64,000 nt of DNA from Minisyncoccota bacterium (lineage in GTDB: Bacteria > Patescibacteriota > Minisyncoccia > 2-02-FULL-40-12 > GWA2-44-9). The translations under genes were made by a program, and so were the position numbers. Under the pieces are notes generated by a model. It searched no databases and was not told the DNA's origin. It saw only the letters and a program-made list of their open reading frames with translations. Shown piece by piece: positions 1 through 64,000 of the stretch. Numbering within the stretch: the stretch's first letter is position 1; each line of letters opens with the position of its first letter. The DNA lies in contig JAGOSO010000005.1 in NCBI GenBank assembly GCA_018062285.1, positions 2,697-66,696 on the forward strand. The letters run 5' to 3'.

Positions 1-219
1 ACAGAAGATGAAGATCGGCACAACTTCGAAAAAACTAAATTTTATGTAGATGCTGGATTCCATGATATCGGTTATTTGCACGACGTTTTGGAGTGGCTTT
101 ATCTGGATGCTGGCGATATCGAAAAACAGCCAGACAGCCCAGCAAGAGTTCAGTTGCGCAGTGATTATGCTAATGAGATTCTCAAGGTTCGTAATTTAAT
201 AAAACAACAAAGCAAATAA
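1..219 (+). CDS. hypothetical protein, C-terminal fragment (5' end lies outside the window)
   Basis: Frame 1 is open from base 1 to a TAA at 217-219 (72 codons: TEDEDRHNFEKTKFYVDAGFHD...KQQSK). No recognised motif. Confidence 0.3.
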   Translation, partial: TEDEDRHNFEKTKFYVDAGFHDIGYLHDVLEWLYLDAGDIEKQPDSPARVQLRSDYANEILKVRNLIKQQSK

Positions 220-234
220 TTAATAAACAAATTT

Positions 235-480
235 GTGCCAATACAAAATGGTAAAAATTGTGAGAGTTGCTTGATGCCGTTTAGTAAAGATAAGGGTCAG
301 AGAGAATCCGATAAGTATTGCAGTCTCTGCTACAAAAACGGAAAGTTGTGCTACGAAGGTAATGATGTAAAAGAATTCCAGAGAGTTTGCTACGAAAGTA
401 TGGTAAAAGGAGGCACCAACAAATTGATGGCCAAGTTTTACACCTACATGGTTAAATTCGCTCCACGTTGGAGAAAATAG
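235..480 (+). CDS. putative zinc-ribbon domain protein (81 aa)
   Basis: It has two CxxC pairs: CESC near the N-terminus and CSLC about 20 residues later (KNCESCLMPF...DKYCSLCYKNG). This is typical of small putative zinc-ribbon proteins. I prefer it to the overlapping antisense ORF 220-489. Confidence 0.5.
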   Translation: MPIQNGKNCESCLMPFSKDKGQRESDKYCSLCYKNGKLCYEGNDVKEFQRVCYESMVKGGTNKLMAKFYTYMVKFAPRWRK

Positions 481-501
481 CTTTATCAAAAGACTTAAAA
501 C

Positions 502-1314
502 ATGGGCACTGATTCAATCGTTAAGAAAGTTGGCAAACTCCCAGGTAAAACGGTTGCCGTTTTTGCTGGTGTTCACGGCAACGAAAAGGTTGGTATTTTG
601 ACATTGGATAAATTTATAAAAGAATTAGAAATAGAATCAGGAATAGCTTATTTTGTTTATGCTAATCCACCAGCCATAGAAAAAAATGTTCGAATGGTGG
701 ACAAGAATCTAAACCGCCTATTTTTTAGAGAAAACACGGGGGACACCTATGAAGATAAAAGGGCCGTTGAATTGATGGATATTCTGGACGAGTGCGAAGC
801 TCTTTTGGACTTACACTCTTATAATAGTGAATCAGGCGATCAGTTCGCCATCACTGAAGAAAACGGCTACGACTTAGTCAGCAAGATGGATTTTCCTATT
901 GTGGCCAGCGGTTTTAGTAATTTGGGCGGGGGAACTGACGGCTATATGCACAAGAAGGGGAAGATCGGTATTTGTATTGAATGCGGAACAACCAATAAAC
1001 ATGAGTCATTCCTCGGCTTGGCCGAGAATTCTATTTATCAATTTTTACAGTATTTTGGTTGCATAGAAAAAAGAGTTGAGTACTCTAATGTTTCTCAGAG
1101 ACATCTTAGGGTTAAAGAGATTATCTCTAAGAAAAATGATAATTTTAGATTTTCAAAAGAGTTTAGAACCTTTGACCTTCTCCCTGCAGGCGAGCCGTTT
1201 ATGTTTGACGGTGACGTGCAAAGAACCGCCCTTAACAACGAGTGCATATTGTTCCCACAACCAAAAACAAAAGTCGGAGACGATGCTGGTATCATCGGTG
1301 AATTCATCGACTAG
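502..1314 (+). CDS. succinylglutamate desuccinylase/aspartoacylase (AstE/AspA) family zinc hydrolase
   Basis: The N-terminal motif VAVFAGVHGNEKVG (HGNE metal-binding signature) and the 270-aa length match the AstE_AspA family. Confidence 0.65.
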   Translation: MGTDSIVKKVGKLPGKTVAVFAGVHGNEKVGILTLDKFIKELEIESGIAYFVYANPPAIEKNVRMVDKNLNRLFFRENTGDTYEDKRAVELMDILDECEALLDLHSYNSESGDQFAITEENGYDLVSKMDFPIVASGFSNLGGGTDGYMHKKGKIGICIECGTTNKHESFLGLAENSIYQFLQYFGCIEKRVEYSNVSQRHLRVKEIISKKNDNFRFSKEFRTFDLLPAGEPFMFDGDVQRTALNNECILFPQPKTKVGDDAGIIGEFID

Positions 1315-1376
1315 TAGTGCGTAACCACTTGACTAGTTATTTTTTAAAAGTATAGTTATGTTATTGGTTTTAATGT

Positions 1377-2021
1377 TTGGGGTGTAACCAAACTAAGCAC
1401 CTGACGATGTTGCAGGAATTAATCGCAGCAGTCATCCTTGGTGTTATTGGCGGTGTTATACCCGGCCCAGTTTTGGCGGCAACTTTTACAGAGATAATTC
1501 AGTCTGGCTTCATGGGGAGTTGGCGAATTATTTGGTGGGCAACCATAGCCGAAACCTCTGTCGCATTAATAAACTTAATTCTCCTCTCATCCCTTGGCTT
1601 ATCCAAGGCTTTTTTCTACTCATTTTCATTTGTTGGCGCAATTGTTCTGCTTTGGATTGCCAAGCGGTTGTGGGCAATCGCAACTTTAGACATTGAACAC
1701 AAAATACATTTCGGGGGCTGGCAGATTGCAGCCATGATTTTTACGAATGGGGCTCTTTGGATGTTTTGGATAACTGTGTGTATACCAAAAGCCATTGCCC
1801 TTGGCCAACAAGTTCCTGGGGGTCAATATTTGTTTATTACTTTTTATGAAATTGCTTGGGTTGGAACCACTGTTGCTATTGCTTATGTGTTCCATTGTTT
1901 CCGTCACTTACTTTCTCACCCAAAAACAGTACCCATTATTTTTAAAATATTTACCTTAATTTTTGTTTATTTCGCTATAAATATGATTTATTCTGGAGTC
2001 TCCTTCTTCTTGAGTAGGTAA
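1377..2021 (+). CDS. polytopic membrane protein, LysE/RhtB-like exporter family (tentative)
   Basis: About 6 predicted TM segments. An N-terminal GVIGGVIPGPV (PGP) motif is characteristic of LysE-type translocators. The start could be the internal ATG at 1407. Confidence 0.4.
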   Translation: MGCNQTKHLTMLQELIAAVILGVIGGVIPGPVLAATFTEIIQSGFMGSWRIIWWATIAETSVALINLILLSSLGLSKAFFYSFSFVGAIVLLWIAKRLWAIATLDIEHKIHFGGWQIAAMIFTNGALWMFWITVCIPKAIALGQQVPGGQYLFITFYEIAWVGTTVAIAYVFHCFRHLLSHPKTVPIIFKIFTLIFVYFAINMIYSGVSFFLSR

Positions 2022-2115
2022 TATTATCATTCTTGACGAATTAAAAAAGTGATGTTAATCTCAGGCCAGTTTTTATAGCGAGACGAACCTTTAAAACTCG
2101 CAGAAGGGTAGAGTC

Positions 2116-3114
2116 ATGACCAAGGAGATAGTTTTGTCAGGCATCCGTGCGACGGCACGATTGCACTTCGGTAATTTCTTGGGGGCAGTGAGGAATTTCG
2201 TGGATTTCCAGTCGCAGGGCTATCAGGGTCTGTATTTCATCGCCGATCTTCACACTCTCACAACCCTGAAGGATCCGGAAGAGCTCCGTCGGAATCTCAT
2301 CGAGATCACCAAGGATTACCTCGCAGCTGGACTCGATCCGAACAAGTCGATCATCTACGCTCAGTCGAGTGTTCCGGAAATTTCGGAACTCAGTCTTCTT
2401 CTGAGTATGCTCCAGCCGATGAACGAACTTGAGGGCATCGCAACTCTCAAGGATCTTGTCCGCAACTCCAAGGAGAAGGTTAACCTCGGTATGCTCACGT
2501 ATCCTGTTTTGATGGCGGCTGATATCCTTGGTCCCCAGGCGACACTTGTGCCTGTCGGGGAAGATCAGGAGCCGAACGTCGAGCTGGCACGTGAGCTTGC
2601 TCGACGGTTCAACAACCGGTTTGGTCAAACGTTTGTGGTGCCGGAGATGATGAAAGACATGGTTATGGTTCCAGGCCTCGATGGCCGGAAGATGAGCAAG
2701 TCTGATTCCGACAACACAATCGACATCAATTACACGCGAGATGAAATTTCGAAGCGATATCATGCGCGAGGCGTCACTGATACTCAGAGGTTGAGGGTCT
2801 CCGATCCTGGAGATCCTTACAATCGTTGTCGCTCGGTTTATCCTGTGCACGAAATTGTGACACCATTTGAACGGGAAAAGAGAACCATTGCCAATCTTTG
2901 CCTTGGGGGCAATATCGGGTGCAGGACCTGTAAAGGGATTCTTGTTGACAGTATCGCTGCTGTTCTTGAACCGTTTCAGGCGGCTCGGGCTGATCTGGCT
3001 AGCAAGGATGCGATGGTCCGAGAAATTCTTCATGAGGGTGGTATCAGGGCTCGGGCAATCATTCGGCCCACGCTTGAAGCTGTTCAAGACAAGATGGGTG
3101 TTGTCGTGTACTAA
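2116..3114 (+). CDS. trpS: tryptophan--tRNA ligase (class I aaRS) with C-terminal Cys4 (Fe-S-type) motif
   Basis: HIGH-region LHFGNFLGA and KMSKS (RKMSKSD) are present. Length is 332 aa. The C-terminus has C-x23-C-x6-C-x2-C (NRCRSV...NLCLGGNIGCRTCKG). The SD sequence GAAGGG lies upstream. GC is about 52%. Confidence 0.9.
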   Translation: MTKEIVLSGIRATARLHFGNFLGAVRNFVDFQSQGYQGLYFIADLHTLTTLKDPEELRRNLIEITKDYLAAGLDPNKSIIYAQSSVPEISELSLLLSMLQPMNELEGIATLKDLVRNSKEKVNLGMLTYPVLMAADILGPQATLVPVGEDQEPNVELARELARRFNNRFGQTFVVPEMMKDMVMVPGLDGRKMSKSDSDNTIDINYTRDEISKRYHARGVTDTQRLRVSDPGDPYNRCRSVYPVHEIVTPFEREKRTIANLCLGGNIGCRTCKGILVDSIAAVLEPFQAARADLASKDAMVREILHEGGIRARAIIRPTLEAVQDKMGVVVY

Positions 3115-3136
3115 TTTCGACGAAACAAAAAACAAA

Positions 3137-3165
3137 GGGGCGACCATCTGGTCGCCCCTCTTTTA
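3137..3165 (+). terminator. rho-independent terminator after trpS
   Basis: Hairpin GGGGCGACC-ATCT-GGTCGCCCC followed by TCTTTT. Confidence 0.7.
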
Positions 3166-3167
3166 AT

Positions 3168-3198
3168 AAAAAAATGCCCTCCCGTTGGTAAGGGAGGG
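3168..3198 (-). terminator. terminator hairpin downstream of tRNA-Trp (minus strand)
   Basis: CCCTCCC-GTTGGTAA-GGGAGGG stem-loop. On the minus strand it is followed by CATTTTTTT. Confidence 0.5.
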
Positions 3199-3199
3199 T

Positions 3200-3274
3200 T
3201 GGCGGGCACTGGGAGAGTCGAACTCCCGTATGCGGTTTTGGAGACCGCTGTCCTAGCCACTGAACGAAGTGCCC
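3200..3274 (-). tRNA. trnW: tRNA-Trp (anticodon CCA), CCA end encoded
   Basis: The minus-strand sequence GGGCACT-TC-GTTC-AGTGGCTA-GGAC-A-GCGGT-CTCCAAA-ACCGC-ATAC-GGGAG-TTCGACT-CTCCC-AGTGCCC-G-CCA folds as a cloverleaf. It has a 7-bp acceptor stem, U8, a GG-containing D-loop, a TTCGACT T-loop, and an anticodon loop CU-CCA-AA. Confidence 0.85.
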
Positions 3275-3319
3275 GCACGAAGGTGCAGTGACAGCATTTT
3301 AGCTCAGAGCCTTATAAAA

Positions 3320-3364
3320 GTCAATTTTTAAATAAAACGGGCGGGACCAGAAGGTCCCGCCCGG
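3320..3364 (-). terminator. terminator after the GCS2-like gene (minus strand)
   Basis: CGGGCGGGACC-AGAA-GGTCCCGCCCG hairpin at 3338-3363. On the minus strand it is followed by TTTTATTTAAAAATT. Confidence 0.5.
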
Positions 3365-3368
3365 GGGT

Positions 3369-4130
3369 TTAAAGCAGCGCGTCTTTGCAGATCTGGTGAC
3401 ACCGAATGGCCCAGGCGAGAATTTCAGTCACGTCTGGCGTTGCGCCAAACATTCTGAATTCAATTGTGCCGTGAGTCGAAATGCGGATGATGTGCCAGCA
3501 GTTCCGTGGTTTCTTCCAGAACCCGTTCTTGTTGGCGTACTTCTCGAAATCGCCCCAGTTCTTGTAGGTGGGTGGCTGGAAATTCGGCGCCATGATCTTG
3601 TAGATCTTGAGGCGTTCGCCGTTGGATTTGTCGCCGGCTGCGCACAGTTCGGGGATGTGTTTGATGGCCGCGTTGTAGGCGCGAATGGCCTGTCTTGGCG
3701 AGCCCATACCGACGTGGACATGTGTGCCAGCGACCCGGCAAGCTGCCCGGATCTTTTCCACTGTCATATCCTTCGTGATTTTCTGGTATCGACCAGTTGG
3801 ATCGGGATAGATGTCGAGTGGCATGTCGAACGGAGCCACTTCTTGGTGGAGCACCTCGAAGCCAAGGCGCACCCGGTCTTTTTCCAACATGTTCCTTAGA
3901 TCGATGAGGGCATCACCGATCATCTGGACTGGATGGGGTTTGGTCCGAGTCTCCAGCTGGCAGGCTGAGAGTTCATATCCGTACAAGCCATTGTTGGGCA
4001 GTTCGGGAATGAACTTCGGAGCGAGTGGGGAGATGATTCCATCTTTGACGAAGAAGCATTCTCTTTCAACGCCAAGATGCAGATGTCTGTCTTTGTTGAA
4101 CTCAAACTTTCTGCGAAAGGCTGCTGACAT
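3369..4130 (-). CDS. carboxylate-amine ligase, glutamate-cysteine ligase family 2 (GCS2/YbdK-like), short form
   Basis: The N-terminal HLHLGVEREC (E-x-E), the central GTHVHVGMG, and the C-terminal GTIEFRMFGATPD all match GCS2/YbdK signature motifs. SD AGGAG lies 7 nt upstream of the ATG. GC is about 53%. Confidence 0.55.
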   Translation of the reverse strand: MSAAFRRKFEFNKDRHLHLGVERECFFVKDGIISPLAPKFIPELPNNGLYGYELSACQLETRTKPHPVQMIGDALIDLRNMLEKDRVRLGFEVLHQEVAPFDMPLDIYPDPTGRYQKITKDMTVEKIRAACRVAGTHVHVGMGSPRQAIRAYNAAIKHIPELCAAGDKSNGERLKIYKIMAPNFQPPTYKNWGDFEKYANKNGFWKKPRNCWHIIRISTHGTIEFRMFGATPDVTEILAWAIRCHQICKDALL

Positions 4131-4321
4131 GGGAGCTCCTGTCCTAATTGCTTGTTAAGTTGCTTGTCTTACTGGCCCCAAACTTAACATATTTTGATTT
4201 TTTTTGTCAACCAATATCAGGTTTTTTATTCGAGATTAATTATTATAATTTGTCAAATTCATAATAAAAGAGTAAAGTTGAGCCTAAGGTCATTTGTTGG
4301 TCCCACCGCAGCTATAAAATA

Positions 4322-4981
4322 ATGGAATACCCAATCAGAATTAATAAATATGTTAGAGAGCTAGGATTGGCTTCACGACGTGAGGCCGATCTTCTTGTTG
4401 AGGAAGGTAAGGTTTTTATCAATGGCAAAAAAGCAGAGGCAGGGACAATGGTCCAAGAAAGCGACAAAGTCGTGGTAAAAGGTGAACAAAAAAAGTTTGA
4501 ATATTTGGCTTACTATAAACCTCGTGGGTTAGCCACCCAGGACTTAAAAGGCAAAAAGAGCGTCATTACTCTTTGGGAAGAAAGAGGGCTTTATCCTATC
4601 GGAAGATTAGATAAAGAATCTGAAGGGCTTTTGCTTTTAACCAATGATGGCCGTTTTGCTCGTGAAGTTTTATCAAAAGACACTAAATACGAAAAAGAAT
4701 ACGTGGTTGAGGTAAAAGAAAATATTCGAGCCGGTATTCCTGACATTTTTGCATCAGGCATGAAGACAGAAGGTCTAGGTAAGTTGTTGCCAGCCAAAGC
4801 CAAGATTATAAACCCAAATACTCTATCCGTGATTTTGATTGAAGGTAAGCGCCATCAAATCAGAGTCATGCTCAGTGAACTCAAATACACAATCACTTCG
4901 CTCAAGCGAATTAGAATCGGTGATATTAAACTCGGCAGTTTGAGGGCTAGTCAGACTCGGGCAATTACGCCCAAGATCTAG
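4322..4981 (+). CDS. rRNA pseudouridine synthase, RsuA/RluB family (S4 domain + catalytic domain)
   Basis: N-terminal S4 RNA-binding region (IRINKYVRELGLASRREADLLVEEGKVFINGK) and the catalytic motif PIGRLDKESEGLLLLTNDG. Length 219 aa. Confidence 0.8.
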   Translation: MEYPIRINKYVRELGLASRREADLLVEEGKVFINGKKAEAGTMVQESDKVVVKGEQKKFEYLAYYKPRGLATQDLKGKKSVITLWEERGLYPIGRLDKESEGLLLLTNDGRFAREVLSKDTKYEKEYVVEVKENIRAGIPDIFASGMKTEGLGKLLPAKAKIINPNTLSVILIEGKRHQIRVMLSELKYTITSLKRIRIGDIKLGSLRASQTRAITPKI

Positions 4982-5667
4982 TTGTAGCTAGGAGAATCTT
5001 TGTAGACAAACTTCTTGAACCGCGACCAGGCGGTTTTTGGTTTTTTGATTACCTGGATGACTTTGCCGTTTACTAAGTAGTTGTCTAAGTCATCGCGGTG
5101 AATAAAAATTGGAGCAAAGCTAGCACTGGATTCAGAAAGGAGGATAATGCGCTGGTTGTCACTGTCTTTGAAATAGCGTTTGATGTTAGCCATGCCATCA
5201 ATGATAGACAAGACATAATCACCGTTGTGGACACTACTAAAAGTTGGATCGACTAAAACATAATCACCATCCTCAACATTTTCACCGTTGATGTTGGCCT
5301 TGTTCATGGAATGGCCCGAAGCTTTGATGGCGAATATACCTTTTTTCTTGCTTAGGAGTTTTCCCGAGACACGGAGATAACCTTGAGCTTCTTGATCGGC
5401 GTATGCAGTGGCTGGTCCGCAGTTGGCAGTACCAAGGATGGGGATAGCCAATAGGGAATTGCGCTGTAACGCGCCAGGTCTCGTTTTAACCATGACTTTG
5501 GCCAAGCGATCCATTTGGATGAGACCGTTCTTTTCCAGCTGGAGAAGATGATGTTTAATTTTTTGGGGTGATGTTTCATTGATTAGTTTGCCTATTTCCC
5601 TAAGACTCATGTTGGCTAGATCGTTTTCTCCTGCCAGCGCTAATAATTTTTCTTGTAGATCGTGCAT
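4978..5667 (-). CDS. lexA: LexA-family transcriptional repressor (S24 peptidase) with a short C-terminal extension
   Basis: N-terminal wHTH. Ser nucleophile in ASGHSM. Lys in MANIKRY. There are about 20 extra Lys-rich C-terminal residues. It overlaps the rsuA stop by 4 nt. Confidence 0.8.
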   Translation of the reverse strand: MHDLQEKLLALAGENDLANMSLREIGKLINETSPQKIKHHLLQLEKNGLIQMDRLAKVMVKTRPGALQRNSLLAIPILGTANCGPATAYADQEAQGYLRVSGKLLSKKKGIFAIKASGHSMNKANINGENVEDGDYVLVDPTFSSVHNGDYVLSIIDGMANIKRYFKDSDNQRIILLSESSASFAPIFIHRDDLDNYLVNGKVIQVIKKPKTAWSRFKKFVYKDSPSYN

Positions 5668-5715
5668 ATGTTTATTTGAGTTAGGTTATCATGTGTCAAT
5701 TGTAACAAGTAATGT

Positions 5716-5735
5716 TGTCCACAGTCAATTGGACA
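5716..5735. promoter_or_regulatory. palindrome TGTCCA-N8-TGGACA in the lexA / arginine-kinase divergent intergenic region (candidate operator)
   Basis: TGTCCACAGTCAATTGGACA. It sits between two GTCAATTG direct repeats (5695 and 5724). It does not match the classical GAAC-N4-GTTC or CTGT-N8-ACAG boxes, so this is speculative. Confidence 0.2.
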
Positions 5736-5838
5736 CTCTTGACGGCATAAAATGTGAGCACGGCTATTTGAATATTGTTTATATTTGTGTATTATAGCCA
5801 AGCGAATATAACAAAGTCGCCTGAGGAGACACAAAACA

Positions 5839-6867
5839 ATGGACAACACAGAACAACAATCGTTGATGAAAAAGTTCTTGACCCCAGAGGTCAAGGAGAA
5901 GCTGAAGGATGTCGTTTCTCCTTCTGGTTTAGTTTTGGCTGACCTGACTCGCTCTGGTGATGAGAACCCAGACAGCAGTGTCGGTGTCTATTCAGCCGAC
6001 GAGGAGTCCTACTCTTTGTTCGCGCCGTTGTTCGACCCTGTGATCAATGAATACCATGGTCATGGAACGGAAGATCAACACAAGAGAGATCTTGATATTG
6101 CACATCTCGGTGAGATTGGCGATCTTGACCCAACCGGGGAATCGATCGTTTCAACTCGTATCCGTGTCGGGCGCAATCTCAAGGGTTTCCCATTCGCTCC
6201 GGGGATTACCCGTGAACAGCGTTTGGAAGTTGAACGTCGCGTTGTCGATGCTCTTTCGACTCTCACCGGCGATTTGGCGGGTACCTACTATCCGCTCGCT
6301 GGCATGTCCGAAGAAGTTCGTCAAAAGCTACAGGATGATCATTTCTTGTTCAAGCAAGGAGATCGGTTCCTTGCAAGTGCTGGCGCCAATCGTGATTGGC
6401 CAGAAGGTCGTGGAATTTTTCATTCCGCCGACAAGCGTTTCTTGGTCTGGGTGAACGAAGAAGACCAGCTCCGCATCATTTCGATGCAACAGGGTGGCAA
6501 CATCCGTGAGGTCTTCGCTCGTCTCGCCACAGCAATCGAGACTCTCGAGAAGAAGCTCGAGTTCGCTTACTCTGATCACCTCGGGTATCTTTCGAGTTGT
6601 CCGACCAACCTTGGCACTGCCATGCGCGCTAGCGTGCATGTGAAGTTGCCACTCTTGAGTCAGGCGCCTGATTTCAAGGCCATCTGCGCCGAGATCGGTT
6701 TGTCGGTTCGAGGTGTGGATGGAGAACACTCTGAAAGCAAGGGTGGTGTCTATGACATCTCCAACAAGCGTCGTCTTGGCATCTCTGAAGTTCAGGGTGT
6801 GCTGAATGTCGCTAGTGGTGTCTCCAGCTTGATCGAAGACGAAAAAGAACTCGCTTCAAAGCAGTAA
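5839..6867 (+). CDS. ATP:guanido phosphotransferase, eukaryote-type arginine kinase (phosphagen kinase)
   Basis: Active-site CPTNLGT followed by MRASVHVKLP. Also SRIRVGRNLKGFPF, GTYYPLAGMSEEVRQKLQDDHFLFKQGDRFL, and GRGIFHSADKRFLVWVNEEDQLRIISMQQGG. All closely track metazoan/protist arginine kinase blocks rather than McsB. SD GAGGAG. GC is about 55%. Confidence 0.85.
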   Translation: MDNTEQQSLMKKFLTPEVKEKLKDVVSPSGLVLADLTRSGDENPDSSVGVYSADEESYSLFAPLFDPVINEYHGHGTEDQHKRDLDIAHLGEIGDLDPTGESIVSTRIRVGRNLKGFPFAPGITREQRLEVERRVVDALSTLTGDLAGTYYPLAGMSEEVRQKLQDDHFLFKQGDRFLASAGANRDWPEGRGIFHSADKRFLVWVNEEDQLRIISMQQGGNIREVFARLATAIETLEKKLEFAYSDHLGYLSSCPTNLGTAMRASVHVKLPLLSQAPDFKAICAEIGLSVRGVDGEHSESKGGVYDISNKRRLGISEVQGVLNVASGVSSLIEDEKELASKQ

Positions 6868-6884
6868 AAGCCTCAGGGTTTTTT

Positions 6885-6915
6885 GGCCGGGCCTCAGTGC
6901 CCGGCCATTTTAATT
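6885..6915 (+). terminator. terminator after arginine kinase
   Basis: GGCCGGG-CCTCAGTG-CCCGGCC followed by ATTTTAATTT. Confidence 0.5.
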
Positions 6916-6966
6916 TGTTTGACTAGTAGCGTTAAAACGTGTTATTGTATTTTTAAGGAGAATCGA

Positions 6967-7419
6967 ATGAACGAAGTCGAAGAAGGGGATGTGACTGTTG
7001 TTGAAACAAAGGATTGGTTCGGGATGTTGGCGGTAAGTAACATCCTAAAGGTCGCTGATCGTCTCGCAAAGATGCTTGAGGGTCGGAAGTACACCTTCGT
7101 GTCTTTCAATGAATTCAGCCAAGAGCCACCGAAGTTCTTGCGAGGTCAGAGTCTGACACCTGAAACTGCGCCCAATGGACAAGCCGTCCGTGCCGCCATT
7201 GGAGAAGGTCTGTACAACGGTGCTCGTTTGATTGTCTGTGATTCTGCTGGTGGTTGGCAAGTGCCAACCAACATGATGAATGAACTTCAACGTCACGACA
7301 GAAAGGACTCGAAGTTCAACTTTGTTGGAGGCAGGACTTTCGTCGTGTCTTATAAGGCCGGTGCCGGCAACATGTTGATCTGGATGGTCTCCGTCGAACC
7401 CGACGAATTTGAACAGTGA
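6967..7419 (+). CDS. hypothetical protein (150 aa), GC-rich, co-located with arginine kinase
   Basis: Strong SD AAGGAG lies 7 nt upstream of the ATG at 6967. The ORF-track start at 6883 is a longer alternative. No motif recognised. Confidence 0.5.
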   Translation: MNEVEEGDVTVVETKDWFGMLAVSNILKVADRLAKMLEGRKYTFVSFNEFSQEPPKFLRGQSLTPETAPNGQAVRAAIGEGLYNGARLIVCDSAGGWQVPTNMMNELQRHDRKDSKFNFVGGRTFVVSYKAGAGNMLIWMVSVEPDEFEQ

Positions 7420-7440
7420 GCCCGCGACGAGAAAGGCCAA

Positions 7441-7467
7441 GGCCCGCCTCATCCGCGGGCCTTTTTT
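7441..7467 (+). terminator. rho-independent terminator
   Basis: GGCCCGC-CTCATCC-GCGGGCC-TTTTTT. A second hairpin, CAGACC-CGCTTGT-GGTCTG-TTTTGTTTTT, follows at about 7473-7500. Confidence 0.7.
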
Positions 7468-7522
7468 AATTCCAGACCCGCTTGTGGTCTGTTTTGTTTT
7501 TATTTATGATAGATTCACGATT

Positions 7523-8113
7523 ATGAACGATTTACCAAAGGAACAATATAAAGAATTTGCAGAGGAGTATTCAAAGACGATTGAAATCCCAGAAGAAAAA
7601 GGGAAGCAGTTTTTGCTTTGTCCTGTTGGGATAGTTGGAGCCGGCAAAACCACTGTTGTTAAGCCTTTAGCTGAAAAGTTTGGCTTAGTAAGAATCTCAA
7701 GCGATGAAATGAGAAAAATGTTGAAAGAAAAAGGCTTTAGTTACAAAGGAGTTCAAGAAATGGCTTTAATCGTTGTAAGAGACTTTATTATCAAAGGATA
7801 TGGTGTGGCAATTGACGCAGATTGCTCTAAGCCTGAGAGGAGAAAGGAGATCGAAAATTTTTCTGCCAAAACTTCAATTCCGCTTATCTGGATTCACATA
7901 AATCCACCAGAAGAGTTTATTTTAAACAAACTTAGAAACTATAAACATACTTGGTTATTTAAAGATGCCGATGAAGCAATTGGGAATTATGAATTTCGCA
8001 AACCATTACATCAAAATTTAGATTTTAATTTTACTTATACATTTGATACCTCTAAATCAAATCTCTCTGACCAAATCGAGGAAGCCTACCAGATTATTAA
8101 ATCAGCAATATAA
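7523..8113 (+). CDS. P-loop NTPase, AAA_33/zeta-toxin-like small kinase family
   Basis: Walker A GIVGAGKTT. About 196 aa from the ATG at 7523. The ORF-track start at 7409 overlaps the terminator, so I prefer the internal Met. Confidence 0.5.
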   Translation: MNDLPKEQYKEFAEEYSKTIEIPEEKGKQFLLCPVGIVGAGKTTVVKPLAEKFGLVRISSDEMRKMLKEKGFSYKGVQEMALIVVRDFIIKGYGVAIDADCSKPERRKEIENFSAKTSIPLIWIHINPPEEFILNKLRNYKHTWLFKDADEAIGNYEFRKPLHQNLDFNFTYTFDTSKSNLSDQIEEAYQIIKSAI

Positions 8114-8727
8114 TGTGGGCCACTTGTTATCCTAATCATTGTTTTTGCGAAAGTCTGCACGTGGGGGCGGTGTTCCAGCCGGCGAATACGATTTCTTCGC
8201 TGGCTTTTGTTTTGGCGGGGATTTTTGTGGCGTATAAGTATCGAAACTCATGGGGCTATATTTATGCCGTGCTTTTGGGATTGATTGGGCTTGGTTCGGC
8301 CTACTATCACGCCCGATTAGATTTTGTTGGCCAAACTATTGATGTGGCGGGGATGTATTTCTTGGTGACCTTTGTTTTGTTGGCGGTTTTAAAACAAACT
8401 CGAAAATATTTTCTCGGTTATTTTTTGGCCGGGAATGCCGTTTTAATTTCAATTCTGGTTTCAGTGCCGGTTTTGCGCCGATACATTTTTACGGGATTGG
8501 TTTTGGCTTTGATTATTACGCTTTGGAAACAAAACCTTTTCAATAAATATTTCTGGGCTAGTCTTGCGACTCTCGTCATTGCGTTTATAATCTGGAGTTT
8601 GGATATCACGGGCGTTTGGTGTAATCCCAACAGTATCTTGCAAGGGCACGCCATTTGGCACATCCTAGGAGCAATCTCAGCGGTGTTCTTGTTTGAATCA
8701 ATTAGACCAGTGTTGAATAAAAATTAA
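8113..8727 (+). CDS. ceramidase-like integral membrane hydrolase (alkaline ceramidase/CREST superfamily)
   Basis: 7 predicted TM segments. Motifs NTISSLAF, YYHARLD and GHAIWHILGA match ceramidase-family conserved Ser/His/His positions. The start overlaps the upstream stop (TAATG). Confidence 0.5.
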   Translation: MWATCYPNHCFCESLHVGAVFQPANTISSLAFVLAGIFVAYKYRNSWGYIYAVLLGLIGLGSAYYHARLDFVGQTIDVAGMYFLVTFVLLAVLKQTRKYFLGYFLAGNAVLISILVSVPVLRRYIFTGLVLALIITLWKQNLFNKYFWASLATLVIAFIIWSLDITGVWCNPNSILQGHAIWHILGAISAVFLFESIRPVLNKN

Positions 8728-9236
8728 TGGCTTCATATACTTCACTAAAAGTTCAGTTGAGAGAAAGCGAGATGGCCGGTAAGGGCCTTTTTGCGATTGA
8801 GAAAATAAACAAAGATGAGATTGTTGCCGATTACACAAATGGCTTTGGGGAATATGTTGATTTAAAAAGAGCTAACGAGATTTATGATAGTGGTTTGGAT
8901 CACATGATTCAGATTGATGACGATTTGTATTTCGCCGCCACCAATGGCAGTGAGTCAGAAGATTCAGATCATATAAATCATTCTTGTAATTCTAATTGCG
9001 GGATCAAGAGCCCGCTGGGGGTTGTGGCAATGAGAGATATCGAACCAGGCGAAGAAATAACAGTTGATTATGCGATGATTGATTCGTCTGACTATGGCTT
9101 TGATTGTAAGTGTGGGTCCCCAGATTGTCGCGGCAGGGTTACTGGCGATGATTGGAAGATCCCAGAATTGCAAAATAGATATAAAGGATATTTTTCAGAT
9201 TACCTACAAAAGAAGATAGACTTATTAAATAAATGA
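8727..9236 (+). CDS. SET-domain protein (lysine methyltransferase fold) with post-SET Cys cluster
   Basis: NHSCNSNCG (NHSC motif), a GEEITVDY region, and post-SET CKCGSPDCRG. Confidence 0.8.
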   Translation: MASYTSLKVQLRESEMAGKGLFAIEKINKDEIVADYTNGFGEYVDLKRANEIYDSGLDHMIQIDDDLYFAATNGSESEDSDHINHSCNSNCGIKSPLGVVAMRDIEPGEEITVDYAMIDSSDYGFDCKCGSPDCRGRVTGDDWKIPELQNRYKGYFSDYLQKKIDLLNK

Positions 9237-10312
9237 CCATCCTAGATATTCCGCAGATGCGGTTAAAAAATCAGGGGATTAGTGATAGGAGATTTAAGAC
9301 CGTGAAAGAGGTTGTTTCTTGGATGGGGGCGATGCAGGCGCAGGACTATAACGCTTCGTTGTGGGCGATTGGGTTACGCATGGCGGGGAATCCTAAGGTG
9401 GCAGATATAGAAAAGGCAATCAGTAAAGGAGAAATAATTCGGTTGTGGCCGATGCGGGGGACGATTCATTTTGTGGCGGCGGAAGATGCACGCTGGATGC
9501 ATTCTCTTTTAACGCCCCGTTTAAATAATACCTATAACGACAGAAGCGACAGATTGGGAATCACTCCAGAGATTATTAAACAATCCAAAGATCTATTCAC
9601 CAAAGCCTTGAAAGGCAACAAGCACTTAACTCGGGAAGCGCTTTATCAAATTTTAGAAAAAGCCGGCATCAAAACCGCCAACAGTATTGGTTTACATATT
9701 ACATATCGTTTGGCCCACGAAGGTTTAATTGTTTGTGGTCCTCGTGAAGGCAAACAACAAACCCTTGCTTTGTTTGATGAATGGGTGCCCAAAGGAAAAG
9801 AATTTTCTCGTGAAGAAGCCATCAAAGAATTAACTCTGCGGTATTTTACCAGTCATGGCCCTGCTCAAATCAAAGATCTCAACTGGTGGTCTGGTTTACC
9901 AATCAAAGATATTAAACGTGGGATTGAGTTGAATGGAAAGAAATTAACCAAAGAAACAATCGAAGGGAAGGATTATTATTTTTCAGCTTTAGAAATTAGA
10001 CCAATTAGGTCAATTAGAAATTCTCAGTCGGCTTTCTTGTTACCGGCTTTTGATGAATACATAGTGGCTTATCGTGACCGTGACGCAGTCCTTGAATCCG
10101 TACACAAGGAAAAGATAAACCCCGGTGGCAACGGCATGCTTCAGCCCGTGGTGGTTATAAACGGCCAAGTCCTCGGCAACTGGAAAAAAGTAATAAAGAA
10201 GAGTACGGTTGAGGTGGTTACGGTCCCGTTTGTGAGTTTTGGGACAGATGGTAACGTTTCAATCAAGATTGCCAGTGAGCAGTATAATTTTTTTAACAAA
10301 TTGACTAGTTAA
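9233..10312 (+). CDS. winged-helix DNA glycosylase, AlkZ/YcaQ family (HTH_42)
   Basis: N-terminal block LKNQGISDRRF...VVSWMGAMQAQDY carries the Q-x-Q catalytic motif of AlkZ-like crosslink-repair glycosylases. 359 aa. ATGA overlap with the SET gene. Confidence 0.65.
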   Translation: MTILDIPQMRLKNQGISDRRFKTVKEVVSWMGAMQAQDYNASLWAIGLRMAGNPKVADIEKAISKGEIIRLWPMRGTIHFVAAEDARWMHSLLTPRLNNTYNDRSDRLGITPEIIKQSKDLFTKALKGNKHLTREALYQILEKAGIKTANSIGLHITYRLAHEGLIVCGPREGKQQTLALFDEWVPKGKEFSREEAIKELTLRYFTSHGPAQIKDLNWWSGLPIKDIKRGIELNGKKLTKETIEGKDYYFSALEIRPIRSIRNSQSAFLLPAFDEYIVAYRDRDAVLESVHKEKINPGGNGMLQPVVVINGQVLGNWKKVIKKSTVEVVTVPFVSFGTDGNVSIKIASEQYNFFNKLTS

Positions 10313-10371
10313 TTTTTGTTATCACAGTATGGTGCAGATGTTCTGTTATTACTAAAATAATATTTACAAAT

Positions 10372-11421
10372 ATGGATCAAGAGCAAATAAAAAATTTCAT
10401 TGAGGAGTACGGCTCAAAAAGAGAACAATATAAGAATTTCTCAATACGTCTAAAAAATATAATTGAAGATATTCTCAACGTTAAAGGCCTTAGTTATTTG
10501 TCGGTTGAGTGTCGGGCAAAATCATCAGTTAGTCTTGAGAAAAAATTAGAAAAATTATCTTTTGAAAGTTTGGGTGAAGTTCAAGATTTGGCCGGTGTCC
10601 GAATCATAACTTACGTTTATAAGGACATCGAGACAATAGAAAGCGTTATCGCTGAAAATTTTTTAGCAGAACAATTAAGTGTTGAAGATAGGTTGGGGAC
10701 AGACAGAGTCGGCTACAGATCCCATCATTGGCTAATCTCATTACCAGATAATCGTCTAAAATTGCCAGAGTATGAACAGTTTGGTGGCCTCAAGGCAGAG
10801 CTTCAGATTAGTACGGTTCTTCAACATGCATGGGCACAAATTGGGCATAAGCAGGTCTATAAACCAAGTGCTATTTTACCGCGTAAGATTAAAAGGAATT
10901 TCACATTATTGTCCGGTTTATTAGAAATAGCAGACAATGAGTTCAATCGAATATCAAATGAGATACTAGAACATCAACAAGAAGTTGTTAGTGAGACTGA
11001 AAAAGGGAATTTAGAAATACCAATCGATACTGTCTCTTTAAGGCAGTATTTCGATACCAATTTTAAAAGCATTAATAACATGGACCCAAGATTTGGTCCT
11101 CATGATGACATGGCAGAAGATATAATTGAAGAATTGCGAGATCTTGGGATAACAACATTGGCTCAACTCGACAATATTATACCGAAAGATTTTATGCAAA
11201 ACCTAGCGAGTGTAGATATGGGAGAAAAAAATTATTGCGGTTTATCTAGGAATATTATGGTCATTTATAATTACAAAGAATATTTTGAAAAAGCATGGAA
11301 GAATAAGTGGGTATCTGCATCAAAATCAGAAAGTAGCACAGGTGAATTATATAAGATATACGGGATAGATTATGATGAAATAATAAAGACTTATGGCTTG
11401 AGGGTTTCTGTAAAGAAGTAG
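10372..11421 (+). CDS. RelA/SpoT-homolog synthetase-domain protein (small alarmone synthetase-like) with ~180-aa uncharacterised C-terminal extension
   Basis: Synthetase motifs are present: ECRAKSSVSLEKKLEK (RxKxxxSxxxK), DLAGVRII, GYRSHHW, and ELQISTVLQHAWAQIGH. There is no HD hydrolase domain. 349 aa. Confidence 0.75.
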   Translation: MDQEQIKNFIEEYGSKREQYKNFSIRLKNIIEDILNVKGLSYLSVECRAKSSVSLEKKLEKLSFESLGEVQDLAGVRIITYVYKDIETIESVIAENFLAEQLSVEDRLGTDRVGYRSHHWLISLPDNRLKLPEYEQFGGLKAELQISTVLQHAWAQIGHKQVYKPSAILPRKIKRNFTLLSGLLEIADNEFNRISNEILEHQQEVVSETEKGNLEIPIDTVSLRQYFDTNFKSINNMDPRFGPHDDMAEDIIEELRDLGITTLAQLDNIIPKDFMQNLASVDMGEKNYCGLSRNIMVIYNYKEYFEKAWKNKWVSASKSESSTGELYKIYGIDYDEIIKTYGLRVSVKK

Positions 11422-11439
11422 GATAAAAAAGTTATTTAA

Positions 11440-11470
11440 GTAGAAACGTGTCATAGCTCTCTACTTGCTT
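11440..11470 (+). terminator. possible terminator hairpin after the RSH-domain gene
   Basis: AAGTAGA...TCTACTT 7-bp stem with a 15-nt loop, followed by GCTTATTT. Weak. Confidence 0.25.
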
Positions 11471-11539
11471 ATTTAGGGATTAATATAAGTTTAAATATTC
11501 TCTATAAAAACATGACACAACAATCAAAATAATAAAAAC

Positions 11540-12085
11540 ATGTCCATAAAAATAACCTATTTTGTGCACGGGACGACGACGGATAATGAGAAGCATGTTT
11601 CTTCGGGTATGTATGATGTGGAATTGTCGGAGTTGGGGATTAAGCAATCAAAAGAATTAGCCGAGCAAACAAAAGATAAAAAGTTTGATGTTGTCTTTTG
11701 TTCGGATTTGAAACGGGCCGTTGATTCGGCTCATTTAACTTGGGAAGGCGTCTATCCTATCGTTGTTGATGCTCGATTGCGTGAATGTAACTACGGCACA
11801 TACAATGCCCAACTTTCTGAGGTAGTGGAACCAATGCAGGAGAAAATGATTACCGAACGCTTTCCAGAAGGCGAGAGCTATGAAGATGTAAAAGCCCGCA
11901 TTGCTGACTTCTTGGATTTTCTAAAAAAGAACTATGACGGCAAATCAGTTGCCATTGTCGGCCACAAAGCTCCCCAACTAGCCCTCGAAGTATTATTGAA
12001 TGGTAAAACCTGGGACCAAGCCTTTACTGAAGACTGGCGCAAAACCCATGCTTGGAAACCAGGTTGGGAATACGAGGTAAAATAA
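11540..12085 (+). CDS. histidine phosphatase family protein (phosphoglycerate-mutase-like/SixA-like)
   Basis: N-terminal ITYFVHGTTTDNE (RHG-type catalytic His motif). 181 aa. Confidence 0.7.
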   Translation: MSIKITYFVHGTTTDNEKHVSSGMYDVELSELGIKQSKELAEQTKDKKFDVVFCSDLKRAVDSAHLTWEGVYPIVVDARLRECNYGTYNAQLSEVVEPMQEKMITERFPEGESYEDVKARIADFLDFLKKNYDGKSVAIVGHKAPQLALEVLLNGKTWDQAFTEDWRKTHAWKPGWEYEVK

Positions 12086-12504
12086 TGGAAACAAAACTCT
12101 TTGTTGCGACAAAAGCGCTCATAGTAAACAAGCAGGGGAAGGTTTTGATTTTGCGTGAGTCGAATAAATATGTTGATGGAACCAATGTGGCTAAGTTTGA
12201 TTTGCCAGGTGGAAGAATGGAAGTTGGAAGGCCGTTTGATGAATGTTTGGTCCGTGAAATAAAAGAAGAAACTGGTCTGAAGGTTAAAATCGGCCAACCT
12301 TTTTATGTCGGCGAGTGGCGACCAGTTGTTCGAGGAGAACAATGGCAGATTGTGGCAATATTTTTTAAATGCAAAACAACTACAAGCAAAGTTAAGTTAA
12401 GTAAGGACCACGATGCTTTTGAATGGATTAATCCAAAAGATTACAAAAAATCTTCCTTGATTCCTAATTTGCAGAAAGCATTTAAAGTTTATTTGGAAAA
12501 ATAA
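12086..12504 (+). CDS. NUDIX hydrolase
   Basis: Nudix box GGRMEVGRPFDECLVREIKEETGL. SD GAGG lies 8 nt upstream. The ATG overlaps the upstream TAA. Confidence 0.8.
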
Positions 12505-12507
12505 ATT

Positions 12508-12900
12508 ATGAATTATTATTTGAGTTATTTAATGGGTGCAGGCAATATAACCGACGAACAGTTGGCGGGTTTGGGTGTGGAGATAGTCGAGAAGAAGAAA
12601 TTAAAAATACCGGCTGAAAAGTTGCAGGAATATATTGATTTAATAAAAACAGGTCTCAGCCCTGGTTTTTGGAATGAAGTAGTTGGATCCGAAGAAATTA
12701 TCTTTGTTTTTAAATTTAAAGACGAGACAATCAAAGAATTTGAACTATCAATCGATAACGAAGCCGAGATTGCCAAGCTTTGCAGTGAGTTTGCCAATGA
12801 ATCTCCAGACAAAACAAAAAATGTCTACAAATACATTTCTGAAAATAGTTTCTACCATGATTTTATGATTGAACACTATTCAAGTATGATTAATCGATAA
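12508..12900 (+). CDS. hypothetical protein (130 aa)
   Basis: ORF with tight spacing inside the operon. No motif recognised. Confidence 0.4.
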   Translation: MNYYLSYLMGAGNITDEQLAGLGVEIVEKKKLKIPAEKLQEYIDLIKTGLSPGFWNEVVGSEEIIFVFKFKDETIKEFELSIDNEAEIAKLCSEFANESPDKTKNVYKYISENSFYHDFMIEHYSSMINR

Positions 12901-12907
12901 TAAACAT

Positions 12908-13519
12908 ATGGCAGACCAAGCAACAGTCGATGCATACAACAATATAGCCGAGGAATACCATTCTCGAAATTCGGTGACGATGTACACCAAGGAGTATGGG
13001 ATTTTTGAGTCCATGTTTGGTTCAAGCAAGAGTGTTTTGGAAATTGGTTGTGGCACGGGCCGTGATTCAAAAGTGCTTATTGGTCTTGGTTTTGACCACG
13101 TTGGGATAGATGCTTCCGAAGGGATGTTAAAAATTGCACAGGAGCTTGTCCCAGAAGGAAAATTTAAAGTTGGTGATTTCTATAATCTTGAATTCTCAGA
13201 TAATCATTTTGACGGATTCTGGGCCGCTGCAACATTTTTGCATGTTCCTAAGGCCGACATGCCAAAGATTCTAGCTGAAGCCAGAAGAGTTATTAAACCA
13301 AACGGTGTCGGTTTTATTTCCGTGAAACAGAAAAAGGGCATGGATGAGGGTTACATTGAATCCAAAACAACCGGAACCAAGAGGTATTTTGCGTTTTACG
13401 AAAAAGAAGAATTTGCGAACATTCTTAAGGAAAATAATTTTGAGGTGGTTAAAATAAATGAGGATATTGAGCAAGACGGAACCCCCTGGTTTTATTATTT
13501 CGTAAAATCTTTAAAATAA
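12908..13519 (+). CDS. class I SAM-dependent methyltransferase
   Basis: Motif I VLEIGCGTGRD and a post-I acidic residue. 203 aa. Confidence 0.8.
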   Translation: MADQATVDAYNNIAEEYHSRNSVTMYTKEYGIFESMFGSSKSVLEIGCGTGRDSKVLIGLGFDHVGIDASEGMLKIAQELVPEGKFKVGDFYNLEFSDNHFDGFWAAATFLHVPKADMPKILAEARRVIKPNGVGFISVKQKKGMDEGYIESKTTGTKRYFAFYEKEEFANILKENNFEVVKINEDIEQDGTPWFYYFVKSLK

Positions 13520-13523
13520 ATAT

Positions 13524-13934
13524 ATGAGCGATAAAAAAGCTGTTATGTTGCCGGTTGTGGCTGGGGTGGTCATAAAAAAAGATGGCAAGTATCTTTTGGT
13601 CCAAGAAAATAAGAAAACTAATTACGGGTTATATAACTGGCCAGCAGGGAAGGTGGATGAAGGAGAAAGTATTGAAGAAACAGCTATTCGAGAAGCCAAA
13701 GAAGAAGTTGGCGTTGACGTTAAGCTTATTCGAAAGATAGATATTTTTCAGGCCAATATTTCTTTACCAGCCAGACATGCTTTTGAAGCCGAGATTACCA
13801 ACGGCGAACCCCAAGCCCAAGAAGGCCAAGTTCTATCAGTTGGCTGGTTCACCCCAGACGAAATGCGTGCCATGAAAGATAAACTTCGCAGTGAATGGGT
13901 TTTGGAGGCAATGGAAATGATGGAATCTAAATAA
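13524..13934 (+). CDS. NUDIX hydrolase
   Basis: Nudix box GKVDEGESIEETAIREAKEEVGV. Confidence 0.8.
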   Translation: MSDKKAVMLPVVAGVVIKKDGKYLLVQENKKTNYGLYNWPAGKVDEGESIEETAIREAKEEVGVDVKLIRKIDIFQANISLPARHAFEAEITNGEPQAQEGQVLSVGWFTPDEMRAMKDKLRSEWVLEAMEMMESK

Positions 13935-13935
13935 A

Positions 13936-15057
13936 ATGTCTTATTTTACAGGAATTATTTACAGAAATTTAATTAAGCCGGTGTTGTTTTTGTTTCCGGC
14001 GGATAAGATACACGATTTGTTTCTTGAGCAGGGAAGGTTTTTGGGCCGGAGCAATTGGGTGAAGGGGATTTTAAAAAAGATGTGGAGCTACAAGAGCCCA
14101 ATTCTTGAACAGAATTTGGCGGGACTTAATTTTAAGAATCCAATTGGTCTGGCAGCCGGTTTTGATTACGATGCAGATTTGGTAGAAATTTTGCCAAGCG
14201 TTGGATTTGGTTTTAATACTGTTGGGACTTTAACCCATGAACCATACGCGGGTAACCCACTACCAATGCTGGGACGTTTACCAAAATCAAAGTCGTTGCT
14301 GGTTAATAAGGGATTTAAAAACGAAAGCGTGAACAAAGTGTTGGCTAAAGTTAAACCCAATCATACGGGCGCGCCTCGTGGTGTCAGTATTGGTGCAACC
14401 AACAAGCCTTACCCTAATTTTGAGGCCATGGTGGATGATTTGATGACCGGTTTTAAAGAAGCCGACAAATTCAAAACTTTTGATTACTACGAATTGAACA
14501 TTAGTTGCCCTAATTTGTTGAACATCCAGAATTTGGAAGACCGCTTGGATTCTATAACCGGTTTAACTAAAACTTTGACCAGATTGAGCGAGCTTGGCTT
14601 GAGCCGCCCAGTGTTTATTAAAATGCCATTAGAACGAACATTCGAAGATGTAAAAAGTATTGCAGAGACCGCTGCCCCGTTCCCAGTTATCAAAGGATTA
14701 GTTTTTTCTAACCTCGCCAAAGATCGTAGTAATCCTGCTTTTGATTCAGAAGAAATTAAGAATGCCGGCGTTGGTAATTTTAGTGGTAAGCCATTGGAAG
14801 ATAAATCAAATGAATTGTTGGCCTATGCTTATCAGAACTATCGAGAAAGATTTATCTTGATTGGTGTGGGTGGCGTTTTCACCGCCGAGGATGCTTACAA
14901 GAAAATTAAAGCCGGTGCGTCTTTGGCCCAATTGATTACTGGCATTATATTTATGGGTCCCCAGCAAATTGGTGTGATTAACAAGGGTTTAGCTCGATTA
15001 CTAAAGAAAGACGGCTATACAAATATCTCTCAGGCGATAGGGAAGGCTATTCTCTAG
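13936..15057 (+). CDS. pyrD: dihydroorotate dehydrogenase (quinone), class 2
   Basis: GLNFKNPIGLAAGFDYDAD matches the class 2 DHODH N-terminal signature. FMN-binding C-terminal GVGGV. 373 aa. Confidence 0.8.
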   Translation: MSYFTGIIYRNLIKPVLFLFPADKIHDLFLEQGRFLGRSNWVKGILKKMWSYKSPILEQNLAGLNFKNPIGLAAGFDYDADLVEILPSVGFGFNTVGTLTHEPYAGNPLPMLGRLPKSKSLLVNKGFKNESVNKVLAKVKPNHTGAPRGVSIGATNKPYPNFEAMVDDLMTGFKEADKFKTFDYYELNISCPNLLNIQNLEDRLDSITGLTKTLTRLSELGLSRPVFIKMPLERTFEDVKSIAETAAPFPVIKGLVFSNLAKDRSNPAFDSEEIKNAGVGNFSGKPLEDKSNELLAYAYQNYRERFILIGVGGVFTAEDAYKKIKAGASLAQLITGIIFMGPQQIGVINKGLARLLKKDGYTNISQAIGKAIL

Positions 15058-15115
15058 CTGTAACAATTCATGGGTTGCCCCGTCTTAATTATCAAGGTAA
15101 TTAATATACAAAAGT

Positions 15116-15823
15116 ATGAACAAAGAAAATATTTTGACGGTGGTTGCCGTGGTGGCAGTCGCTGCTATTCTCGGATTCTGGTTGTTTTGGAAACCAGACG
15201 ACAAGATAGCCGTATCACCAAGTCCAACTCCTAGTCCAGTTGCAACAGCAACAATGATTCAATACAACCAGAGTGTCTCAGACAAAGACATTAAGGTTTC
15301 CTATTCTTCTTCTGATTTCGGCCTAGCGACTACACCAGCCCAGATCGTGGTTAAGTCTTACATCCCACCTTGCGAAACTGGTTTTGATTATTGTCTCTAT
15401 AGCAACAACGATACCTACAAAGGCACTAATTTTGAGAGTGCTGGGTTACGTATCGCACAACGCAAAGATCTTTCAACAAAGGAACAATGTTTGAATACTT
15501 TACCAACTGGCTACACAAGTCTTACCCCAGTTTCATTTACTAGTGCGAACTATGCCACTAGCGTGTTCTCGCCTTTGGGTGACGCCGCCGCTGGTCATTA
15601 TTCTTCTGGTGCCCAATATCGTCTTTGGTCTGGCAAGTCTTGCTATGAACTTGAAAGTAGAATTGGAGAAACGCAATTTGCCAACTATCCGGCAGGCTCA
15701 ATTAAGCAATTTACCGATGCTGACAGAATCAGTGTGAGAGCTCAGCTTGCCGCCATGCTTAATGCCATAACATTAACCGGTGGAGAAAAAGTTTCCTTCC
15801 CTCAGGCTAAAACAGCGCAGTAG
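15116..15823 (+). CDS. membrane-anchored/secreted hypothetical protein with Pro/Ser/Thr linker
   Basis: N-terminal TM helix (LTVVAVVAVAAILGFWLFW) followed by PSPTPSPVATAT. Confidence 0.45.
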   Translation: MNKENILTVVAVVAVAAILGFWLFWKPDDKIAVSPSPTPSPVATATMIQYNQSVSDKDIKVSYSSSDFGLATTPAQIVVKSYIPPCETGFDYCLYSNNDTYKGTNFESAGLRIAQRKDLSTKEQCLNTLPTGYTSLTPVSFTSANYATSVFSPLGDAAAGHYSSGAQYRLWSGKSCYELESRIGETQFANYPAGSIKQFTDADRISVRAQLAAMLNAITLTGGEKVSFPQAKTAQ

Positions 15824-15861
15824 TTTTAATTAAGATGAGGTCCGTACTCGTCTTTATACAC

Positions 15862-16014
15862 ATGGACGACAGAAACAATGATGGAGGAATAAGCACAATC
15901 TTGATGGTCGTACTCATTTTGATTGTAGTCGGTTTTGGGACTTGGTGGTTTGTGAATAATCGCTCTCAGTCCAATACTGCGGGCGTTAATATCACAATTC
16001 CAACGGGTAATTAA
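15862..16014 (+). CDS. possible 50-aa single-TM small protein (not in the ORF track)
   Basis: ATG at 15862 to TAA at 16012-16014. It encodes MDDRNNDGGISTILMVVLILIVVGFGTWWFVNNRSQSNTAGVNITIPTGN with a clear hydrophobic helix. I prefer it to the antisense 65-aa ORF 15826-16023. No convincing SD. Confidence 0.3.
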   Translation: MDDRNNDGGISTILMVVLILIVVGFGTWWFVNNRSQSNTAGVNITIPTGN

Positions 16015-16102
16015 TAAATACAATCAACCAAAAACCCGTCATTCGTGGCGGGTTTTTGGTTTGGCTAGGCCTTATTTTGAAAAGGGGGTATAATATTGGC
16101 AT

Positions 16103-18448
16103 ATGAATGATGTTGAATCTATCAAGAAATATGTTCGGGCAGCAAACTACGTTTCGGCAGCACAGATTTATTTGAGGGATAACTTTTTATTATCTGATAA
16201 ACTCACTTCGGATGATATTAAACCTCGCTTGCTTGGTCATTGGGGGACTTGCCCAGGGATTAACTTTTTATACGCCAACCTTAACTATTTAATTAAAAAG
16301 CACAGCATCGACATGATGTTTGTTTTGGGTCCAGGGCATGGCTTTCCAGCATTGCAGGCGAATTTGTACATGGAAGGTACGTTGAATAAGTTCTATCCAT
16401 CCGCTATCGCTAACGTTGAAGGTTTGGGCTATCTCGCTAGTCAGTTTAGTTGGCCATATGGTTTTCCAAGTCACTCTAACCCAGGCGCACCAGGCGTAAT
16501 TCTTGAAGGCGGGGAATTGGGTTATTCATTATCGACTTCTTATGGTGCTATTCTGGATAACCCAGACTTGATTGTGACTTGTTTGGTGGGTGATGGTGAA
16601 GCCGAAACTGGTCCAACGGGCACAGCTTGGCATTTGAATAAATTTATTGACCCAGCAACGAATGGGGCCGTGTTGCCAGTGCTTCATTTGAATGGCTACA
16701 AGATTTCTGGCCCAACTATTTTTGGTAGAATGTCGAATCGAGAATTAAAGTCCTTGTTCTATGGTTATGGCTATGAGCCTTTAATTGTCGAAGGCACCGA
16801 CAAGGTGATTTACGAAAAAATGGTAGACACTTTGGACAACGCCTACCGCATGATTCGTTCTATCCAGACCTCAGCCCGCAGCGGTCAGGCGATTGTGTCA
16901 CCACGTATGCCGATGATTATTTTGCGCACACCAAAAGGTTGGACAGGTATAAAAAAAATAAAGGGTGAAAAAATTGAAGGCAATGCTTTGGCCCACCAAG
17001 TTGTGGCGCCGTTAGCCAAATCTGATAAGACAGAATTAAAAGCTTTAGAAAAATGGTTGCAGTCTTACAAAATTGAAGAATTATTTAATCCCGAGACTGG
17101 TTTTTGTGAAGAAGTTAAATCTATCATCCCTGAAGAAGGATTTAAAATGGGTTCAAATCGGCACACTTTTGGTGGAGAAGTCACAAAAGATTTAATTTTA
17201 CCAAAGGTGGATGAGTTTGCTGAAGATTCTGCGGTTCCCGGTACGGTTGGTTCCAGTTCTATGGTCCGAACTGGTCTATATTTGAACGAAGTTTTTAAAT
17301 TAAATAAAGAGCAAGAAAATTTTAGATTATTCTCGCCAGATGAAACCTATTCCAATAAATTAGACACAGTTTTCCAGACTACTTCACGCGCTTTTGTGTG
17401 GCCAATCAAAGAATGGGACAAAGACATGAAGCCTAATGGCCGAGTAATTGAAATGCTTAGTGAACATTCTTTGCAAGGTTTGATGCAGGGCTATGTTTTA
17501 ACAGGCCGACATGGAATCTTTGCGACCTATGAAGCCTTTGTGCAGATTGTTTCCAGTATGTTGGATCAATACGCCAAGTTTTTGAAACAATCTAAAGAAT
17601 TCCCATGGCGTGGAGCAGTCCCATCAATCAATTATATTTTGACTTCTTCTGGTTGGCGCCAAGAACATAACGGTTTCTCGCACCAGAATCCCGGATTCAT
17701 CACCGATATTTTACAAAAGAATGGTTGCAATGCTCATGTGTATTTCCCGCCAGATGGTAATTCAACCTTGGCTGTAGTGGAAAAATGTTTAAATTCCAAA
17801 AATGGCATCAATGTTATCGTGGCCGGTAAAACCCTTGAACCACGTTGGCTAACCCCAGAGCTAGCGGCTCGTCAGTTAGAAAACGGGATGATGATTTGGG
17901 ATTTCGCCAGCGATGCGAGCCCGGACATTGTTTTCAGTGGTGTTGGAGAATATTTGACTAAGGAAGCTTTGGCGGCAATGACGATGATCAAGAATCACAC
18001 CCCAGAAGTGAAGATCAGGTTCGTAAGCATCATGGAGTTGTCTTCTTTGGGTATGGGTAACGCTGATTGCAAAGAGCCATTAAGATTTGATGAATATTTC
18101 ACAAGTGATAAGCCGGTAATATTTAATTTCCACGGTTACCCTCAAACCTTAAAACAGATTTTGTTTGATTCAGGCGAAGCCAGTTCTCGTTTCTCCGTTC
18201 ATGGCTATATTGAAAACGGTTCTACGACCACGCCATTCGATATGCATATCCGTAACCAGACCAGTCGTTATCATTTGGTCATTGATGCTTATGAAAGATT
18301 AATGAAGAGTGGGGTAGTGGACGCCAACAAAGCAGATGATATTATTGCTCAATATAAAACCAAGATTCAACAGCACAGCGAATTCATTCGTAAGAATGGC
18401 GTCGACCCTGAAGAAATTGACCAATGGGAATGGAAAAGAAAAATTTAG
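16103..18448 (+). CDS. xfp: xylulose-5-phosphate/fructose-6-phosphate phosphoketolase
   Basis: 781 aa. Phosphoketolase signature EGGELGYS. TPP-binding GDGEAETG. TATAAT lies 9 nt upstream of the ATG. Confidence 0.9.
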   Translation: MNDVESIKKYVRAANYVSAAQIYLRDNFLLSDKLTSDDIKPRLLGHWGTCPGINFLYANLNYLIKKHSIDMMFVLGPGHGFPALQANLYMEGTLNKFYPSAIANVEGLGYLASQFSWPYGFPSHSNPGAPGVILEGGELGYSLSTSYGAILDNPDLIVTCLVGDGEAETGPTGTAWHLNKFIDPATNGAVLPVLHLNGYKISGPTIFGRMSNRELKSLFYGYGYEPLIVEGTDKVIYEKMVDTLDNAYRMIRSIQTSARSGQAIVSPRMPMIILRTPKGWTGIKKIKGEKIEGNALAHQVVAPLAKSDKTELKALEKWLQSYKIEELFNPETGFCEEVKSIIPEEGFKMGSNRHTFGGEVTKDLILPKVDEFAEDSAVPGTVGSSSMVRTGLYLNEVFKLNKEQENFRLFSPDETYSNKLDTVFQTTSRAFVWPIKEWDKDMKPNGRVIEMLSEHSLQGLMQGYVLTGRHGIFATYEAFVQIVSSMLDQYAKFLKQSKEFPWRGAVPSINYILTSSGWRQEHNGFSHQNPGFITDILQKNGCNAHVYFPPDGNSTLAVVEKCLNSKNGINVIVAGKTLEPRWLTPELAARQLENGMMIWDFASDASPDIVFSGVGEYLTKEALAAMTMIKNHTPEVKIRFVSIMELSSLGMGNADCKEPLRFDEYFTSDKPVIFNFHGYPQTLKQILFDSGEASSRFSVHGYIENGSTTTPFDMHIRNQTSRYHLVIDAYERLMKSGVVDANKADDIIAQYKTKIQQHSEFIRKNGVDPEEIDQWEWKRKI

Positions 18449-19506
18449 TTATTAATTTAGGTAGTTCGTCCAAGAAGTGTGCGCTTTATGGTGAAGCCGA
18501 ACTTTGTGGCATTCATTTAGAAAAAACCAGCACCGGATTCATCGGTAACTTCTGGCAGGGTGCTGACAAAAAAGAAATTGAAGTAACCGATTCTGATTAC
18601 AATGATGCGGGCATCTTTTTGATTAAAATTTCTGGCACTGATATTGCTGATATCGCCAAGATAGGGATTAGGGTCGTTGCCCCTGGAACTTTTTTCCAAG
18701 AAGACAGATTGATTGATGATACCTACGTTTCTAAATTAACTGAGGCTCAGACCATGGCTCCGTTGCACATTGCTCCTGTCCTTGAGGAATTAAAAAAGAT
18801 TAAGGCTTGGTCCGGAGAGATTCCATTGATGGGAATTTCTGACAGTGCTTTTTATAAATCAATGCCAATTGAGGCCAAGTTGTATGGTTTGCCTAAAGAC
18901 GTAACTGAACAAAACGAAATTTACCGCTACGGCTATCACGGTATTTCGATGGCTTCAGTTTTAAGTACATTACAAAAATCAGAAGGCGGTATTCCTGAAA
19001 AAATAATCATCTGTCATTTGGGTAGTGGTTCCACAATCACCGCATTAAAGAATGGCCAGCCAGTTGATACTTCGATGGGCTTTACGCCTTTGGAGGGCGT
19101 ACCAATGGGTTCGCGCGTCGGCAATATTGATGCTTCAGCTGTTTTGTATCTTTTGAAAAAGGGGATGGATGCCAATTCTCTAGAAGAAATGTTTTATAAA
19201 AAATCTGGCTTGTTGGGCTTGAGTGGTCAGACACCTTTTGTAAAAGAATTAATTGATTTAGAAAAATCAGGTGACGCTAATGCAACCCAAGCCTTATTTG
19301 TGTACGCTCGTGCTGTTAAAAAATATATAGGTGCTTATTCTGCCTTATTGGGTGGAGTTGATTTGATTGTCTTCACGGCGACAATCGGTGAACGCTCCGA
19401 CTATATGCGCGACAAAATTACTTCTGGCTTAGAATACTTAAATACCAAAACTCTCGTCGTCCTCACAGACGAAATGTCCGAAATAGCCTCTCGACTAAAG
19501 TCATAA
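18430..19506 (+). CDS. ackA: acetate/propionate-family kinase (acetate kinase)
   Basis: NLVINLGSSSKKCALY (ASKHA N-terminus), YGYHGISM, HLGSGS, DTSMGFTPLEG, and GVDLIVFTATIGERS. The start overlaps the xfp 3' end by about 19 nt. Confidence 0.8.
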   Translation: MEKKNLVINLGSSSKKCALYGEAELCGIHLEKTSTGFIGNFWQGADKKEIEVTDSDYNDAGIFLIKISGTDIADIAKIGIRVVAPGTFFQEDRLIDDTYVSKLTEAQTMAPLHIAPVLEELKKIKAWSGEIPLMGISDSAFYKSMPIEAKLYGLPKDVTEQNEIYRYGYHGISMASVLSTLQKSEGGIPEKIIICHLGSGSTITALKNGQPVDTSMGFTPLEGVPMGSRVGNIDASAVLYLLKKGMDANSLEEMFYKKSGLLGLSGQTPFVKELIDLEKSGDANATQALFVYARAVKKYIGAYSALLGGVDLIVFTATIGERSDYMRDKITSGLEYLNTKTLVVLTDEMSEIASRLKS

Positions 19507-19511
19507 TTCTC

Positions 19512-19540
19512 TTGACGTAAAACCATTTCTGCTTTATTAT
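19512..19540 (+). promoter_or_regulatory. sigma70-like promoter (TTGACG-17-TATTAT) upstream of the small membrane protein gene
   Basis: -35 TTGACG at 19512-19517, a 17-nt spacer, and -10 TATTAT at 19535-19540. A GGAGC-GCAT-GCTCC hairpin sits in the leader. Confidence 0.45.
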
Positions 19541-19605
19541 AGCCCCACCAGGGAGCGCATGCTCCTTATGGTCGCACGTTAACAAATCGCTAAGGAGAAA
19601 GTGCT

Positions 19606-19809
19606 ATGGGTGCAAGTGCTGAAGTTGTCGCCACTGTGTTGGCCCTCGTTGTTGTTTCGGCTGGTCTCGGCTACAGGATTGCCAAAGACCAGGGCCGGAG
19701 CCCTGTGATGGGTCTCTTGGTTGGTGCTGGCCTTTCCATTTTCGGTCTCGGTATTCTGCTGATGGTTGGGAAGAAGATCCAGCATCGCAACAATCATCAT
19801 TCTCACTAA
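19606..19809 (+). CDS. small membrane protein (67 aa, 2 TM)
   Basis: SD AAGGAGA lies 8 nt upstream. Two hydrophobic helices. GC-rich. Confidence 0.5.
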   Translation: MGASAEVVATVLALVVVSAGLGYRIAKDQGRSPVMGLLVGAGLSIFGLGILLMVGKKIQHRNNHHSH

Positions 19810-19818
19810 GGAGTAGTT

Positions 19819-21333
19819 ATGGACAAGAGAAAAGCCACAGGAGTAATCCTTACCCTAGTCGGTGCCGGCATCGGCGTTTGGGTCAGTCTGATCATCGCTG
19901 ACATTCTGACGTTCTGGTGGGTCTACTCAAGTATCACCAACGTCATGTCTGATTACGGCATCAGCGAATATATCGGCAAGATTATTGCCGTTGTGTTCGC
20001 TGCCATGGTCTGCATGGTCATCAACAAGATTCTGGCCAGCATGGCCAAGCGAAACAAGAAATGGGTCCCGATGTTGGCAGGCCTCATGGCGGCGTGGTTC
20101 GTGGTCATGTACTTTGTCTCATCGCCTTACACATCAAGCTTGTTCAATCCTTTTTCTGGGAAAGCGCAGGCCGTGTACCTGAAAATGCCTGATGGGAAGA
20201 TTAAGGCTTTCCCCAAGGGCTTGAAGTTCGATCCTGACACAGGCAAACCTCTGAAGGACTTCGATCCGGCAACGGCCGAAGAGTTTCAGAAGCAGGTTGG
20301 CGCCAAGAAAACATCCTCGAGCTATTTTGGTGATTCGTCATCCATAAAACTCACGAGTTTTATGGATGACATTGAAATTCGTGTAGACAAAGTTCAAGTT
20401 GCACCCGATCGAACGGTTTTACATTTTTCTGCTGGGCCCAACAGTTCGCTCGATGCTTCAGTCGTAATGCCCAGGTCTATTTATCTGACAGACGATAATG
20501 GACGGGTGATCAATTACGTTTCTGATGATGTTGGTTACGAAAACCAGACTATCGCGCTTATTTACGATCGGAAGATACGCCCTGTCAAAGTCGGTGAGAT
20601 TTTTCACTATACGATGACTTTCGGAGCCCTGAGAGAAGGTACTAGCCAGTTGGTATTGCATTACAATCAAGAGGGAACAACAGGTTCGGATGCTGACCTT
20701 ACGGGCTTATTTTCTATGGCCGAAAATATTCCGGCCATACCCGCTCCACCTCCACCTTCTCCGCCTCCGCCATCACCACCAGTGCTGGATAAAGTTGACC
20801 TACCACCTCCACCGAAGGAAACAAGAGATGATCCAACTCTCTATGTTCTGAGTCTTGGTGCGGAGACAACTCGTTTCCATGTCAAAGACATCATCACAAG
20901 AACAGTGAAGGTTAATCGGTATCGTCGTCCCGAAGAAGCTTTTAAGCTGTATGGGTGGATCAACGAAACCAGTGAGTGCAAATTTTCCTCTGTGCCCGCT
21001 GCTGGGCCAGCCGAGGTGGAGATAACTTTTTTCAGAATCGACCCCGATGAAGTTCAGGTTGGGAAAGATTTTGAGAAGGTTTATGATGTTCTGGGTTTGA
21101 AACCAGATCCATACGCCGCAGCTGCTGCGAATGAAGCTGACCCAGATTTGGCCAGAAAATATCCAAGTATTACTCAGTGGCGACATGGTCAGAATGACTG
21201 GCAGTATCAAGTCGTTATTGCCACGACTGATTACAGGGATAAAATCACCTTCTTTTGTGGAGACACTCCCGCATCTTGGTCTTCAATTACTTCGGGGAGA
21301 ACTATTTGGTGGTACACTGGCATCAAGAAATAG
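19819..21333 (+). CDS. membrane protein with proline-rich linker and C-terminal globular domain (hypothetical)
   Basis: SD AAGGAG. 3-4 N-terminal TM helices. PAPPPPSPPPPSPPVLDKVDLPPPP. GC is about 55%. Confidence 0.5.
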   Translation: MDKRKATGVILTLVGAGIGVWVSLIIADILTFWWVYSSITNVMSDYGISEYIGKIIAVVFAAMVCMVINKILASMAKRNKKWVPMLAGLMAAWFVVMYFVSSPYTSSLFNPFSGKAQAVYLKMPDGKIKAFPKGLKFDPDTGKPLKDFDPATAEEFQKQVGAKKTSSSYFGDSSSIKLTSFMDDIEIRVDKVQVAPDRTVLHFSAGPNSSLDASVVMPRSIYLTDDNGRVINYVSDDVGYENQTIALIYDRKIRPVKVGEIFHYTMTFGALREGTSQLVLHYNQEGTTGSDADLTGLFSMAENIPAIPAPPPPSPPPPSPPVLDKVDLPPPPKETRDDPTLYVLSLGAETTRFHVKDIITRTVKVNRYRRPEEAFKLYGWINETSECKFSSVPAAGPAEVEITFFRIDPDEVQVGKDFEKVYDVLGLKPDPYAAAAANEADPDLARKYPSITQWRHGQNDWQYQVVIATTDYRDKITFFCGDTPASWSSITSGRTIWWYTGIKK

Positions 21334-21360
21334 CTGATACATGTTGTATCCAAAACTATC

Positions 21361-21390
21361 GAGCCCGCTTCGTGCGGGCTCTTTTTTTTA
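21361..21390 (+). terminator. rho-independent terminator
   Basis: GAGCCCGC-TTCGT-GCGGGCTC-TTTTTTTT. Confidence 0.7.
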
Positions 21391-22638
21391 CGCATTTTTG
21401 CCGGCGACGAAGCCGGTGGTCCAGCAGAGTTGGAGAGAATAACCGCCGGTGGGGCGGGCGATGTTTAAAATATCACCGGTGACAAAAAGATTTTGAATTT
21501 TGCGAGAGCGCATTGTTTTGAAATCAATTTCTTCTAAAGCAATACCACCGGAAGTGATAACGGCTTTCTCAGTGCCTAATAGGCCTGAGACTCGCATTGG
21601 CAAGGCTTTGATTAGTTGGACCAGGTTCAAACGGGCTTCGCGACTGACGCTGTGGCAAGGTGTTTCTGGATCGATATCAGCAAGGATGCCAAGAGTTTGC
21701 ATTAAGGCATTAGGAAATAGTTCGCTAGAAATATTTTTGAACTTTTTATTAATCTCGCCTTTGAATGATTCTAAAATCGCTGTATCAACTTGTTTGTGAT
21801 CGAGAGAGGGGAGTAAGTCAGCAACAAGAGTAACGGGGGCGTATTCCAAGCGCTCTCGGATTTCGCCGGACATATTTAAAACACCAGGACCGCTAATTCC
21901 AAAATGAGTAAAAAGAAGTTTACCTTTGTGGGTACTTTGTTTGTAGTTATTTTGCATCAAAGAGAACTTAACCATCGGCAAACTAATACCGGAAAGTTCT
22001 TTGACCCAAGACTCGCTTAGTTTAACTGGTACGAGAGATGGATTTGATTCAATAACATTGTGGCCTAAATCTTTTAACCAACCAAAGCCATCACCAGTTG
22101 AACCGGTTTCAGGATGAGACTTACCACCAGTAGCAAGAATGAAAGACTTGGCTTTAATTTCGTCGCCCATGATTCGGACGGCTTCAATCGAGCCATTTTT
22201 ATTCATTACAAAATTTTCAACGGCAGTGTAGGTTTTTATTGTGACATTGCCTTCACGCATGTAGTCGCTCAAAACATTCCAAACCGATTGGGCCTTGTCG
22301 CTAGTAGGGAAGACGCGTAACTCATTTTCAACTTTAGTGGTCATGCCTCGAGAATTAAAAAATTCTAAAGCTTGGGTGGTATCAAATTGCGAGAAAGCGG
22401 AAAATAAAAACTTACCGTCTTTGCCAAATTTTTCTAATAGTTTGCGAGTGTCGGGTTCGGCATTGGTAACATTACATCGGCCACCACCGGTAATCAAAAG
22501 CTTCTTGCCGAGTGTGGCATTCTTTTCAATTAATAAAACCTTTTTGCCGTTAATTCCTGCGGTTCCAGCGGCCATCATTCCCGCTGGTCCACCGCCAATA
22601 ACCACGACATCCCAGATTGTAGAAGCCTTAGTTTCCAT
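21388..22638 (-). CDS. NAD(P)/FAD-dependent oxidoreductase, HI0933/BaiN-like flavoprotein family
   Basis: N-terminal DVVVIGGGPAGMMAAGTAG followed by GGGRCNVTN, both typical of the HI0933 family. 416 aa. Confidence 0.8.
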   Translation of the reverse strand: METKASTIWDVVVIGGGPAGMMAAGTAGINGKKVLLIEKNATLGKKLLITGGGRCNVTNAEPDTRKLLEKFGKDGKFLFSAFSQFDTTQALEFFNSRGMTTKVENELRVFPTSDKAQSVWNVLSDYMREGNVTIKTYTAVENFVMNKNGSIEAVRIMGDEIKAKSFILATGGKSHPETGSTGDGFGWLKDLGHNVIESNPSLVPVKLSESWVKELSGISLPMVKFSLMQNNYKQSTHKGKLLFTHFGISGPGVLNMSGEIRERLEYAPVTLVADLLPSLDHKQVDTAILESFKGEINKKFKNISSELFPNALMQTLGILADIDPETPCHSVSREARLNLVQLIKALPMRVSGLLGTEKAVITSGGIALEEIDFKTMRSRKIQNLFVTGDILNIARPTGGYSLQLCWTTGFVAGKNA

Positions 22639-22730
22639 GTGTTTATTAGTGTATCATACTATTGACTTTTAGCCTAAAAACGTGCTATAATTAAGACTAA
22701 AGCTGAACCTTTTCAATCAGGGGGAAGACC

Positions 22731-23333
22731 GTGGAACATGTCAGGCTCGCCATCGCAGCGGCGGTTGTCATTATCCATGGCACCGCATTCTTTTTCTACA
22801 CCAAGCAGATGAAGCAGGGGCTGACTCGCCCCAACATCACGACTTGGAGCATTACGATGTTTCTCATGGTGCTCAACACCCTGACGTTTCGGGAGATGAG
22901 CAAGGACTTGATAGCAACGGCGCAATTGTTTATCGGCACCACAGGGTGTTCGATTGTTTTCTTTTACGCGCTAGCGAAAGGAAAGTTCTCGGCCCCAGGC
23001 AGAACGGGAGGTTGGTCACTGTTGTTTGGGGTCATTGCCGCAATCGTGTGGTATATGTTTCGAGAAGCATCATGGGCAAACATGATTGTTCTCGTGGCAT
23101 TGTTCGTGGCTCTTATACCGACTTGGGACGGCGTGTATCACGACCCATTTAAAGAGATGCCTCGATCTTGGGCTATGTGGGCATTCGCCTATCTATTAAC
23201 GACGGTGAACATGGTTCTTAATCCGTCGGTCCAACTCGTCGCTCTGGTCAATCCAATTTCTGCAGTGATTGCCCATGGGGTGGTTGCTGTTCTTTGTTCG
23301 GAATTCCGTAAGCGTAATTTCAGGATGCGCTGA
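22731..23333 (+). CDS. integral membrane protein (hypothetical), GC-rich
   Basis: About 6 TM helices. GTG start as in the ORF track. The start is uncertain. Confidence 0.4.
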   Translation: MEHVRLAIAAAVVIIHGTAFFFYTKQMKQGLTRPNITTWSITMFLMVLNTLTFREMSKDLIATAQLFIGTTGCSIVFFYALAKGKFSAPGRTGGWSLLFGVIAAIVWYMFREASWANMIVLVALFVALIPTWDGVYHDPFKEMPRSWAMWAFAYLLTTVNMVLNPSVQLVALVNPISAVIAHGVVAVLCSEFRKRNFRMR

Positions 23334-23349
23334 GGCGCGAGGAGAGGAT

Positions 23350-23754
23350 ATGGCTGTAGGTGGCAAGGCAATCGAGAAGATTTTCTATGCTTCATTGCTG
23401 GGTGTAATCATCATTTCCATCGTGACGGTTTTGTCTCTGACGAGACAGAATCAAACCCTCAAGTCAGAGAATGCGGTGCTCAGGCAGAGTCTCGCTCAGC
23501 TCGCTCGCGAGAACACCGAATCAAAGATTACGCATATCCCCCATGAGTACGACACTGCAGGCAAGGGCATCATCGGATTGGTGCTCGATGGTCGTTACAT
23601 TTTTCAAGTCCCCGGTGCCGCTTCAATAGTTGCCAACGATGTCTCGACTACCATTTTCAAAAGTTATCATGGTGGTCCACCGCCAGCGAAGATTTATGAA
23701 GTAATGCAAGACGGTAAGAAACGTCTCGGTTATGTTCAGGTACTACCTAGGTAG
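23350..23754 (+). CDS. membrane-anchored hypothetical protein (135 aa)
   Basis: SD GAGGAGAGG lies immediately upstream of the ATG at 23350. One TM helix. The ORF-track start at 23269 is less likely. Confidence 0.45.
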   Translation: MAVGGKAIEKIFYASLLGVIIISIVTVLSLTRQNQTLKSENAVLRQSLAQLARENTESKITHIPHEYDTAGKGIIGLVLDGRYIFQVPGAASIVANDVSTTIFKSYHGGPPPAKIYEVMQDGKKRLGYVQVLPR

Positions 23755-23770
23755 TGTAAGTCGGCCTCAC

Positions 23771-23819
23771 GGCCCCAACGGAAAAGGCTCCAGCGAGCCA
23801 CCATCCGTTGGGGCCTTTT
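23771..23819 (+). terminator. terminator
   Basis: GGCCCCAACGG...CCGTTGGGGCC-TTTTT. Confidence 0.6.
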
Positions 23820-23831
23820 TCATACAAAAAA

Positions 23832-23860
23832 TTGATGAAGTACAAAAAATATGTTATAGT
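23832..23860 (+). promoter_or_regulatory. sigma70-like promoter TTGATG-17-TATAGT upstream of the ABC-F gene
   Basis: -35 at 23832-23837, a 17-nt spacer, and -10 at 23855-23860. It lies 25 nt upstream of the ATG. Confidence 0.45.
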
Positions 23861-23885
23861 AGTACCTCAATAAATAACTATTTTT

Positions 23886-25334
23886 ATGGCTGGCGAGGGA
23901 ATCATCAGATTTGAAAAAGTAAGGTTTGAATACGGGCACAATAAACCCATCTTGGAAGAGGTGGATTTTTCGATTCGTCGAGGAATGAAAATGACAATCA
24001 TGGGCCAGAATGGCGCGGGGAAGAGTACAATTTTTGGACTTATCTTCGGCACTCTAAAGCCAGAATCCGGAAGAGTTGTTTTGGCTGACGGTTTAACCAT
24101 TGCGATTTCTCGCCAAGTTATTCCACGTGATCAATTAGATTTAACCGTCCGTGAATTTTTTGAAAAATGTTTTAAAGAGAAAGTTTATGATATTGACCCT
24201 CGTATCGACGATGTTTTGGAGGTCGTAAATTTGAATGCCCCTCACGATAGAATCGTTCGCTCTTTTTCTGGTGGTCAGCAAGCCCGATTGTTGTTGGCTT
24301 CAGCATTAATTCAAGATGCCGATGTTCTTTTGTTGGATGAGCCAACAAACAATTTGGACAAAGCGGGCATTAATCACTTGCGTCAGTTTTTGATTGATTA
24401 CAAAAAAACTTGCTTAGTTATTTCTCACGATGCTGATTTCTTGAATGCGTTTACTCAAGGTGTTTTGTATTTAGATTTGCGTACTCGAAAAGTAGAACAA
24501 TATCAGGGCAACTACACAAACGTGGTTGAGCAGATTGCAGCTCGTATTGAGAAAGAAAATAGTGCCAATGCTCGTTTGGCAAAAGAGGCGATTGAAAAGA
24601 AAGAAAAGGCCAACTTCTTTGCCATGAAAGGTGGACGCTTGCGTGTTTTGGCTAAGCGCATGCGCGAAGACGCTGAAGAGATGGAAGAAGAACAGGTTGA
24701 AGTCCGCAAAGAAGACAAAACGATTCGCCAGTTTACGATTCCGGCTCAAAAAGATTTAATCGGCGACATTGTTGTTTTAACTTCGGTTGGTGTTTTTAAA
24801 AATCATAAACCAGTCCAGAAAAAAGTAGATGTTAAATTAAAAAAGAATCGCCACTTACTACTAGCTGGTCCTAATGGTATTGGGAAAAGCACACTCTTGG
24901 AATCATTGGCTTCCGGTACTGCCAAAGGAGCAAAAATTGCTGAGGGGATTACTGTTGGTTATTATCGCCAAGATTTTTCTACATTGAATTTTGAAGACAC
25001 GGTTTTGCAATCACTGCGTTCAGCTGCCAAAGGTCTCGATGAGCAAGAGATTCGTTCAATTGCGGCCGGATTCTTAATTACAGGAGATGTTGTTAACACC
25101 AAAGTTGGCAGTCTCTCTGAGGGTCAAAAAGGGTTAGTTGCTTTTGCTCGTTTGGTGATGCAGAAACCTGGCCTTTTGATTCTGGACGAACCCACAAACC
25201 ATATAAATTTCCGCCATTTACCTGTAATTGCGGCTGCTTTAGACAAATACGAAGGAGCTATGATTTTGGTCAGTCACGTGCCGGAATTCGTTGAGCAAAT
25301 TAGAATTGACGACACGTTAGAGCTTGGACACTAA
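23886..25334 (+). CDS. ABC-F family ATPase (two tandem ABC domains, no TMD)
   Basis: Walker A GQNGAGKST and GPNGIGKST. Signature LSGGQ and LSEGQ. Walker B LLLDEPTNNLD and LILDEPTNHI. A charged linker lies between the domains. Confidence 0.8.
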   Translation: MAGEGIIRFEKVRFEYGHNKPILEEVDFSIRRGMKMTIMGQNGAGKSTIFGLIFGTLKPESGRVVLADGLTIAISRQVIPRDQLDLTVREFFEKCFKEKVYDIDPRIDDVLEVVNLNAPHDRIVRSFSGGQQARLLLASALIQDADVLLLDEPTNNLDKAGINHLRQFLIDYKKTCLVISHDADFLNAFTQGVLYLDLRTRKVEQYQGNYTNVVEQIAARIEKENSANARLAKEAIEKKEKANFFAMKGGRLRVLAKRMREDAEEMEEEQVEVRKEDKTIRQFTIPAQKDLIGDIVVLTSVGVFKNHKPVQKKVDVKLKKNRHLLLAGPNGIGKSTLLESLASGTAKGAKIAEGITVGYYRQDFSTLNFEDTVLQSLRSAAKGLDEQEIRSIAAGFLITGDVVNTKVGSLSEGQKGLVAFARLVMQKPGLLILDEPTNHINFRHLPVIAAALDKYEGAMILVSHVPEFVEQIRIDDTLELGH

Positions 25335-25467
25335 TTTGTGGGCTGGCTATATACAGCCTGGGGGATTAGTGGTATGCTTCAGGTAAGCAAAAACACTTAT
25401 TTCTAAAGAAGAGTCGTCGACTTCCTCAATAGTTAAATTTGCGAATTCAACTATTAACAAAACAAAT

Positions 25468-25692
25468 ATGAGTCAAGGTACAATCAAACGATTAGTTACT
25501 GACAAAGGTTTTGGCTTCATCACTCCTGATGACAAGTCAGAATTACCTGCAGGAAAAGAAGATTTGTTCTTTCATGCTACTGCCGTTATCGGTGGTGCAA
25601 GAATCGAATCTTTGCAAGAAGGTCAGCGCGTATCATACACATTAGGCGATGGTCCAAAAGGCCCTCAAGCTACTGATGTTTCTGGTATGTAA
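25468..25692 (+). CDS. cold-shock protein (CspA family)
   Basis: RNP1-like KGFGFI, and FFHATAV. 74 aa. Confidence 0.85.
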   Translation: MSQGTIKRLVTDKGFGFITPDDKSELPAGKEDLFFHATAVIGGARIESLQEGQRVSYTLGDGPKGPQATDVSGM

Positions 25693-25699
25693 TTACCAA

Positions 25700-25737
25700 A
25701 ATAAAACCGCCCCGATTTATCGGGGCGGTTTTATTTT
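25700..25737 (+). terminator. rho-independent terminator
   Basis: ACCGCCCCGA-TTTA-TCGGGGCGGT-TTTATTTT. Confidence 0.7.
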
Positions 25738-25799
25738 GGTATATATTGTTGTTTACAAATTCAAGGTAAAATCCTATCATTAAAGTAATAATACCTATC

Positions 25800-26474
25800 A
25801 TGGTTCAGCACGAGATTAATCAGCGAAAAAATTTGGCTGTTTCGCTTCGACGAGGCGGCTATTCTTATACGGAAATTCAAAAGTTTGTTCGGGTTCCAAA
25901 AGCTACACTGTCTTACTGGTTCAAAGATATTAAATTATCGGAAGCTCAAATTAAGCGTTTGGAAAAAAAGAGAGCCGAGGCTATCATCAAGGGTTCACAA
26001 GTAAGATCAAAAAAGGTTAATGAAGCAATAGAAAAAATAGAAAAAAGTTCCGCTAAAGACATAAAAGATTTATCTAAAAGAGAATTGTGGTTGATGGGCA
26101 TAATGCTTTATTGGCGAGAAAGAGTTAGTGATCGCGATGTTAAAAAAGGAGTTAAGTTTACAAGTTCGGACCCATATCTAATTAAGCTATTTTTGAAGTG
26201 GCTGATGGATGTTGGTCAATTGGGGGAGGCTGATGTTTTGTGTGATATTTTACTAGACGGCGAAAAGGGCCGAGCTGTGAATTATTGGTCCAATGTGACG
26301 GGTTTTCCAGAGTCAGTATTTTCAAGAATTTACTCACAAAAAACCAAGAAAAAAAGGAAGAAAAGGAACATTAAAAAGGCGGAATATGGACTGCTGAGGA
26401 TAAGAGTAAAAGCTAGCTCAATGTTGGCCCGGCAACTATCCGGTTGGATAAAAGCAATTCAAGAAAAAATATAA
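25800..26474 (+). CDS. HTH-domain protein with Lys-rich C-terminal region (hypothetical)
   Basis: N-terminal helix-turn-helix-like segment (GYSYTEIQKFVRVPKATLSYWFK). KKTKKKRKKRNIKK basic stretch. Confidence 0.45.
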   Translation: MVQHEINQRKNLAVSLRRGGYSYTEIQKFVRVPKATLSYWFKDIKLSEAQIKRLEKKRAEAIIKGSQVRSKKVNEAIEKIEKSSAKDIKDLSKRELWLMGIMLYWRERVSDRDVKKGVKFTSSDPYLIKLFLKWLMDVGQLGEADVLCDILLDGEKGRAVNYWSNVTGFPESVFSRIYSQKTKKKRKKRNIKKAEYGLLRIRVKASSMLARQLSGWIKAIQEKI

Positions 26475-26489
26475 TATACTATACAAAAA

Positions 26490-26520
26490 AAATCCGCTTG
26501 AAAAAAGCGGATTTTTTTTG
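26490..26520 (+). terminator. rho-independent terminator
   Basis: ATCCGCTT-GAAAAA-AGCGGAT-TTTTTTTT. Confidence 0.7.
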
Positions 26521-26535
26521 TATAGTATACATCCC

Positions 26536-27945
26536 ATGAATAATATACACACCAAAAAAGTTAAGATTGTTGCGACGCTTGGTCCGGCCAGTGATAATGC
26601 GGAAATGGTTTTGAAATTGGCTCAAAAAGGAGTCGATGTTTTTCGGTTGAATTTTTCTCATCGTTCAAGAGAAGAATCCGAAAAAAGTTTTAAATACATT
26701 AGAGAAGCTGAGGCTCTGATTGGGCGCCCTTTGGCCATTATGGGCGATTTGGCTGGGCCTAAAATAAGAATTGGCACCGTTGCGCCTGGGGTTATTCTCA
26801 AAGAAGGACAAACGATTAAGGTTGTTTCAAAGACGGTTGAGGGTAGCGATAAGGAGGTCTCGCTTAATTTTCCAGAAATTTTAAATAACCTGCAAAAAGG
26901 GGCGGAGATTTACATTGCTGATGGGACTCTTAAATTGGTTGTTGAAAAGAAAATCCCCGATGGCGTTTTGGCCAAGGTAATTATCGGTGGAGAATTAATT
27001 TCAAAGAAGGGATTTTCGGCTCAAGGTTTAGCTATTTCTGACTTCAAGCTTAGTCCAAAAGACAAAGAAGACATAAAGACTCTTGTCGATTTGGGCGCTG
27101 ATGCCATTGCTGTTTCTTTTGTTCAAACAAAGAAGGATGTTGAGTCGGTCCTAAAGTTGTTACCTGAAGCCAATAGACCGTTGGTAATTGCCAAAATAGA
27201 AACTCGGGCGGGGGTGAACAATATCGACGAAATTCTTAATGTTGCCGGAGGGATAATGGTGGCTCGTGGTGACCTTGGTTTTGCTGTCCCATTGGCCGAA
27301 TTGCCTCAAATTCAAAAGAGCTTAATCCTTAAGGGCTTGGCCATGGCCAAGCCGGTCATTACGGCCACCCAGATGCTTGAATCTATGACATATAGCCACA
27401 TGCCGACAAGGGCTGAGGTTAGTGACGTGGCCAATGCGATTCTGGATGGTACTGACGCTGTAATGCTTTCTGGTGAAACAGCATCGGGTAAATTCCCGGC
27501 TGAAGCGGTCCAGGTTATGGCGGATATCATTAAGGTTATGGCCCCCCAAGTTGCCAAAAGAGAATTTGACGAAGCAGTGAGTGTGACTGATGCTGTTAGT
27601 GCTTCAGTCGTTAAGTTGGCTGACCGCGTCAGTGCAAAATTAATAGTTGTGTTTACCAATAGTGGCTGGTCTGCTCGAAAGATTTCTTGCCATCGACACG
27701 CACAACCGATTATTGCTCTTTCCCCAAATCAGAGAACCATTCATCGGCTTAATTTTTCTTACGGCATATCGGGGAACGTGACCGAAGAGATTTCTGATGT
27801 CGATGACTTGATTAAGGTTGCTCAGAAAACAGCCCTTTCAAACCCAGTTATAAAACTTAAAAAAGGGGACTACTATGTTATCAGTGCCGGTGTTCCGTTT
27901 GGTAAAATTGGTTCGACTAATTTGGCCCTAGTTCAACAGATCTAA
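26536..27945 (+). CDS. pyk: pyruvate kinase
   Basis: KIVATLGPAS, NFSHRS, MVARGDLG, and MLESM motifs. The start is set at the Met after the terminator. The ORF-track start at 26518 lies inside the hairpin. Confidence 0.9.
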   Translation: MNNIHTKKVKIVATLGPASDNAEMVLKLAQKGVDVFRLNFSHRSREESEKSFKYIREAEALIGRPLAIMGDLAGPKIRIGTVAPGVILKEGQTIKVVSKTVEGSDKEVSLNFPEILNNLQKGAEIYIADGTLKLVVEKKIPDGVLAKVIIGGELISKKGFSAQGLAISDFKLSPKDKEDIKTLVDLGADAIAVSFVQTKKDVESVLKLLPEANRPLVIAKIETRAGVNNIDEILNVAGGIMVARGDLGFAVPLAELPQIQKSLILKGLAMAKPVITATQMLESMTYSHMPTRAEVSDVANAILDGTDAVMLSGETASGKFPAEAVQVMADIIKVMAPQVAKREFDEAVSVTDAVSASVVKLADRVSAKLIVVFTNSGWSARKISCHRHAQPIIALSPNQRTIHRLNFSYGISGNVTEEISDVDDLIKVAQKTALSNPVIKLKKGDYYVISAGVPFGKIGSTNLALVQQI

Positions 27946-27967
27946 AAGTTGGTCTTTGCAAAATAAA

Positions 27968-28000
27968 ACAGCCCGATAATTATCGGGCTGTTTTATTTTG
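27968..28000. terminator. bidirectional terminator between pyk and the GlsB/YeaQ gene
   Basis: ACAGCCCGATAATTATCGGGCTGT palindrome flanked by A/T runs on both sides. Confidence 0.7.
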
Positions 28001-28010
28001 CGTGATTTAA

Positions 28011-28268
28011 TTACTGTATGCGTCTGTTGCCAGTAAAAGCTCGAGCAATGGCAATCAAAATTATAGCACCAACAATCGCGACAACGATGCTATATAAATT
28101 GAAGCCACTAATGCCGGCTTGGCCAAAGAGGCCCATAACCATACCACCCAAGCCAGCCCCAACGATCCCTAAAACTATATCCCACAATAATCCGCTAGAT
28201 GATCCCATTAGTGTCGATGCAATCCAGCCAGCTAGTGCGCCAAAAATAATCCATACTAATATACTCAA
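28011..28268 (-). CDS. GlsB/YeaQ/YmgE family stress-response membrane protein
   Basis: 85 aa. Gly-rich TM helices WIIFGALAGWIAS and GIVGAGLGGMVMGLFG are typical of the transglycosylase-associated protein family. Confidence 0.75.
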   Translation of the reverse strand: MSILVWIIFGALAGWIASTLMGSSSGLLWDIVLGIVGAGLGGMVMGLFGQAGISGFNLYSIVVAIVGAIILIAIARAFTGNRRIQ

Positions 28269-28371
28269 TAAAATCCACCCCCTTTCATATGTATTGTCCA
28301 GGCAAATTCCATATGCTTAATCATGCTTTTGTTTTATTAGTGCATGCACTTGTTTGTGATATAATACCGGA

Positions 28372-28704
28372 ATGATTACAATCGATGATTTTAAAAAAGT
28401 AGAATTAAAAGTTGGGCGAGTCTTGAGCGCTGAACTGGTTGAAGGTTCTGAGAAATTACTGAAATTGCAGGTGAACCTTGGTTCAGAGCAAAGGCAGATA
28501 TTGTCTGGTATCGCCAAGTTCTACCAACCTGCAGATTTGGTTGGTCGCCAGATTGTGGTTATTTCTAACCTGGAGTCAAGGATGATGATGGGCCTTGAGT
28601 CCAACGGTATGGTTCTGGCTACCCATACTAAGAGTGAAGACGGAGAAGCCTTATCATTGGTTACACTCGACAAAGAAATGCCTGCAGGCACTACCCTTAG
28701 CTAG
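28372..28704 (+). CDS. tRNA-binding domain protein (CsaA/EMAP-II/MetRS C-terminal domain-like)
   Basis: DFKKVELKVGRVLSAELVEGSEKLLKLQVNLG matches the OB-fold tRNA-binding domain signature. Confidence 0.75.
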   Translation: MITIDDFKKVELKVGRVLSAELVEGSEKLLKLQVNLGSEQRQILSGIAKFYQPADLVGRQIVVISNLESRMMMGLESNGMVLATHTKSEDGEALSLVTLDKEMPAGTTLS

Positions 28705-28746
28705 TAGTTGTTTTAACTCAAATTTGGTATTCTAAAAATAAAAAAT

Positions 28747-29673
28747 ATGGATACAAACACACAAGTTGGTCGTTCAGCGCCTAGAGATGTCTTTTTGTAC
28801 CTTTTGGGACTAGTCACTTTGGTTATGAGTGCTGGGAGTTTTGGGGCCTTGATTTACTCATATATCGATATCAAGTTCCCGGACGTTTTGCGGTATGGGG
28901 CTAGTTTGGCTTCCGCTAATTATAGCCTGATTCGTTCGGCTTTGGCTGTCTTGATTGTGGCTTTCCCTGTGTTTTTCTGGGCTAGTAGAGTCTTGCACAA
29001 GGACGTTGTTAATGAGCCTGCGAAAAGAGATATTCGTGTCCGTCGCTGGTTGCTTTATTTTACTGTGTTTGTCGCTGGCCTAGTTATCATAGGGGATTTA
29101 ATCACTTTAATTCAGAGTTTTTTGAATGGTGATTTAACTACGCCTTTTATCCTCAAGGTTTTAACAGTGTTCTTTATAGCTGGGTCTGTTCTTTTCTACT
29201 ACCTTTCTGAGCTAAGAGACCGTGCGTATCCTCGCATGGTATTTCAGGCTATTATTGTTGGTATTGTTGTGCTTTCTTTGGGTTACGGTTTTTATCTTGC
29301 TGGTTCACCTCAAAATCAAAGGTTGGTTAGATTTGACGAGCAAAAAGTTTCTGATCTACAGAATATTCAGAGTTATTTGGTTTACAGTTGGTATCAACAA
29401 AAAGGATCTTTACCTAAGACTTTGGAGCAATTGAATGACCCAATTTCTTCGTTCATGGTCCCAGTTGATCCTCAAGGACAAAAATACGAATATCTTTTGA
29501 TTGGCCCACACTCTTTCCAGTTGTGCGCAACTTTTAACGGAGACACCACCGAAAAATCTGTAACAGCACCAAACGCATCGCCTTATGACAATTGGCAGCA
29601 TGGCGTAGGAAGGATTTGTTTTGATCGAAATATAGACCAGGCATTGTATCCAGTTAACCAAAAGGGGCAGTAA
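28747..29673 (+). CDS. membrane protein (hypothetical) with pseudopilin-like C-terminal DPxGxxYxY motif
   Basis: 4-5 TM helices. The C-terminus (LPKTLEQLNDP...VPVDPQGQKYEYLLI) resembles the conserved tail of type II/IV pseudopilins. Confidence 0.4.
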   Translation: MDTNTQVGRSAPRDVFLYLLGLVTLVMSAGSFGALIYSYIDIKFPDVLRYGASLASANYSLIRSALAVLIVAFPVFFWASRVLHKDVVNEPAKRDIRVRRWLLYFTVFVAGLVIIGDLITLIQSFLNGDLTTPFILKVLTVFFIAGSVLFYYLSELRDRAYPRMVFQAIIVGIVVLSLGYGFYLAGSPQNQRLVRFDEQKVSDLQNIQSYLVYSWYQQKGSLPKTLEQLNDPISSFMVPVDPQGQKYEYLLIGPHSFQLCATFNGDTTEKSVTAPNASPYDNWQHGVGRICFDRNIDQALYPVNQKGQ

Positions 29674-29698
29674 ATTAATTAATAAAACAATTAACAAT

Positions 29699-30220
29699 AT
29701 GAAAAACGTGTTTATGTATATCATAGTTATCGCGATTGTGGCTGTCGGCGCTTGGTTGTTTATGCGTAAAGGTAATGGTGGCACAGCAAGTCTTTACGAT
29801 GCTTCACCTTCGGCTACGCCAAGCCAGGAAGCATCTGTTAGTGCAACTCCAGCTTCATCGGTTGCTCCTGCTGGCCCTGTGGTTAAAACTGCCTCCGGTC
29901 TTCAGTATCAAGACGAGGTTGTGGGCACAGGTTCAGTCGCTAAGACCGGACAAATGGTCTCTGTTCAGTACACCGGCACACTAGTTAGCGGTAAAAAATT
30001 CGACAGTTCGTATGATCGTAATGAGCCATTCAGTTTTCAGCTTGGCTCAGGTCAGGTTATTAAGGGCTGGGATGAAGGCGTCGCCGGAATGAAAGTCGGA
30101 GGAAAGAGAAAGTTGATTATCCCTCCAACTCTCGGCTATGGATCTCAGGATGTTGGCAATGGATTGATTCCAGCGAATTCAACTTTAATATTTGAAGTCG
30201 AAGTTGTCGGAGTGAAGTAG
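29699..30220 (+). CDS. FKBP-type peptidyl-prolyl cis-trans isomerase, membrane-anchored
   Basis: N-terminal TM. FKBP core VSVQYTGTLVSGKKFDSSYDRNEPFSFQLGSGQVIKGWDEGVAGMKVGGKRKLIIPPTLGYG. Confidence 0.85.
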   Translation: MKNVFMYIIVIAIVAVGAWLFMRKGNGGTASLYDASPSATPSQEASVSATPASSVAPAGPVVKTASGLQYQDEVVGTGSVAKTGQMVSVQYTGTLVSGKKFDSSYDRNEPFSFQLGSGQVIKGWDEGVAGMKVGGKRKLIIPPTLGYGSQDVGNGLIPANSTLIFEVEVVGVK

Positions 30221-30236
30221 GAGATAGGCAATAAAT

Positions 30237-30270
30237 AAAAATCGGGACCACTTTGTTGGTCCCGATTTTT
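30237..30270 (+). terminator. rho-independent terminator
   Basis: AATCGGGACC-ACTTTGTT-GGTCCCGATT-TTTATTTT. Confidence 0.7.
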
Positions 30271-30352
30271 ATTTTAATGGCCAGATTGTATATCAAGAGC
30301 CCATGGTACCAACTTTACAAAACCTTAATAGACCTGTGGATAACTTTTTTGT

Positions 30353-30512
30353 TCCGAGGCAGGGGAGCCATGGATAGAAAAGTGCTCTAATTAACCTAAT
30401 TTCTAATTGATCCAAACAAAGAAAAATAATACAAGTTAGGGGTTTAGAAATTAGAAATTAGGGTTTAGAAATTGGAGTTATAACTTTTTCAAAGCTATAA
30501 CTCCCCTGCCTC
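30353..30512. repeat. nested inverted-repeat element (outer 12-bp IR GAGGCAGGGGAG / CTCCCCTGCCTC; inner 16-bp IR; internal TTAGAAATT x4)
   Basis: Outer arms at 30357-30368 and 30501-30512. The inner arm AACCTAATTTCTAATT (30394-30409) pairs with AATTAGAAATTAGGGTT (about 30448-30464). Tandem GGTTTAGAAATTAGAAATTAGGGTTTAGAAATTGGAG. Non-coding. Confidence 0.4.
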
Positions 30513-30537
30513 CCCCATTGTTATTTTTTTATTTTTT

Positions 30538-31179
30538 ATGTACAAAGAGTTCATAAATCTCCAAATGGACACTCAAGAACAGGAGCAGTTTATTCAAATG
30601 ATGACTTCCCTATTTCGTACACAAAATTCTGTGACGGATTTGTTTTTCAGCAAAAGACTAAATGAGGAAATGGAAAATATACTGAGGGACCACATTGTTT
30701 ATGGCTCGTCTCTTCCCGGTGTTGATGGCTTTGATTACTTGCGTAGCTTAAGATCTTTAGAAAAAACATTGCAAGAGATTCTGTATTTAGAAAAAGCAGA
30801 TGTCGTACCACTTAGCATTTCTCGTGAATTGGTTTTGAAGCTAATCCTTCAATTGACCAGAGGTATAAATTCGAAAAATAGAAAAAAATTAAATCCTGTT
30901 GTCGAGGTTATCAATAAGACGGGGCCTGTGGTGACCAAAACCGCAGAGGCTGTTCCTGTTCCAAGGGATAAGCCCAAAGAAAAGATTGAATTAAGTCGGG
31001 CCCAAGAAAAAATATTAGAATTTGTAAAACAAGCACCTGATTGTCGGACCAAGGAGGTTATCAATCAGTTCAGTGCTCTATCTTCTCGGACAGTAAAGCG
31101 TGGGCTCAAAGAGCTCAGCGACATCGGGAGAATTTCAAAGAGGTTTGAGGGTGGAGCTGTATACTATTCTGCGGTATAA
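30538..31179 (+). CDS. hypothetical protein with C-terminal winged-HTH-like region
   Basis: The C-terminal region (ILEFVKQAPDCRTKEVINQFSALSSRTVKRGLKELSDIGRI) looks like an HTH. Confidence 0.4.
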   Translation: MYKEFINLQMDTQEQEQFIQMMTSLFRTQNSVTDLFFSKRLNEEMENILRDHIVYGSSLPGVDGFDYLRSLRSLEKTLQEILYLEKADVVPLSISRELVLKLILQLTRGINSKNRKKLNPVVEVINKTGPVVTKTAEAVPVPRDKPKEKIELSRAQEKILEFVKQAPDCRTKEVINQFSALSSRTVKRGLKELSDIGRISKRFEGGAVYYSAV

Positions 31180-31204
31180 TTGATAGGTCATTTAAGACAA
31201 AAGA

Positions 31205-31858
31205 ATGGACCAACTCCGAAACAAGCTTTTGCTTCTTGGGGCCCTAGGTACTATTTTTGTTGTCACTCTGTTTTTTAGCTATAGCCCTCCTTTGTCTTTG
31301 GCCTCTCTCGCCTCGATTCTTGATAAGGAGCTTATTTCAGGCGAATTGTCACATGGTGACATGGTGACAAGCATGGTGACATCAGAAAAACAGGTGACAT
31401 TTAAAAATGTCACCAATGTCACCTCCGTGTCACTAGTTAGTTCTCCTGCCGCTGGTAACAATAAACTCCTTCGAGGCGTAGTACCAATAGACCAGCAACT
31501 AGTGACACCGCCAGGCCCCATAAGTGGTCCCGATACAACCCCGGCAATTGCAGTCGTGTCACCAACTTCTTTTGAGCCCCCGCTAGTATATTCGGTGACA
31601 CCTCAAATCACTCCAACCCAGACACCCCTTACCCAATCGCTAGCTCCTGTTCCTTCGGCGTCCAAGGTGAATATAAACACTGCCAACTTGAGCGAGCTTG
31701 AAAGGATTACTGGCGTCGGACCGGCCTATGCCCAAAAGATCATAGATTACCGGACGGCCAACGGACCATTTTTGAAAATAGAGGACGTCATCAACGTTAA
31801 AGGTATCGGAGATAAGACTTTTCAAAAAATGAAGGATGAAATAACGGTGGGAGCGTGA
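31205..31858 (+). CDS. comEA: ComEA-family DNA-binding competence protein (tandem HhH)
   Basis: N-terminal TM anchor. C-terminal VNINTANLSELERITGVGPAYAQKIIDYRTANGPF.IEDV.NVKGIGDKTFQKMKD (HhH x2). Confidence 0.75.
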   Translation: MDQLRNKLLLLGALGTIFVVTLFFSYSPPLSLASLASILDKELISGELSHGDMVTSMVTSEKQVTFKNVTNVTSVSLVSSPAAGNNKLLRGVVPIDQQLVTPPGPISGPDTTPAIAVVSPTSFEPPLVYSVTPQITPTQTPLTQSLAPVPSASKVNINTANLSELERITGVGPAYAQKIIDYRTANGPFLKIEDVINVKGIGDKTFQKMKDEITVGA

Positions 31859-32439
31859 TTTATCCACAATTTAGCCCTTGTTTGGATTTTCAAACGATAT
31901 ACAATTGCTAGGAAGAGGTTATATTGGGATCAATCCCAGCTGTACTTATAAACAGCAAATATAACAAAGATATATTGACTTTTGGTCCCGGTTGCGCTAG
32001 TATTAACAGGCATCGGATAAGGCAAGAATAAGCAAGTAAAACAGCCAAAATCTATGTAATAAACCCAATAAATTCCTTAATTATAACCGCTACTGGTTAT
32101 ATTTGGGTTAAGTGAGCTTCCTACCTCTGTAAACTAGCAATACGAAAACTAGTTGCCAGAGGCAGAAAGCCCAGGATCGAACATTGAAAAATAGGCTAAA
32201 AGAAAAGATTGTTCTCGATAGAGAAGGTTCTTCAATTCCCCACTTTATGATTGTGTTTAGTTTAAGTTAGGAATAAAGGCTTCTTAATTGCTTGGTCGAG
32301 GAAAAGCATAAGGAGTTTTTAAAGTGTTGGTTTCAGTGTTTAGTTTAGTAATTAAAATCCTGTTCTGTGATTTATTAAGTACCCTCGCTTCGGCGATCGG
32401 CACTAGGATCACAAAACAGATGTAAATAGTAAAAACAAA

Positions 32440-35400
32440 ATGTCTAATAACTTAATCGGAGCCCGATCAGTTTTTACAAAAACTGTTTCCGCTCTTACTT
32501 CGGTAGCGACTTTATTGACGCTATCAGGAGCTGCATACCTTGCACCTTTGGCTGCACAGGCTGCTGTTCCTTCAGACTACGGCCTTACAGAAGGCAACAT
32601 GATTAGTGCTTCTGGTTCTTCTGATCCAGACGTATACATCGTTAATGCCTATGGTTACAAGAGATTGTTCTTGAACCCAGCTATCTTCGCTATGTACGCC
32701 CACCTCGGTGGCTTTGCAAACGTGAAGAGTGTTTCAGCAGCTGCCCGCGATGCATTCCCAACCACTCAGTTGTTCCGCAATTGCGAATCAAATGATCAGG
32801 CTGTCTATGCAGTCGAAGTCAGTGGCGAAGACACTGCTACCCTTCACCATGTTGTTATGACTGGTGATGCCGCTGTTGCTCAGGATGCCAACTTCTTCAA
32901 GAAGGTCTTCTGCGTAAACAACAGAGAAGCCACTTGGTACACCATGGGTTCTGACTACACTTCATTGAGTCAGATTCCTCCATATGTACGTACCCCAGGT
33001 GCAACCCCAACTCCAACCGGTGCTGTTTCAGCAAGCTTAGCTTCTGATAACCCAGCTTCTGGTACTTTGGTAAAATCACAGGCCGCAGCAGATTTGGCAC
33101 ACTTCATGTTCACTGGTTCTGGTACTGTTACAAGTATCTCCCTCCAGAGATTGGGTGTTTCAGCCGATACAGATTTGACCAATGTCTATCTTTACGATGG
33201 CATTAAGCGTTTAACTGATGCTGCAACTGTTACCAACGGAATGATTTCATTCAACGACAGTAGTTCAACTGGTTTGTTTGCTGTGAACGGTTCTCGAAAT
33301 ATTTCAGTTCGAGCTGACCTTTCATCTTCAACTGGCCAAACTGTTGGTGTTGCTTTGAAATCTGTTAACGGTTCATCTGTTAACATTTCTGGTAACCTCT
33401 TCAACGTTGCTAACGCTGATTTGGCTACTGTTTCTTTGTCTACCTCAGTCACCCCAAGCACAAATGCCGCTCTTGATCCAGCAAGTGATGTTGTCATCTG
33501 GCAGGATACTGCCACTGTTGGTACTCGCTTTGTATCTATGAAGGCTTTGCAGCTTCGTGTCATCGGTTCTGTTTACACCACTGATCTTCAAAACTATCGC
33601 CTTTATGTCGATGGCTTGATGGTTGGTTCAGCTGTTTCTCAGTCTGATGCTAATGGTTATGTTGTATTCGATCTTTCGAATGCTCCAGTGAAACTTGAAA
33701 CTGGCGGTCGAGTATTGAAAGTTATGGCCGATGTCCTTAACGGATCAAGCCGAAACTTCACTGCTTCTCTCCGACAGGCTCCAGATTTCTTCACTGTTGA
33801 CAGTCAGTACCTCCAGCCAGTTAAAGCTACCGGTACTTTCCCTGTCAGCGCTGGTCAACAGACTATTAGTTCTGGCACACTCACAATCACCAAACTCAAC
33901 ACTTCTGCATCAGGAGATGTTGTAAAAGGTGCTTCAGGTGTCGCTTTAGCTAAATTCGAATTGAAAGCAAACGGTGAACGCATGAAGATCGAAACTCTTC
34001 GCGCTAGCTTCACTTCAAGCAACGGTGGTACAACCACTGCTTCAAACGTAGGTCAGTTACGAAATGGCGCCCTCTTCTTGGATGGCGTACAGGTTGGTTC
34101 AACTCAGTCTTTGAACGAAGACTCATGGACCACTACCTACACTGAATTCAGTCTTGGTTCTTCAGCAATTGTTAACCCAGGCCAACCACGTATCTTGGAA
34201 ATCCGATCGGATATCTACGATGCTGACGGCACTGATAACACCACTGCTAACGACACCATCATTGCTAACATTGTCGCTCAAACTTCAAACGTTCAGCGCT
34301 TGACCTCACTTGGTTACACTGACGTTACTGCTAAGACTGGTAACACCTTGACTGTAAGAACTGGTTCACTTTCTGGTGCTAAATACACTGGATTTGCTAA
34401 CCAGAGTGTTACTTCACCTGCTACTGGTGTTAAAGTTGGTCACTTCACTTTGACTCAATCTTCTTCAGAAGACGTCAACATGAACACCATCAACATCGAT
34501 GGAGACAGTGTTACTGGTACTTTCTTAATTTCTGACCTCACTGATGCATACATCAAGGTTTGGAATGATGCTGGTTCTGTAATCTACACTTCACCTGCAA
34601 AGGCGACATTGTCGGCTACTGCATCCAACAGTTACTCAGTAAACTTCACATTGCCAAAGACCAAGACCTATCAGGTTGAAGTCTGGGCCAATGTCCCATC
34701 AGGTGAAACCGCTACTCACGCTTTGAGTCTTGACATGGATGCTGCTGGTATCACTACCGGTTCAAGCACTTCAGTCACTTCAAGTGCTGTAGTTGGTCAA
34801 ACTATCACTGTGCAGACTGGTGCTTTGACTGTAAGTAATGGTTCTATTGCTACTGCTGCACTTCGTGCTGGTGGTTCAACTGTAGACAATGCTTATCAGT
34901 TCACTATCACCCCTGCCTATGACGACTTTACCCTCGATGAAGTTTATGTTGATCTTTCTTCAACTTTAGCTTCTTCAACCGGTGCTGTTGCTACCCTCCG
35001 TTTATTCGAAGGTGCAACTGAAGTCGGATCAGCAACCGTCAACGGAAGTACAGGTTCAGCTTCCTTCACTGGTCTAAATCGCACTCTTACTCAGGCAGCA
35101 GGTGTTAAGACTTATACAGTTAAAGTCTCTCTCGCTTCTGTCGGTAATGGCGCTAACGACACTTACGGAACTGTAATCGTACGATTAGATGGTTTGAAAT
35201 ACCGAACAAGTGCTGGTGCTATCACCACCACTAATGGTCTTTCTGCCTCTACTTACACCGGTAACGACAACCGTGTTGTGGCTTCTTACCCAGTATTCTC
35301 TAATGTTAACCTAGACAGTACATTATTGGCTGCTGGCGATAAGACTATCTTCAGAACTGCTATCACTGCAGCAAACACTGTAAAGTTCAAGAAAATGGCT

Positions 35401-35832
35401 TTCACAGTTACTACTGCAGCTGGCCCAGTTTTCGGAGCTACTTCTACGATTAAACTCTTAGAAGATGGTAATGACATCACTTCTGCTGGCGCATTTGCTA
35501 CTGCTAGCTACAACTTCCAATCTGGAACTGGCGGCACTGGTACCATGGCCTTCACATTCACCAACGAAAGATCTGTAGGTGGTCACACTTACGAACTCGT
35601 AGTGAATATCGCTTCTGGTGTTGGTACTGGCGACTCAATCGTTGCTAAGATTGCTAACCCATCAACCACAGCAAGCGCTCCAGATGATGCTACAACCATG
35701 GCAGCCACATCAGCTTCCTTGGTCTGGACTGACTCTTCATCTGTCAGCCACTCTACTAGTACGGATGACTGGTTCAACGACTACTTAGTTAAGACACTTA
35801 ACTCATCACAGTCATTGAACGCCCAGTTCTAA
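32440..35832 (+). CDS. large secreted surface protein (candidate S-layer protein/adhesin), 1130 aa
   Basis: Signal peptide (TLLTLSGAAYLAPLAAQAAVP). About 40% Ser/Thr/Ala/Gly. Repeated roughly 100-aa beta-rich modules. No Cys. It is followed by a strong terminator. Confidence 0.55.
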   Translation: MSNNLIGARSVFTKTVSALTSVATLLTLSGAAYLAPLAAQAAVPSDYGLTEGNMISASGSSDPDVYIVNAYGYKRLFLNPAIFAMYAHLGGFANVKSVSAAARDAFPTTQLFRNCESNDQAVYAVEVSGEDTATLHHVVMTGDAAVAQDANFFKKVFCVNNREATWYTMGSDYTSLSQIPPYVRTPGATPTPTGAVSASLASDNPASGTLVKSQAAADLAHFMFTGSGTVTSISLQRLGVSADTDLTNVYLYDGIKRLTDAATVTNGMISFNDSSSTGLFAVNGSRNISVRADLSSSTGQTVGVALKSVNGSSVNISGNLFNVANADLATVSLSTSVTPSTNAALDPASDVVIWQDTATVGTRFVSMKALQLRVIGSVYTTDLQNYRLYVDGLMVGSAVSQSDANGYVVFDLSNAPVKLETGGRVLKVMADVLNGSSRNFTASLRQAPDFFTVDSQYLQPVKATGTFPVSAGQQTISSGTLTITKLNTSASGDVVKGASGVALAKFELKANGERMKIETLRASFTSSNGGTTTASNVGQLRNGALFLDGVQVGSTQSLNEDSWTTTYTEFSLGSSAIVNPGQPRILEIRSDIYDADGTDNTTANDTIIANIVAQTSNVQRLTSLGYTDVTAKTGNTLTVRTGSLSGAKYTGFANQSVTSPATGVKVGHFTLTQSSSEDVNMNTINIDGDSVTGTFLISDLTDAYIKVWNDAGSVIYTSPAKATLSATASNSYSVNFTLPKTKTYQVEVWANVPSGETATHALSLDMDAAGITTGSSTSVTSSAVVGQTITVQTGALTVSNGSIATAALRAGGSTVDNAYQFTITPAYDDFTLDEVYVDLSSTLASSTGAVATLRLFEGATEVGSATVNGSTGSASFTGLNRTLTQAAGVKTYTVKVSLASVGNGANDTYGTVIVRLDGLKYRTSAGAITTTNGLSASTYTGNDNRVVASYPVFSNVNLDSTLLAAGDKTIFRTAITAANTVKFKKMAFTVTTAAGPVFGATSTIKLLEDGNDITSAGAFATASYNFQSGTGGTGTMAFTFTNERSVGGHTYELVVNIASGVGTGDSIVAKIANPSTTASAPDDATTMAATSASLVWTDSSSVSHSTSTDDWFNDYLVKTLNSSQSLNAQF

Positions 35833-35863
35833 CGTCTAGTTAGTTCTTAGGATCTAACGTTCC

Positions 35864-35899
35864 TAACCAAAAACCGCCTTCGGGCGGTTTTTGGTTAGG
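35864..35899 (+). terminator. strong rho-independent terminator (36-bp perfect palindrome)
   Basis: CTAACCAAAAACCGCC-TTCG-GGCGGTTTTTGGTTAG. Confidence 0.8.
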
Positions 35900-35938
35900 G
35901 TAATTGCGGGTTGTTTTTGCAGCTGTTAGAATAGATAG

Positions 35939-37639
35939 GTGATTAAATTTGGAGAATTTTTTAAGAAAAATATTGGATCCGTGGTGGCCCTTTTGGGTCT
36001 TGGTTTATTTTTGTATGCATTTAATTTGCACAATATTCTTTTTTGGGATGATGTGGATTGGATAGTTAGCAACCCATCCTTGCATGCCCTGACATGGGAG
36101 AATGTAAAATTCATCTTTACTCACGATGTCCTGGCTGGTATTGGCCAAGTTTCTAATTATTATCGTCCTTTTTTGTTTGTTACTTTTCTTTTTAATTATA
36201 TATTCTCTGGTACTGATCCAGTTTCATATCATCTTGTTTCTAACGGTATCCATGTTGTTAGCGCTTTGTTAATTTTTTACTTATTGTCACAGTGGCTTCA
36301 ATCAAGAAGAGCGGCCTTTATTGCAGGGTTGTTGTTTCTGATTCATCCATTACAGACTGAGGCTGTTGCTTATATTTCTGGCCGAGGCGACCCATTGTCG
36401 GTAATGTTTATGTTGGCTGCTATGGTGCTTTATTTTAACAGAAAGACTTGGTGGGCGTTGATCGTGGCCGTATTGGCCGTATTATCAAGAGAGACAGCAG
36501 TACTATTCCCGGTTTATCTTGGTGTCGCCTTAATTGCTTTTGAGTATAAGGGTTTGTTTATGGATAGATTTAAAAAATCATTTATAGATATATTGCCATT
36601 TGCCGGAGTCTCGGTTGTCTATGGTATCTTGCGTCTTACGACTTTGAATTTTCAGAATACGCTTAATTTTTATAATAATCAGCAGAATATTTATAGTGAG
36701 AATTTGGCTTATCGGCTCTATACTTTTTTTCATGTTATTTTGGTCTACCTCCGCATGATTATTTGGCCAACAGGGCTGCACATGGACCGGGATATTCCTG
36801 TGAGTCTGAGTATTTTTAACGGCTGGTCTTGGTTGGGTTTGTTGTTGATTTTGGCAGCCTTGGTTTTGCTTATTGTCTTATACAGAAAAGAAAAATCAAA
36901 ATCTAAAAATACCAAATTATCCCAGCGGCATAAATCAGCGAATGTCTTAGGTGCCCCACTCGTATCTTCTTTTGGTGTTTGGTTTTTTGGATTGGGAATA
37001 TTTTTTATTAGTCTTTTGCCGACCTCTGGTATTGCACCCATTAACGCGAGGATATATGAGCATTGGCTTTATTTTGCTTTGTTTGGTTTTTTCAGTGTCC
37101 TCGCTTGGTACCTTAATAATTTGTGGTCTTGGATCGAGAAAGAAAAAGTTTCGTGGCGACCGATACTGGTTTTAGTCGTTGTGGTTTACTGTTTCTTTTT
37201 TGGGGTGCAAACGATTAGAAGGAATTTGATTTGGGGAGACACGGAATCTTTTTATAAAAATATTTTGTATTATGAGCCTAAGGACGTTAGGGTTCTTAAT
37301 AATCTAGGTAATTTGTATTCAGATAGGGGTGATATTGTTTCTGCTTTGCCGTTTTATCAAAGGGCCGTAGAGGTGGATCCTGCTCAACCAGCACCATATT
37401 ACAACCTCGGCAACATAGCCAGAGATCAGAACCGATTAGAAGACGCTGTGCTTTTGTATAAAGAGGCAATCAATAAAGATAAAAATTTCCACTATGCCTA
37501 CGGCAATATTGCTCAAATTTATCTTAAGCAGAAAAGATTAAGCGAAGCCTTGGATTATTTAGTTAAATTGCAAGCTATATATCCATCTGATTCAAACCAA
37601 AAAAATATCGAGATTCTGCAGGGTATGATAGTTAAATAA
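35939..37639 (+). CDS. TPR-repeat membrane protein, TMTC/PMT-like GT-C glycosyltransferase family
   Basis: About 11 N-terminal TM helices (DUF1736-like) plus C-terminal TPR repeats (LNNLGNLYSDRGD...YYNLGNIARDQNRLEDA...). 566 aa. Confidence 0.6.
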   Translation: MIKFGEFFKKNIGSVVALLGLGLFLYAFNLHNILFWDDVDWIVSNPSLHALTWENVKFIFTHDVLAGIGQVSNYYRPFLFVTFLFNYIFSGTDPVSYHLVSNGIHVVSALLIFYLLSQWLQSRRAAFIAGLLFLIHPLQTEAVAYISGRGDPLSVMFMLAAMVLYFNRKTWWALIVAVLAVLSRETAVLFPVYLGVALIAFEYKGLFMDRFKKSFIDILPFAGVSVVYGILRLTTLNFQNTLNFYNNQQNIYSENLAYRLYTFFHVILVYLRMIIWPTGLHMDRDIPVSLSIFNGWSWLGLLLILAALVLLIVLYRKEKSKSKNTKLSQRHKSANVLGAPLVSSFGVWFFGLGIFFISLLPTSGIAPINARIYEHWLYFALFGFFSVLAWYLNNLWSWIEKEKVSWRPILVLVVVVYCFFFGVQTIRRNLIWGDTESFYKNILYYEPKDVRVLNNLGNLYSDRGDIVSALPFYQRAVEVDPAQPAPYYNLGNIARDQNRLEDAVLLYKEAINKDKNFHYAYGNIAQIYLKQKRLSEALDYLVKLQAIYPSDSNQKNIEILQGMIVK

Positions 37640-37646
37640 GCACCAG

Positions 37647-39164
37647 CTATTGGTTGGGTGTTTTTTTGTACTTATTGATGATTGGGGAATTTTCTTTACT
37701 ATTGCGGATAAAAATAGCCACAGAATCATCTTGGTATATAAGTGGCCAGTTTTTGTCTTGAGAGATAAAAGACAGGAACGTTTGGGCCCAAGGTGTAATA
37801 TCGTGGTAGTCAAAGAAGATATAGTTTATGCGGTAGATATCGTTGGCATAATAATTCCAAATATCTGGATTCTCTTGCATTGGTTTGTAGATGTCAGAGA
37901 AAAATTTTGGGGTGTAAGCTTCTGGCCGTCCATCAACAAATACTTTTTGATCTGGGTAGAGTTTCCAAATTAAATAACTGCCAACATCAAAATTATTAAA
38001 TACTGGCCCAAAGATTTTATTTTTTTTAACAAAATTAACACCACCTTCAGCACTGGTGGAAATGCTTAAACCAAAATTTTCTCTTGAATCGGCCCAGCGG
38101 TAAAAATTACTATGGACTACTGAATTGATAACGAGTATGCAGATAAGAATAAGTAGGGCGTAAAAAAAGTTTAAAATTTTTGGCTTACTAAAAACGGGCG
38201 ATAGCCATGCCTGAATATTTAAAGCCAGAATGGGAATCAATATTATTGCGTATGGTCCAAAGTTTCTAATCATATCAAAACCTAGGACTGAGAAGGCGAG
38301 ACCGGTTCCAATTTCAAATATATACCCCCTAGTACCAATTTTTTTGATAGTCGGTATGTAGCTTAGCCAGAACAATACTAGGGTTAAAATGAATATATTT
38401 ATTTGGGTCAGGAGTATCCCGTAATTTTTTAGGAATAAAACGGATTGGTTTTCTGCAATACTGTAGCCGTAATTATTAAAAATAGTTAGAGGGGCCAGGG
38501 CACCAAAAATTCCATTGGGATTGATTAATGTGGCAACCAGGGATAGTCCCGTTATCTTTGCAACAAAAGACCAATCTGATTCCTTGTTGGCCCACCTTTC
38601 CAGTGCATACAGACCAATTAGGGCTGGCCCAAGAATGAAGTAGATATGCATGTTGGTCCAAAATATTTGGGCTACGGGCAGAGCATAAAGCCATTTTGAT
38701 GTTTGGGAATATTTGGATTTTAAAATAGCAAATAAAAAATAGGCCAAAAATAGATAGCTAAATATTTCTGGTCGAACATCAGTCCTGTCGAGGATAACCA
38801 GTAATCCCAAAAGGGTGGCAACAGTAAAAGGTAGCGCTTCAACCTTATTAGACACTCCTCGCCAGAGAAGCCAAAGAGCTAAAAGAAGGACTCCGACCTT
38901 GAATAGTATCAGGCCCTTAAGTCCTATATAAATATTAAGTAAATAAAAAACAACCTCGCTTAACCAGTGGTGATTAATGAAGTGTGTTTCTGGCTCGGTA
39001 TAAGAGAATAAGTTGGTCTTGGGGATGCTGTGTGTGTCCCAGATTATTTGGCCGGTTTTAAGATGCCGGCCAATGTCTTGGTTGATCGAGCTCAGGCTGT
39101 GAGTAAAGATTGCCCCCGCGGCAATAAAAATAGCGACAAGAAGCGTAATTTTTAGAAACTTCAT
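37647..39164 (-). CDS. polytopic membrane protein, putative GT-C-type glycosyltransferase (hypothetical)
   Basis: 505 aa. More than 10 TM helices plus a C-terminal soluble domain. No specific motif. Confidence 0.4.
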   Translation of the reverse strand: MKFLKITLLVAIFIAAGAIFTHSLSSINQDIGRHLKTGQIIWDTHSIPKTNLFSYTEPETHFINHHWLSEVVFYLLNIYIGLKGLILFKVGVLLLALWLLWRGVSNKVEALPFTVATLLGLLVILDRTDVRPEIFSYLFLAYFLFAILKSKYSQTSKWLYALPVAQIFWTNMHIYFILGPALIGLYALERWANKESDWSFVAKITGLSLVATLINPNGIFGALAPLTIFNNYGYSIAENQSVLFLKNYGILLTQINIFILTLVLFWLSYIPTIKKIGTRGYIFEIGTGLAFSVLGFDMIRNFGPYAIILIPILALNIQAWLSPVFSKPKILNFFYALLILICILVINSVVHSNFYRWADSRENFGLSISTSAEGGVNFVKKNKIFGPVFNNFDVGSYLIWKLYPDQKVFVDGRPEAYTPKFFSDIYKPMQENPDIWNYYANDIYRINYIFFDYHDITPWAQTFLSFISQDKNWPLIYQDDSVAIFIRNSKENSPIINKYKKTPNQ

Positions 39165-39167
39165 TTG

Positions 39168-40331
39168 CTAGATTAGCTTTTCTATTTGTCGAATCGTCGA
39201 GTCGATATTAAAAGCAAACAAGAGTCTTTGGTGGGCTTGGATTCCCATTTCTTTGGCTCGGGACTCATTGTTTAATAAGGTCATAACTTTTCCAGCTATT
39301 TGGTCAGGGTTTCTTGGTTCAATAATAAAACCGTTTGTTCCATCTTGGATTATCTCTGGTACGGCGCCGACTCTTGTGGCAATGATGGGTAATTTTGCTG
39401 CCATTGCCTCCAAAACGGCCCAAGGGAAGCCTTCTTTAACCGAGGGCAAGAGAAATAGGTCAAAGGCGTTTAAGAAGCTTGCAGCGGGCTCTCTGCGGCT
39501 AGCAAGGAAGACTTTGTCTTTGAGATTCTTTTCGCCTATAAGTTTTTCAAACTTGGCTTTGTTGGTTCCGTTTCCGATGATGCACCAAAGGATGTTTTCT
39601 TGTTTCAGTTGGGCTGCAGCATCAATCAGATATTCTAGGCCTTTCGCTGGGTAGAAGTTGGCGATAGTGCCAATTATTTTTGGTTCTAATGATAAGCCAA
39701 GCTTGACGCGGGCACCGTCTCGAGACAAAAAATCTATTTTGTATGGATCAAGGCCATTGTGAATTAGAACAACATCTTGAGTGGGCTTGATGCCCATTTC
39801 TTTGGCCTGGTTAAGGTCGTGGTTATTATTAACAATAATAATGTCTTTCCAGCGGGCACTTAGTTTTTCTAGAAAACGCCACAAACTTTTTTGCCAGTTT
39901 GGTCGAGGGTCATTAAAACTCCAGCCACCAATGCGGTATATTACTTTTGGTCTTGGATTGCATGATTGAGCTGCAAGAGACCCGATGAAACCAGCCTTTG
40001 AGCTACTCAAGAAAAGCGTGTCTGGCTCTATTTTTTGGATTAGTTTTTTGATTTGACGGATCGATAGAAGATCCGAAAATGGGCTGATGTTTCTTTTTAA
40101 AGACGGTAGAGTGCAAACATTGATATTCATGCTTGCCAAAGTGTCCGCCAATGATCTGTCCCCGTTGGCCCCAACGGCTACAGTAAAATCATATGACTCT
40201 TTTTTTGCCTGACTTATAAACTGGAGAATAAACTGCTGAGCACCACCAAGTTCAGATTGAGTAATAATAAAGAGGACCTTCTTTTTGGGGCCGGAATTCA
40301 CTGCACCAAAAGCATTGATGTGAGAGTCCAT
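39168..40331 (-). CDS. glycosyltransferase family 4 (GT-B)
   Basis: E-x7-E motif EGFPWAVLEAMAAKLPIIATRVGAVPE. Confidence 0.8.
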   Translation of the reverse strand: MDSHINAFGAVNSGPKKKVLFIITQSELGGAQQFILQFISQAKKESYDFTVAVGANGDRSLADTLASMNINVCTLPSLKRNISPFSDLLSIRQIKKLIQKIEPDTLFLSSSKAGFIGSLAAQSCNPRPKVIYRIGGWSFNDPRPNWQKSLWRFLEKLSARWKDIIIVNNNHDLNQAKEMGIKPTQDVVLIHNGLDPYKIDFLSRDGARVKLGLSLEPKIIGTIANFYPAKGLEYLIDAAAQLKQENILWCIIGNGTNKAKFEKLIGEKNLKDKVFLASRREPAASFLNAFDLFLLPSVKEGFPWAVLEAMAAKLPIIATRVGAVPEIIQDGTNGFIIEPRNPDQIAGKVMTLLNNESRAKEMGIQAHQRLLFAFNIDSTIRQIEKLI

Positions 40332-40353
40332 TTATGGTAAAATATTAGCATAT

Positions 40354-41568
40354 ATGCAGGAGAAATCAACAGAAAACCAAGGCCGATTAAAGCACGGCCA
40401 GGAGACTATTTCGAGCAGAAAAATTTTAATCCTTGCAACATCTTATTTGCCCTTAATCGGTGGAGCTGAGTTGTCTATAAAATATCTAACCGAACATCTT
40501 CCTGAATTCTCTTTTGACCTCATAACGGCCAGAACAAATCCAAATCTTTCCGCAACAGAAAAGATAGGGAATGTTAGTGTGTTTAGGGTCGGTAACTCTT
40601 ATTCACTCTTTGATTTATTTCTTCCTAAGAATTTTCTACCACTAGCTATTTTTTTTAAAGCCAGAAAGATGCTCTCTTTGGATAGATACGATATGGTCTA
40701 TGTCCTGCAGGCTTCACAGGCTGCGGGGGCCGGCTGGCTGCTCAAGATTTCTGGCTCATTAAATCAGCCCCTTGTTGTGAATCTTCAAGAAGGTAAGGAT
40801 TTTTCTAAGCAATCTTTTTTTGTCCGTTTGTTTCGAAAATTTATTTTTAGTTCGGCTGATTATTTTACAGTCATCAGCAGCTACCTAAGGGACTTCCTTG
40901 TTTCCCAAGGCGTTAGTAAGGATAAAATATTTTATCTTCCGAATGGAGTCGATTTTTCCATAAGCCCTGCGGATAATAATTTAAGGAATACTCTTAGTTT
41001 GGGGGATGAAAAAGTAATTATTACAGTGTCTCGATTGGTTGAGAAAAATGGTCTCTCGGATTTAATTAGGGCCATGCTTTTTGTTAAGAGCAATTTTATG
41101 GGCAAGGTTAAACTTTTAATTGTTGGTGATGCTGAGCCGAAATTGAGCCTAGAGCCAGAACTTAAAAAATTGACCACAGAATTGGGCTTAGACTCTGAGG
41201 TAATTTTTGTTGGGGCCATAGACAACAAAGAAGTCTCTCGCTACCTTGCTCTCGCTGATGTTTTTGTCCGGCCTTCTTTATCAGAGGGTTTAGGGGTATC
41301 GTTTTTAGAGGCCATGGCCGTGGGTGTGCCTGTTGTCGGAACTAAGGTTGGGGGAATACCAGATTTTATTACGGATGGTGAAACAGGGTTGTTCTGTTTG
41401 GTTGGGGACAGTCAAGATATTGGTCGCAAGATAGTCGAAGTTATATCTAACAAAGAACTTAGCGATAAAATGTCCAAGGCCGGACAAGAGATGGTTAGAA
41501 ATAAATATGATTGGAATATAATTGCTGAAAATTTTAGAAATATCCATGAATCAGTTACAAAAAATTAG
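40354..41568 (+). CDS. glycosyltransferase family 4 (GT-B)
   Basis: EGLGVSFLEAMAVGVPVVGTKVGGIPDFI. Confidence 0.8.
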   Translation: MQEKSTENQGRLKHGQETISSRKILILATSYLPLIGGAELSIKYLTEHLPEFSFDLITARTNPNLSATEKIGNVSVFRVGNSYSLFDLFLPKNFLPLAIFFKARKMLSLDRYDMVYVLQASQAAGAGWLLKISGSLNQPLVVNLQEGKDFSKQSFFVRLFRKFIFSSADYFTVISSYLRDFLVSQGVSKDKIFYLPNGVDFSISPADNNLRNTLSLGDEKVIITVSRLVEKNGLSDLIRAMLFVKSNFMGKVKLLIVGDAEPKLSLEPELKKLTTELGLDSEVIFVGAIDNKEVSRYLALADVFVRPSLSEGLGVSFLEAMAVGVPVVGTKVGGIPDFITDGETGLFCLVGDSQDIGRKIVEVISNKELSDKMSKAGQEMVRNKYDWNIIAENFRNIHESVTKN

Positions 41569-42247
41569 CATCGTTATTCCGGTTTACAACGAACAAGATA
41601 CCATAGCCAAAGTTGTTGCTAGCGTGGAGAATTCGAATATTACTTTTGAAAAAGAAATTTTGATTGTTGATGATGGTTCTACTGATGGGACCCCAGAGAT
41701 ACTTAAGAACCTTGCCCCCAAACACAAGGTTATTTTTTTAAAGGATAACTGTGGGAAGGGGGTGGCTGTTAAGGCAGGCATGGCCGCCGCAACAGGCGAC
41801 GTTCTTATTATTCAGGATGCGGACTTAGAGTATGATCCTGTGGATTATCCTGTTTTACTTCAGCCCATCATTGATGGTAGGGCAGATGTTGTTTTTGGAT
41901 CTAGGTTTATTAGTTCTTATCCTCGAAGGGTTCTGCATTTTTCACATTATGTGGCTAATAGGTTTTTGACTTTTGTTTCTAATGTTTGTACTGGGCTTAA
42001 TCTTTCGGATATGGAATGTGGGTTTAAGGTTTTTAATCGCAAGTCCATAGATCTTATCTTGCCCCTTTTGAGATCTGGAAGATTTGGCATAGAGCCAGAA
42101 TTGACGGCCTACTCCGCAAAATGTAAATTGAGAATATACGAGGTGGGTATATCCTACAATGGCAGAACTTATCTAGAAGGTAAAAAAATTACTTGGCACG
42201 ACGGAGTTGCTGCTTTATGGCACATAATTAGGTTTAATTTTTTATAA
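41546..42247 (+). CDS. glycosyltransferase family 2 (Dpm1/polyprenyl-phosphate sugar synthase-like, soluble)
   Basis: ISIVIPVYNEQDTI, IVDDGSTDGT, and IQDADLEYDP (DxD). ATG at 41546. The track start at 41522 is a TTG. Confidence 0.8.
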   Translation: MNQLQKISIVIPVYNEQDTIAKVVASVENSNITFEKEILIVDDGSTDGTPEILKNLAPKHKVIFLKDNCGKGVAVKAGMAAATGDVLIIQDADLEYDPVDYPVLLQPIIDGRADVVFGSRFISSYPRRVLHFSHYVANRFLTFVSNVCTGLNLSDMECGFKVFNRKSIDLILPLLRSGRFGIEPELTAYSAKCKLRIYEVGISYNGRTYLEGKKITWHDGVAALWHIIRFNFL

Positions 42248-43413
42248 TGGATTCCACTCGAAATATAATCATAGCAACCGGCGTTTTCCCGCCAGATATT
42301 GGCGGCCCAGCTTCTTATTCTCAAACTATAGCTTCTCGTTTGGCTAAGACCAACAGGGTTATAGTTATTACTTATTCTTCGGTTTGGAAAAATGAAGAAG
42401 ATAAAAATTGCCCCTATAAGGTCGTCAGGATTTGGGCAAAATGGCCCAAGGGAATTAAGCATTTAATATATGGTCTTAAGGTTTTAATCGAAGCTAGAAA
42501 TTGCGAAGTTGTGTTTGCTCTTAATGCAGTAAGCGCCGGTGTTCCAGCACGTTTTGCTGCCCGTGTTTTTAGAAGAAAATTTGCCGTTAAGATTGTTGGG
42601 GATGCTGCTTGGGAACGGGCGATTGGGAGAGGTAAAACCCCTTTGCTTTTAAATGATTTTCAGAAATCAAAGAAGTCGGGCTGGGTTGGGGTTCTTCACT
42701 CTTTGCAATACTCCGTTTGCAAAGGAGCAAACATTGTAATTGTGCCGTCTGAGTATTTGAGCGAGATTGTTCAGGGCTGGGGAATTCCAAATGATAAAAT
42801 AAAAGTTGTTTACAATGGTTCGGACTTCAGGGCATCTGGCTTATCAAAAGAAGAAGCTAAGGCCAAGGTCGGCGTCACGGGCAATATCTTGTTTACTTGG
42901 GGCAGATTAGTTCCTTGGAAGGGTTTCAGGATGCTGATTAAGATTATGCCCAAGCTGGCCGAAGTTAGTCCTTTCTTTAAGTTGGTCATTGTTGGTTCTG
43001 GTCCCGACAAAGGTATCCTCGAAACCATGGTCAGGAATTTAAGATTAGAAAGAAAAGTTATTCTTGCTGGAAAGAAAAATTTATCTGATATTGCTGTTTA
43101 TTTGGCTGCTTCAGACATTGCCATTTTAAATACTGGTTACGAAGGTTTTTCTCATCAGATTTTAGAGGCGATGATTGCAGGGGTTCCTTTAATTACTACA
43201 AATTCAGGAGGCAACAAAGAAATAATTCATCAGGGGGAAAACGGCATGATGGTTAAATATAACGATGAGTTTAATTTGGTAGAAGTGATTAGGGCTATTT
43301 CAAACAATCCCGAAATGCAAGAACATTTTATAGAAGAAGGTAAAAAAACAGCCTCACATTTTAGCGTAGAAAAAATGTTTGATGAAACTATCGCCCTACT
43401 TTCCAGCCTATGA
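42247..43413 (+). CDS. glycosyltransferase family 4 (GT-B)
   Basis: EGFSHQILEAMIAGVPLITTNSGGNKEII. Confidence 0.8.
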   Translation: MDSTRNIIIATGVFPPDIGGPASYSQTIASRLAKTNRVIVITYSSVWKNEEDKNCPYKVVRIWAKWPKGIKHLIYGLKVLIEARNCEVVFALNAVSAGVPARFAARVFRRKFAVKIVGDAAWERAIGRGKTPLLLNDFQKSKKSGWVGVLHSLQYSVCKGANIVIVPSEYLSEIVQGWGIPNDKIKVVYNGSDFRASGLSKEEAKAKVGVTGNILFTWGRLVPWKGFRMLIKIMPKLAEVSPFFKLVIVGSGPDKGILETMVRNLRLERKVILAGKKNLSDIAVYLAASDIAILNTGYEGFSHQILEAMIAGVPLITTNSGGNKEIIHQGENGMMVKYNDEFNLVEVIRAISNNPEMQEHFIEEGKKTASHFSVEKMFDETIALLSSL

Positions 43414-45548
43414 ACAAAAACTTGTTAATGATTACAGGGATTGGTTCGGGTAAAAATTTAGCCCAGGGTAAACAGGGTGCTTTTTACCACACCCTAGATG
43501 GCTTGCACCATCATTTTGGAAGAATCGATATTATCGTCCCCAAGATTAATGGGCCGGTTGTGACAAATCTTTTTGGGAATGTTCATATCCATGTTTCTAC
43601 TTGGCCGTTATGGTTGCACCCTCTGTTTTTTATCAGTAAGGGTTTTTCTATTTCACGTAAGTATCATTTTGATTTAATGACGGTTCAAGATTTTCCTCCT
43701 TTTTATAATGGAATTGGGGCTTTCATTCTGTATTTTTTAACAGGTATTCCCTATGTCCTTGAGGTTCATCACGTGCCTGGGTATCCCAAATCAGCAACGA
43801 CAAAAGAATATCTCTATCGATTGTATACGCGCTTATTCATTGGCCTTGATGCCGCGAGAGCATTATGGGTTAGGGTTGTAAACCAGAATCAGGTTCCTGG
43901 TTTTTTGAATTGGGCCGGAATCCCTTCTTCGAAAATTAGATACGTGCCCAGCATGTATATTGATCTTGAAAAATTTAAACCATTAGAGACCTCAAAGAAG
44001 TATGATTTTATTACTGTTGCCAGATTAGAAAAAAACAAAGGTATCCCGGGCCTACTAAGGGCGATTGCTTTGATAAAAAAGACCAAACCAGATGTTTCTA
44101 TTTTGATTGTCGGTGCTGGCCCTCTTGAAAAACCCCTTAAGTTTTTGACCGAAAAAATTGGCTTATCTAAAAATGTTTCTTTTTCAGGTTGGGTATCAGA
44201 GGAAGAAAAAATTAAGTTATTGCGAGAATCCAGGGTCTTCGTCAACTCTTCTTTTAACGAAGGAGGCCCTCGTTCAGCGGTTGAGGCGATGGCTTGTGGG
44301 CTACCTATTGTGACAACAAGAGTCGGTCTGATGCTGGATATTGTAGAAGATGGCAAAAACGGTTTTTTCTGTGATTGGAATCCAAATGATATGGCAGATG
44401 TTTTGGTTCGCACTATTCATAATGATCATTTAAATAAAATTGTGGAATCTGCTCGGGCAACAGCTTCTCGGTTTGGTAAGGAGGAGGCTATACGTGATTA
44501 CGCAGATTTTTTGAAAAAATCTAATCACAATAGGTTGTTGGTGATTACTCAAAAAGTAGATAAGCATGATGTTGCTTTGGGATTCTTTATTCCTTGGCTT
44601 CAACGGCTTGGCGACCAGATCAATTGTTCTGTTCTTTGCTTGGAAAAAGGTGAATATTATTTGAAGGGGGTAAGTGTGTCTAGTATGGGCAAGGAGAATG
44701 GTAATTCTAGGATTTCTAGGTTTTTAAATTTCTATTCTTATGTTTTTAGAAATCACAATAATTACGATACCGTCCTTGTCCACATGAATCCTATTTGGGC
44801 GGTATTGGGCGGTTGGTACTGGCGCCTTCGAGGGAAGAAGGTCATTTTGTGGTATACCCACAAATCTGTAACTTGGAAGTTAAGAGTTGCCAGCTTTTTC
44901 GCTACGGTAATTTTGACAGCCTCCAAAGAAAGCTTCCGTCTTCCTTCTTCGAAGCTGATCGTTACGGGGCACGGAATTGATACTGATGTATTTAGGCCAG
45001 AAAATATAGAAAAAAATAAAGAAGAATTAAAAATTATAACTGTTGGTCGCATCGCACCTGTAAAAAATTACGAAGTTTTAATTTCTGCTGCTAAAATTTT
45101 ACACAATGAAGGGGTGCCTTTCCATTTGTCTATTGTTGGTGAGCCAGCACTCGATAAAGACATCGATTATCTAGGTGGCTTAGTGGAATCAGTATCTGTC
45201 AATGATCTAAATTCCCAGGTCTCATTCCTTGGTAAAGTTGACCATTTTAATTTGCCAGGCTTGTATGCTAAACAAGACATGTTCATACATATGTCTAATA
45301 CAGGAAGTCTAGATAAGACAATTTTAGAGGCGATGGCTTGTGGTTTGAAGGTCCTGAGTTCAAATGATGCAGCGAAAGGATTCTTGCCCCACCATCTTGT
45401 CTTCGATGGTAAAAATGCGGTTGATCTAGCCGATAAGATAAAAGATCAATCACGTTCTGATTTGGACAGTGGCTTGAGGGATTATGTAATAAAAAATCAT
45501 AATTTAGACGGATTGATTAAAAAGATTGTTTCCGTCGCTAATTCATAA
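43410..45548 (+). CDS. fused two-domain glycosyltransferase (two GT4-like GT-B modules)
   Basis: 712 aa. Two separate E-x7-E regions (EGGPRSAVEAMACGLPIVTTRVG and GSLDKTILEAMACGLKVLSSND). Confidence 0.7.
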   Translation: MNKNLLMITGIGSGKNLAQGKQGAFYHTLDGLHHHFGRIDIIVPKINGPVVTNLFGNVHIHVSTWPLWLHPLFFISKGFSISRKYHFDLMTVQDFPPFYNGIGAFILYFLTGIPYVLEVHHVPGYPKSATTKEYLYRLYTRLFIGLDAARALWVRVVNQNQVPGFLNWAGIPSSKIRYVPSMYIDLEKFKPLETSKKYDFITVARLEKNKGIPGLLRAIALIKKTKPDVSILIVGAGPLEKPLKFLTEKIGLSKNVSFSGWVSEEEKIKLLRESRVFVNSSFNEGGPRSAVEAMACGLPIVTTRVGLMLDIVEDGKNGFFCDWNPNDMADVLVRTIHNDHLNKIVESARATASRFGKEEAIRDYADFLKKSNHNRLLVITQKVDKHDVALGFFIPWLQRLGDQINCSVLCLEKGEYYLKGVSVSSMGKENGNSRISRFLNFYSYVFRNHNNYDTVLVHMNPIWAVLGGWYWRLRGKKVILWYTHKSVTWKLRVASFFATVILTASKESFRLPSSKLIVTGHGIDTDVFRPENIEKNKEELKIITVGRIAPVKNYEVLISAAKILHNEGVPFHLSIVGEPALDKDIDYLGGLVESVSVNDLNSQVSFLGKVDHFNLPGLYAKQDMFIHMSNTGSLDKTILEAMACGLKVLSSNDAAKGFLPHHLVFDGKNAVDLADKIKDQSRSDLDSGLRDYVIKNHNLDGLIKKIVSVANS

Positions 45549-46607
45549 ATGAAAATTATTTATTTCGGTGCCTATGACCCTCAGTATTCCAGAAACAGGG
45601 TATTAATAAGGGGACTAAAAGACAATGGTGTTGAGGTGGTAGAGTGTTCTGATAGGTCTCGTTCGATCTTAAAATATTTAAGACTTGTTTTTAAGTATTT
45701 TCGACTCAAGAAAGATTTTGATTTGATGGTCGTTGGCTTCCCTGGTCAGGAAGTTATGTTTCTTGCAAAAATTCTTACCAGGAAACCTATAGTATTTGAT
45801 GCCTTTACCTCTCATTATGGCGGGCACGTTTTAGACAGAGGCACATCTTCGCCTAAAAGCTTATCTGCTTTTTATTACAAATTCCTAGATAGATATTCTT
45901 GTCTTTTGGCAGACATGGTTCTTTTGGATACGAACGCTCACATAAATTTTTTCGTTGAAACATTTGGTTTACCCGTCGGTAAGTTTAAAAGGGTTTTTGT
46001 CGGCAGTGATTCGTCCGTTTTTTATCCAAGACCTGACCCCTTAAACGAAAAGGTTGTTGTCCATTTCCACGGCAACTATATTCCTCTTCAGGGTGTTCGG
46101 TATATTATTGAGGCTGCCAAGATTTTGGAAAATGAGTCGATACACTTTAACTTGATCGGCCGAGGCCAGACTTATGACAAAGACATTGATTTGGCCAAAA
46201 AGATAGGCGTTAAAAATATAACTTTTATCGATAGAGTTGGATATTCGGAGCTGGCAGATTTTATGACTCAATCCGATATCTGCCTTGGTGTTTTTGGTGA
46301 AAAAATTAAGACTGGCCTGGTTATCCCAAATAAAATTTTTGAAGCCTTGGCTATGAGTAAGCCGATTGTAACAGCCAGGACGGAAGCAATTCAGGAGTTA
46401 CTAAAAGACGAAGAAAATGTTATCCTGTGCCAGAAAGGAGATCCGAAGGATTTGGCCAACAAGATAAGAGAACTAGCTAATTCAAGGGATTTAAGGTTTA
46501 AAATCGGTTCAAATGGTGGGGATTTGTTCAGCCGGGCTTTAAAGGAAAAAATAATAGCAGGAGATTTAATTAATTGTATTTATGAGAGAGGATTATTATC
46601 AAAATAA
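45549..46607 (+). CDS. glycosyltransferase, GT-B fold (GT4-like)
   Basis: C-terminal KIFEALAMSKPIVTARTEAIQELL, similar to the GT4 donor-binding region. Confidence 0.55.
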   Translation: MKIIYFGAYDPQYSRNRVLIRGLKDNGVEVVECSDRSRSILKYLRLVFKYFRLKKDFDLMVVGFPGQEVMFLAKILTRKPIVFDAFTSHYGGHVLDRGTSSPKSLSAFYYKFLDRYSCLLADMVLLDTNAHINFFVETFGLPVGKFKRVFVGSDSSVFYPRPDPLNEKVVVHFHGNYIPLQGVRYIIEAAKILENESIHFNLIGRGQTYDKDIDLAKKIGVKNITFIDRVGYSELADFMTQSDICLGVFGEKIKTGLVIPNKIFEALAMSKPIVTARTEAIQELLKDEENVILCQKGDPKDLANKIRELANSRDLRFKIGSNGGDLFSRALKEKIIAGDLINCIYERGLLSK

Positions 46608-47226
46608 AAGTATTCATTATGGCATTGGCCACACACGCTTAAGGCGCATTCTTGGTTTGGTCGGAGACTCTGGGGGCTTAAGGGTTTTAGACGTCGGTTG
46701 TGCTAGCGGATATCTTGGTAAGCTGATCAAGGATAGGGGTAACAATGTTGATGGTGTTGAGATATCAGCTGCTGCGGCAGAGGAAGCTCGCAAGAAACTA
46801 GATTACGTTTATGTTTTAGACGTAGAGAAAGAATGGCCAGATGCTCTCCGGAAAAATGACTATGATCTATTGGTTTGCACAGAGGTTTTAGAACACGTTT
46901 TTGACCCATCAAAAGTCTTGGCTTCTGCTCGTGGGGCTCTTAAGGTCGGTGGCCATATCATCATATCAACTCCAAATTTTATGACCTGGACTCACCGAGT
47001 TAAGTTTTTGTTCGGTAAGTTTGCTTATACTGATCAAGGGATGTTGGACTTTGGTCATATTCGATTCTTCACCTACGCATACTTAAAGAAGATTTTGGCA
47101 GAAAATTATTTGGAAATAGAAGATGAAAGACACATTATATTTCCTGGTAAATTAACTAAAATCCTTAAGCTCTGGCCAAGCTTGTTTGCTGGCCAGTTCG
47201 TCCTAAAGGTTAAAAAAAATAAATAA
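46582..47226 (+). CDS. class I SAM-dependent methyltransferase
   Basis: LRVLDVGCASGYLG motif I. LLVCTEVLEHV. Confidence 0.75.
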   Translation: MREDYYQNKSIHYGIGHTRLRRILGLVGDSGGLRVLDVGCASGYLGKLIKDRGNNVDGVEISAAAAEEARKKLDYVYVLDVEKEWPDALRKNDYDLLVCTEVLEHVFDPSKVLASARGALKVGGHIIISTPNFMTWTHRVKFLFGKFAYTDQGMLDFGHIRFFTYAYLKKILAENYLEIEDERHIIFPGKLTKILKLWPSLFAGQFVLKVKKNK

Positions 47227-47228
47227 AC

Positions 47229-48410
47229 ATGAGAGTTCTCGTAACGGGGTACACTTATACCAGAGAAAATTTATTTGAAGTTTTCAATTCTTACCCAGAA
47301 AAAGATAAGTTGGCTTTTATTCTTCCAAGCAATTGGACTGCAAAAAATGGCACCGTTAAATTTAAGCCATTCAAGAAAGAGGGTTTTGAGATATATCACT
47401 CTCCTGCCTTTTTCCATCATTCAAATTTTCCAATCATTGGCGGTCTTTTCAAGGGGTGGATGCCGTTTTTTGTTTTTCGCTTATTGTATTTAAAATTTAC
47501 AAAAGGAATTGACGTTATGTTTAGCACTGGGGAGCCTAACCTCCTGTCTACGACCTACAATGCTTTATGGTCAAAATTATTGGGCATAAAATTCGTTTTT
47601 AATTATTGGGAAAATATTCCATATGAAAATAAGGATAAAGGTTCCAAATTATTTATCAAAAAAGCTATTATTAGCATGAATGTCTGGTTGAGCGATGGGG
47701 CAATTTGTGGAATGCACAAAGCCGAAGATATTTTAAGAACCTTTGGCGGTAATTTAAAAATCGGAACGTTTCTCCATGCTGGATTTAATCCAGAAAAATT
47801 TAAACCTGGACTAGATCATAAAGAATTTTCTCAAAAATATGGTCTAGAAAATAAAAAAGTATTTTTATTTGTTGGTGCTCTCGGTTATCGCAAGGGGATT
47901 CACTTGGTTTTGGATATAATCAGTAAATTAAAATCAGCTTATCCTATTAAGTTTTTGATTGTTGGGAGTGGGGAGTATAAAAAAGAGCTTGATAAAAAGG
48001 TTCAAGAATTGTCTCTGGAGAGTGATGTGGTGTTTATTCCTTGGATAGAAAATGATCGGTTGCCCATAATTTACAATTCAGCCGATATTTTCTTGTACCC
48101 AAGTATTCCTTATCAGGGCTGGGAGGAGCAGTTCGGCTATTCAATCGCGGAGGCATCTCTTTGTGGTTTGCCTGTAATCTCTACGAATACCGGATCAATC
48201 TACGAGGTGTTGTTAGATGGTAAAACTGGTTTAATGGTGGCCCCTGACAGTATTGAACAATTAAGGTCCGCAATAGTCGAGTTGGTTGATAACCCCGAAA
48301 AGTCGATAATGCTTGGCAGGTCAGGGAGAGAATTTGTAGAGAAGAATTTTAGCAATGGTGTAATTTCAAAAAAAATGTTTAGATTGTTCAGCGAAGTTAA
48401 TGAGTCATAA
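47229..48410 (+). CDS. glycosyltransferase family 4 (GT-B)
   Basis: EQFGYSIAEASLCGLPVISTNTGSIYEVL. Confidence 0.8.
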   Translation: MRVLVTGYTYTRENLFEVFNSYPEKDKLAFILPSNWTAKNGTVKFKPFKKEGFEIYHSPAFFHHSNFPIIGGLFKGWMPFFVFRLLYLKFTKGIDVMFSTGEPNLLSTTYNALWSKLLGIKFVFNYWENIPYENKDKGSKLFIKKAIISMNVWLSDGAICGMHKAEDILRTFGGNLKIGTFLHAGFNPEKFKPGLDHKEFSQKYGLENKKVFLFVGALGYRKGIHLVLDIISKLKSAYPIKFLIVGSGEYKKELDKKVQELSLESDVVFIPWIENDRLPIIYNSADIFLYPSIPYQGWEEQFGYSIAEASLCGLPVISTNTGSIYEVLLDGKTGLMVAPDSIEQLRSAIVELVDNPEKSIMLGRSGREFVEKNFSNGVISKKMFRLFSEVNES

Positions 48411-48422
48411 ATTAATAAAATA

Positions 48423-49400
48423 ATGTCTAAGATTATCTTTGGAAAGCTTGTTAGGGGCAAGAAGTTCTTGGTTACCGGTGGCGCCGGCTTTGTCGGCTCT
48501 CACATGATTGATTTGATTATAAAAAAAGGAGGGACAGTAATTTGTTTGGATAATTTATCCACTGGGAAAATGGATAACATTAAACATCTCGTTGGCTCTA
48601 GTAATTTTTCATTTTTTAATGTGGATGTTAATAATTTATCTAAAATAGAAAAGATATTTAAAGATGCGATGCCAGACTACGTAATGCATTATGCGGCCAT
48701 GGTTGGAGTGGAAAGAACAAGTCTTGACCCGCTAGGTGTTTTTGATGACATAGATGGCATAAAAAACATAGCTAAACTTTCTCAGAAGTATGGTGCTAAG
48801 AAGATTTTATTCGCCTCTTCTTCGGAGGTTTACGGTGAGCCAATAAAGATGCCAATGTCAGAGTATGATCGTTATCAGAGTCAGTGGCCCTACGGTTTAG
48901 TTAAAATATTTGCCGAGGTTTATCTGATTGCTTTTTCTAAAAAATTTAATATCCCTGTCGTTATTCCAAGATTCTTTAACGTCTATGGTCCCAGACAAGA
49001 CGATAGCCAGTTTGGTTTTGTTGTCCCTATATTTTTAAATAATGCTCTAGGTGGTGGGGAAATGGGTGTTTTTGGTGACGGTAGCCAAACAAGAAATTTT
49101 GTTTACGTTGATGATAATGTCAGGCTGTGCCTGGAAGCATTCTTCACAGAGGAAGCAAACGGTCGGCCTATGAATATTGGCTCGGGTAAGTCGGTTAAAA
49201 TAATAGACCTAGCCAAGACCATAAAGAAGATTATAAAGGAAGCAAAAATCGCTCATAAGCCATTAAGGATAGATGGCGAAATTATCTACAGAGTGCCAGA
49301 CGTAACATTTATGAAGAAGGCATTAAATGATTGGCCCAAAATAGAACTCGAAGAAGGATTAAAAAAGACAATAATCTATCTTAAAAAAAAGAATAAGTAG
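48423..49400 (+). CDS. NAD-dependent epimerase/dehydratase (extended SDR; UDP-glucuronate decarboxylase/UDP-sugar 4-epimerase-like)
   Basis: Rossmann motif VTGGAGFVGSH. YxxxK (YGLVK). 325 aa. Confidence 0.8.
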   Translation: MSKIIFGKLVRGKKFLVTGGAGFVGSHMIDLIIKKGGTVICLDNLSTGKMDNIKHLVGSSNFSFFNVDVNNLSKIEKIFKDAMPDYVMHYAAMVGVERTSLDPLGVFDDIDGIKNIAKLSQKYGAKKILFASSSEVYGEPIKMPMSEYDRYQSQWPYGLVKIFAEVYLIAFSKKFNIPVVIPRFFNVYGPRQDDSQFGFVVPIFLNNALGGGEMGVFGDGSQTRNFVYVDDNVRLCLEAFFTEEANGRPMNIGSGKSVKIIDLAKTIKKIIKEAKIAHKPLRIDGEIIYRVPDVTFMKKALNDWPKIELEEGLKKTIIYLKKKNK

Positions 49401-49426
49401 GATAACAATCATTACCTTAATTAAGG

Positions 49427-50560
49427 ATGAGAATTACATATCTAGCCAATGTTAGACTTCCGACAGAAAGAGCTTATGGAATACAGATAATTAATATGTG
49501 TCGAGCTTTTTCGTTGGCCGGTATAGATGTTTCACTTTTTTTCCCCTACCGTATTAGCAGGGCAATTAGGCAAAATATATTTGAGTATTATTCTGTTGAG
49601 GAAACTTTTAAAGCAAAAAGATTATGGGCGCTAGATTTTTATTTACCTAGTTTTTTAAATAAATTTGCGTTCCACCTCAAGAATTTTTTCTCAGCAGTTA
49701 GTCTGGCTTGGTGTGCCTTTTTTGCGAAGAGCGATTTTGTTTATTCCAGAGACGAGTTGCCTATATTTTTATTGAGTTTTTTAAGAAATAATTTGTGCTT
49801 TGAGGCGCATACATTTTCTGATGCTCGCAGATTTTATTATCGTAGGTTTAAAAATAAAAAAGTCAGAATTATTGTCATAAGCGATTCATTGAGACAGGTT
49901 TTTATACGAGAAGGTTTTGACCCAGTGAATATTATGGTGGCTCCAGATGCTGTTGATTTGGAAGTTTTTGGAAAACAATTATCTAAGACAGAATCCAGGG
50001 TGGGTGTGGGGCTGCCATTGACGGGGGACATCGTTATGTATTCCGGGCACCTTTTTGAGAAAAAAGGTGCCATCACGCTGGCTGAGTCTGCCCGCTATTT
50101 GCCAGACACCTTCTTTGTTTTTATTGGTGGAACAGAACGCGGGATTAATCAATTTAATAAAAAATATTCTAGTCGTAAAAACATAATAATTGTTGGTCAC
50201 AAGCCACACAAAGATATTCCTCGGTATCTTCAGGCGGCAGATGTTCTGGTTTTGCCAAACTCTGGGGAAGAATCAGTTTCGGACAAATTCACATCTCCCT
50301 TAAAATTGTTTGAGTACATGGCTTCGCGTCGGGTAATTATTGCTTCGGATTTGCCTGTTTTGAGAGAAGTTCTTAATGAAAGTAATTCTGTTTTGGTTGC
50401 GCCAGATAGCCCTGATATTTTGTTTAAAAATATTAAATATGTTTTGAGTAATCCTGAGCTTCAAGATAAATTATCTAATCAGGCTTACGAAGATGTTTCT
50501 GGTAAAACCTGGAACAGGCGAGCTGTTAATATTGCTAACTTTTTGTCTCAATTTGTTTAG
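49427..50560 (+). CDS. glycosyltransferase family 4 (GT-B)
   Basis: C-terminal LKLFEYMASRRVIIASDLPVLREVL donor-binding region. Confidence 0.7.
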   Translation: MRITYLANVRLPTERAYGIQIINMCRAFSLAGIDVSLFFPYRISRAIRQNIFEYYSVEETFKAKRLWALDFYLPSFLNKFAFHLKNFFSAVSLAWCAFFAKSDFVYSRDELPIFLLSFLRNNLCFEAHTFSDARRFYYRRFKNKKVRIIVISDSLRQVFIREGFDPVNIMVAPDAVDLEVFGKQLSKTESRVGVGLPLTGDIVMYSGHLFEKKGAITLAESARYLPDTFFVFIGGTERGINQFNKKYSSRKNIIIVGHKPHKDIPRYLQAADVLVLPNSGEESVSDKFTSPLKLFEYMASRRVIIASDLPVLREVLNESNSVLVAPDSPDILFKNIKYVLSNPELQDKLSNQAYEDVSGKTWNRRAVNIANFLSQFV

Positions 50561-50648
50561 TCCTGGTCTCGTTTACTTAAACTTTTTTTCGTGATAATCT
50601 GGGCCATGTTTTGTTGTGGCTCTTTGTCAATTTAACCAAGGCGGAGTG

Positions 50649-52133
50649 ATGGAAAAACCAATTTGTCTGATCATCCCGCCATCTCCATTTTTGTTGGATG
50701 AGCGGGTCTTTATGCCCTTGGGGATTCTCCGGGTGGCTGCGGTCTTGAGGGATCGTGGCTACAAGCCCGATGTCCTGGATCTTTCCGGGATAACCAACCC
50801 ACGGCAAGTCTTGCTGACCTACTTTTCGTCAGCTTCCAAAAACACTGTTTACGGTATTACCGCCACAACGCCTCAGTTGCCAGCGGCGGTATCTATCAGC
50901 GAAGAAATTCGCAAAAATAGTCCATCCTCAAAAATCATCTTGGGTGGTCCCCATGTAACCCTGACTCACGCTGCTTGGCGGCGAGAGAGAGATCGTGGAA
51001 TTGTTGGTGGCCGAGCCGGAAAGAGTTTCGACAAGATCTTAAGTAGCTTCGATGTTTTTGTTGCTGGTGATGGGGAAGAGGCGATCTTCTTGGCTCTTGA
51101 GGATTCTGCCCCAAAGTTTATTGATGCTGATGACCCAAAGTCGCAGCTATTTTTGAACGAGGAGCAACTGTCTACATTACCATTCCCTGCGAGGGATTTG
51201 GTTGATGTCGCAAGTTATCATCATGACGTTGACGGCAAAAACGCTTTAAACGTCATTTTGCAGCTTGGTTGTCCCTTTGGTTGTGGATTTTGTGGCGGAC
51301 GCCTTTCGCCATCATTCCGAAGGATCAGGCTTCGTTCTACCCAGAACGTGCTTGATGAGATCAGGCACATCTACCATGAATACGGCGCCGAGGCGCTGAT
51401 GTTCCATGATGATGAGCTCAATGTTAATCCAGAGTTTTCCAATCTTCTGCGTGGTCTGATCAAGCTCCAAGAGGAATTGGGAGTCTCATTTCATTTCCGT
51501 GGATTCATCAAGTCACAGCTTTTAACCGAAGAGCAGGCTGATTTGATGTACCAGGCTGGTTTCCGGAGAATATTGGTTGGCTTTGAAGCTGCCAGTCCCA
51601 AGATTCTCAAAAACATTCGTAAAAGTGCGACACTTGAACAGAACACGCGATGCATGGAGATTGCGGATAGGTATAACCTGAAAGTTAAGGCCCTCATGTC
51701 TATCGGTCATCCTGGTGAATCGCCAGAGACGATTGAAAACGTGAAAGACTGGCTCATCAATGTTCGTCCTCACGATTTTGACGTTACTGTCATTACTACC
51801 TACTTTGGTACACCGTATCATGATGATGCAGTGCCGCACCCTACGCTTCCGGGCGTTTGGGTCTACACCATTAACAATGATCGTTTGTACAGTCTTGATG
51901 TTGATTTCTCGGTTACAGCCGAGTACTACAAAGGGAAGCCGGATGGCGGGTATGTCGCTTATGTTTACACGGACTATATCAGCTCAGAAGAGCTGGTTGT
52001 AAGACGAGACTGGGTTGAGAGGGAAGTTCGAACGAAGCTGGGCATCCCTTACTATCAGGCCGGCCAGATTGCTCAGTACGAGCACTCGATGGGCCAAGGC
52101 CTTCCCGGTCACATCTTGAGAAGAACACTTTGA
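50649..52133 (+). CDS. B12-binding-domain radical SAM protein (class B radical SAM; possible methyltransferase)
   Basis: N-terminal cobalamin-binding-like Rossmann region. CPFGCGFC (CxxxCxxC). SD GGAG upstream of the ATG at 50649. The track GTG start is at 50616. Confidence 0.75.
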   Translation: MEKPICLIIPPSPFLLDERVFMPLGILRVAAVLRDRGYKPDVLDLSGITNPRQVLLTYFSSASKNTVYGITATTPQLPAAVSISEEIRKNSPSSKIILGGPHVTLTHAAWRRERDRGIVGGRAGKSFDKILSSFDVFVAGDGEEAIFLALEDSAPKFIDADDPKSQLFLNEEQLSTLPFPARDLVDVASYHHDVDGKNALNVILQLGCPFGCGFCGGRLSPSFRRIRLRSTQNVLDEIRHIYHEYGAEALMFHDDELNVNPEFSNLLRGLIKLQEELGVSFHFRGFIKSQLLTEEQADLMYQAGFRRILVGFEAASPKILKNIRKSATLEQNTRCMEIADRYNLKVKALMSIGHPGESPETIENVKDWLINVRPHDFDVTVITTYFGTPYHDDAVPHPTLPGVWVYTINNDRLYSLDVDFSVTAEYYKGKPDGGYVAYVYTDYISSEELVVRRDWVEREVRTKLGIPYYQAGQIAQYEHSMGQGLPGHILRRTL

Positions 52134-52134
52134 T

Positions 52135-52170
52135 CTCTAAGGACGGACAACTTCCGTTCTTAGAGATTTT
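52135..52170. terminator. bidirectional terminator between convergent genes
   Basis: CTCTAAGGACGG-ACAACTT-CCGTTCTTAGAG-ATTTTTTATTTT. Confidence 0.6.
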
Positions 52171-52806
52171 TTATTTTCTAGAATCTAGATATTCTAGAAT
52201 TTCTTTGACAGACAGAATGTCGCCTTTTTTGTGGTAGGTCTCTATCCTTTTTGTTTCTTCTTGGATTAGTTCTTTGCGGCTAGCCTCTAGTACACCCTGG
52301 GAATGAAAAACATTTGCTTGCCAGTCTTTTGGGTCTGATGGTTTGTTGTATATTTTTATACTTAAGTTCTTTTTAATTATCGAACTAACCAAGGTGGAGA
52401 AGGCTCTTACTTGGTGAAAGGGAGGGCAAATAATGGTTGCAGAACTTATCTTTTTCTGAGACATGTAATCCGTTAATGCCTCAGATTCGGTTAGGGTATT
52501 TAAATCAGCCGGTATATCAAGCGGAATAATATTTTCGGCAGGAACTCCGTTTTTTAATAGAGCACTAAGCCATGTATGGTAACCAGGATATCCATGGTTC
52601 GTCGTCCCTTGATCAATCATTATTTTTGTCGAGACTCCCATTTTATTCCACAATTCCGAGACTTCATCCAGCACCAACGATTCATTGTCTTTTGTTTGTC
52701 CAAATATGTAAATAATTTCTGTTTGTTCAGGTCTAATGTCACAAAGAATCCTGGTGTATAGCTCTAATGTTTGGTCTTGACCTTTGAAAAAAATAGATGT
52801 TTCCAT
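52171..52806 (-). CDS. hypothetical protein, possibly DUF218/YdcF-like
   Basis: 211 aa. Weak resemblance (GYPGYHTW...NTLTESEA) to the YdcF/DUF218 family. Low confidence. Confidence 0.35.
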   Translation of the reverse strand: METSIFFKGQDQTLELYTRILCDIRPEQTEIIYIFGQTKDNESLVLDEVSELWNKMGVSTKIMIDQGTTNHGYPGYHTWLSALLKNGVPAENIIPLDIPADLNTLTESEALTDYMSQKKISSATIICPPFHQVRAFSTLVSSIIKKNLSIKIYNKPSDPKDWQANVFHSQGVLEASRKELIQEETKRIETYHKKGDILSVKEILEYLDSRK

Positions 52807-52883
52807 GTTTGATTGTGCTCAATAATGAGGTATATTTGGTATACCAAAGTATATTACAGGTGGGCAGGCTAGTCTATTGAGCT

Positions 52884-53798
52884 ATGTACAGAAATTTTAA
52901 GAAGGAATTGTTTTTCTTGTCGAACTTATTGACCCGTCGTTATCCGGTGGGTTTTTATTTTAGTTATTTTAAATATCGTTTCTTCGGAGGCATGGTATTG
53001 GCCAATTTGTCACCCTATACCAAAAAAGAATTTGATAATTTTGAGGTCCACATGTTGTGCCAAGAACCTGATGTCCAAATGATTGAATGGTCAATTCGTT
53101 CTTTCTTAAAACATACAGGTTTTTATCCAAAGTTTATTATCCATGATGATGGCACAATGACCCAAAGATCAGGCAGGATTTTAGAAGAAAGATTTTCTAG
53201 TGTTGAGGTGATATTTAAATCCGAAGCCAGGAAAAGGCTACAAACAAAACCTGGCTATACGTCGCTTGTTAAAAAATTTGATGAACAGGGGAACAAGGTT
53301 TCGCTTCAGCTCATTGATTGTTATTTGCTGAGTAACACAGAAAAAGTTGTTCTTTTGGATGGGGATGTTTTGTTTTTTAAAAAACCTATCGAGCTCATTG
53401 ATTTTATTAATGGTAAAACCTCCTTTGACGCAATGGTTTCAAAACAGTACGGATCTTATGATTTAAAAGTTAAAAAAGAATATTCTGAAAAATACCATCT
53501 AGAAGACAGGCAAGCGGGTTTAATGAATCCGGGCCTAATTTCCATTAACAAGTCGGCCTTTCCTCAAGAAAAATTCATAGAGTTCCTAGAGAATACAGAA
53601 AGACCGTATGGGGATTATTTTTTGCCCATGTCGGGCTGGGGGAGTCTAATCGCTCAGACTAATTATTCTTTTTTCCCAGAGGATGGCTATATCATTAAGG
53701 GTCGCCCCACTAATCAGACAACCATGAAGCATTTTACTAGTCCACGCCGACATGAGTTCTATGCCTATGGTATCGACTTGTGCCGGATTGCTAAATAG
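52884..53798 (+). CDS. hypothetical protein, possible GT-A-fold nucleotide-sugar transferase
   Basis: LLDGDVLFF (DxD-like). Lies inside the glycan locus. Start uncertain: alternative Mets at 52992 and 53052. Confidence 0.35.
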   Translation: MYRNFKKELFFLSNLLTRRYPVGFYFSYFKYRFFGGMVLANLSPYTKKEFDNFEVHMLCQEPDVQMIEWSIRSFLKHTGFYPKFIIHDDGTMTQRSGRILEERFSSVEVIFKSEARKRLQTKPGYTSLVKKFDEQGNKVSLQLIDCYLLSNTEKVVLLDGDVLFFKKPIELIDFINGKTSFDAMVSKQYGSYDLKVKKEYSEKYHLEDRQAGLMNPGLISINKSAFPQEKFIEFLENTERPYGDYFLPMSGWGSLIAQTNYSFFPEDGYIIKGRPTNQTTMKHFTSPRRHEFYAYGIDLCRIAK

Positions 53799-53825
53799 TA
53801 TATTTTATGGTATTATAATAAACAA

Positions 53826-54806
53826 ATGACTTCTCCTCAACTATCTATTGTAGTGCCACTTTTTAATGAAGAAGAGGCTTTCCCATTGTTACTGAATAAA
53901 CTTCAGGAAGTTTGTGGTGGGCTTGGCAAGACTTATGAATTTGTTTTTGTTGACGATGGCTCAACCGACAAAACCTATAGTTTGATACAGGATGCTTCTA
54001 AAAATAATGCAAACATAAAAGCAATAAGGTTTTCGAGAAATTTTGGACATCAAGCCGCCTTTAACGCCGGCATGGATTTTTCAAGCGGAGAGATGGTCGT
54101 CACAATGGATGGGGATCTTCAGCACCCACCAGCCCTAATCCCCGAATTTATTAAAGCTATTGAACAGGGCTTCGACATAGTTATTGGAGAAAGGACTCAA
54201 AACAAGCAGAATTCGGTCCTCCGAGCTTTTGTTGGAAAATTATTTTATAAATTCTTAAGTGCGATTACTAACCTTGAATTTAAAAATGCATCTGACTTCG
54301 CGATTTATAATAGAAGGGTTATTTCTGTTCTAAAGCGCTTACCAGAAAAAGAAAGATTTTTGCGTGGTCTCGTTCAGTGGGTGGGTTTCAAAAAGAAGTA
54401 TATTCAATATGTTGCAGAAGAAAGAGTTGCTGGTGCTCCTAAATACACAATACGCAGGCTTGTCAGGCTAATCATGAGTGGGGTGACATCATTTTCAGCT
54501 TTTCCTTTACGCTTGGCTTTTTGGACAGGGACATTCATCTTTATATTTAGTATTATTTTTGCTGGTTATGTTGCCGTGGATCATTACACAAACCCCAATC
54601 CATTGCTGGCTGGCTGGGCTACTGTAGTGATACTTATATTGCTACTTGGCAGTATTCAACTCTTGGTTTTGGGCGTTGTTGGTGAGTACCTGTACAAGAT
54701 GTTTAATGAAATAAAGGGTCGCCCGCTTTATATTGTTTCTGATTCTTTGAATATGGATAATGATTCCTCTTCGCTCTCATCGTATGGATTAAACGGTCTT
54801 AGGTAA
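53826..54806 (+). CDS. polyprenyl-phosphate glycosyltransferase, GT2 (ArnC/GtrB-like) with 2 C-terminal TM helices
   Basis: LSIVVPLFNEEEAF, VDDGSTDKT, and TMDGDLQHPP. C-terminal TM helices. Confidence 0.8.
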   Translation: MTSPQLSIVVPLFNEEEAFPLLLNKLQEVCGGLGKTYEFVFVDDGSTDKTYSLIQDASKNNANIKAIRFSRNFGHQAAFNAGMDFSSGEMVVTMDGDLQHPPALIPEFIKAIEQGFDIVIGERTQNKQNSVLRAFVGKLFYKFLSAITNLEFKNASDFAIYNRRVISVLKRLPEKERFLRGLVQWVGFKKKYIQYVAEERVAGAPKYTIRRLVRLIMSGVTSFSAFPLRLAFWTGTFIFIFSIIFAGYVAVDHYTNPNPLLAGWATVVILILLLGSIQLLVLGVVGEYLYKMFNEIKGRPLYIVSDSLNMDNDSSSLSSYGLNGLR

Positions 54807-54811
54807 AATTC

Positions 54812-55612
54812 ATGGCTAAAATTAGAATTATTGCCGATGATTTAGGTCTCAATGAGCGGGTTAACGAAGGTATTTTGATAGCCCTCAAGAGTGGGTGGAT
54901 AAGCGGAGCATCTCTTATGCCAGCTGGGGATGCTTTTTTTGATGCCGTGAAATTAATTAAGGAATCACCTCAATTTGATATTGGGGTTCATGTTGTTTTG
55001 GTCGAAGAAACCCCTCTTTCTAAAAAAGAAGATATTACTACGCTTGTCGGCAAGAATGGATTTTTGCATAAAGATCATAGGGTGTTTTTTATTAGATATG
55101 TTTTGGGGCTTGTCGATATTAATGATATAGAAAAAGAATCCCGTCTTCAGATTAAAAGATGTTTGGATAGTGGTGTGACCCCCAAGTTTATTAATAGCCA
55201 TCAACACTTACATCTTTTGCCAAAAGTGTTAGATGTTTTCATAAAATTGGCCAAAGAATACGATATCCCGTATATTAGAATTGTGAATGAACCCTTTGGT
55301 GCTAGCGGTGGTATTGTTCGTCGGGTCCAATCTCTTGTGCTACGCTCTTTTTCCCATTTTGCTTATTCGAAGATCGATAGGAATGGGCTAAAGAGGAACG
55401 ATCTGTTTGTTGGTTTTTTAAATGCTGGCGGTATCACTAGTGGTGACATAAATTTTGCTAAAGAATTAAGCTATACCCGGCCCACCAAAATCATAGAAGT
55501 TGGTTGCCACCCTGGTTTTGAAAATGATGAACTACGTGAACGCTACAAGGATTGGGGAAACTATGGTTGGGAAAGAGAACTCAAGGTTCTAGAAGAGTCT
55601 AGTGATAAATAA
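54812..55612 (+). CDS. ChbG/HpnK (YdjC) family carbohydrate deacetylase
   Basis: N-terminal IRIIADDLGLNERVNEGI. Internal GVHVVL and HQHLH metal-binding motifs. Confidence 0.7.
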   Translation: MAKIRIIADDLGLNERVNEGILIALKSGWISGASLMPAGDAFFDAVKLIKESPQFDIGVHVVLVEETPLSKKEDITTLVGKNGFLHKDHRVFFIRYVLGLVDINDIEKESRLQIKRCLDSGVTPKFINSHQHLHLLPKVLDVFIKLAKEYDIPYIRIVNEPFGASGGIVRRVQSLVLRSFSHFAYSKIDRNGLKRNDLFVGFLNAGGITSGDINFAKELSYTRPTKIIEVGCHPGFENDELRERYKDWGNYGWERELKVLEESSDK

Positions 55613-55614
55613 AA

Positions 55615-56370
55615 ATGGAATCAAATTTTTATAAAACTTATTTTGAAGTAGAGAAATCGCATTGGTGGTTTCAGGGGCGGAGAAGCTTGATTAGATGGCT
55701 TCTCTCTGTTTATGTAAAAGATAAAAATGATTTTAATATTTTGGATATTGGTTCTGGTTCTGGCTACCTAGTTGGGGTTTTACAGAAAGATGGTTACGAA
55801 GTTTCCGGTGTGGACGCCTCTCTTGAGGCAATAGAATTTGGGACTAGTAAGGGAATTAAAAATCTTTCATTAGCTTCTGGCGATAAGTTGAATTTCCCCG
55901 ACGCTAGCTTCAAGTGTGTTTTATGTTTGGATACGATTGAACATATCAAGGATGATTCATTTGCTGTAAGAGAAATAGAGCGTCTCCTCGCCCCTGGTGG
56001 CTATGGTATTTTGACGGTGCCTGCATATCAGTGGATGTGGGGAGTCCAGGATGAGGTTGCCCATCATTATCGTAGATACTCTATGAAGAGTTTTTTGAAT
56101 TTGTTGAAGTCTGCCAAAAATCTTAAGGTTGTCCGAAAGAGTTATTTTAATACTTTTTTGTTTCCGGTTGTTGCCGGGGTTAGATTGGTTGGTAAATGGT
56201 TTAAAATCGAGGGGCGAGAATCCGATTTTGATATTCATAGTAATCTAATTAATACTTTGCTATTATTTATATTCAGGGCAGAGATTTGGCTTCTTAGGGT
56301 GATTGGCTATCCATTTGGTGTCTCAATCTTGTTGGTTCTGAAGAAAAATGAGCAATCCATTCAAAGATAG
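55615..56370 (+). CDS. class I SAM-dependent methyltransferase
   Basis: ILDIGSGSGYL motif I. LCLDTIEHI. Confidence 0.8.
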   Translation: MESNFYKTYFEVEKSHWWFQGRRSLIRWLLSVYVKDKNDFNILDIGSGSGYLVGVLQKDGYEVSGVDASLEAIEFGTSKGIKNLSLASGDKLNFPDASFKCVLCLDTIEHIKDDSFAVREIERLLAPGGYGILTVPAYQWMWGVQDEVAHHYRRYSMKSFLNLLKSAKNLKVVRKSYFNTFLFPVVAGVRLVGKWFKIEGRESDFDIHSNLINTLLLFIFRAEIWLLRVIGYPFGVSILLVLKKNEQSIQR

Positions 56371-58015
56371 GAGTTTTAATATATTTCTCGTAATTGTTGC
56401 GGTGTTTTTTTTGACACGATTGTTGGCTGTTGGCCAGATTTATCATCAAGATGAATATCGTTGGGCGGTTTTAACCAACCCTGTTTTTAATGCCTTTGTC
56501 AGTCCCCATCCTCCATTAACTAAATACTTCCTAAGATTTGTGGGGGAGTCATTTGGGTTTTTTAATCTTCGATACGCCATATTGTTCTTTAGTTTTTTAA
56601 ATTTGATTTTAGTTCATAAGGTTATTAAGAAAATAACCGGGCAAGTAAACATTGCGCTGTTGGGCTCTGCTCTCTTTGTTTTAAGTGCCTATGGTGCAAT
56701 TGCTGGTTTGCAGATAGATATAGACGGTGCAATTTTGCCATTTTTTGGCCTGCTTTCTTATTATGCTTATCTTCATGTTTTTGAAGATAAGAAGCGTTAT
56801 TTGTGGTGGGGTGTTTTTGCTCTGGCCTTAATCGGTGGGTTTTTAAGCAAAATAAGTTTTATCCTTTTCTTGTTGGCCATTATCGCTGACTACATATTTG
56901 TTTTGTTTGATTCTGGGAGATTTGATGCTAGGAAGATTTTTATTAAAGTTGCTAAGTTTGGCGGCACAATATTTTTAGTTGGTTTAGTGTTTTATTTTAT
57001 TTATTCGGATCGTCTCAGTAATGTTATTCAATACGCAGAGCATTTTAAATCTTTGAATTTTGGGTCACGAGCTTATTTTGATTTGGCGTTTAAGGTTATG
57101 AAATCTTTGGTCTGGTTATCACCCCTTCTTTTGTTGCCGACTGTCGCAGGTCTTTTTTCAAGAGAGATCTTTAAGAAATACAGATTCTGGTATCTCTATT
57201 TATTCTTTAATCTTATTTTCTACCTAGTTTTATTTGATTTTACCAATCTTACCATTGAGAGATATCTAATGTTTTTAATTATCCCAACGGCAATTATAAG
57301 CAGTGATGTTTTGTTTGGTTGGTTTAGAGATTTTGATTTTAAAAAATACAGCAAGACCATTATTTTTAGCCTACTCGTTTTTGTTGGTTTTACAGCTTTT
57401 GTTTTAAGTGTGCATCATGTTGCCTTGCCACTTAATCCCAAATCGGAATATGTTAATCAGATTAAACACCTAGATTTTAATTTCTTGCTGCCCTTAACAG
57501 GTGGTTCTGGCCCGGTTGGTTTCTATTTTTCAGCTAGCTTCATTTTGATATCTTGGATAGTCTCAATTATTGCTATTTTAGGTGCTGTGACTAGCAAAAA
57601 ATTGAGGAATCTTTCCATTATTATTTTTGTCATTATTGGTCTGGGGTATAACATCTTATTTTTAAATGAATATTTGTTTGGGAGTATTTTTGGTAGCGTC
57701 CCAAATATCACCAGAGATACCGTCAGTTATATTCAATCAGACCCAAAGATAACAAAAGTTATTACCTATTATGATATTGGAGCATATGACCTGACGGTTA
57801 TGGGTAAGTATTACTCAAGATTCTATACTGCGCCAAGTAGAGATTATACAAAAAAAATAACAGAATTCCGCGGGCAATATATGGTCGTAGATTTTCCGGG
57901 TATAGATAAAAATTCTTTGTACTGGAAGCTTATCACTCGTTGTCCAACAGTTAAAGAATTTAAAGACAAAGAGATAAATTCTTATGTTTTTGATTGTGGT
58001 TATGTGTATAAATAA
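56348..58015 (+). CDS. GT-C membrane glycosyltransferase (ArnT/PMT-like, GT39/GT83-type)
   Basis: 555 aa. About 12 TM helices. The first periplasmic loop has YHQDEYRW (DE motif). Confidence 0.65.
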   Translation: MSNPFKDRSFNIFLVIVAVFFLTRLLAVGQIYHQDEYRWAVLTNPVFNAFVSPHPPLTKYFLRFVGESFGFFNLRYAILFFSFLNLILVHKVIKKITGQVNIALLGSALFVLSAYGAIAGLQIDIDGAILPFFGLLSYYAYLHVFEDKKRYLWWGVFALALIGGFLSKISFILFLLAIIADYIFVLFDSGRFDARKIFIKVAKFGGTIFLVGLVFYFIYSDRLSNVIQYAEHFKSLNFGSRAYFDLAFKVMKSLVWLSPLLLLPTVAGLFSREIFKKYRFWYLYLFFNLIFYLVLFDFTNLTIERYLMFLIIPTAIISSDVLFGWFRDFDFKKYSKTIIFSLLVFVGFTAFVLSVHHVALPLNPKSEYVNQIKHLDFNFLLPLTGGSGPVGFYFSASFILISWIVSIIAILGAVTSKKLRNLSIIIFVIIGLGYNILFLNEYLFGSIFGSVPNITRDTVSYIQSDPKITKVITYYDIGAYDLTVMGKYYSRFYTAPSRDYTKKITEFRGQYMVVDFPGIDKNSLYWKLITRCPTVKEFKDKEINSYVFDCGYVYK

Positions 58016-58029
58016 TTTTTAATATTAAT

Positions 58030-59166
58030 ATGTCTTTTGTTTCTAAGATTAAAAATGGCCGATTGTTTATAAAATGTTTGGGTTATTCTCTTTTTCGTCA
58101 ATCTCCAAAAAAAACACCTCCTGATATCCGGTCGGTTATTGTTGCGCCGCTAGCCCAATTAGGAGATATGGTTTGTACTACCCCACTTTTTCGTGCTTTA
58201 AAGAAAAATAAACCAAGTTGGCACTTATCTGTGCTTGGTAAGCCCAACTATAAAGAATTATTAGCAAATAACGTTGATGTTGATGAGTATGTAAATAGCG
58301 GGGATCCTGACCATGTAATAAAAATCTTAAGAAACAAGACATATGATGTTGGCTTATTAACTATGCCGTCATTTGGTGGCCTGGCCATCCTTTATTTGGC
58401 GGGAGTTAAAATGATAATTGCCCCAAAGGTGACTGGGGGATTTAGTCCACAACAAACTTTATTGTATCGGTTGTTGCATAGACTAGTTGTTTCTGTCGAG
58501 TATCAGTACGATCGTTATGTCCCAAGAGAGCTATTAAAACTCCTAGAACCTTTGGGAATATTATCGCATACAACAAAAAAATACTTGGGCTACAGTTCAG
58601 AGGCGAGCCAGTGGGCTGATCAGCTTATCCAGGAAAAAGTTAAACCAGAGAAGTTGATAATTGGTTTATCTGTTTCTTCTGGTAACAAAATAAAAAATTG
58701 GGGAAGTGAAAAATTTGCTCGTTTGAGTGAGTATCTTTATAAAAAATACGAAGCTAATATTGTTTTAATAAGTTCTCGGGTCGACAAAGAAGAGGTCTCG
58801 GGATTTTTTAAAGAATTAGACTCAGATGTTCCTGTGCTAAGTGTTTCAGACATAACCCTTGATCAGCTTAAAGCATTGATAGCAAAGTTTAGCATGTTTG
58901 TCGGAGTTGATACGGGGCCAATTTATATCGCTGAAGCTTTTAATATTCCTACAGTAGATATTATTGGTCCAGTTTCAGAAAAAGAACAACCTCCTGTCGG
59001 CCCACTCAATCGAATTGTTTACCTAAAGAATCGCAAGTCTGCACCGGTACATATCTTTAATGCCCGTATTTTTGATAATGAGGAGGCTCGGCGCCAGTCT
59101 CAAGAAATATCATTTGAAATGGTTGCCTCCGAAATCGATAGTCTAATTCCTATGTTGATTAAGTAA
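58030..59166 (+). CDS. glycosyltransferase family 9 (heptosyltransferase-like)
   Basis: N-terminal SVIVAPLAQLGDMVCTTPLFRALKK matches the GT9 N-terminal consensus. 378 aa. Confidence 0.6.
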   Translation: MSFVSKIKNGRLFIKCLGYSLFRQSPKKTPPDIRSVIVAPLAQLGDMVCTTPLFRALKKNKPSWHLSVLGKPNYKELLANNVDVDEYVNSGDPDHVIKILRNKTYDVGLLTMPSFGGLAILYLAGVKMIIAPKVTGGFSPQQTLLYRLLHRLVVSVEYQYDRYVPRELLKLLEPLGILSHTTKKYLGYSSEASQWADQLIQEKVKPEKLIIGLSVSSGNKIKNWGSEKFARLSEYLYKKYEANIVLISSRVDKEEVSGFFKELDSDVPVLSVSDITLDQLKALIAKFSMFVGVDTGPIYIAEAFNIPTVDIIGPVSEKEQPPVGPLNRIVYLKNRKSAPVHIFNARIFDNEEARRQSQEISFEMVASEIDSLIPMLIK

Positions 59167-59172
59167 GAATTG

Positions 59173-59212
59173 AAAAAGCGGGGACCCGTAGGTCCCCGCC
59201 AGTGTTTTTTCT
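59173..59212. terminator. bidirectional terminator
   Basis: GCGGGGACC-CGTA-GGTCCCCGC followed by CAGTGTTTTTTCT. Confidence 0.7.
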
Positions 59213-60491
59213 AAAGCGGCTTTTCGCCGTCGACACTGATGATTGTTGGAACTGGCAGCGGCATGATGAGTTTGCCGCCCCGCTCAAGGAACTGCCGTTC
59301 TCTTTCCTTGAATTCAGCCGCAAAGTGCCACGGCAGAACCAGGAAGTAATCTGGCCGTTCGCTTCGGGCTTGTTCTTCGGAGATGATAGGGATTCCTGTT
59401 CCGATGGTGTACAGACCCCACTTGTCTTTGTTTCTCTCCGCAGCGGCCCCGATGAGCTTGCGGTCAAGATCAAAGTATTGAAGCAGGGTGTTCCCCTTGG
59501 TCGAGGCACCGTAGACGTAGATCTTTTTGCCGTAGAAAATTTCTTCTTGAATGAAAAACTTGATAGTTTTCTTGATTCCTTCGACCCTTTGGGAGAATGC
59601 CTGGTAGGCCTGGGCAGAATCAAGACCAAGGTTGGCCTCGTACAGACGCAGGCTTTCAAGGCGAACCTCGGAACCGATTGGTGCTTGAACCTCTCGGCTT
59701 TCTTTGTGCTTGATGTAGATCCGGAAGCTTCCACCGTTGATGTCGTTGATCTCGACATCGAAAACCTGAAGGCCGTGACGGACCAGGAGGTATTCCAGGG
59801 AAGCGAGGGAATAGTACTCCAGATGTTCGTGACAGATGTTGTCAAAAGCGTTTTGGGACAGCATCAAAGGTAGGTAGCTCATCTGAATGATGAACACACC
59901 TTCAGGATCGAGGCACTTTGCCACGTCTTTGACGAATCCGTTTGGGTCCTCCAGGTCGTAAAACATCGCGATTGCCGTGATGCCCTTGGCCTGAATTTTG
60001 CCAAACTTCTTTGCCCAAATGTCATGACTGAAAAAGTCGTTGAAAACGACGGCCGCATTCTTTTCAGTGTAGGGGATCAGGTTGCGGGCCGGCTCAAAGG
60101 CCACTGTCATCAGATCTTCGATTCCGTAGCTCTTGAGCAGGGTGCCGTCGTTGGCACCGATGTCGATCACGAAATCGCCAGGGTTGAGGCGGACAAGGTT
60201 TTTGACACGCTGAGCAATTGAGAACAGCTCATTTGTCATTGTCTTGTTCACGCCAGACCGGTACCAGTAGTTTCGGTACATGTCTTCGTGGGAAACTGTG
60301 TGGCGAAGCTGGAGTAATCCGCAACCACGATGTTCAGTAGCACAAAGAACCATTTCAAGAGGCTCTTGCTGTTTTGCTTGGGCTTCCTTGGTGAAGTCTG
60401 ACACGCAGAGCTTCCCAAGAGATAGGATTGGGGTAAGGGTCATTTGACCACAAACCCGGCATGATGTACGGGTCGTCGTTGGATTGCTCAT
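59211..60491 (-). CDS. NDP-sugar C-methyltransferase-like protein (TylCIII/TcaB9 family: N-terminal Zn ribbon + SAM MTase + C-terminal domain)
   Basis: N-terminal CRVCG...C...C. VIDIGANDGTLL motif I. DNICHEHLEYYS is conserved in sugar 3-C-methyltransferases. The start is set at the ATG with AAGGAAAGGA SD. The track start is a TTG at 60545. Confidence 0.7.
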   Translation of the reverse strand: MSNPTTTRTSCRVCGQMTLTPILSLGKLCVSDFTKEAQAKQQEPLEMVLCATEHRGCGLLQLRHTVSHEDMYRNYWYRSGVNKTMTNELFSIAQRVKNLVRLNPGDFVIDIGANDGTLLKSYGIEDLMTVAFEPARNLIPYTEKNAAVVFNDFFSHDIWAKKFGKIQAKGITAIAMFYDLEDPNGFVKDVAKCLDPEGVFIIQMSYLPLMLSQNAFDNICHEHLEYYSLASLEYLLVRHGLQVFDVEINDINGGSFRIYIKHKESREVQAPIGSEVRLESLRLYEANLGLDSAQAYQAFSQRVEGIKKTIKFFIQEEIFYGKKIYVYGASTKGNTLLQYFDLDRKLIGAAAERNKDKWGLYTIGTGIPIISEEQARSERPDYFLVLPWHFAAEFKERERQFLERGGKLIMPLPVPTIISVDGEKPL

Positions 60492-60583
60492 TTTCAAGGT
60501 CCTTTCCTTGGGACATATAGTACAACATTGTAGGCTTTTTAGCAACCTAGTTCTTTGCCTTTATATAATGTATATTGTAGATC

Positions 60584-61300
60584 ATGAAGGATATCGTCAT
60601 TATCCCAACTTATAACGAAAAAGATAATATTGAACCACTTGTTCGCGAGGTTTTTGCTACCGTGCCCGGTATTCATATTATGGTAACAGACGATAGTTCC
60701 CCAGATGGTACTGGGCAGATAGTGGAAAGACTCCAAGGTGAATTCCCAAAATTGAAGTTGTACAAGCGTTCAGAAAAGAATGGTTTAGGTGCGGCTTACA
60801 TAGCGTCATTCGCCAAAATCTTGTCTGAAGAAATTGATGTTGAACACATCATAATGATGGACGGTGATTATTCATTGCATCCTCGGTATTTGCCAGAAAT
60901 TTTAAGATTGGGGGAGAATCACGATATGGTGATTGGCTCTCGTTATATAAATGGTGGCCGTATTGAAGAATGGACATTTAGAAGACGTGTCTTAAGTTAT
61001 GGGGCGAGTATCTATTTGCGTATTCTTTTGAGTCCTAAGATTAGGGATTGGACTTGTGGCTACTGCTGCATAAAAAAATCAGCCCTTCAGAAGATTAATC
61101 TTAAAGAAATTACTTTCACTGGGTACGCATTTATTAGCGGATTAAAATACTATATCCTTAAATCTGGGGCAGATGTTGTGGAGACACCAATAACCCTAGA
61201 GGCTCGTCGTGGTGGTGAATCTAAGATGTCAGGATTCGTAATTAAGGAGGGGATAATTGGACCTTGGCAGATATTGCTAAAAAACCTAAGAAGTCGATAG
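60584..61300 (+). CDS. GT2 polyprenol-phosphate sugar synthase (Dpm1/CsbB-like)
   Basis: IVIIPTYNEKDNI, VTDDSSPDGT, and MDGDYSLHP (DxD). Confidence 0.8.
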   Translation: MKDIVIIPTYNEKDNIEPLVREVFATVPGIHIMVTDDSSPDGTGQIVERLQGEFPKLKLYKRSEKNGLGAAYIASFAKILSEEIDVEHIIMMDGDYSLHPRYLPEILRLGENHDMVIGSRYINGGRIEEWTFRRRVLSYGASIYLRILLSPKIRDWTCGYCCIKKSALQKINLKEITFTGYAFISGLKYYILKSGADVVETPITLEARRGGESKMSGFVIKEGIIGPWQILLKNLRSR

Positions 61301-63708
61301 TGTCTGTTATGATTATAAACAAAAAAACAGGTTTGATTTTATTGGCTAGTGTTGTGATGTTGGTGACCCTTTTTATTCCGCAGCTGTTTTTGAATCAAGC
61401 GTATTCTAATGGAGATGCTTTATTCGCTTTTTATCCCGCACTATCTTTTTATGCTAATCAAATAAGTTTGGGCGGTAATTTTTTGTGGTCTCATTCAATT
61501 TTGTCGGGGTTCCCGACTTATCTTGATTTGGTTGGCGGTTTTTATTCTCCGGTCACTCATTTTATTTTTAGCCACTGGAGCGTTGTTGCGGGTTACAATT
61601 TGGAAATATTTTTTAGTACTTCTCTTCTGTTTTTATTTTCTTATCTTTTTGCAAGACAATTAAAAATTTCTCAAGAAGGTTCTTTGTTGGTCGCGATATC
61701 TTATTCTTTCGGTTTTCATATGGGGCCGTGGAATAACAATATCACTGTTGTTAATGCGATGTTTGTTTTGCCAATGCTTCTTTTTTGTTTGGCGAAAGTT
61801 GGAGAGGGTAAGTACTGGTCGATTTTATTGGGCGGAGTTTTAACTGGTTACGCCTTAATCTCTGGCCAGCCGCAATGGGTTATCTTGGGTTTTGTTGGGG
61901 GAGGATTATATGTTCTGTTTAATGCGTGGAAAGATATTGTAAGTTTTAAATTTTCTCAGAAGGCTTTAATTTTAATTGGAAGTATTTTGGTGATGGCTGT
62001 TTTGGGTTTTTTGATTTCAGCTTTTCAGATTTTGCCATCACAGACAATAACTGCCCTGAGTGGACGCTCTGGTGGCTTGAGTTTCTCAGCTGCTCAAATT
62101 AATAGCCAGACCCCTTTTGACTGGCTTTGGTACTTACTGCCAGACTTAGGTTTTAAATACATCAACGGTCAAGAACCAACCTTGTATCTTGGTATTTTGC
62201 CATTAATTTTAGCTATCTTTGCTTTTTTCAAAACTAAAGGAGAGAACGAGTATTCAAAATTTGCTATTTGGCTTTTTGTTTTTGGTATAATTGCCGCATT
62301 TAAATATTCACCCCTGTTTTGGGTGATACATCAATTGCCAGTGTTCGGGTTTTTTAGAGGCTCAGACAGATGGATGTATATAGGTAATTTAGGGGTGGCA
62401 ATCCTGGCAGGTATTGGTTTGGATGCACTTCGTGTTCAAATTTCGAAAGATGTTATTTCTAGTTTAAAGAAATTTTTGGCATGGTTTGGCGGTTTTGTTG
62501 TGGTGTCGGCAAGTGTCGCCAATGTAATGTTTTTAATTTTTTCTAAGCGTTTTGAGATTTTCTTGTATAGATACTATGACTTGCATTATTATGCCCAATC
62601 AACCCACTTACCATTGGAGCATTATCATAACAGCATTAAATCTCTCGTAGATGACATATTTTGGAATATAAGTTTTTTGAATATCCGTTTCGTCTTAGCA
62701 TTGTTGTTTATTTTAGTTGGTTATTTATTTTTAAAAAATATTCAACAATCAAATAAACTGTCTTCTCGTCAGGTCGTTTTTATTATCTCTGCTTCTTTTA
62801 TAAATTTAGCCGTACTTAACTTTAATTATTATCAAATAATACCAAGTGCCTTGGTTGAAAGTAGGCCCGAACTCGCATCTTTTATTTCACAAAACATAAA
62901 CATGACTAACCCTGAAAGGTATTTTACTGTTATGCCTGGCCCAGCGGTTAATGAGATATTGCGTAGTCCAAGGGTGGGGGAAGTGACAAAGGGTGACCAG
63001 GTGGAATTCGAACGTGGAATGCTGGTTGTTAATGTTGGGATGCAATACGGGATTGATACTATTGATGGGTATAATAACTTAATGCCACAAAGGAGTGCCA
63101 AGATGCTTTCAGTCCTTGGGAGCGAGAGAACTAATATGTCTGGTTTGGCTGATAAAAAAGAAAATGTCGATGACAAGCTTAAGGAAATTTCCTCCCGCCT
63201 CCCACTACTCTCCATGTTGAACGTTAAGTATATTGTCTCCGCCTACGAACTCCCGTCATCTTCAAATCTGGTACTAATACACACAGCCCTAGTTACACGC
63301 TTTAAGATACCAATGTATTTGTATGAGAATAAGCTTGTTCTCCCAAGAGTCTACCTGGCCAATAGCATTGTCGGTATTCCAAGTGATGATGACGCTGCTT
63401 TTTTGGCAATTACTAATCAATCTAATGATTTCTCCAAGACTACATATCTAGAATGTGCAGATTGCCAGCCCAACCAACCTTCACCCAAGGATTCAATCAA
63501 AATCAATAAATACTCAGATGGCTTTCTTGGTGTGTCGGCCAACATCGCCAATGGTCGCTGGCTTGTCTTCTCAGAATCCAATCTCCCGGGCTGGAGTGTT
63601 ACAATAGATGGGCAACCAGTTGAGTCTGTCATGGCTAACTATCTATTCCATGGTCTGTATGTGCCTAAAGGGGAGCATGATATTCAATTTAATTATGTGG
63701 GGATATAG
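61264..63708 (+). CDS. YfhO-family large membrane protein (GT-C-like)
   Basis: 814 aa. More than 12 TM helices plus a large C-terminal extracytoplasmic domain. It immediately follows a Dpm1/CsbB-like GT2, as in the CsbB-YfhO arrangement. The start could be the internal Met at 61309. Confidence 0.65.
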   Translation: MADIAKKPKKSIVSVMIINKKTGLILLASVVMLVTLFIPQLFLNQAYSNGDALFAFYPALSFYANQISLGGNFLWSHSILSGFPTYLDLVGGFYSPVTHFIFSHWSVVAGYNLEIFFSTSLLFLFSYLFARQLKISQEGSLLVAISYSFGFHMGPWNNNITVVNAMFVLPMLLFCLAKVGEGKYWSILLGGVLTGYALISGQPQWVILGFVGGGLYVLFNAWKDIVSFKFSQKALILIGSILVMAVLGFLISAFQILPSQTITALSGRSGGLSFSAAQINSQTPFDWLWYLLPDLGFKYINGQEPTLYLGILPLILAIFAFFKTKGENEYSKFAIWLFVFGIIAAFKYSPLFWVIHQLPVFGFFRGSDRWMYIGNLGVAILAGIGLDALRVQISKDVISSLKKFLAWFGGFVVVSASVANVMFLIFSKRFEIFLYRYYDLHYYAQSTHLPLEHYHNSIKSLVDDIFWNISFLNIRFVLALLFILVGYLFLKNIQQSNKLSSRQVVFIISASFINLAVLNFNYYQIIPSALVESRPELASFISQNINMTNPERYFTVMPGPAVNEILRSPRVGEVTKGDQVEFERGMLVVNVGMQYGIDTIDGYNNLMPQRSAKMLSVLGSERTNMSGLADKKENVDDKLKEISSRLPLLSMLNVKYIVSAYELPSSSNLVLIHTALVTRFKIPMYLYENKLVLPRVYLANSIVGIPSDDDAAFLAITNQSNDFSKTTYLECADCQPNQPSPKDSIKINKYSDGFLGVSANIANGRWLVFSESNLPGWSVTIDGQPVESVMANYLFHGLYVPKGEHDIQFNYVGI

Positions 63709-63710
63709 AG

Positions 63711-64000
63711 ATGGAAAAAAACGAATATAAAAAAATGTTTGATTCCGAGAGCTCCTATTGGTGGTATGTGGGGCGTCGTTTTATTATTCGCGAATTCCTT
63801 AAAAAATATTTTCAGAAAAATGACAAACCAGTTCTTGATGTTGGCTGCGGCACTGGTGTAAATCTAAAATTATTAGAAGAATTTGGATCAGGAGTACTTG
63901 GTATCGATAGTTCTGAGGATGCCTTGAATTATTGTCGCTCGCGTGGCCTAAATAATGTAAGGATGATTGAGCAAGGCAAAGAATTGGCCGAACCAAACTC
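63711..64000 (+). CDS. class I SAM-dependent methyltransferase (3' end lies outside the window)
   Basis: VLDVGCGTGVNL motif I. The N-terminal WWY motif is shared with the 55615 methyltransferase (SESSYWWYVGRR vs VEKSHWWFQGRR), so the two are paralogous. Confidence 0.7.
   Translation, partial: MEKNEYKKMFDSESSYWWYVGRRFIIREFLKKYFQKNDKPVLDVGCGTGVNLKLLEEFGSGVLGIDSSEDALNYCRSRGLNNVRMIEQGKELAEPN

Follow-up and report, generated by a model that had tools for sequence, protein, structure and literature searches.

On balance, the 349-aa protein encoded by the gene described here is best read, with confidence slightly better than even, as a nucleotide pyrophosphokinase of the small-alarmone-synthetase (SAS) class that is coupled to a sensor and acts autonomously as a single gene. 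The DNA analysed is a 64-kb stretch (the window) from a metagenome-assembled genome of Candidatus Pacebacteria (CPR), in which the gene and its parts lie as follows.

10372..11421, + strand: SAS-family stand-alone gene, 349 aa (ORF list; Pfam RelA_SpoT)
10372..10881, + strand: catalytic synthetase domain, aa 1-170, RelQ/RelP-like fold (PDB profile search, Foldseek)
10882..11001, + strand: linker, one long helix, aa 171-210 (DSSP on AlphaFold2 model)
11008..11418, + strand: acidic, mostly alpha-helical, family-specific C-terminal domain, aa about 213-349 (domain-only AlphaFold2 model)

Catalytic and C-terminal domains of the synthetase

The protein is identical to MBP9822390.1 (hypothetical protein, Candidatus Pacebacteria) and consists of an SAS domain, a single long linker helix and a C-terminal domain; its full-length AlphaFold2 model has a mean pLDDT of 89. 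Residues 48-165 match Pfam RelA_SpoT (E=1.1e-14; 55 bits, cut-off 27), and the sequence carries the synthetase motifs R48-x-K50-xxx-S54-xxx-K58, D72-xx-G75-x-R77, G114-Y115-x-S117-x-H119 and E143-x-Q145-I-S147-T148. HD, TGS and ACT domains found no match in a Pfam search of the protein, and the NCBIfam YjbM equivalog scored 53 bits where 320 are required. A degenerate long Rel was rejected as a candidate identity (TIGR00691, 18.8 bits, cut-off 499; TGS and ACT absent; C-terminal fold unrelated).

The best sequence and structure matches of the protein are the RelQ/RelP synthetases (YjbM/YwaC) of Firmicutes. They were the top PDB profile matches of the catalytic domain (3l9d and 2be3), with E=2e-25 for the RelQ-type 3l9d and E=2.5e-6 for CapRel 7ztb, and Foldseek placed 5dec and 6fgk on top for the synthetase model (TM-score about 0.8 on the target). 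The catalytic fold and all ATP/Mg residues are common to both, and neither has a hydrolase domain. However, RelQ/RelP proteins are single domains of about 210 aa encoded by a core gene of Firmicutes, whereas the 349-aa protein has, in addition, a linker helix of 40 residues and an acidic domain of 135 aa, and belongs to a family that is patchy and often found on mobile elements.

Alignment to SaRelP, with the ligand list of PMC5794853, shows an intact ATP/Mg site (R48, K50, S54, K58, D72, R77, E143 and H159). The G-loop residue, Y115, does not vary among the 42 aligned family sequences. With a pI of 5.9 (family median 7.0), the catalytic domain lacks basic character, and a nucleotide acceptor therefore fits better than tRNA.

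In the window copy, Ser147 (codon AGT) takes the place of the ExQIRT Arg that 41 of 42 family members have; within the CPR clade this position is Arg in 20 sequences, Cys in two and Ser in one. The change amounts to a single third-position base. Since a conserved Arg is lost, the activity of this copy may be altered or reduced. That the substitution marks it as a pseudo-enzyme, impaired in catalysis or in decay, is nevertheless very unlikely: the ORF is full length, the ATP/Mg ligands and Y115 are intact, and the near-invariant C-terminal residues are present. Furthermore, this Arg is not among the SaRelP ATP ligands listed in PMC5794853, and Ser147 could be a consensus error of the metagenome assembly.

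The linker helix is the most conserved segment in the CPR clade, with 63% mean pairwise identity (alignment A4). The C-terminal domain, modelled alone with AlphaFold2, reaches pLDDT 92.9 and pTM 0.88. It is acidic in the 349-aa protein (pI 4.9, net charge -5) and likewise across the family, with a median pI of 4.9 and a net charge of -6; hyper-acidic tails occur in some members. Conserved across phyla at 30% mean pairwise identity, it has near-invariant residues E254, L255, R293, Y304, F305 and W313, which the 349-aa protein keeps. It has been seen only fused to RelA_SpoT domains, in some proteins as a tandem duplicate. The roughly 180 aa beyond the catalytic domain gave no Pfam match, and the domain matched no PDB sequence; Foldseek found no match to its fold in the PDB (best E=1.7) or in the viral library BFVD. 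The acidic domain is uncharacterised. The first-pass annotation had described a synthetase-only RSH protein (SAS) with a long uncharacterised C-terminus, and this description holds: the motifs are present, HD is absent, and the profile search of the tail is in keeping with it.

Family distribution and comparison with known systems

Clustering at 50% identity divides the family, as defined by its C-terminal domain, into about 700 clusters, which have a patchy distribution across many phyla of bacteria and some archaea. The family gene forms a single cassette in the V. cholerae superintegron. Relatives occur as a lone gene on the opposite strand of a Bacteroides prophage-plasmid (a prophage moron), in a Vibrio inovirus (filamentous phage) and as the sole cargo of a ColE1 plasmid of 3.5 kb, where the C-terminal domain differs. 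The CPR contexts of the gene are housekeeping and vary from locus to locus, with the closest homologues adjoining rpsI/grpE, frr/rseP, ribonucleotide reductase, gyrA, ddl or tgt/queA. When the flanking ORFs of 87 loci were clustered all against all, no neighbour recurred, and in the immediate flanking genes of 80 loci every Pfam family occurred in at most 4 of 142 genes. PADLOC models match few flanking genes of the family loci, and ten flanking ORFs of 320-355 aa all encode unrelated proteins. Across about 100 loci, the family gene is a single, self-sufficient gene without a conserved partner.

Size, layout and mobile settings recall CapRel(SJ46), a fused toxSAS and phage capsid sensor. Like the window protein, it combines an N-terminal RSH synthetase and a non-catalytic C-terminus in one chain of about 350-370 aa (373 aa compared with 349 aa), encoded by a stand-alone gene on mobile elements. 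An enzyme of this type would pyrophosphorylate the tRNA CCA end in a fused toxin-antitoxin or abortive infection system, its C-terminal domain serving as an intramolecular antitoxin released by a phage protein. The integron cassette, prophage moron, inovirus and ColE1 plasmid all favour this explanation, as do the weak profile match to 7ztb and a partial PADLOC match (E=4e-18) to the single-gene defence candidate PDC-S33. We nevertheless consider it unlikely. The comparison with CapRel envisaged in the first-pass annotation showed a weak relationship, but the catalytic domain is far nearer RelQ/RelP and only distantly related to that of CapRel(SJ46). The Foldseek alignment to 7ztb spans only the synthetase part, and the C-terminal domain has no detectable similarity to that of CapRel(SJ46). 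In addition, the catalytic domain ranges from neutral to acidic, without the basic surface signature, and the C-terminal domain shows conservation across phyla, not hypervariability. CPR copies have genes for ribosomal proteins, chaperones, ribonucleotide reductase and gyrase around them and are not part of defence islands, and PADLOC matches among the flanking genes of the family loci are few. The PDC-S33 profile (349 positions) is matched by 42 of 42 family members, weakly across the family (best E=1.9e-23), and in five proteins the matched stretch was profile positions 41-236, which is the synthetase and linker, not the C-terminal third.

The bicistronic toxSAS (FaRel, FaRel2, PhRel, PhRel2 and CapRel with a separate antitoxin; PMC7229694) are also synthetase-only RSH proteins and, like the window family, fall outside the long-RSH class. 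What defines them is a conserved antitoxin gene next to the toxin gene, often overlapping it (PMC7229694); in the window family, by contrast, the flanks vary, and in the window itself the next gene is 118 bp away.

Another likeness is to GRel/Pag1B of type I PANGU. Pag1B is described as a synthetase domain followed by a helical linker and an acidic C-terminus, with a non-basic catalytic domain and pppGpp as product (bioRxiv 10.64898/2026.04.06.716658). The window family shares this layout and the non-basic catalytic domain, and by analogy its predicted product is an alarmone rather than a modified tRNA. A PANGU-like effector would have a DNA-mimicking C-terminal domain; a nucleoid-associated protein, here encoded elsewhere in the genome, would bind it once genome damage sets that protein free, and this would switch on pppGpp synthesis. 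The acidic domain is consistent with this, and the G-loop offset between Y115 and Y129 of Pag1B, if carried through the protein, would put near-invariant R293 within one residue of the Pag1A-contacting R306. The likeness to Pag1B is drawn from the preprint's description. Type I PANGU is a two-gene operon with the nucleoid-associated protein, whereas no adjacent gene for such a protein occurs here or at about 100 related loci; the absence of a recurrent neighbour at 80-87 loci and the unrelated ORFs of 320-355 aa also count against it. CPR genomes are not known to carry the relevant nucleoid-associated protein, and we rate this explanation as quite unlikely.

The downstream gene string and NUDIX genes in CPR

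Beyond the synthetase gene, a spacer and a string of small genes follow.

11422..11539, no strand: AT-rich spacer, 118 bp, synthetase to phosphatase (sequence read)
11540..12085, + strand: histidine phosphatase, branch 1, 181 aa (Pfam His_Phos_1, E=1e-30)
12085..12504, + strand: NUDIX hydrolase 1, generic MutT-like, 139 aa (Pfam NUDIX, E=4e-16)
12508..12900, + strand: 130-aa protein of no family (ORF list)
12908..13519, + strand: class-I SAM-dependent methyltransferase, 203 aa (Pfam Methyltransf_25 and Methyltransf_11, E=6e-21)
13524..13934, + strand: NUDIX hydrolase 2, generic MutT/NudG-like, 136 aa (Pfam NUDIX, E=3e-20)
13936..15057, + strand: pyrD, quinone-dependent dihydroorotate dehydrogenase (TIGR01036, 232.6 bits against a cut-off of 200)

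The six ORFs from the synthetase to NUDIX 2 and their domain calls agree with the first reading in coordinates, strand and Pfam matches. The most likely start of NUDIX 1 is ATG 12085, which gives a 1-nt overlap with the stop codon of the phosphatase gene, rather than TTG 12052. The tight packing that had been proposed holds from the phosphatase on (gaps of -1 to 7 nt), but the synthetase stands apart by 118 bp and the string reaches pyrD. As the gap between NUDIX 2 and pyrD is 1 nt, the string runs past 13934 into housekeeping pyrimidine synthesis. The spacer (11422-11539) contains a weak inverted repeat with 7-bp arms (11438-11444 and 11460-11466), and no terminator- or promoter-like site was called in it. 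The phosphatase (best CobC, 82.6 bits against 162.9) and the methyltransferase fall under all NCBIfam cut-offs, and the 130-aa protein has no match in Pfam, NCBIfam or PADLOC. NudG scores 37.8 bits on NUDIX 1, as its best NCBIfam match, and 51.5 bits on NUDIX 2 against a cut-off of 156; the best PDB matches are 3grn for the former and 3ees and 2rrk for the latter. No small alarmone hydrolase (SAH) was found among the downstream genes.

Some NUDIX enzymes (NahA, Ndx8, NudG/MutT) hydrolyse (p)ppGpp. The phosphatase and NUDIX enzymes could accordingly be imagined to degrade the synthetase product as a functional module, in a genome without a SpoT/Rel hydrolase. Besides this activity, the module draws on the CPR relatives: of 13 independent CPR contexts, 5 have a same-strand NUDIX gene less than 6 kb downstream (0.6-5.8 kb) and none has one upstream, and the other roughly 60 kb of the window hold none. 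The three closest long-contig relatives (the window, L001 and L096) all have small-phosphohydrolase arrays downstream, in which HAD, Exo_endo_phos and YpgQ-type HD proteins accompany NUDIX. Against it, NUDIX genes are missing from 8 of 13 CPR contexts and occur at only 4 of about 80 non-CPR loci, and those of different loci are non-orthologous (22-38% identity, mainly over the NUDIX box) and, outside the window, never the adjacent gene. None of the other 109 loci, about 100 of which have a family member, has a homologue of the phosphatase or of the 130-aa protein, and the HD protein of L096 belongs to the YedJ/YpgQ type and is no SAH. The downstream enrichment in CPR is borderline (roughly p=0.05-0.1, conservative background). 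Together with the 118-bp spacer and the continuation into pyrD, these observations make the module improbable.

The self-contained synthesis and detoxification or toxin-antitoxin module of the first-pass annotation is therefore unsupported, because the phosphatase and NUDIX neighbours are not conserved partners; about 100 loci yielded no conserved neighbour. Nor do the two generic NUDIX proteins, far under the NCBIfam cut-offs, bear out alarmone-degrading partners, and the downstream genes, not conserved beside family members, do not fit non-canonical partners of a toxSAS-like or defence system. The phosphatase lies outside the synthetase system. The data suggest a loose thematic link between synthetase and NUDIX genes in the CPR clade, of borderline significance and short of a module; given the downstream recurrence, some functional link to nucleotide hydrolases may exist.

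Proposed mode of action and biological role

For the favoured sensor-coupled pyrophosphokinase, residue conservation indicates that the N-terminal domain binds ATP-Mg in exactly the way of RelP/RelQ. Pyrophosphate would most likely be passed to the 3'-OH of a purine nucleotide, giving (p)ppGpp or a related alarmone. The single long helix is predicted to couple the catalytic domain to the acidic helical domain, which, by analogy with CapRel and GRel/Pag1B, most likely keeps the enzyme off until a conserved cellular ligand or protein binds. Once switched on, the enzyme would slow growth or translation. The phosphatase-NUDIX-unknown-methyltransferase-NUDIX string would be a separate, pyrD-linked set for nucleotide house-cleaning or metabolism and probably no dedicated antitoxin or detoxifier set for the synthetase. 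A toxSAS-like or defence role may apply to the family, as a single-gene system only. CPR bacteria keep the gene amid housekeeping genes, and in other phyla it travels as single-gene mobile cargo.

The synthetase and its catalytic site

The six open reading frames that the first-pass annotation had called around the synthetase are all present and their domain calls hold:

10372-11421, + strand: RelA_SpoT-domain synthetase, 349 aa (PF04607, 55.1 bits against a cut-off of 27)
11540-12085, + strand: His_Phos_1 histidine phosphatase (E=1e-30)
12085-12504, + strand: NUDIX hydrolase, here NUDIX 1 (E=4e-16)
12508-12900, + strand: 130-aa protein of no family
12908-13519, + strand: class-I SAM methyltransferase (E=6e-21)
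13524-13934, + strand: NUDIX hydrolase, here NUDIX 2 (E=3e-20)

At 100% identity, the synthetase has the same sequence as MBP9822390.1 of a Candidatus Pacebacteria metagenome-assembled genome, which places the window in a CPR/Patescibacteria genome. Residues 1-170 of the protein group with small alarmone synthetases (SAS). In searches of the PDB, the family profile matched the RelQ-type structures 3l9d and 2be3 at E ~1e-25 and CapRel (7ztb) at only 2.5e-6, and the top Foldseek matches were 5dec and 6fgk. The protein belongs to the SAS class of the RSH superfamily, as it scores above the Pfam gathering threshold for RelA_SpoT, has the catalytic motifs and carries no hydrolase or regulatory domains. 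It differs from the RelQ/YjbM equivalog (NF053588, 53.4 bits against a cut-off of 320), a single-domain protein of ~210 aa, in its length and its extra domain. The earlier reading of a synthetase-only RSH protein with a long uncharacterised C-terminus was thus right at the domain level. Its stated alternative, a sole housekeeping Rel whose TGS/ACT C-terminus has degenerated, is rejected because no HD, TGS or ACT domain was matched in the synthetase by Pfam at E<=0.01 and the long-RSH model TIGR00691 gives 18.8 bits against a cut-off of 499; the fold of the C-terminal region is also unrelated.

Every residue of Staphylococcus aureus RelP that binds AMPCPP-Mg (R78, K80, S84, K88, D107, R112, E174 and H190; PMC5794853) has an aligned counterpart in the synthetase (R48, K50, S54, K58, D72, R77, E143 and H159), and the G-loop tyrosine, Y115, is invariant in the family. 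As judged from this alignment, the ATP-Mg site is intact and RelP/RelQ-like. One departure concerns the arginine of the ExQIRT motif, which is Ser147 in the window copy (AGT, 10810-10812) and is conserved in the other 41 of the 42 family members aligned; in the CPR clade the position holds 20 Arg, 2 Cys and this single Ser. The arginine is absent from the listed ATP ligands of S. aureus RelP, and its replacement may alter acceptor binding or reduce activity in this copy. It could reflect real functional drift or a consensus error of the assembly.

Gene neighbourhood

An AT-rich spacer of 118 bp separates the synthetase from the phosphatase. The string that follows is tight (gaps of -1 to 7 nt) and runs past 13934 into pyrD across a gap of 1 nt, and the region at 7.4-18.4 kb is a single run of densely packed, co-directional + strand genes. 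In CPR genomes packed in this way, adjacency is weak evidence of an operon-level module. The first-pass annotation had proposed that synthetase, phosphatase and NUDIX genes form one module for synthesis and detoxification, or a toxSAS with non-canonical partners, and this fails the co-conservation test, as the partners are not conserved at the loci of relatives. Homologues of the neighbours were sought by phmmer and by iterated HMM searches, for which the neighbour proteins of the window served as queries. The histidine phosphatase and the 130-aa protein had no homologue at any other locus among the 110 sources, window included. All-against-all clustering of the ORFs within 4 kb yielded no recurrent neighbour family at the 87 loci of the first round, and the 142 immediate flanking ORFs from 80 loci matched 184 Pfam families, none with more than four occurrences. 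A conserved adjacent antitoxin gene, as in bicistronic toxSAS systems, is therefore missing at the 87 loci, and in the window the next gene is 118 bp away. A metagenome scan with a single protein query found nothing, and one with the CPR alignment returned 7 loci only.

Several candidate partners and contexts were discarded. Ten flanking ORFs of ~320-355 aa, considered as a hidden partner gene, are unrelated proteins; the search for recurrent neighbours found no PANGU-like partner of ~300 aa; and a 130-aa gene that follows the synthetase at one CPR locus (L096) is not homologous to the 130-aa protein of the window. PADLOC matches among the flanking genes appear sporadic on a rough count, and a defence-island context was rejected on that basis.

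Nor do the enzymes of the string resemble dedicated alarmone hydrolases. The two NUDIX proteins had been likened to (p)ppGpp degraders of the NahA/Ndx8 type, a likeness that does not reach the level of an NCBIfam equivalog for alarmone-hydrolysing NUDIX enzymes (NudG/MutT, NahA, Ndx8). Their top NCBIfam match, NudG, scores 37.8 and 51.5 bits against a cut-off of 156; they are generic MutT/NudG-like proteins far under every NCBIfam cut-off, and their closest PDB matches are likewise generic and MutT-like (E 1e-9 to 5e-11). An HD domain was found in none of the genes scanned at 7409-18448, so that no small alarmone hydrolase (SAH) partner lies beside the synthetase.

CPR homologues with 45-56% identity were found in 13 independent contexts. 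Their neighbours include rpsI with grpE-dnaK-dnaJ, frr with rseP, ribonucleotide reductase (twice), gyrA, ddl, tgt-queA, umuD-dinB and a DpnII restriction-modification system. The setting of the gene in this clade suggests vertical retention in housekeeping surroundings, not placement in a defence island. Of the 13 contexts, 5 (the window and loci L001, L005, L096 and L098) have NUDIX genes downstream of the synthetase on its own strand, at a distance of 0.6-5.8 kb; there are none upstream in any of the 13, and none in the other ~60 kb of the window. In the three closest relatives on long contigs, genes for small phosphohydrolases (NUDIX, HAD, Exo_endo_phos and YedJ/YpgQ-type HD) form arrays downstream; the HD neighbour in L096 is of this last type and not an SAH. 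The NUDIX genes at different loci are not orthologous, and outside the window a NUDIX gene is never the adjacent gene. With the window left out as the ascertainment case, the enrichment is borderline (p ~0.05-0.1, against a conservative background). The genes pyrD and pyrF and ribonucleotide reductase also recur near the synthetase. We read the pattern as a loose thematic association with genes of nucleotide house-cleaning and metabolism, not as a module.

Some further arrangements were seen at these loci. A Peptidase_S51 gene stands directly downstream of the synthetase, with a gap of 10-20 bp, in L108 (5267-5893) and L109 (4760-5383), and within the downstream array in L096 (9978-10610). Ribonucleotide reductase is directly upstream of the synthetase in L107 and L108. 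In L001, which has the closest homologue on a long contig, the DpnII restriction-modification system upstream of that homologue is followed, within positions 380-5222, by a 923-aa protein that matches SMC_N faintly and then by a 131-aa protein with no Pfam match; together they may form a defence cluster.

Elsewhere in the window, a gene run unusual for bacteria occupies 5839-9236, just upstream of an AlkZ-like glycosylase:

5839-6864: two-domain phosphagen kinase of arginine/creatine-kinase type
8113-8727: ceramidase-family membrane protein
8727-9236: SET-domain protein

A SET-domain gene is also found near the homologue in locus L091. A GC-rich block at 2116-3274 (52%, where the window has ~40%) encodes a class-I tRNA synthetase of Trp/Tyr type, and its composition suggests horizontal acquisition. 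The only tRNA of the window, a tRNA-Trp at 3200-3274 on the minus strand, adjoins this gene. A long antisense ORF of no family at 2137-3147 is probably spurious.

The C-terminal domain and its family

AlphaFold2, run on the 42-sequence alignment, gives a full-length model (pLDDT 89) in which a single long helix (residues 171-210) stands between a synthetase domain and a helical C-terminal domain. A model of that C-terminal domain by itself reaches pLDDT 93 and pTM 0.88. An HMM search of this region had been called for by the first-pass annotation, and it led to a family-specific domain. The domain matched no Pfam family (37 members scanned) and no PDB sequence in a profile search. Foldseek gave a top match of E=1.7 against PDB structures and no structural match in BFVD, and on these four comparisons a known fold was rejected. 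Helix-hairpin-helix nucleic-acid binding, considered for an 'ELxxxGIxTLxxLD' motif, was not adopted; among the 37 members, its only trace is one Pfam Cdd1 match (E=0.02). The domain, moreover, is acidic (in the window copy its pI is 4.9 and its net charge -5; family median net charge -6). In some members this acidic character is exaggerated by hyper-acidic tails: the family proteins P0059, P0072 and P0085 end in long proline-rich repeats (EPPDYEPPE...; columns ~480-600 of the family alignment), with a net charge down to -69. Mean pairwise identity is 30% in the C-terminal domain and 43% in the catalytic domain, and E254, L255, R293, Y304, F305 and W313 are near-invariant.

A profile of the domain, searched against 1.84 billion representative proteins, retrieved 700 proteins. 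The matches either have a length of ~340-370 aa and carry the domain at residues ~200-350, or are fragments of proteins of this kind that lack the N-terminal part. RelA_SpoT was present in nine of ten matches of unusual length that were checked, the tenth being P0197 (445 aa, no Pfam match). Among the non-fragment matches checked, the domain was found on no other effector, P0197 being the one exception without RelA_SpoT. Because the checked matches other than P0197 carry RelA_SpoT, the domain is specific to this SAS subfamily. Two proteins, P0121 (463 aa) and P0122 (507 aa), have a tandem duplicate of it after one synthetase domain. A phage-integrase domain is N-terminal to a full family member in P0182 (557 aa), which may be an artefact of gene calling or may point to carriage on an integrative element.

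The distribution of the family is patchy, with members in CPR phyla, Bacteroidota, Bacillota, Actinomycetota, Pseudomonadota, Acidobacteriota, Chloroflexota, Fusobacteriota and Campylobacterota, and in Nano-, Bathy- and Methanosarcinales archaea. The subfamily is retained in CPR genomes and mobile elsewhere. In the Vibrio cholerae superintegron, the gene is a single cassette among DUF3709, DUF645, ParE/Phd and GNAT cassettes. In a Bacteroides prophage-plasmid, a divergent member lies on the opposite strand between terminase and HNH genes (hhalign E=7e-53, residues 2-278), and an 8-kb Vibrio inovirus (PQ189320.1, 6571-7581) carries a 336-aa relative as an accessory gene (E=5e-40, residues 9-306). 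The sole cargo of the 3.5-kb ColE1-type Klebsiella plasmid pZZW20-3.5K is a 378-aa protein (436-1572) that shares the synthetase and linker common to the family (hhalign E=2e-46, residues 7-210) and has a different C-terminal domain of ~170 aa. This protein hints at a broader superfamily whose C-terminal domains can be exchanged. Given the lone carriage and the lack of a recurrent neighbour, the gene acts on its own, with no dedicated partner. The extra domain is conserved and family-specific, no hydrolase domain accompanies it, and the gene is autonomous.

Proposed regulation and meaning for CPR bacteria

Known sensor-coupled enzymes offer partial parallels. The pseudo-zinc-finger antitoxin/sensor of CapRel, a comparison proposed earlier, has no homologue in the C-terminal domain (best Foldseek E 1.7, no match to 7ztb or 9erv), and the full-length synthetase matches CapRel 7ztb in the synthetase part only. 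A preprint describes Pag1B as a synthetase that a helical linker joins to an acidic 'DNA-mimicking' domain, and that is switched on by a nucleoid-associated protein encoded next to it (10.64898/2026.04.06.716658). In a comparison by description only, the layout and acidity of Pag1B are strikingly like the 171-210 helix and acidic C-terminal domain seen here. The nucleoid-associated-protein gene that defines PANGU type I is absent beside the synthetase at every locus examined. The PADLOC single-gene candidate PDC-S33 matches all 42 members weakly (best E 1.9e-23); for the synthetase the match (E=4e-18) is not full-length, as it takes in positions 41-236 of a profile of 349, and each of the five proteins whose matched stretch is given is matched in synthetase and linker only. 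The subfamily is sizeable and apparently uncharacterised, the known FpRel, FpRel2, GRel and divRel being compared by names and taxa.

The enzyme would pyrophosphorylate a purine nucleotide to yield an alarmone, rather than modify tRNA, because it is closer to RelQ/RelP and its catalytic domain is not basic (pI 5.9 in the window copy, family median 7.0, a crude measure of bulk charge only). By analogy with the intramolecular antitoxin of CapRel and with GRel/Pag1B, the C-terminal domain would gate this activity. A bolder proposal, which we regard as improbable, makes the gene one of a widespread class of one-protein alarmone switches. On that view the acidic domain, new in structure, would respond to some conserved signal in the cell, such as a DNA-binding protein that genome damage displaces, or a signal from the ribosome or from nucleotides. 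The gene might then provide CPR bacteria with their principal or even their sole alarmone synthetase, with turnover by promiscuous NUDIX and phosphohydrolase genes, which tend to gather downstream, and hence with a stringent response that needs no Rel/SpoT hydrolase.

The remaining interest of the finding is an apparently uncharacterised SAS subfamily with an acidic C-terminal domain whose modelled structure is unmatched. If the family makes an alarmone under the control of its C-terminal domain, as proposed, it adds a third architecture of sensor-coupled RSH enzymes beside CapRel and GRel/Pag1B, with a sensor domain of no structural precedent found. Its ~700 clusters at 50% identity are spread over CPR, many other bacterial phyla and some archaea. 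To our knowledge, alarmone synthesis in CPR bacteria is essentially unstudied, and the family, if it works in this way, would show how these ultra-small, host-dependent bacteria make alarmone.

Follow-up and report, generated by a model that had tools for sequence, protein, structure and literature searches.

A putative Pacebacteria-type surface-glycan locus with two candidate tailoring enzymes, a TylCIII-like C-methyltransferase and a B12-type radical SAM protein

The window analysed here is a stretch of 64 kb from a very small, uncultured bacterium (Pacebacteria), whose region from ~37.6 to 63.7 kb is best explained, with somewhat better than even confidence, as a conserved Pacebacteria-type surface-glycan assembly locus containing two independent tailoring functions, a C-methyltransferase and a radical SAM protein (Table 1). 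The locus encodes many GT4 and GT2 transferases together with tailoring enzymes and two membrane transferases of the GT-C type, and the Pfam families of the neighbours bear out the statement of a preliminary description that both genes lie inside a genuine glycan locus; the coordinates given there also prove exact. The explanation is built on domain architectures, catalytic motifs, fold, synteny and neighbourhood statistics, from which we infer the substrates, GDP specificity, regiochemistry, cobalamin use and polyprenyl phosphate route proposed below. Among the three ordinary methyltransferases counted earlier with the two enzymes, two class-I enzymes do belong to the locus, on the + strand (46582-47226 and 55615-56370), while the third (12908-13519) lies ~25 kb outside it.

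Table 1. Features of the glycan locus and their positions in the window
Feature	Position	Strand	Basis
Small GT2, 241 aa, of the type adjoining radical SAM orthologues elsewhere	41522..42247	+	Sequence identity, NCBIfam
Class-I SAM methyltransferase, 214 aa	46582..47226	+	PF13489, 71.5 bits; kept in L109
GT4	47229-48410	+	Pfam
GalE/UXS-like SDR	48423-49400	+	Pfam; PDB match
GT4	49427-50560	+	Pfam
B12-binding-domain radical SAM protein, 494 aa from ATG	50649..52133	+	Pfam PF02310 + PF04055
CPFGCGFC, CxxxCxxC [4Fe-4S]/SAM motif, aa 208-215	51270..51293	+	Sequence; alignment of homologues
211-aa ORF, no family match	52171-52806	-	Absent from syntenic relative
GT8-like protein, 304 aa	52884-53798	+	Family search
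ArnC/PgfS-like GT2, 2 C-terminal TM helices	53826-54806	+	Pfam, NCBIfam, TM prediction
YdjC deacetylase	54812-55612	+	Pfam, NCBIfam
Class-I methyltransferase	55615-56370	+	Pfam
11-TM protein, 555 aa, no Pfam match, GT-C-like	56348-58015	+	TM segments
GT9 (heptosyltransferase-family) glycosyltransferase, convergent with C-methyltransferase	58030..59166	+	PF01075, 69.5 bits
GC-rich hairpin GCGGGGACC-CGTA-GGTCCCCGC, flanked by A-run and T-run	59167..59210		Read from sequence
NDP-hexose C-methyltransferase, 426 aa, Asp179/Cys220 subfamily, GDP-sugar gene-associated	59211..60491	-	Pfam PF08421 + PF13489 + PF08484
DNICHEH block, aa 217-223	59823..59843	-	Alignment, sequence
MFYDLED block; Asp179 in place of TcaB9/MtmC His181	59946..59966	-	Alignment
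Zinc ribbon Cys11, Cys14, Cys50, Cys57 (CxxC ... Cx6C)	60318..60461	-	Aligns with TcaB9/MtmC zinc cysteines
Small soluble GT2, 238 aa, Dpm1/AglJ-like, divergent from C-methyltransferase	60584..61300	+	Pfam, NCBIfam
YfhO-family polytopic membrane protein, candidate GT-C type transferase	61264..63708	+	PF09586, 74 bits

Each of the two genes has thousands of ~60% identical homologues, many of them from CPR bacteria and often named Pacebacteria, Wolfebacteria, Yanofskybacteria, Taylorbacteria or similar, and the whole ~26 kb locus is syntenic in a related Pacebacteria-like contig (L026/L109), so that the earlier view of the two enzymes as hallmarks of antibiotic-type biosynthesis, unexpected in a reduced genome, has to be given up. 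The relative's proteins are 73-84% identical, and both genes are intact there, where they occupy the same sites and show an equal excess in GC3, which indicates retention over a long divergence. The excess itself (0.505 for the radical SAM gene and 0.616 for the C-methyltransferase, against 0.31-0.39 in each neighbouring gene), the position of the C-methyltransferase as a single inverted gene and the failure to find its pathway partners in the window would suit a pair of recently transferred passengers with no native glycan role, the C-methyltransferase being orphaned from its pathway. Their preservation in the relative makes this very unlikely, and high GC3 alone is no proof of foreign origin, since other genes of the window, including that of tryptophanyl-tRNA synthetase, also have it.

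The C-methyltransferase gene is intact, and its product matches three Pfam domains above their cut-offs (PF08421, 38.8 bits; PF13489, 52.4 bits; PF08484, 152.1 bits); its alignment with MtmC runs over the full length (E 7e-60), as do those with TcaB9 and KijD1 (E ~1e-33 to ~5e-33), in agreement with the TylCIII-like architecture first ascribed to it. With MtmC, TylC3, TcaB9 and KijD1 (PDB 4rv9 for MtmC, 3ndi, 5t64) it shares the three-domain architecture, the four-Cys zinc site, the SAM motif (DIGANDG) and the equivalents of TcaB9 Tyr76, Glu224 and His225, the last two being Glu222-His223. These three residues are invariant in 120 homologues, the zinc-ribbon cysteines are kept in 118-120 of them, and the SAM motif and the dyad formed by Glu and His are likewise complete and without variation. 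The window enzyme differs from the MtmC group in the spacing of the second zinc pair (Cx6C instead of CxxC) and, with its whole subfamily, at two pocket residues: close homologues have Asp at the His181 position (120/120) and Cys, here Cys220, at the TcaB9 Tyr222 position (116/120), in contrast to C-methyltransferases outside the subfamily (L006, L015), which retain His and Tyr. Judged by sequence, the enzyme belongs to a distinct Asp179/Cys220 subfamily, and the swap could alter its regiochemistry or activity.

The 80 loci used for the neighbourhood analysis were retrieved by a peptide pattern that includes the subfamily Asp and therefore describe the Asp179/Cys220 subfamily only. An SDR is adjacent to the C-methyltransferase in 27 of the 79 metagenome loci and within three genes in 39, and those sampled score 214-383 bits on the gmd model TIGR01472, far above other models; a NUDIX protein with GDP-mannose mannosyl hydrolase as top match is found within three genes in 15/79, a small GT2 is adjacent in 11/79 and within three genes in 15/79, and DegT aminotransferases recur, as does a GDP-fucose-synthase-like SDR (293 bits). 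Outside CPR, the GMD-, GDP-fucose-synthase- and GDP-mannose-hydrolase-like neighbours point to a GDP-6-deoxyhexose pathway and not to dTDP-mycarose, the GDP specificity being suggested by gene neighbourhood only. The mycarose-type route through dTDP-2,6-dideoxy sugars formerly envisaged finds no counterpart here, because the dehydratase partners were sought in the window without success: it has no 4,6- or 2,3-dehydratase, nucleotidyltransferase or aminotransferase, and its only SDR is GalE/UXS-like (top PDB match UDP-glucose 4-epimerase, 4zrm, E 2e-54), with no gmd signal. Neither the 64 kb window nor the syntenic relative has a GDP-mannose 4,6-dehydratase, nucleotidyltransferase or 4-ketoreductase, and no GMD is near in the five CPR-type loci with C-methyltransferase and GT2, so the substrate in CPR may differ from that of other phyla. 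In CPR copies, orthologues of the 238-aa GT2, which has no TM segment, adjoin the C-methyltransferase (L026, L028/29, L030, L037), similar GT2s do so in L066, L085, L091, L092 and L106, and the GT2 and the YfhO protein (~10 hydrophobic segments) hold the same position in L026/L109. A GT9 gene also adjoins the C-methyltransferase in L026, L043 and L058, and the hairpin that separates the window's own convergent pair, as read from the DNA, is likely a bidirectional terminator.

The C-methyltransferase would be SAM- and Zn-dependent and follow the TylC3/TcaB9/MtmC mechanism, in which the Glu-His dyad would deprotonate the carbon beside the 4-keto group and the enolate would then attack SAM. The usual substrate of the subfamily would be GDP-4-keto-6-deoxy-D-mannose, giving a virenose- or evalose-type 6-deoxy-3-C-methylhexose. 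Here the keto-sugar would have to be supplied by genes outside the window, and the transfer of the sugar, by way of polyprenyl phosphate, to an acceptor outside the cytoplasm would most likely be the task of the adjacent Dpm1-like GT2 and the YfhO protein. The same family includes the C-5 methyltransferases of noviose pathways, which counts for a rather unlikely alternative, in which the enzyme does not 3-C-methylate a GDP-6-deoxy-4-ketohexose but methylates C-5 in a NovU-like manner, is mainly a 4-ketoreductase or uses another keto-sugar. The two sugar-pocket residues unlike those of all solved enzymes, the lack of GMD near any CPR-type copy and the description of MtmC, the closest solved homologue, as bifunctional, with 4-ketoreductase as its second activity (PMC3539893), speak for it too, but it is opposed by the intact, invariant catalytic motifs and by the strong GMD, Fcl and NUDIX association outside CPR. 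The proposed 3-C-methylation has a parallel in Coxiella burnetii CBU_0691, a TylCIII homologue of the same family placed beside GMD/Fcl in a cell-surface LPS locus by the virenose pathway model, which is in silico only (PMC3539893). Its partners, GDP-mannose 4,6-dehydratase and GDP-fucose-synthase, are the metagenome partner set of the window subfamily, a likeness of gene context, whereas the window itself is without them. The MtmC group works in dTDP-2,6-dideoxy or 3-amino sugar pathways of antibiotic clusters, unlike the window enzyme with its surface-glycan locus and the subfamily with its GDP-mannose-type or GT2/GT-C context.

The radical SAM gene is also intact (the mechanical ORF begins at GTG, 50616), and its product matches PF04055 (87.3 bits, cut-off 29.5, residues 214-380) and PF02310 (43.1 bits, cut-off 32.1, residues 33-132), which confirms the previous assignment as a CPFGCGFC radical SAM protein with an N-terminal B12-like domain. 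Across 40 homologues, C208, C212 and C215 never vary and no further Cys is conserved, so that no auxiliary cluster is expected. The AF2 model (pLDDT 90) gives full-length Foldseek matches to TsrM (1e-21, the best E-value), AprD4, MgmA (9e-19), CysS, TokK and OxsB, and the domain layout and predicted fold are those of the B12-type group, outside the HemN and elongator types as anticipated. AprD4 is the top match by sequence (E 1e-13), family profile (E 2e-21) and TM-score (0.68/0.74). No curated NCBIfam family was reached: PhpK comes first (104 bits, cut-off 600), followed by HpnJ (89/577.6) and BchE, and MgmA (61/360) and AprD4 (63.5/500) are likewise below their cut-offs. The E-values obtained for the two enzymes are far beyond chance.

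The idea that this protein is a methylating enzyme is not borne out, since no curated family was reached and its closest solved relative, AprD4, is non-methylating; with TsrM and MgmA as the other nearest solved relatives, methylation is plausible but unproven. It is possible, though the less favoured reading, that the protein is instead an AprD4-/HpnJ-type non-methylase that dehydrates, deoxygenates, epimerises or ring-contracts a sugar, and whose Rossmann-like domain may lack cobalamin. To our knowledge, CPR bacteria are generally unable to make cobalamin, which would fit this. So would the first rank of AprD4 by all three measures, the second and third rank of HpnJ and BchE, both non-methylases, and the presence of AprD4 and ArsL in the B12-radical-SAM similarity network although they do not bind cobalamin (PMC12931638). 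AprD4, the apramycin radical SAM 1,2-diol dehydratase (PDB 6fd2), likewise joins an N-terminal Rossmann-like domain to a radical SAM barrel, and its reaction takes place on a sugar ring, but its identity is only ~19%, its family model is far from reached, and its substrate is an aminoglycoside pseudodisaccharide. Moreover, TsrM has the best Foldseek E-value, the true cobalamin methylases MgmA, CysS and TokK match over the full length, PF02310 is above its gathering score, and the characterised members of the group are mostly methylases. TsrM, MgmA, CysS and TokK have domain order and predicted fold in common with the window protein, which nevertheless reaches no equivalog or subfamily model of these or of MoeK5, GenK and HpnJ.

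Orthologues 52-60% identical are spread over many phyla, and every locus examined that carries one is a glycan locus; the protein belongs to a large orthologous group, strongly conserved but uncharacterised, that occurs in such loci. In several lineages the orthologue overlaps or abuts a polyprenyl-phosphate-loading enzyme, either a GT2 (L003, L006, L011, L013/14/16) or a polyprenyl glycosylphosphotransferase (L001, L005, L009), an arrangement reminiscent of MoeK5 and HpnJ in that the gene adjoins enzymes making lipid-linked sugars; in one case the orthologue carries a fused glucose-1-phosphate-cytidylyltransferase-like domain, with a CDP-glucose-4,6-dehydratase-like SDR encoded behind it. In about half of the loci the neighbours are heterogeneous. 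In the window, the 241-aa GT2 is 39-47% identical to the adjacent GT2s of L003/4, L006, L011 and L013/14/16 and 68% identical to a cut copy in L007/8 (top NCBIfam matches AglJ-, ArnC- and PpgS-like); this GT2 type was not found in the relative's locus. Directly upstream of the radical SAM gene is a GT4, SDR and GT4 trio (47229..50560), both GT4s of which cluster with those flanking the Yanofskybacteria orthologue (L007/8). The protein would most likely apply 5'-deoxyadenosyl radical chemistry to an unactivated carbon of a nucleotide-linked or polyprenyl-phosphate-linked sugar, with C-methylation as the most probable outcome and dehydration or rearrangement as the main alternative. MoeK5, HpnJ, GenK and AprD4 act on assembled or lipid-linked glycosides, and we know of no characterised cobalamin-dependent radical SAM relative that works in bacterial surface-polysaccharide assembly. 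All four are sugar-modifying members or neighbours of the B12-type group (PMC9204698, PMC12931638). A radical SAM orthologue is present in 0/80 loci of the C-methyltransferase subfamily. This gives no support to the joint action of both enzymes suggested before, and functionally the genes are unlinked.

Downstream of the radical SAM gene, the block of GT2, YdjC, methyltransferase and 11-TM protein (53826..58015), kept in L026/L109, is probably a separate amino-sugar decoration module. Its GT2 and YdjC protein (top NCBIfam HpnK, 133 bits) lie within 5 kb of the radical SAM gene and stay together with it in L026/L109, and with the HpnJ match of the latter they recall an HpnI/HpnK/HpnJ-like trio, by which a lipid-linked N-acetylhexosamine would be deacetylated and ring-contracted to a cyclitol-like head group. 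Such a trio is highly improbable, as the scores are far under the equivalog cut-offs (232.6 for HpnK), YdjC adjoins no radical SAM orthologue in the small sample of other lineages examined, hopanoid genes were not found in the window and the four-gene block is self-sufficient in the ArnC/ArnD/ArnT-like manner. As a decoration module, the block resembles ArnC/ArnD/ArnT and FlmF2/NaxD/FlmK in its ArnC-like GT2, YdjC deacetylase and polytopic membrane protein, and the small GT2 beside the YfhO protein resembles the CsbB/GtrB-type GT2 and YfhO-type GT-C of three-component glycosylation; the window differs from these systems in having a methylating enzyme attached to each unit, the C-methyltransferase in the case of the GT2/YfhO pair and an ordinary methyltransferase in that of the YdjC block. 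Both layouts are those of polyprenyl-phosphate-sugar decoration systems, with family matches below equivalog cut-offs. Since both enzymes come from large families common in such bacteria, the locus is of moderate interest, the main reason for it being that neither the radical SAM nor the C-methyltransferase subfamily has a characterised member.

The window is low in GC (0.41) and comes from a genome of the Patescibacteria (CPR), in which CPR markers such as DUF5671 were found. A single long glycan locus spans from about 37.6 kb to the window end and contains about eight GT4 glycosyltransferases (GT), three GT2, one GT8-like, one GT9 and one SDR, together with two class-I methyltransferases, a YdjC deacetylase, a YfhO protein and two more polytopic membrane proteins. 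The two genes considered here, encoding a radical SAM protein and a C-methyltransferase (C-MT), lie exactly where the preliminary description had placed them; of the three ordinary methyltransferases that it had assigned to the locus, only two are there, the third being about 25 kb off. The C-MT is 100% identical to a protein named by NCBI from a 'Candidatus Pacebacteria bacterium' MAG.

Positions of the window features discussed in the text
Feature	Position	Strand	Remarks
TrpRS gene	2116-3114		high GC3
Gene	3369-4130	-	high GC3
ATP:guanido phosphotransferase gene	5839-6867		high GC3 (0.54)
Gene	6883-7419		high GC3
Gene	22731-23333		high GC3
1130-aa protein	32440-35832		upstream edge of glycan locus; no Pfam match
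505-aa polytopic membrane protein	37647-39164	-	upstream edge of glycan locus; no Pfam match
GT2 of the type adjoining radical SAM orthologues	41522-42247		39-47% identical to those GT2s
SDR	48423-49400		resembles UDP-glucose 4-epimerases and UDP-xylose synthases; no gmd signal
Radical SAM gene	50649-52133	+	494 aa; CPFGCGFC at aa 208-215
211-aa ORF	52171-52806	-	between radical SAM and GT8-like genes; no Pfam or NCBIfam match
Four-gene block	53826-58015		ArnC/PgfS-like GT2 with two C-terminal TM helices, YdjC deacetylase, class-I methyltransferase, 11-TM 555-aa protein
GT9 gene (LPS heptosyltransferase family)	58030-59166		convergent with C-MT
Perfect 9-bp GC-rich hairpin	59167-59210		A-run and T-run on its flanks; between convergent GT9 and C-MT genes
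C-MT gene	59211-60491	-	426 aa; DNICHEH at aa 217-223
GT2 beside C-MT	60584-61300		YfhO-family protein next after it

Several features of the locus frame the two genes. The four-gene block, which is kept in the syntenic relative of the window locus (L026/L109), resembles the ArnC/ArnD/ArnT or FlmF2/NaxD/FlmK systems and by analogy would attach a deacetylated, possibly N-methylated amino sugar; its 11-TM protein is without a Pfam match and carries YHQDEYRW in the first loop. The hairpin looks like a bidirectional intrinsic terminator, and a polymerase or ligase role is conceivable for the 505-aa membrane protein. The C-MT has GT9 genes at its side in L026, L043 and L058 as well (L-numbers denote loci from metagenomes or other genomes that carry homologues of the two genes), and in L006 an HldE-like heptose kinase/adenylyltransferase lies downstream of that locus's C-MT.

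The C-MT scores 38.8, 52.4 and 152.1 bits with PF08421, PF13489 and PF08484, respectively, all above the Pfam cut-offs, and has the three domains of the family in the order N-terminal zinc ribbon, class-I SAM domain and C-terminal Methyltransf_14. C-METHYLTRANSFERASE (window 59211-60491) aligns over its whole length with MtmC (4rv9, 'D-mycarose 3-C-methyltransferase'; E 7e-60) and also with KijD1 (5t64) and TcaB9 (3ndi), both at E ~1e-33, so that the TylCIII-like architecture proposed in the preliminary description is borne out. In an alignment of 120 close homologues to which the chains of MtmC and TcaB9 were added, the zinc cysteines Cys11, 14, 50 and 57 matched those of TcaB9 and MtmC and were kept in 118-120 of the 120; the catalytic dyad Glu222 and His223 and Tyr75, the equivalent of TcaB9 Tyr76, were invariant (120/120), and the glycine-rich SAM-binding motif DIGANDG lies at aa 110-116. 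The sugar-pocket residues of the family, His181 and Tyr222 in TcaB9, are absent from the window protein and its close homologues in this 120-sequence alignment, being replaced by Asp179 in all 120 and by Cys220 in 116. Deposited TcaB9 variants carry their mutations at these positions, His to Asn in 4e2w and Tyr to Phe in 4e2x, and it is from those two PDB chains that the positions were picked out. The other-subfamily C-MTs of L006 and L015 (26-29% identical) retain His and Tyr. The window enzyme is therefore a member of a separate subfamily with very high internal conservation (mean column identity 69%).

This subfamily is very large, with at least 8000 matches in the protein search, the best 120 at 58% identity or more, and at least 600 in the metagenome scan; the source names include Pacebacteria, Wolfebacteria, Ryanbacteria, Liptonbacteria, Parcubacteria and even Nanoarchaeota. 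ORFs were called in 79 retrieved loci and the neighbours of the C-MT clustered. The commonest partner is an SDR, adjoining in 27 loci and at most three genes away in 39, followed within the same distance by a small GT2 (15), a NUDIX protein of about 150 aa (15) and a DegT aminotransferase (11), the typical string being SDR - C-MT - NUDIX - SDR. [quoted passage not shown] Such gmd-, Fcl- and GDP-mannose-hydrolase-like neighbours place the subfamily, as judged from gene content, in GDP-mannose-derived 6-deoxyhexose pathways, in which the substrate would be GDP-4-keto-6-deoxy-D-mannose and the product a 6-deoxy-3-C-methylhexose. The same GDP-sugar logic underlies the in silico proposal for virenose in the LPS of Coxiella burnetii, where a TylCIII homologue lies beside GMD and Fcl (PMC3539893), and it differs from the dTDP-2,6-dideoxy route to mycarose.

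A mycarose-type route, suggested in the preliminary description, is thus not upheld: besides the GDP-mannose-type partners of the subfamily, no thymidylyltransferase, dTDP-glucose 4,6-dehydratase, 2,3-dehydratase or 3-ketoreductase was found by Pfam among all long ORFs of the 64-kb window. The partners expected for a GDP-6-deoxy-3-C-methylhexose (virenose/evalose-type), seen for the subfamily in metagenomes (gmd-like SDR, 39/79), are likewise absent from the window and its relative. Pfam and tblastn probes detected in the window no GMD, Fcl, NUDIX, DegT aminotransferase, nucleotidyltransferase or phosphoglycosyltransferase, bar the one SDR, and the keto-sugar precursor would have to come from genes outside it. 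In CPR-type loci (the window, L026/L109, L028/29, L030 and L037) the C-MT travels with a soluble GT2 of 237-250 aa and a large membrane protein. The window GT2 beside the C-MT is 37-79% identical to these copies, belongs to an orthogroup separate from the window's other two GT2s, and has as best NCBIfam matches, all below cut-off, AglJ, DPhHxTase and PpgS (archaeal/bacterial polyprenyl-phosphate hexose synthases). It probably loads the C-methylated sugar on polyprenyl phosphate, from which the YfhO protein would transfer it outside the membrane, as in decoration systems of the CsbB/YfhO type. The C-MT is a member of the broad TylC3/TcaB9/MtmC family, in a variant subfamily that is marked by an Asp/Cys pocket and by partners of the GDP type, and whose CPR representatives lie in GT2/GT-C surroundings.

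The radical SAM protein has the two domains attributed to it in the preliminary description, namely an N-terminal Rossmann-type B12-binding domain (PF02310, 43.1 bits; cut-off 32.1) ahead of the barrel (PF04055, 87.3 bits), with the CxxxCxxC core present. C208, C212 and C215 are the only invariant cysteines among the homologues and therefore no auxiliary cluster is expected. No curated NCBIfam family is reached (score/cut-off: PhpK 103.6/600, HpnJ 89/577.6, BchE 79.7/481, ladderane-type lipid enzyme 72/360, BzaD 63.7/450, AprD4 63.5/500, MgmA 60.6/360, HpnR 56.1/650, TsrM-type 26.6/500). In the PDB search AprD4 ranks first both for the single sequence (E 1e-13) and for a 40-sequence profile (E 2e-21), with MgmA (9ccb; PMC11796369) and TsrM next. 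An AlphaFold model built from the family alignment (pLDDT 90.2, pTM 0.90) gave in Foldseek E 1e-21 and TM 0.60 with TsrM, and E 1e-20 and TM 0.68/0.74, the best superposition, with AprD4; MgmA, CysS, TokK and OxsB were also matched over the full length. The model thus predicts the Rossmann-plus-barrel build of the B12-radical-SAM structural group, in none of its named families. Membership of the HemN or elongator type is not indicated, since HemN (1olt) comes no higher than rank 32 in Foldseek (TM 0.30) and neither Elp3 nor HemN models are among the NCBIfam or Pfam matches.

The orthologous group is large, with 4618 matches among the 8000 candidates scored, the best 120 being 56-100% identical, and it is strongly constrained. 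Orthologues at 52-59% identity occur in Acidobacteriota, Delta-, Gamma- and Alphaproteobacteria, Omnitrophota, Nitrospinota and Saccharibacteria; with the Patescibacteria included the range is 52-60%. Every locus examined with an orthologue is a glycan locus, and the recurrent immediate partners are polyprenyl-phosphate-loading enzymes: a GT2 of about 240-250 aa overlaps or abuts the radical SAM gene in L003/4, L006, L011 and L013/14/16, and an EPS-type polyprenyl glycosylphosphotransferase (299-305 bits, above cut-off) does so in L001/2, L005 and L009. One orthologue, P0101 (L001 1639-3996), is a natural fusion with a glucose-1-phosphate-cytidylyltransferase-like domain, followed by a second cytidylyltransferase-like gene and a CDP-glucose-4,6-dehydratase-like SDR, in an operon that also contains a phosphoglycosyltransferase. 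In CPR relatives (Yanofskybacteria L007/8; L109) the gene ends a GT2/GT4 string, as in the window. This setting of glycan loci, polyprenyl-phosphate-loading enzymes and cytidylyltransferases argues that the protein is tied to sugar chemistry at a nucleotide-linked or lipid-linked stage. A Deltaproteobacteria glycan locus (L010 5825-17151) contains, besides the orthologue, two or three more ORFs that fell into the B12-radical SAM cluster of sequences, two of which phmmer confirmed as distant homologues, and two AsnB-type amidotransferases.

MoeK5, GenK, HpnJ and AprD4 act on assembled or lipid-linked glycosides, and by analogy with them a polyprenyl-linked sugar is favoured as the substrate and C-methylation as the reaction. 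We know of no sequence motif that tells cobalamin binders or methylases apart from look-alikes. The same arrangement of domains occurs in AprD4 and ArsL, neither of which binds cobalamin (PMC12931638), and HpnJ, BchE and OxsB are non-methylases (PMC9204698). Non-methylating radical chemistry is the rival reading; we regard it as rather unlikely, and C-methylation is preferred. A closer parallel with HpnI/K/J (GT2, YdjC and radical SAM, respectively) was discarded, as none of the scores comes near its cut-off and YdjC does not adjoin the radical SAM gene in the other lineages examined. A literature search for B12-radical SAM enzymes encoded in loci for O-antigens or polysaccharides found nothing relevant.

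The two enzymes, taken together in the preliminary description, do not form a functional unit. None of 80 metagenome loci of the C-MT subfamily contains an orthologue of the window radical SAM gene, and where a C-MT does lie near a radical SAM orthologue, in L006 and L015, it is of the canonical His/Tyr subfamily. Other, distant B12-radical SAM paralogues occur in 5 or 6 of the 80; the GDP-sugar/C-MT loci L034, L054, L084 and L091 have such paralogues. Tentatively, and with doubt, one may picture the radical SAM protein as a widespread conserved enzyme that, as surface glycans are assembled, uses a radical reaction to C-methylate, deoxygenate or ring-rearrange a sugar linked to polyprenyl phosphate while, in parallel, the Asp/Cys C-MTs feed a C-branched sugar to extracytoplasmic GT2/YfhO decoration in CPR. 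To our knowledge, such chemistry on a polyprenyl-phosphate-linked sugar is undescribed for bacterial cell-surface polysaccharides.

Both genes are stable parts of the glycan locus of this lineage. In a related contig (assembly GCA_034680565.1) the gene order is preserved for about 26 kb, with 84% identity for the radical SAM protein and 73% for the C-MT, again the sole inverted gene; the 211-aa ORF, the SDR and the GT2 of the type adjoining radical SAM orthologues are missing from L109. GC3 is 0.505 for the radical SAM gene and 0.616 for the C-MT, against 0.31-0.39 for all neighbours. This excess is no proof of horizontal transfer, because housekeeping genes of the window are similarly high and the relative shows the same pattern (0.57 and 0.71 against ~0.42, the two genes lying at 2973-4253 and 10628-12112 of L026). 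It may reflect old or repeated transfer of highly conserved genes, with codon selection as the alternative.

Elsewhere in the window, the ATP:guanido phosphotransferase, with N-terminal PF02807 and catalytic PF00217 (256 bits), is by its domains a genuine kinase of the phosphagen (arginine) type, which is not usual in CPR bacteria. At 8113-11421 and 16103-19506, genes for ceramidase-like (PF05875), SET-domain, AlkZ-like DNA glycosylase and small RelA/SpoT synthetase proteins follow consecutively and, farther along, phosphoketolase and acetate kinase.

The view of both genes as 'antibiotic-type' and unexpected in a reduced genome has to be given up, for with thousands of homologues they belong to the usual gene set of environmental glycan loci. 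For the tailoring of sugars by radical SAM enzymes there are precedents in antibiotics and hopanoids. A C-branched sugar in a surface glycan has one in the virenose of C. burnetii, whose pathway was proposed in silico (PMC3539893). The finding therefore represents known kinds in a new variant form; it is common in nature rather than anomalous. It is of value chiefly because it directs attention to two enzyme subfamilies without a characterised member, both of them targets for enzymology: the GDP-sugar-associated C-MTs with the Asp/Cys active-site signature, and the large orphan orthogroup of radical SAM proteins with a B12 domain, which is linked to polyprenyl-phosphate-loading enzymes. If the latter methylate, cobalamin scavenging by reduced-genome bacteria would be implied. 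The Patescibacteria live attached to host cells, and we know of no experimental work on their surface glycans; the window locus and thousands like it predict C-branched, perhaps radical-modified sugars on CPR surfaces.
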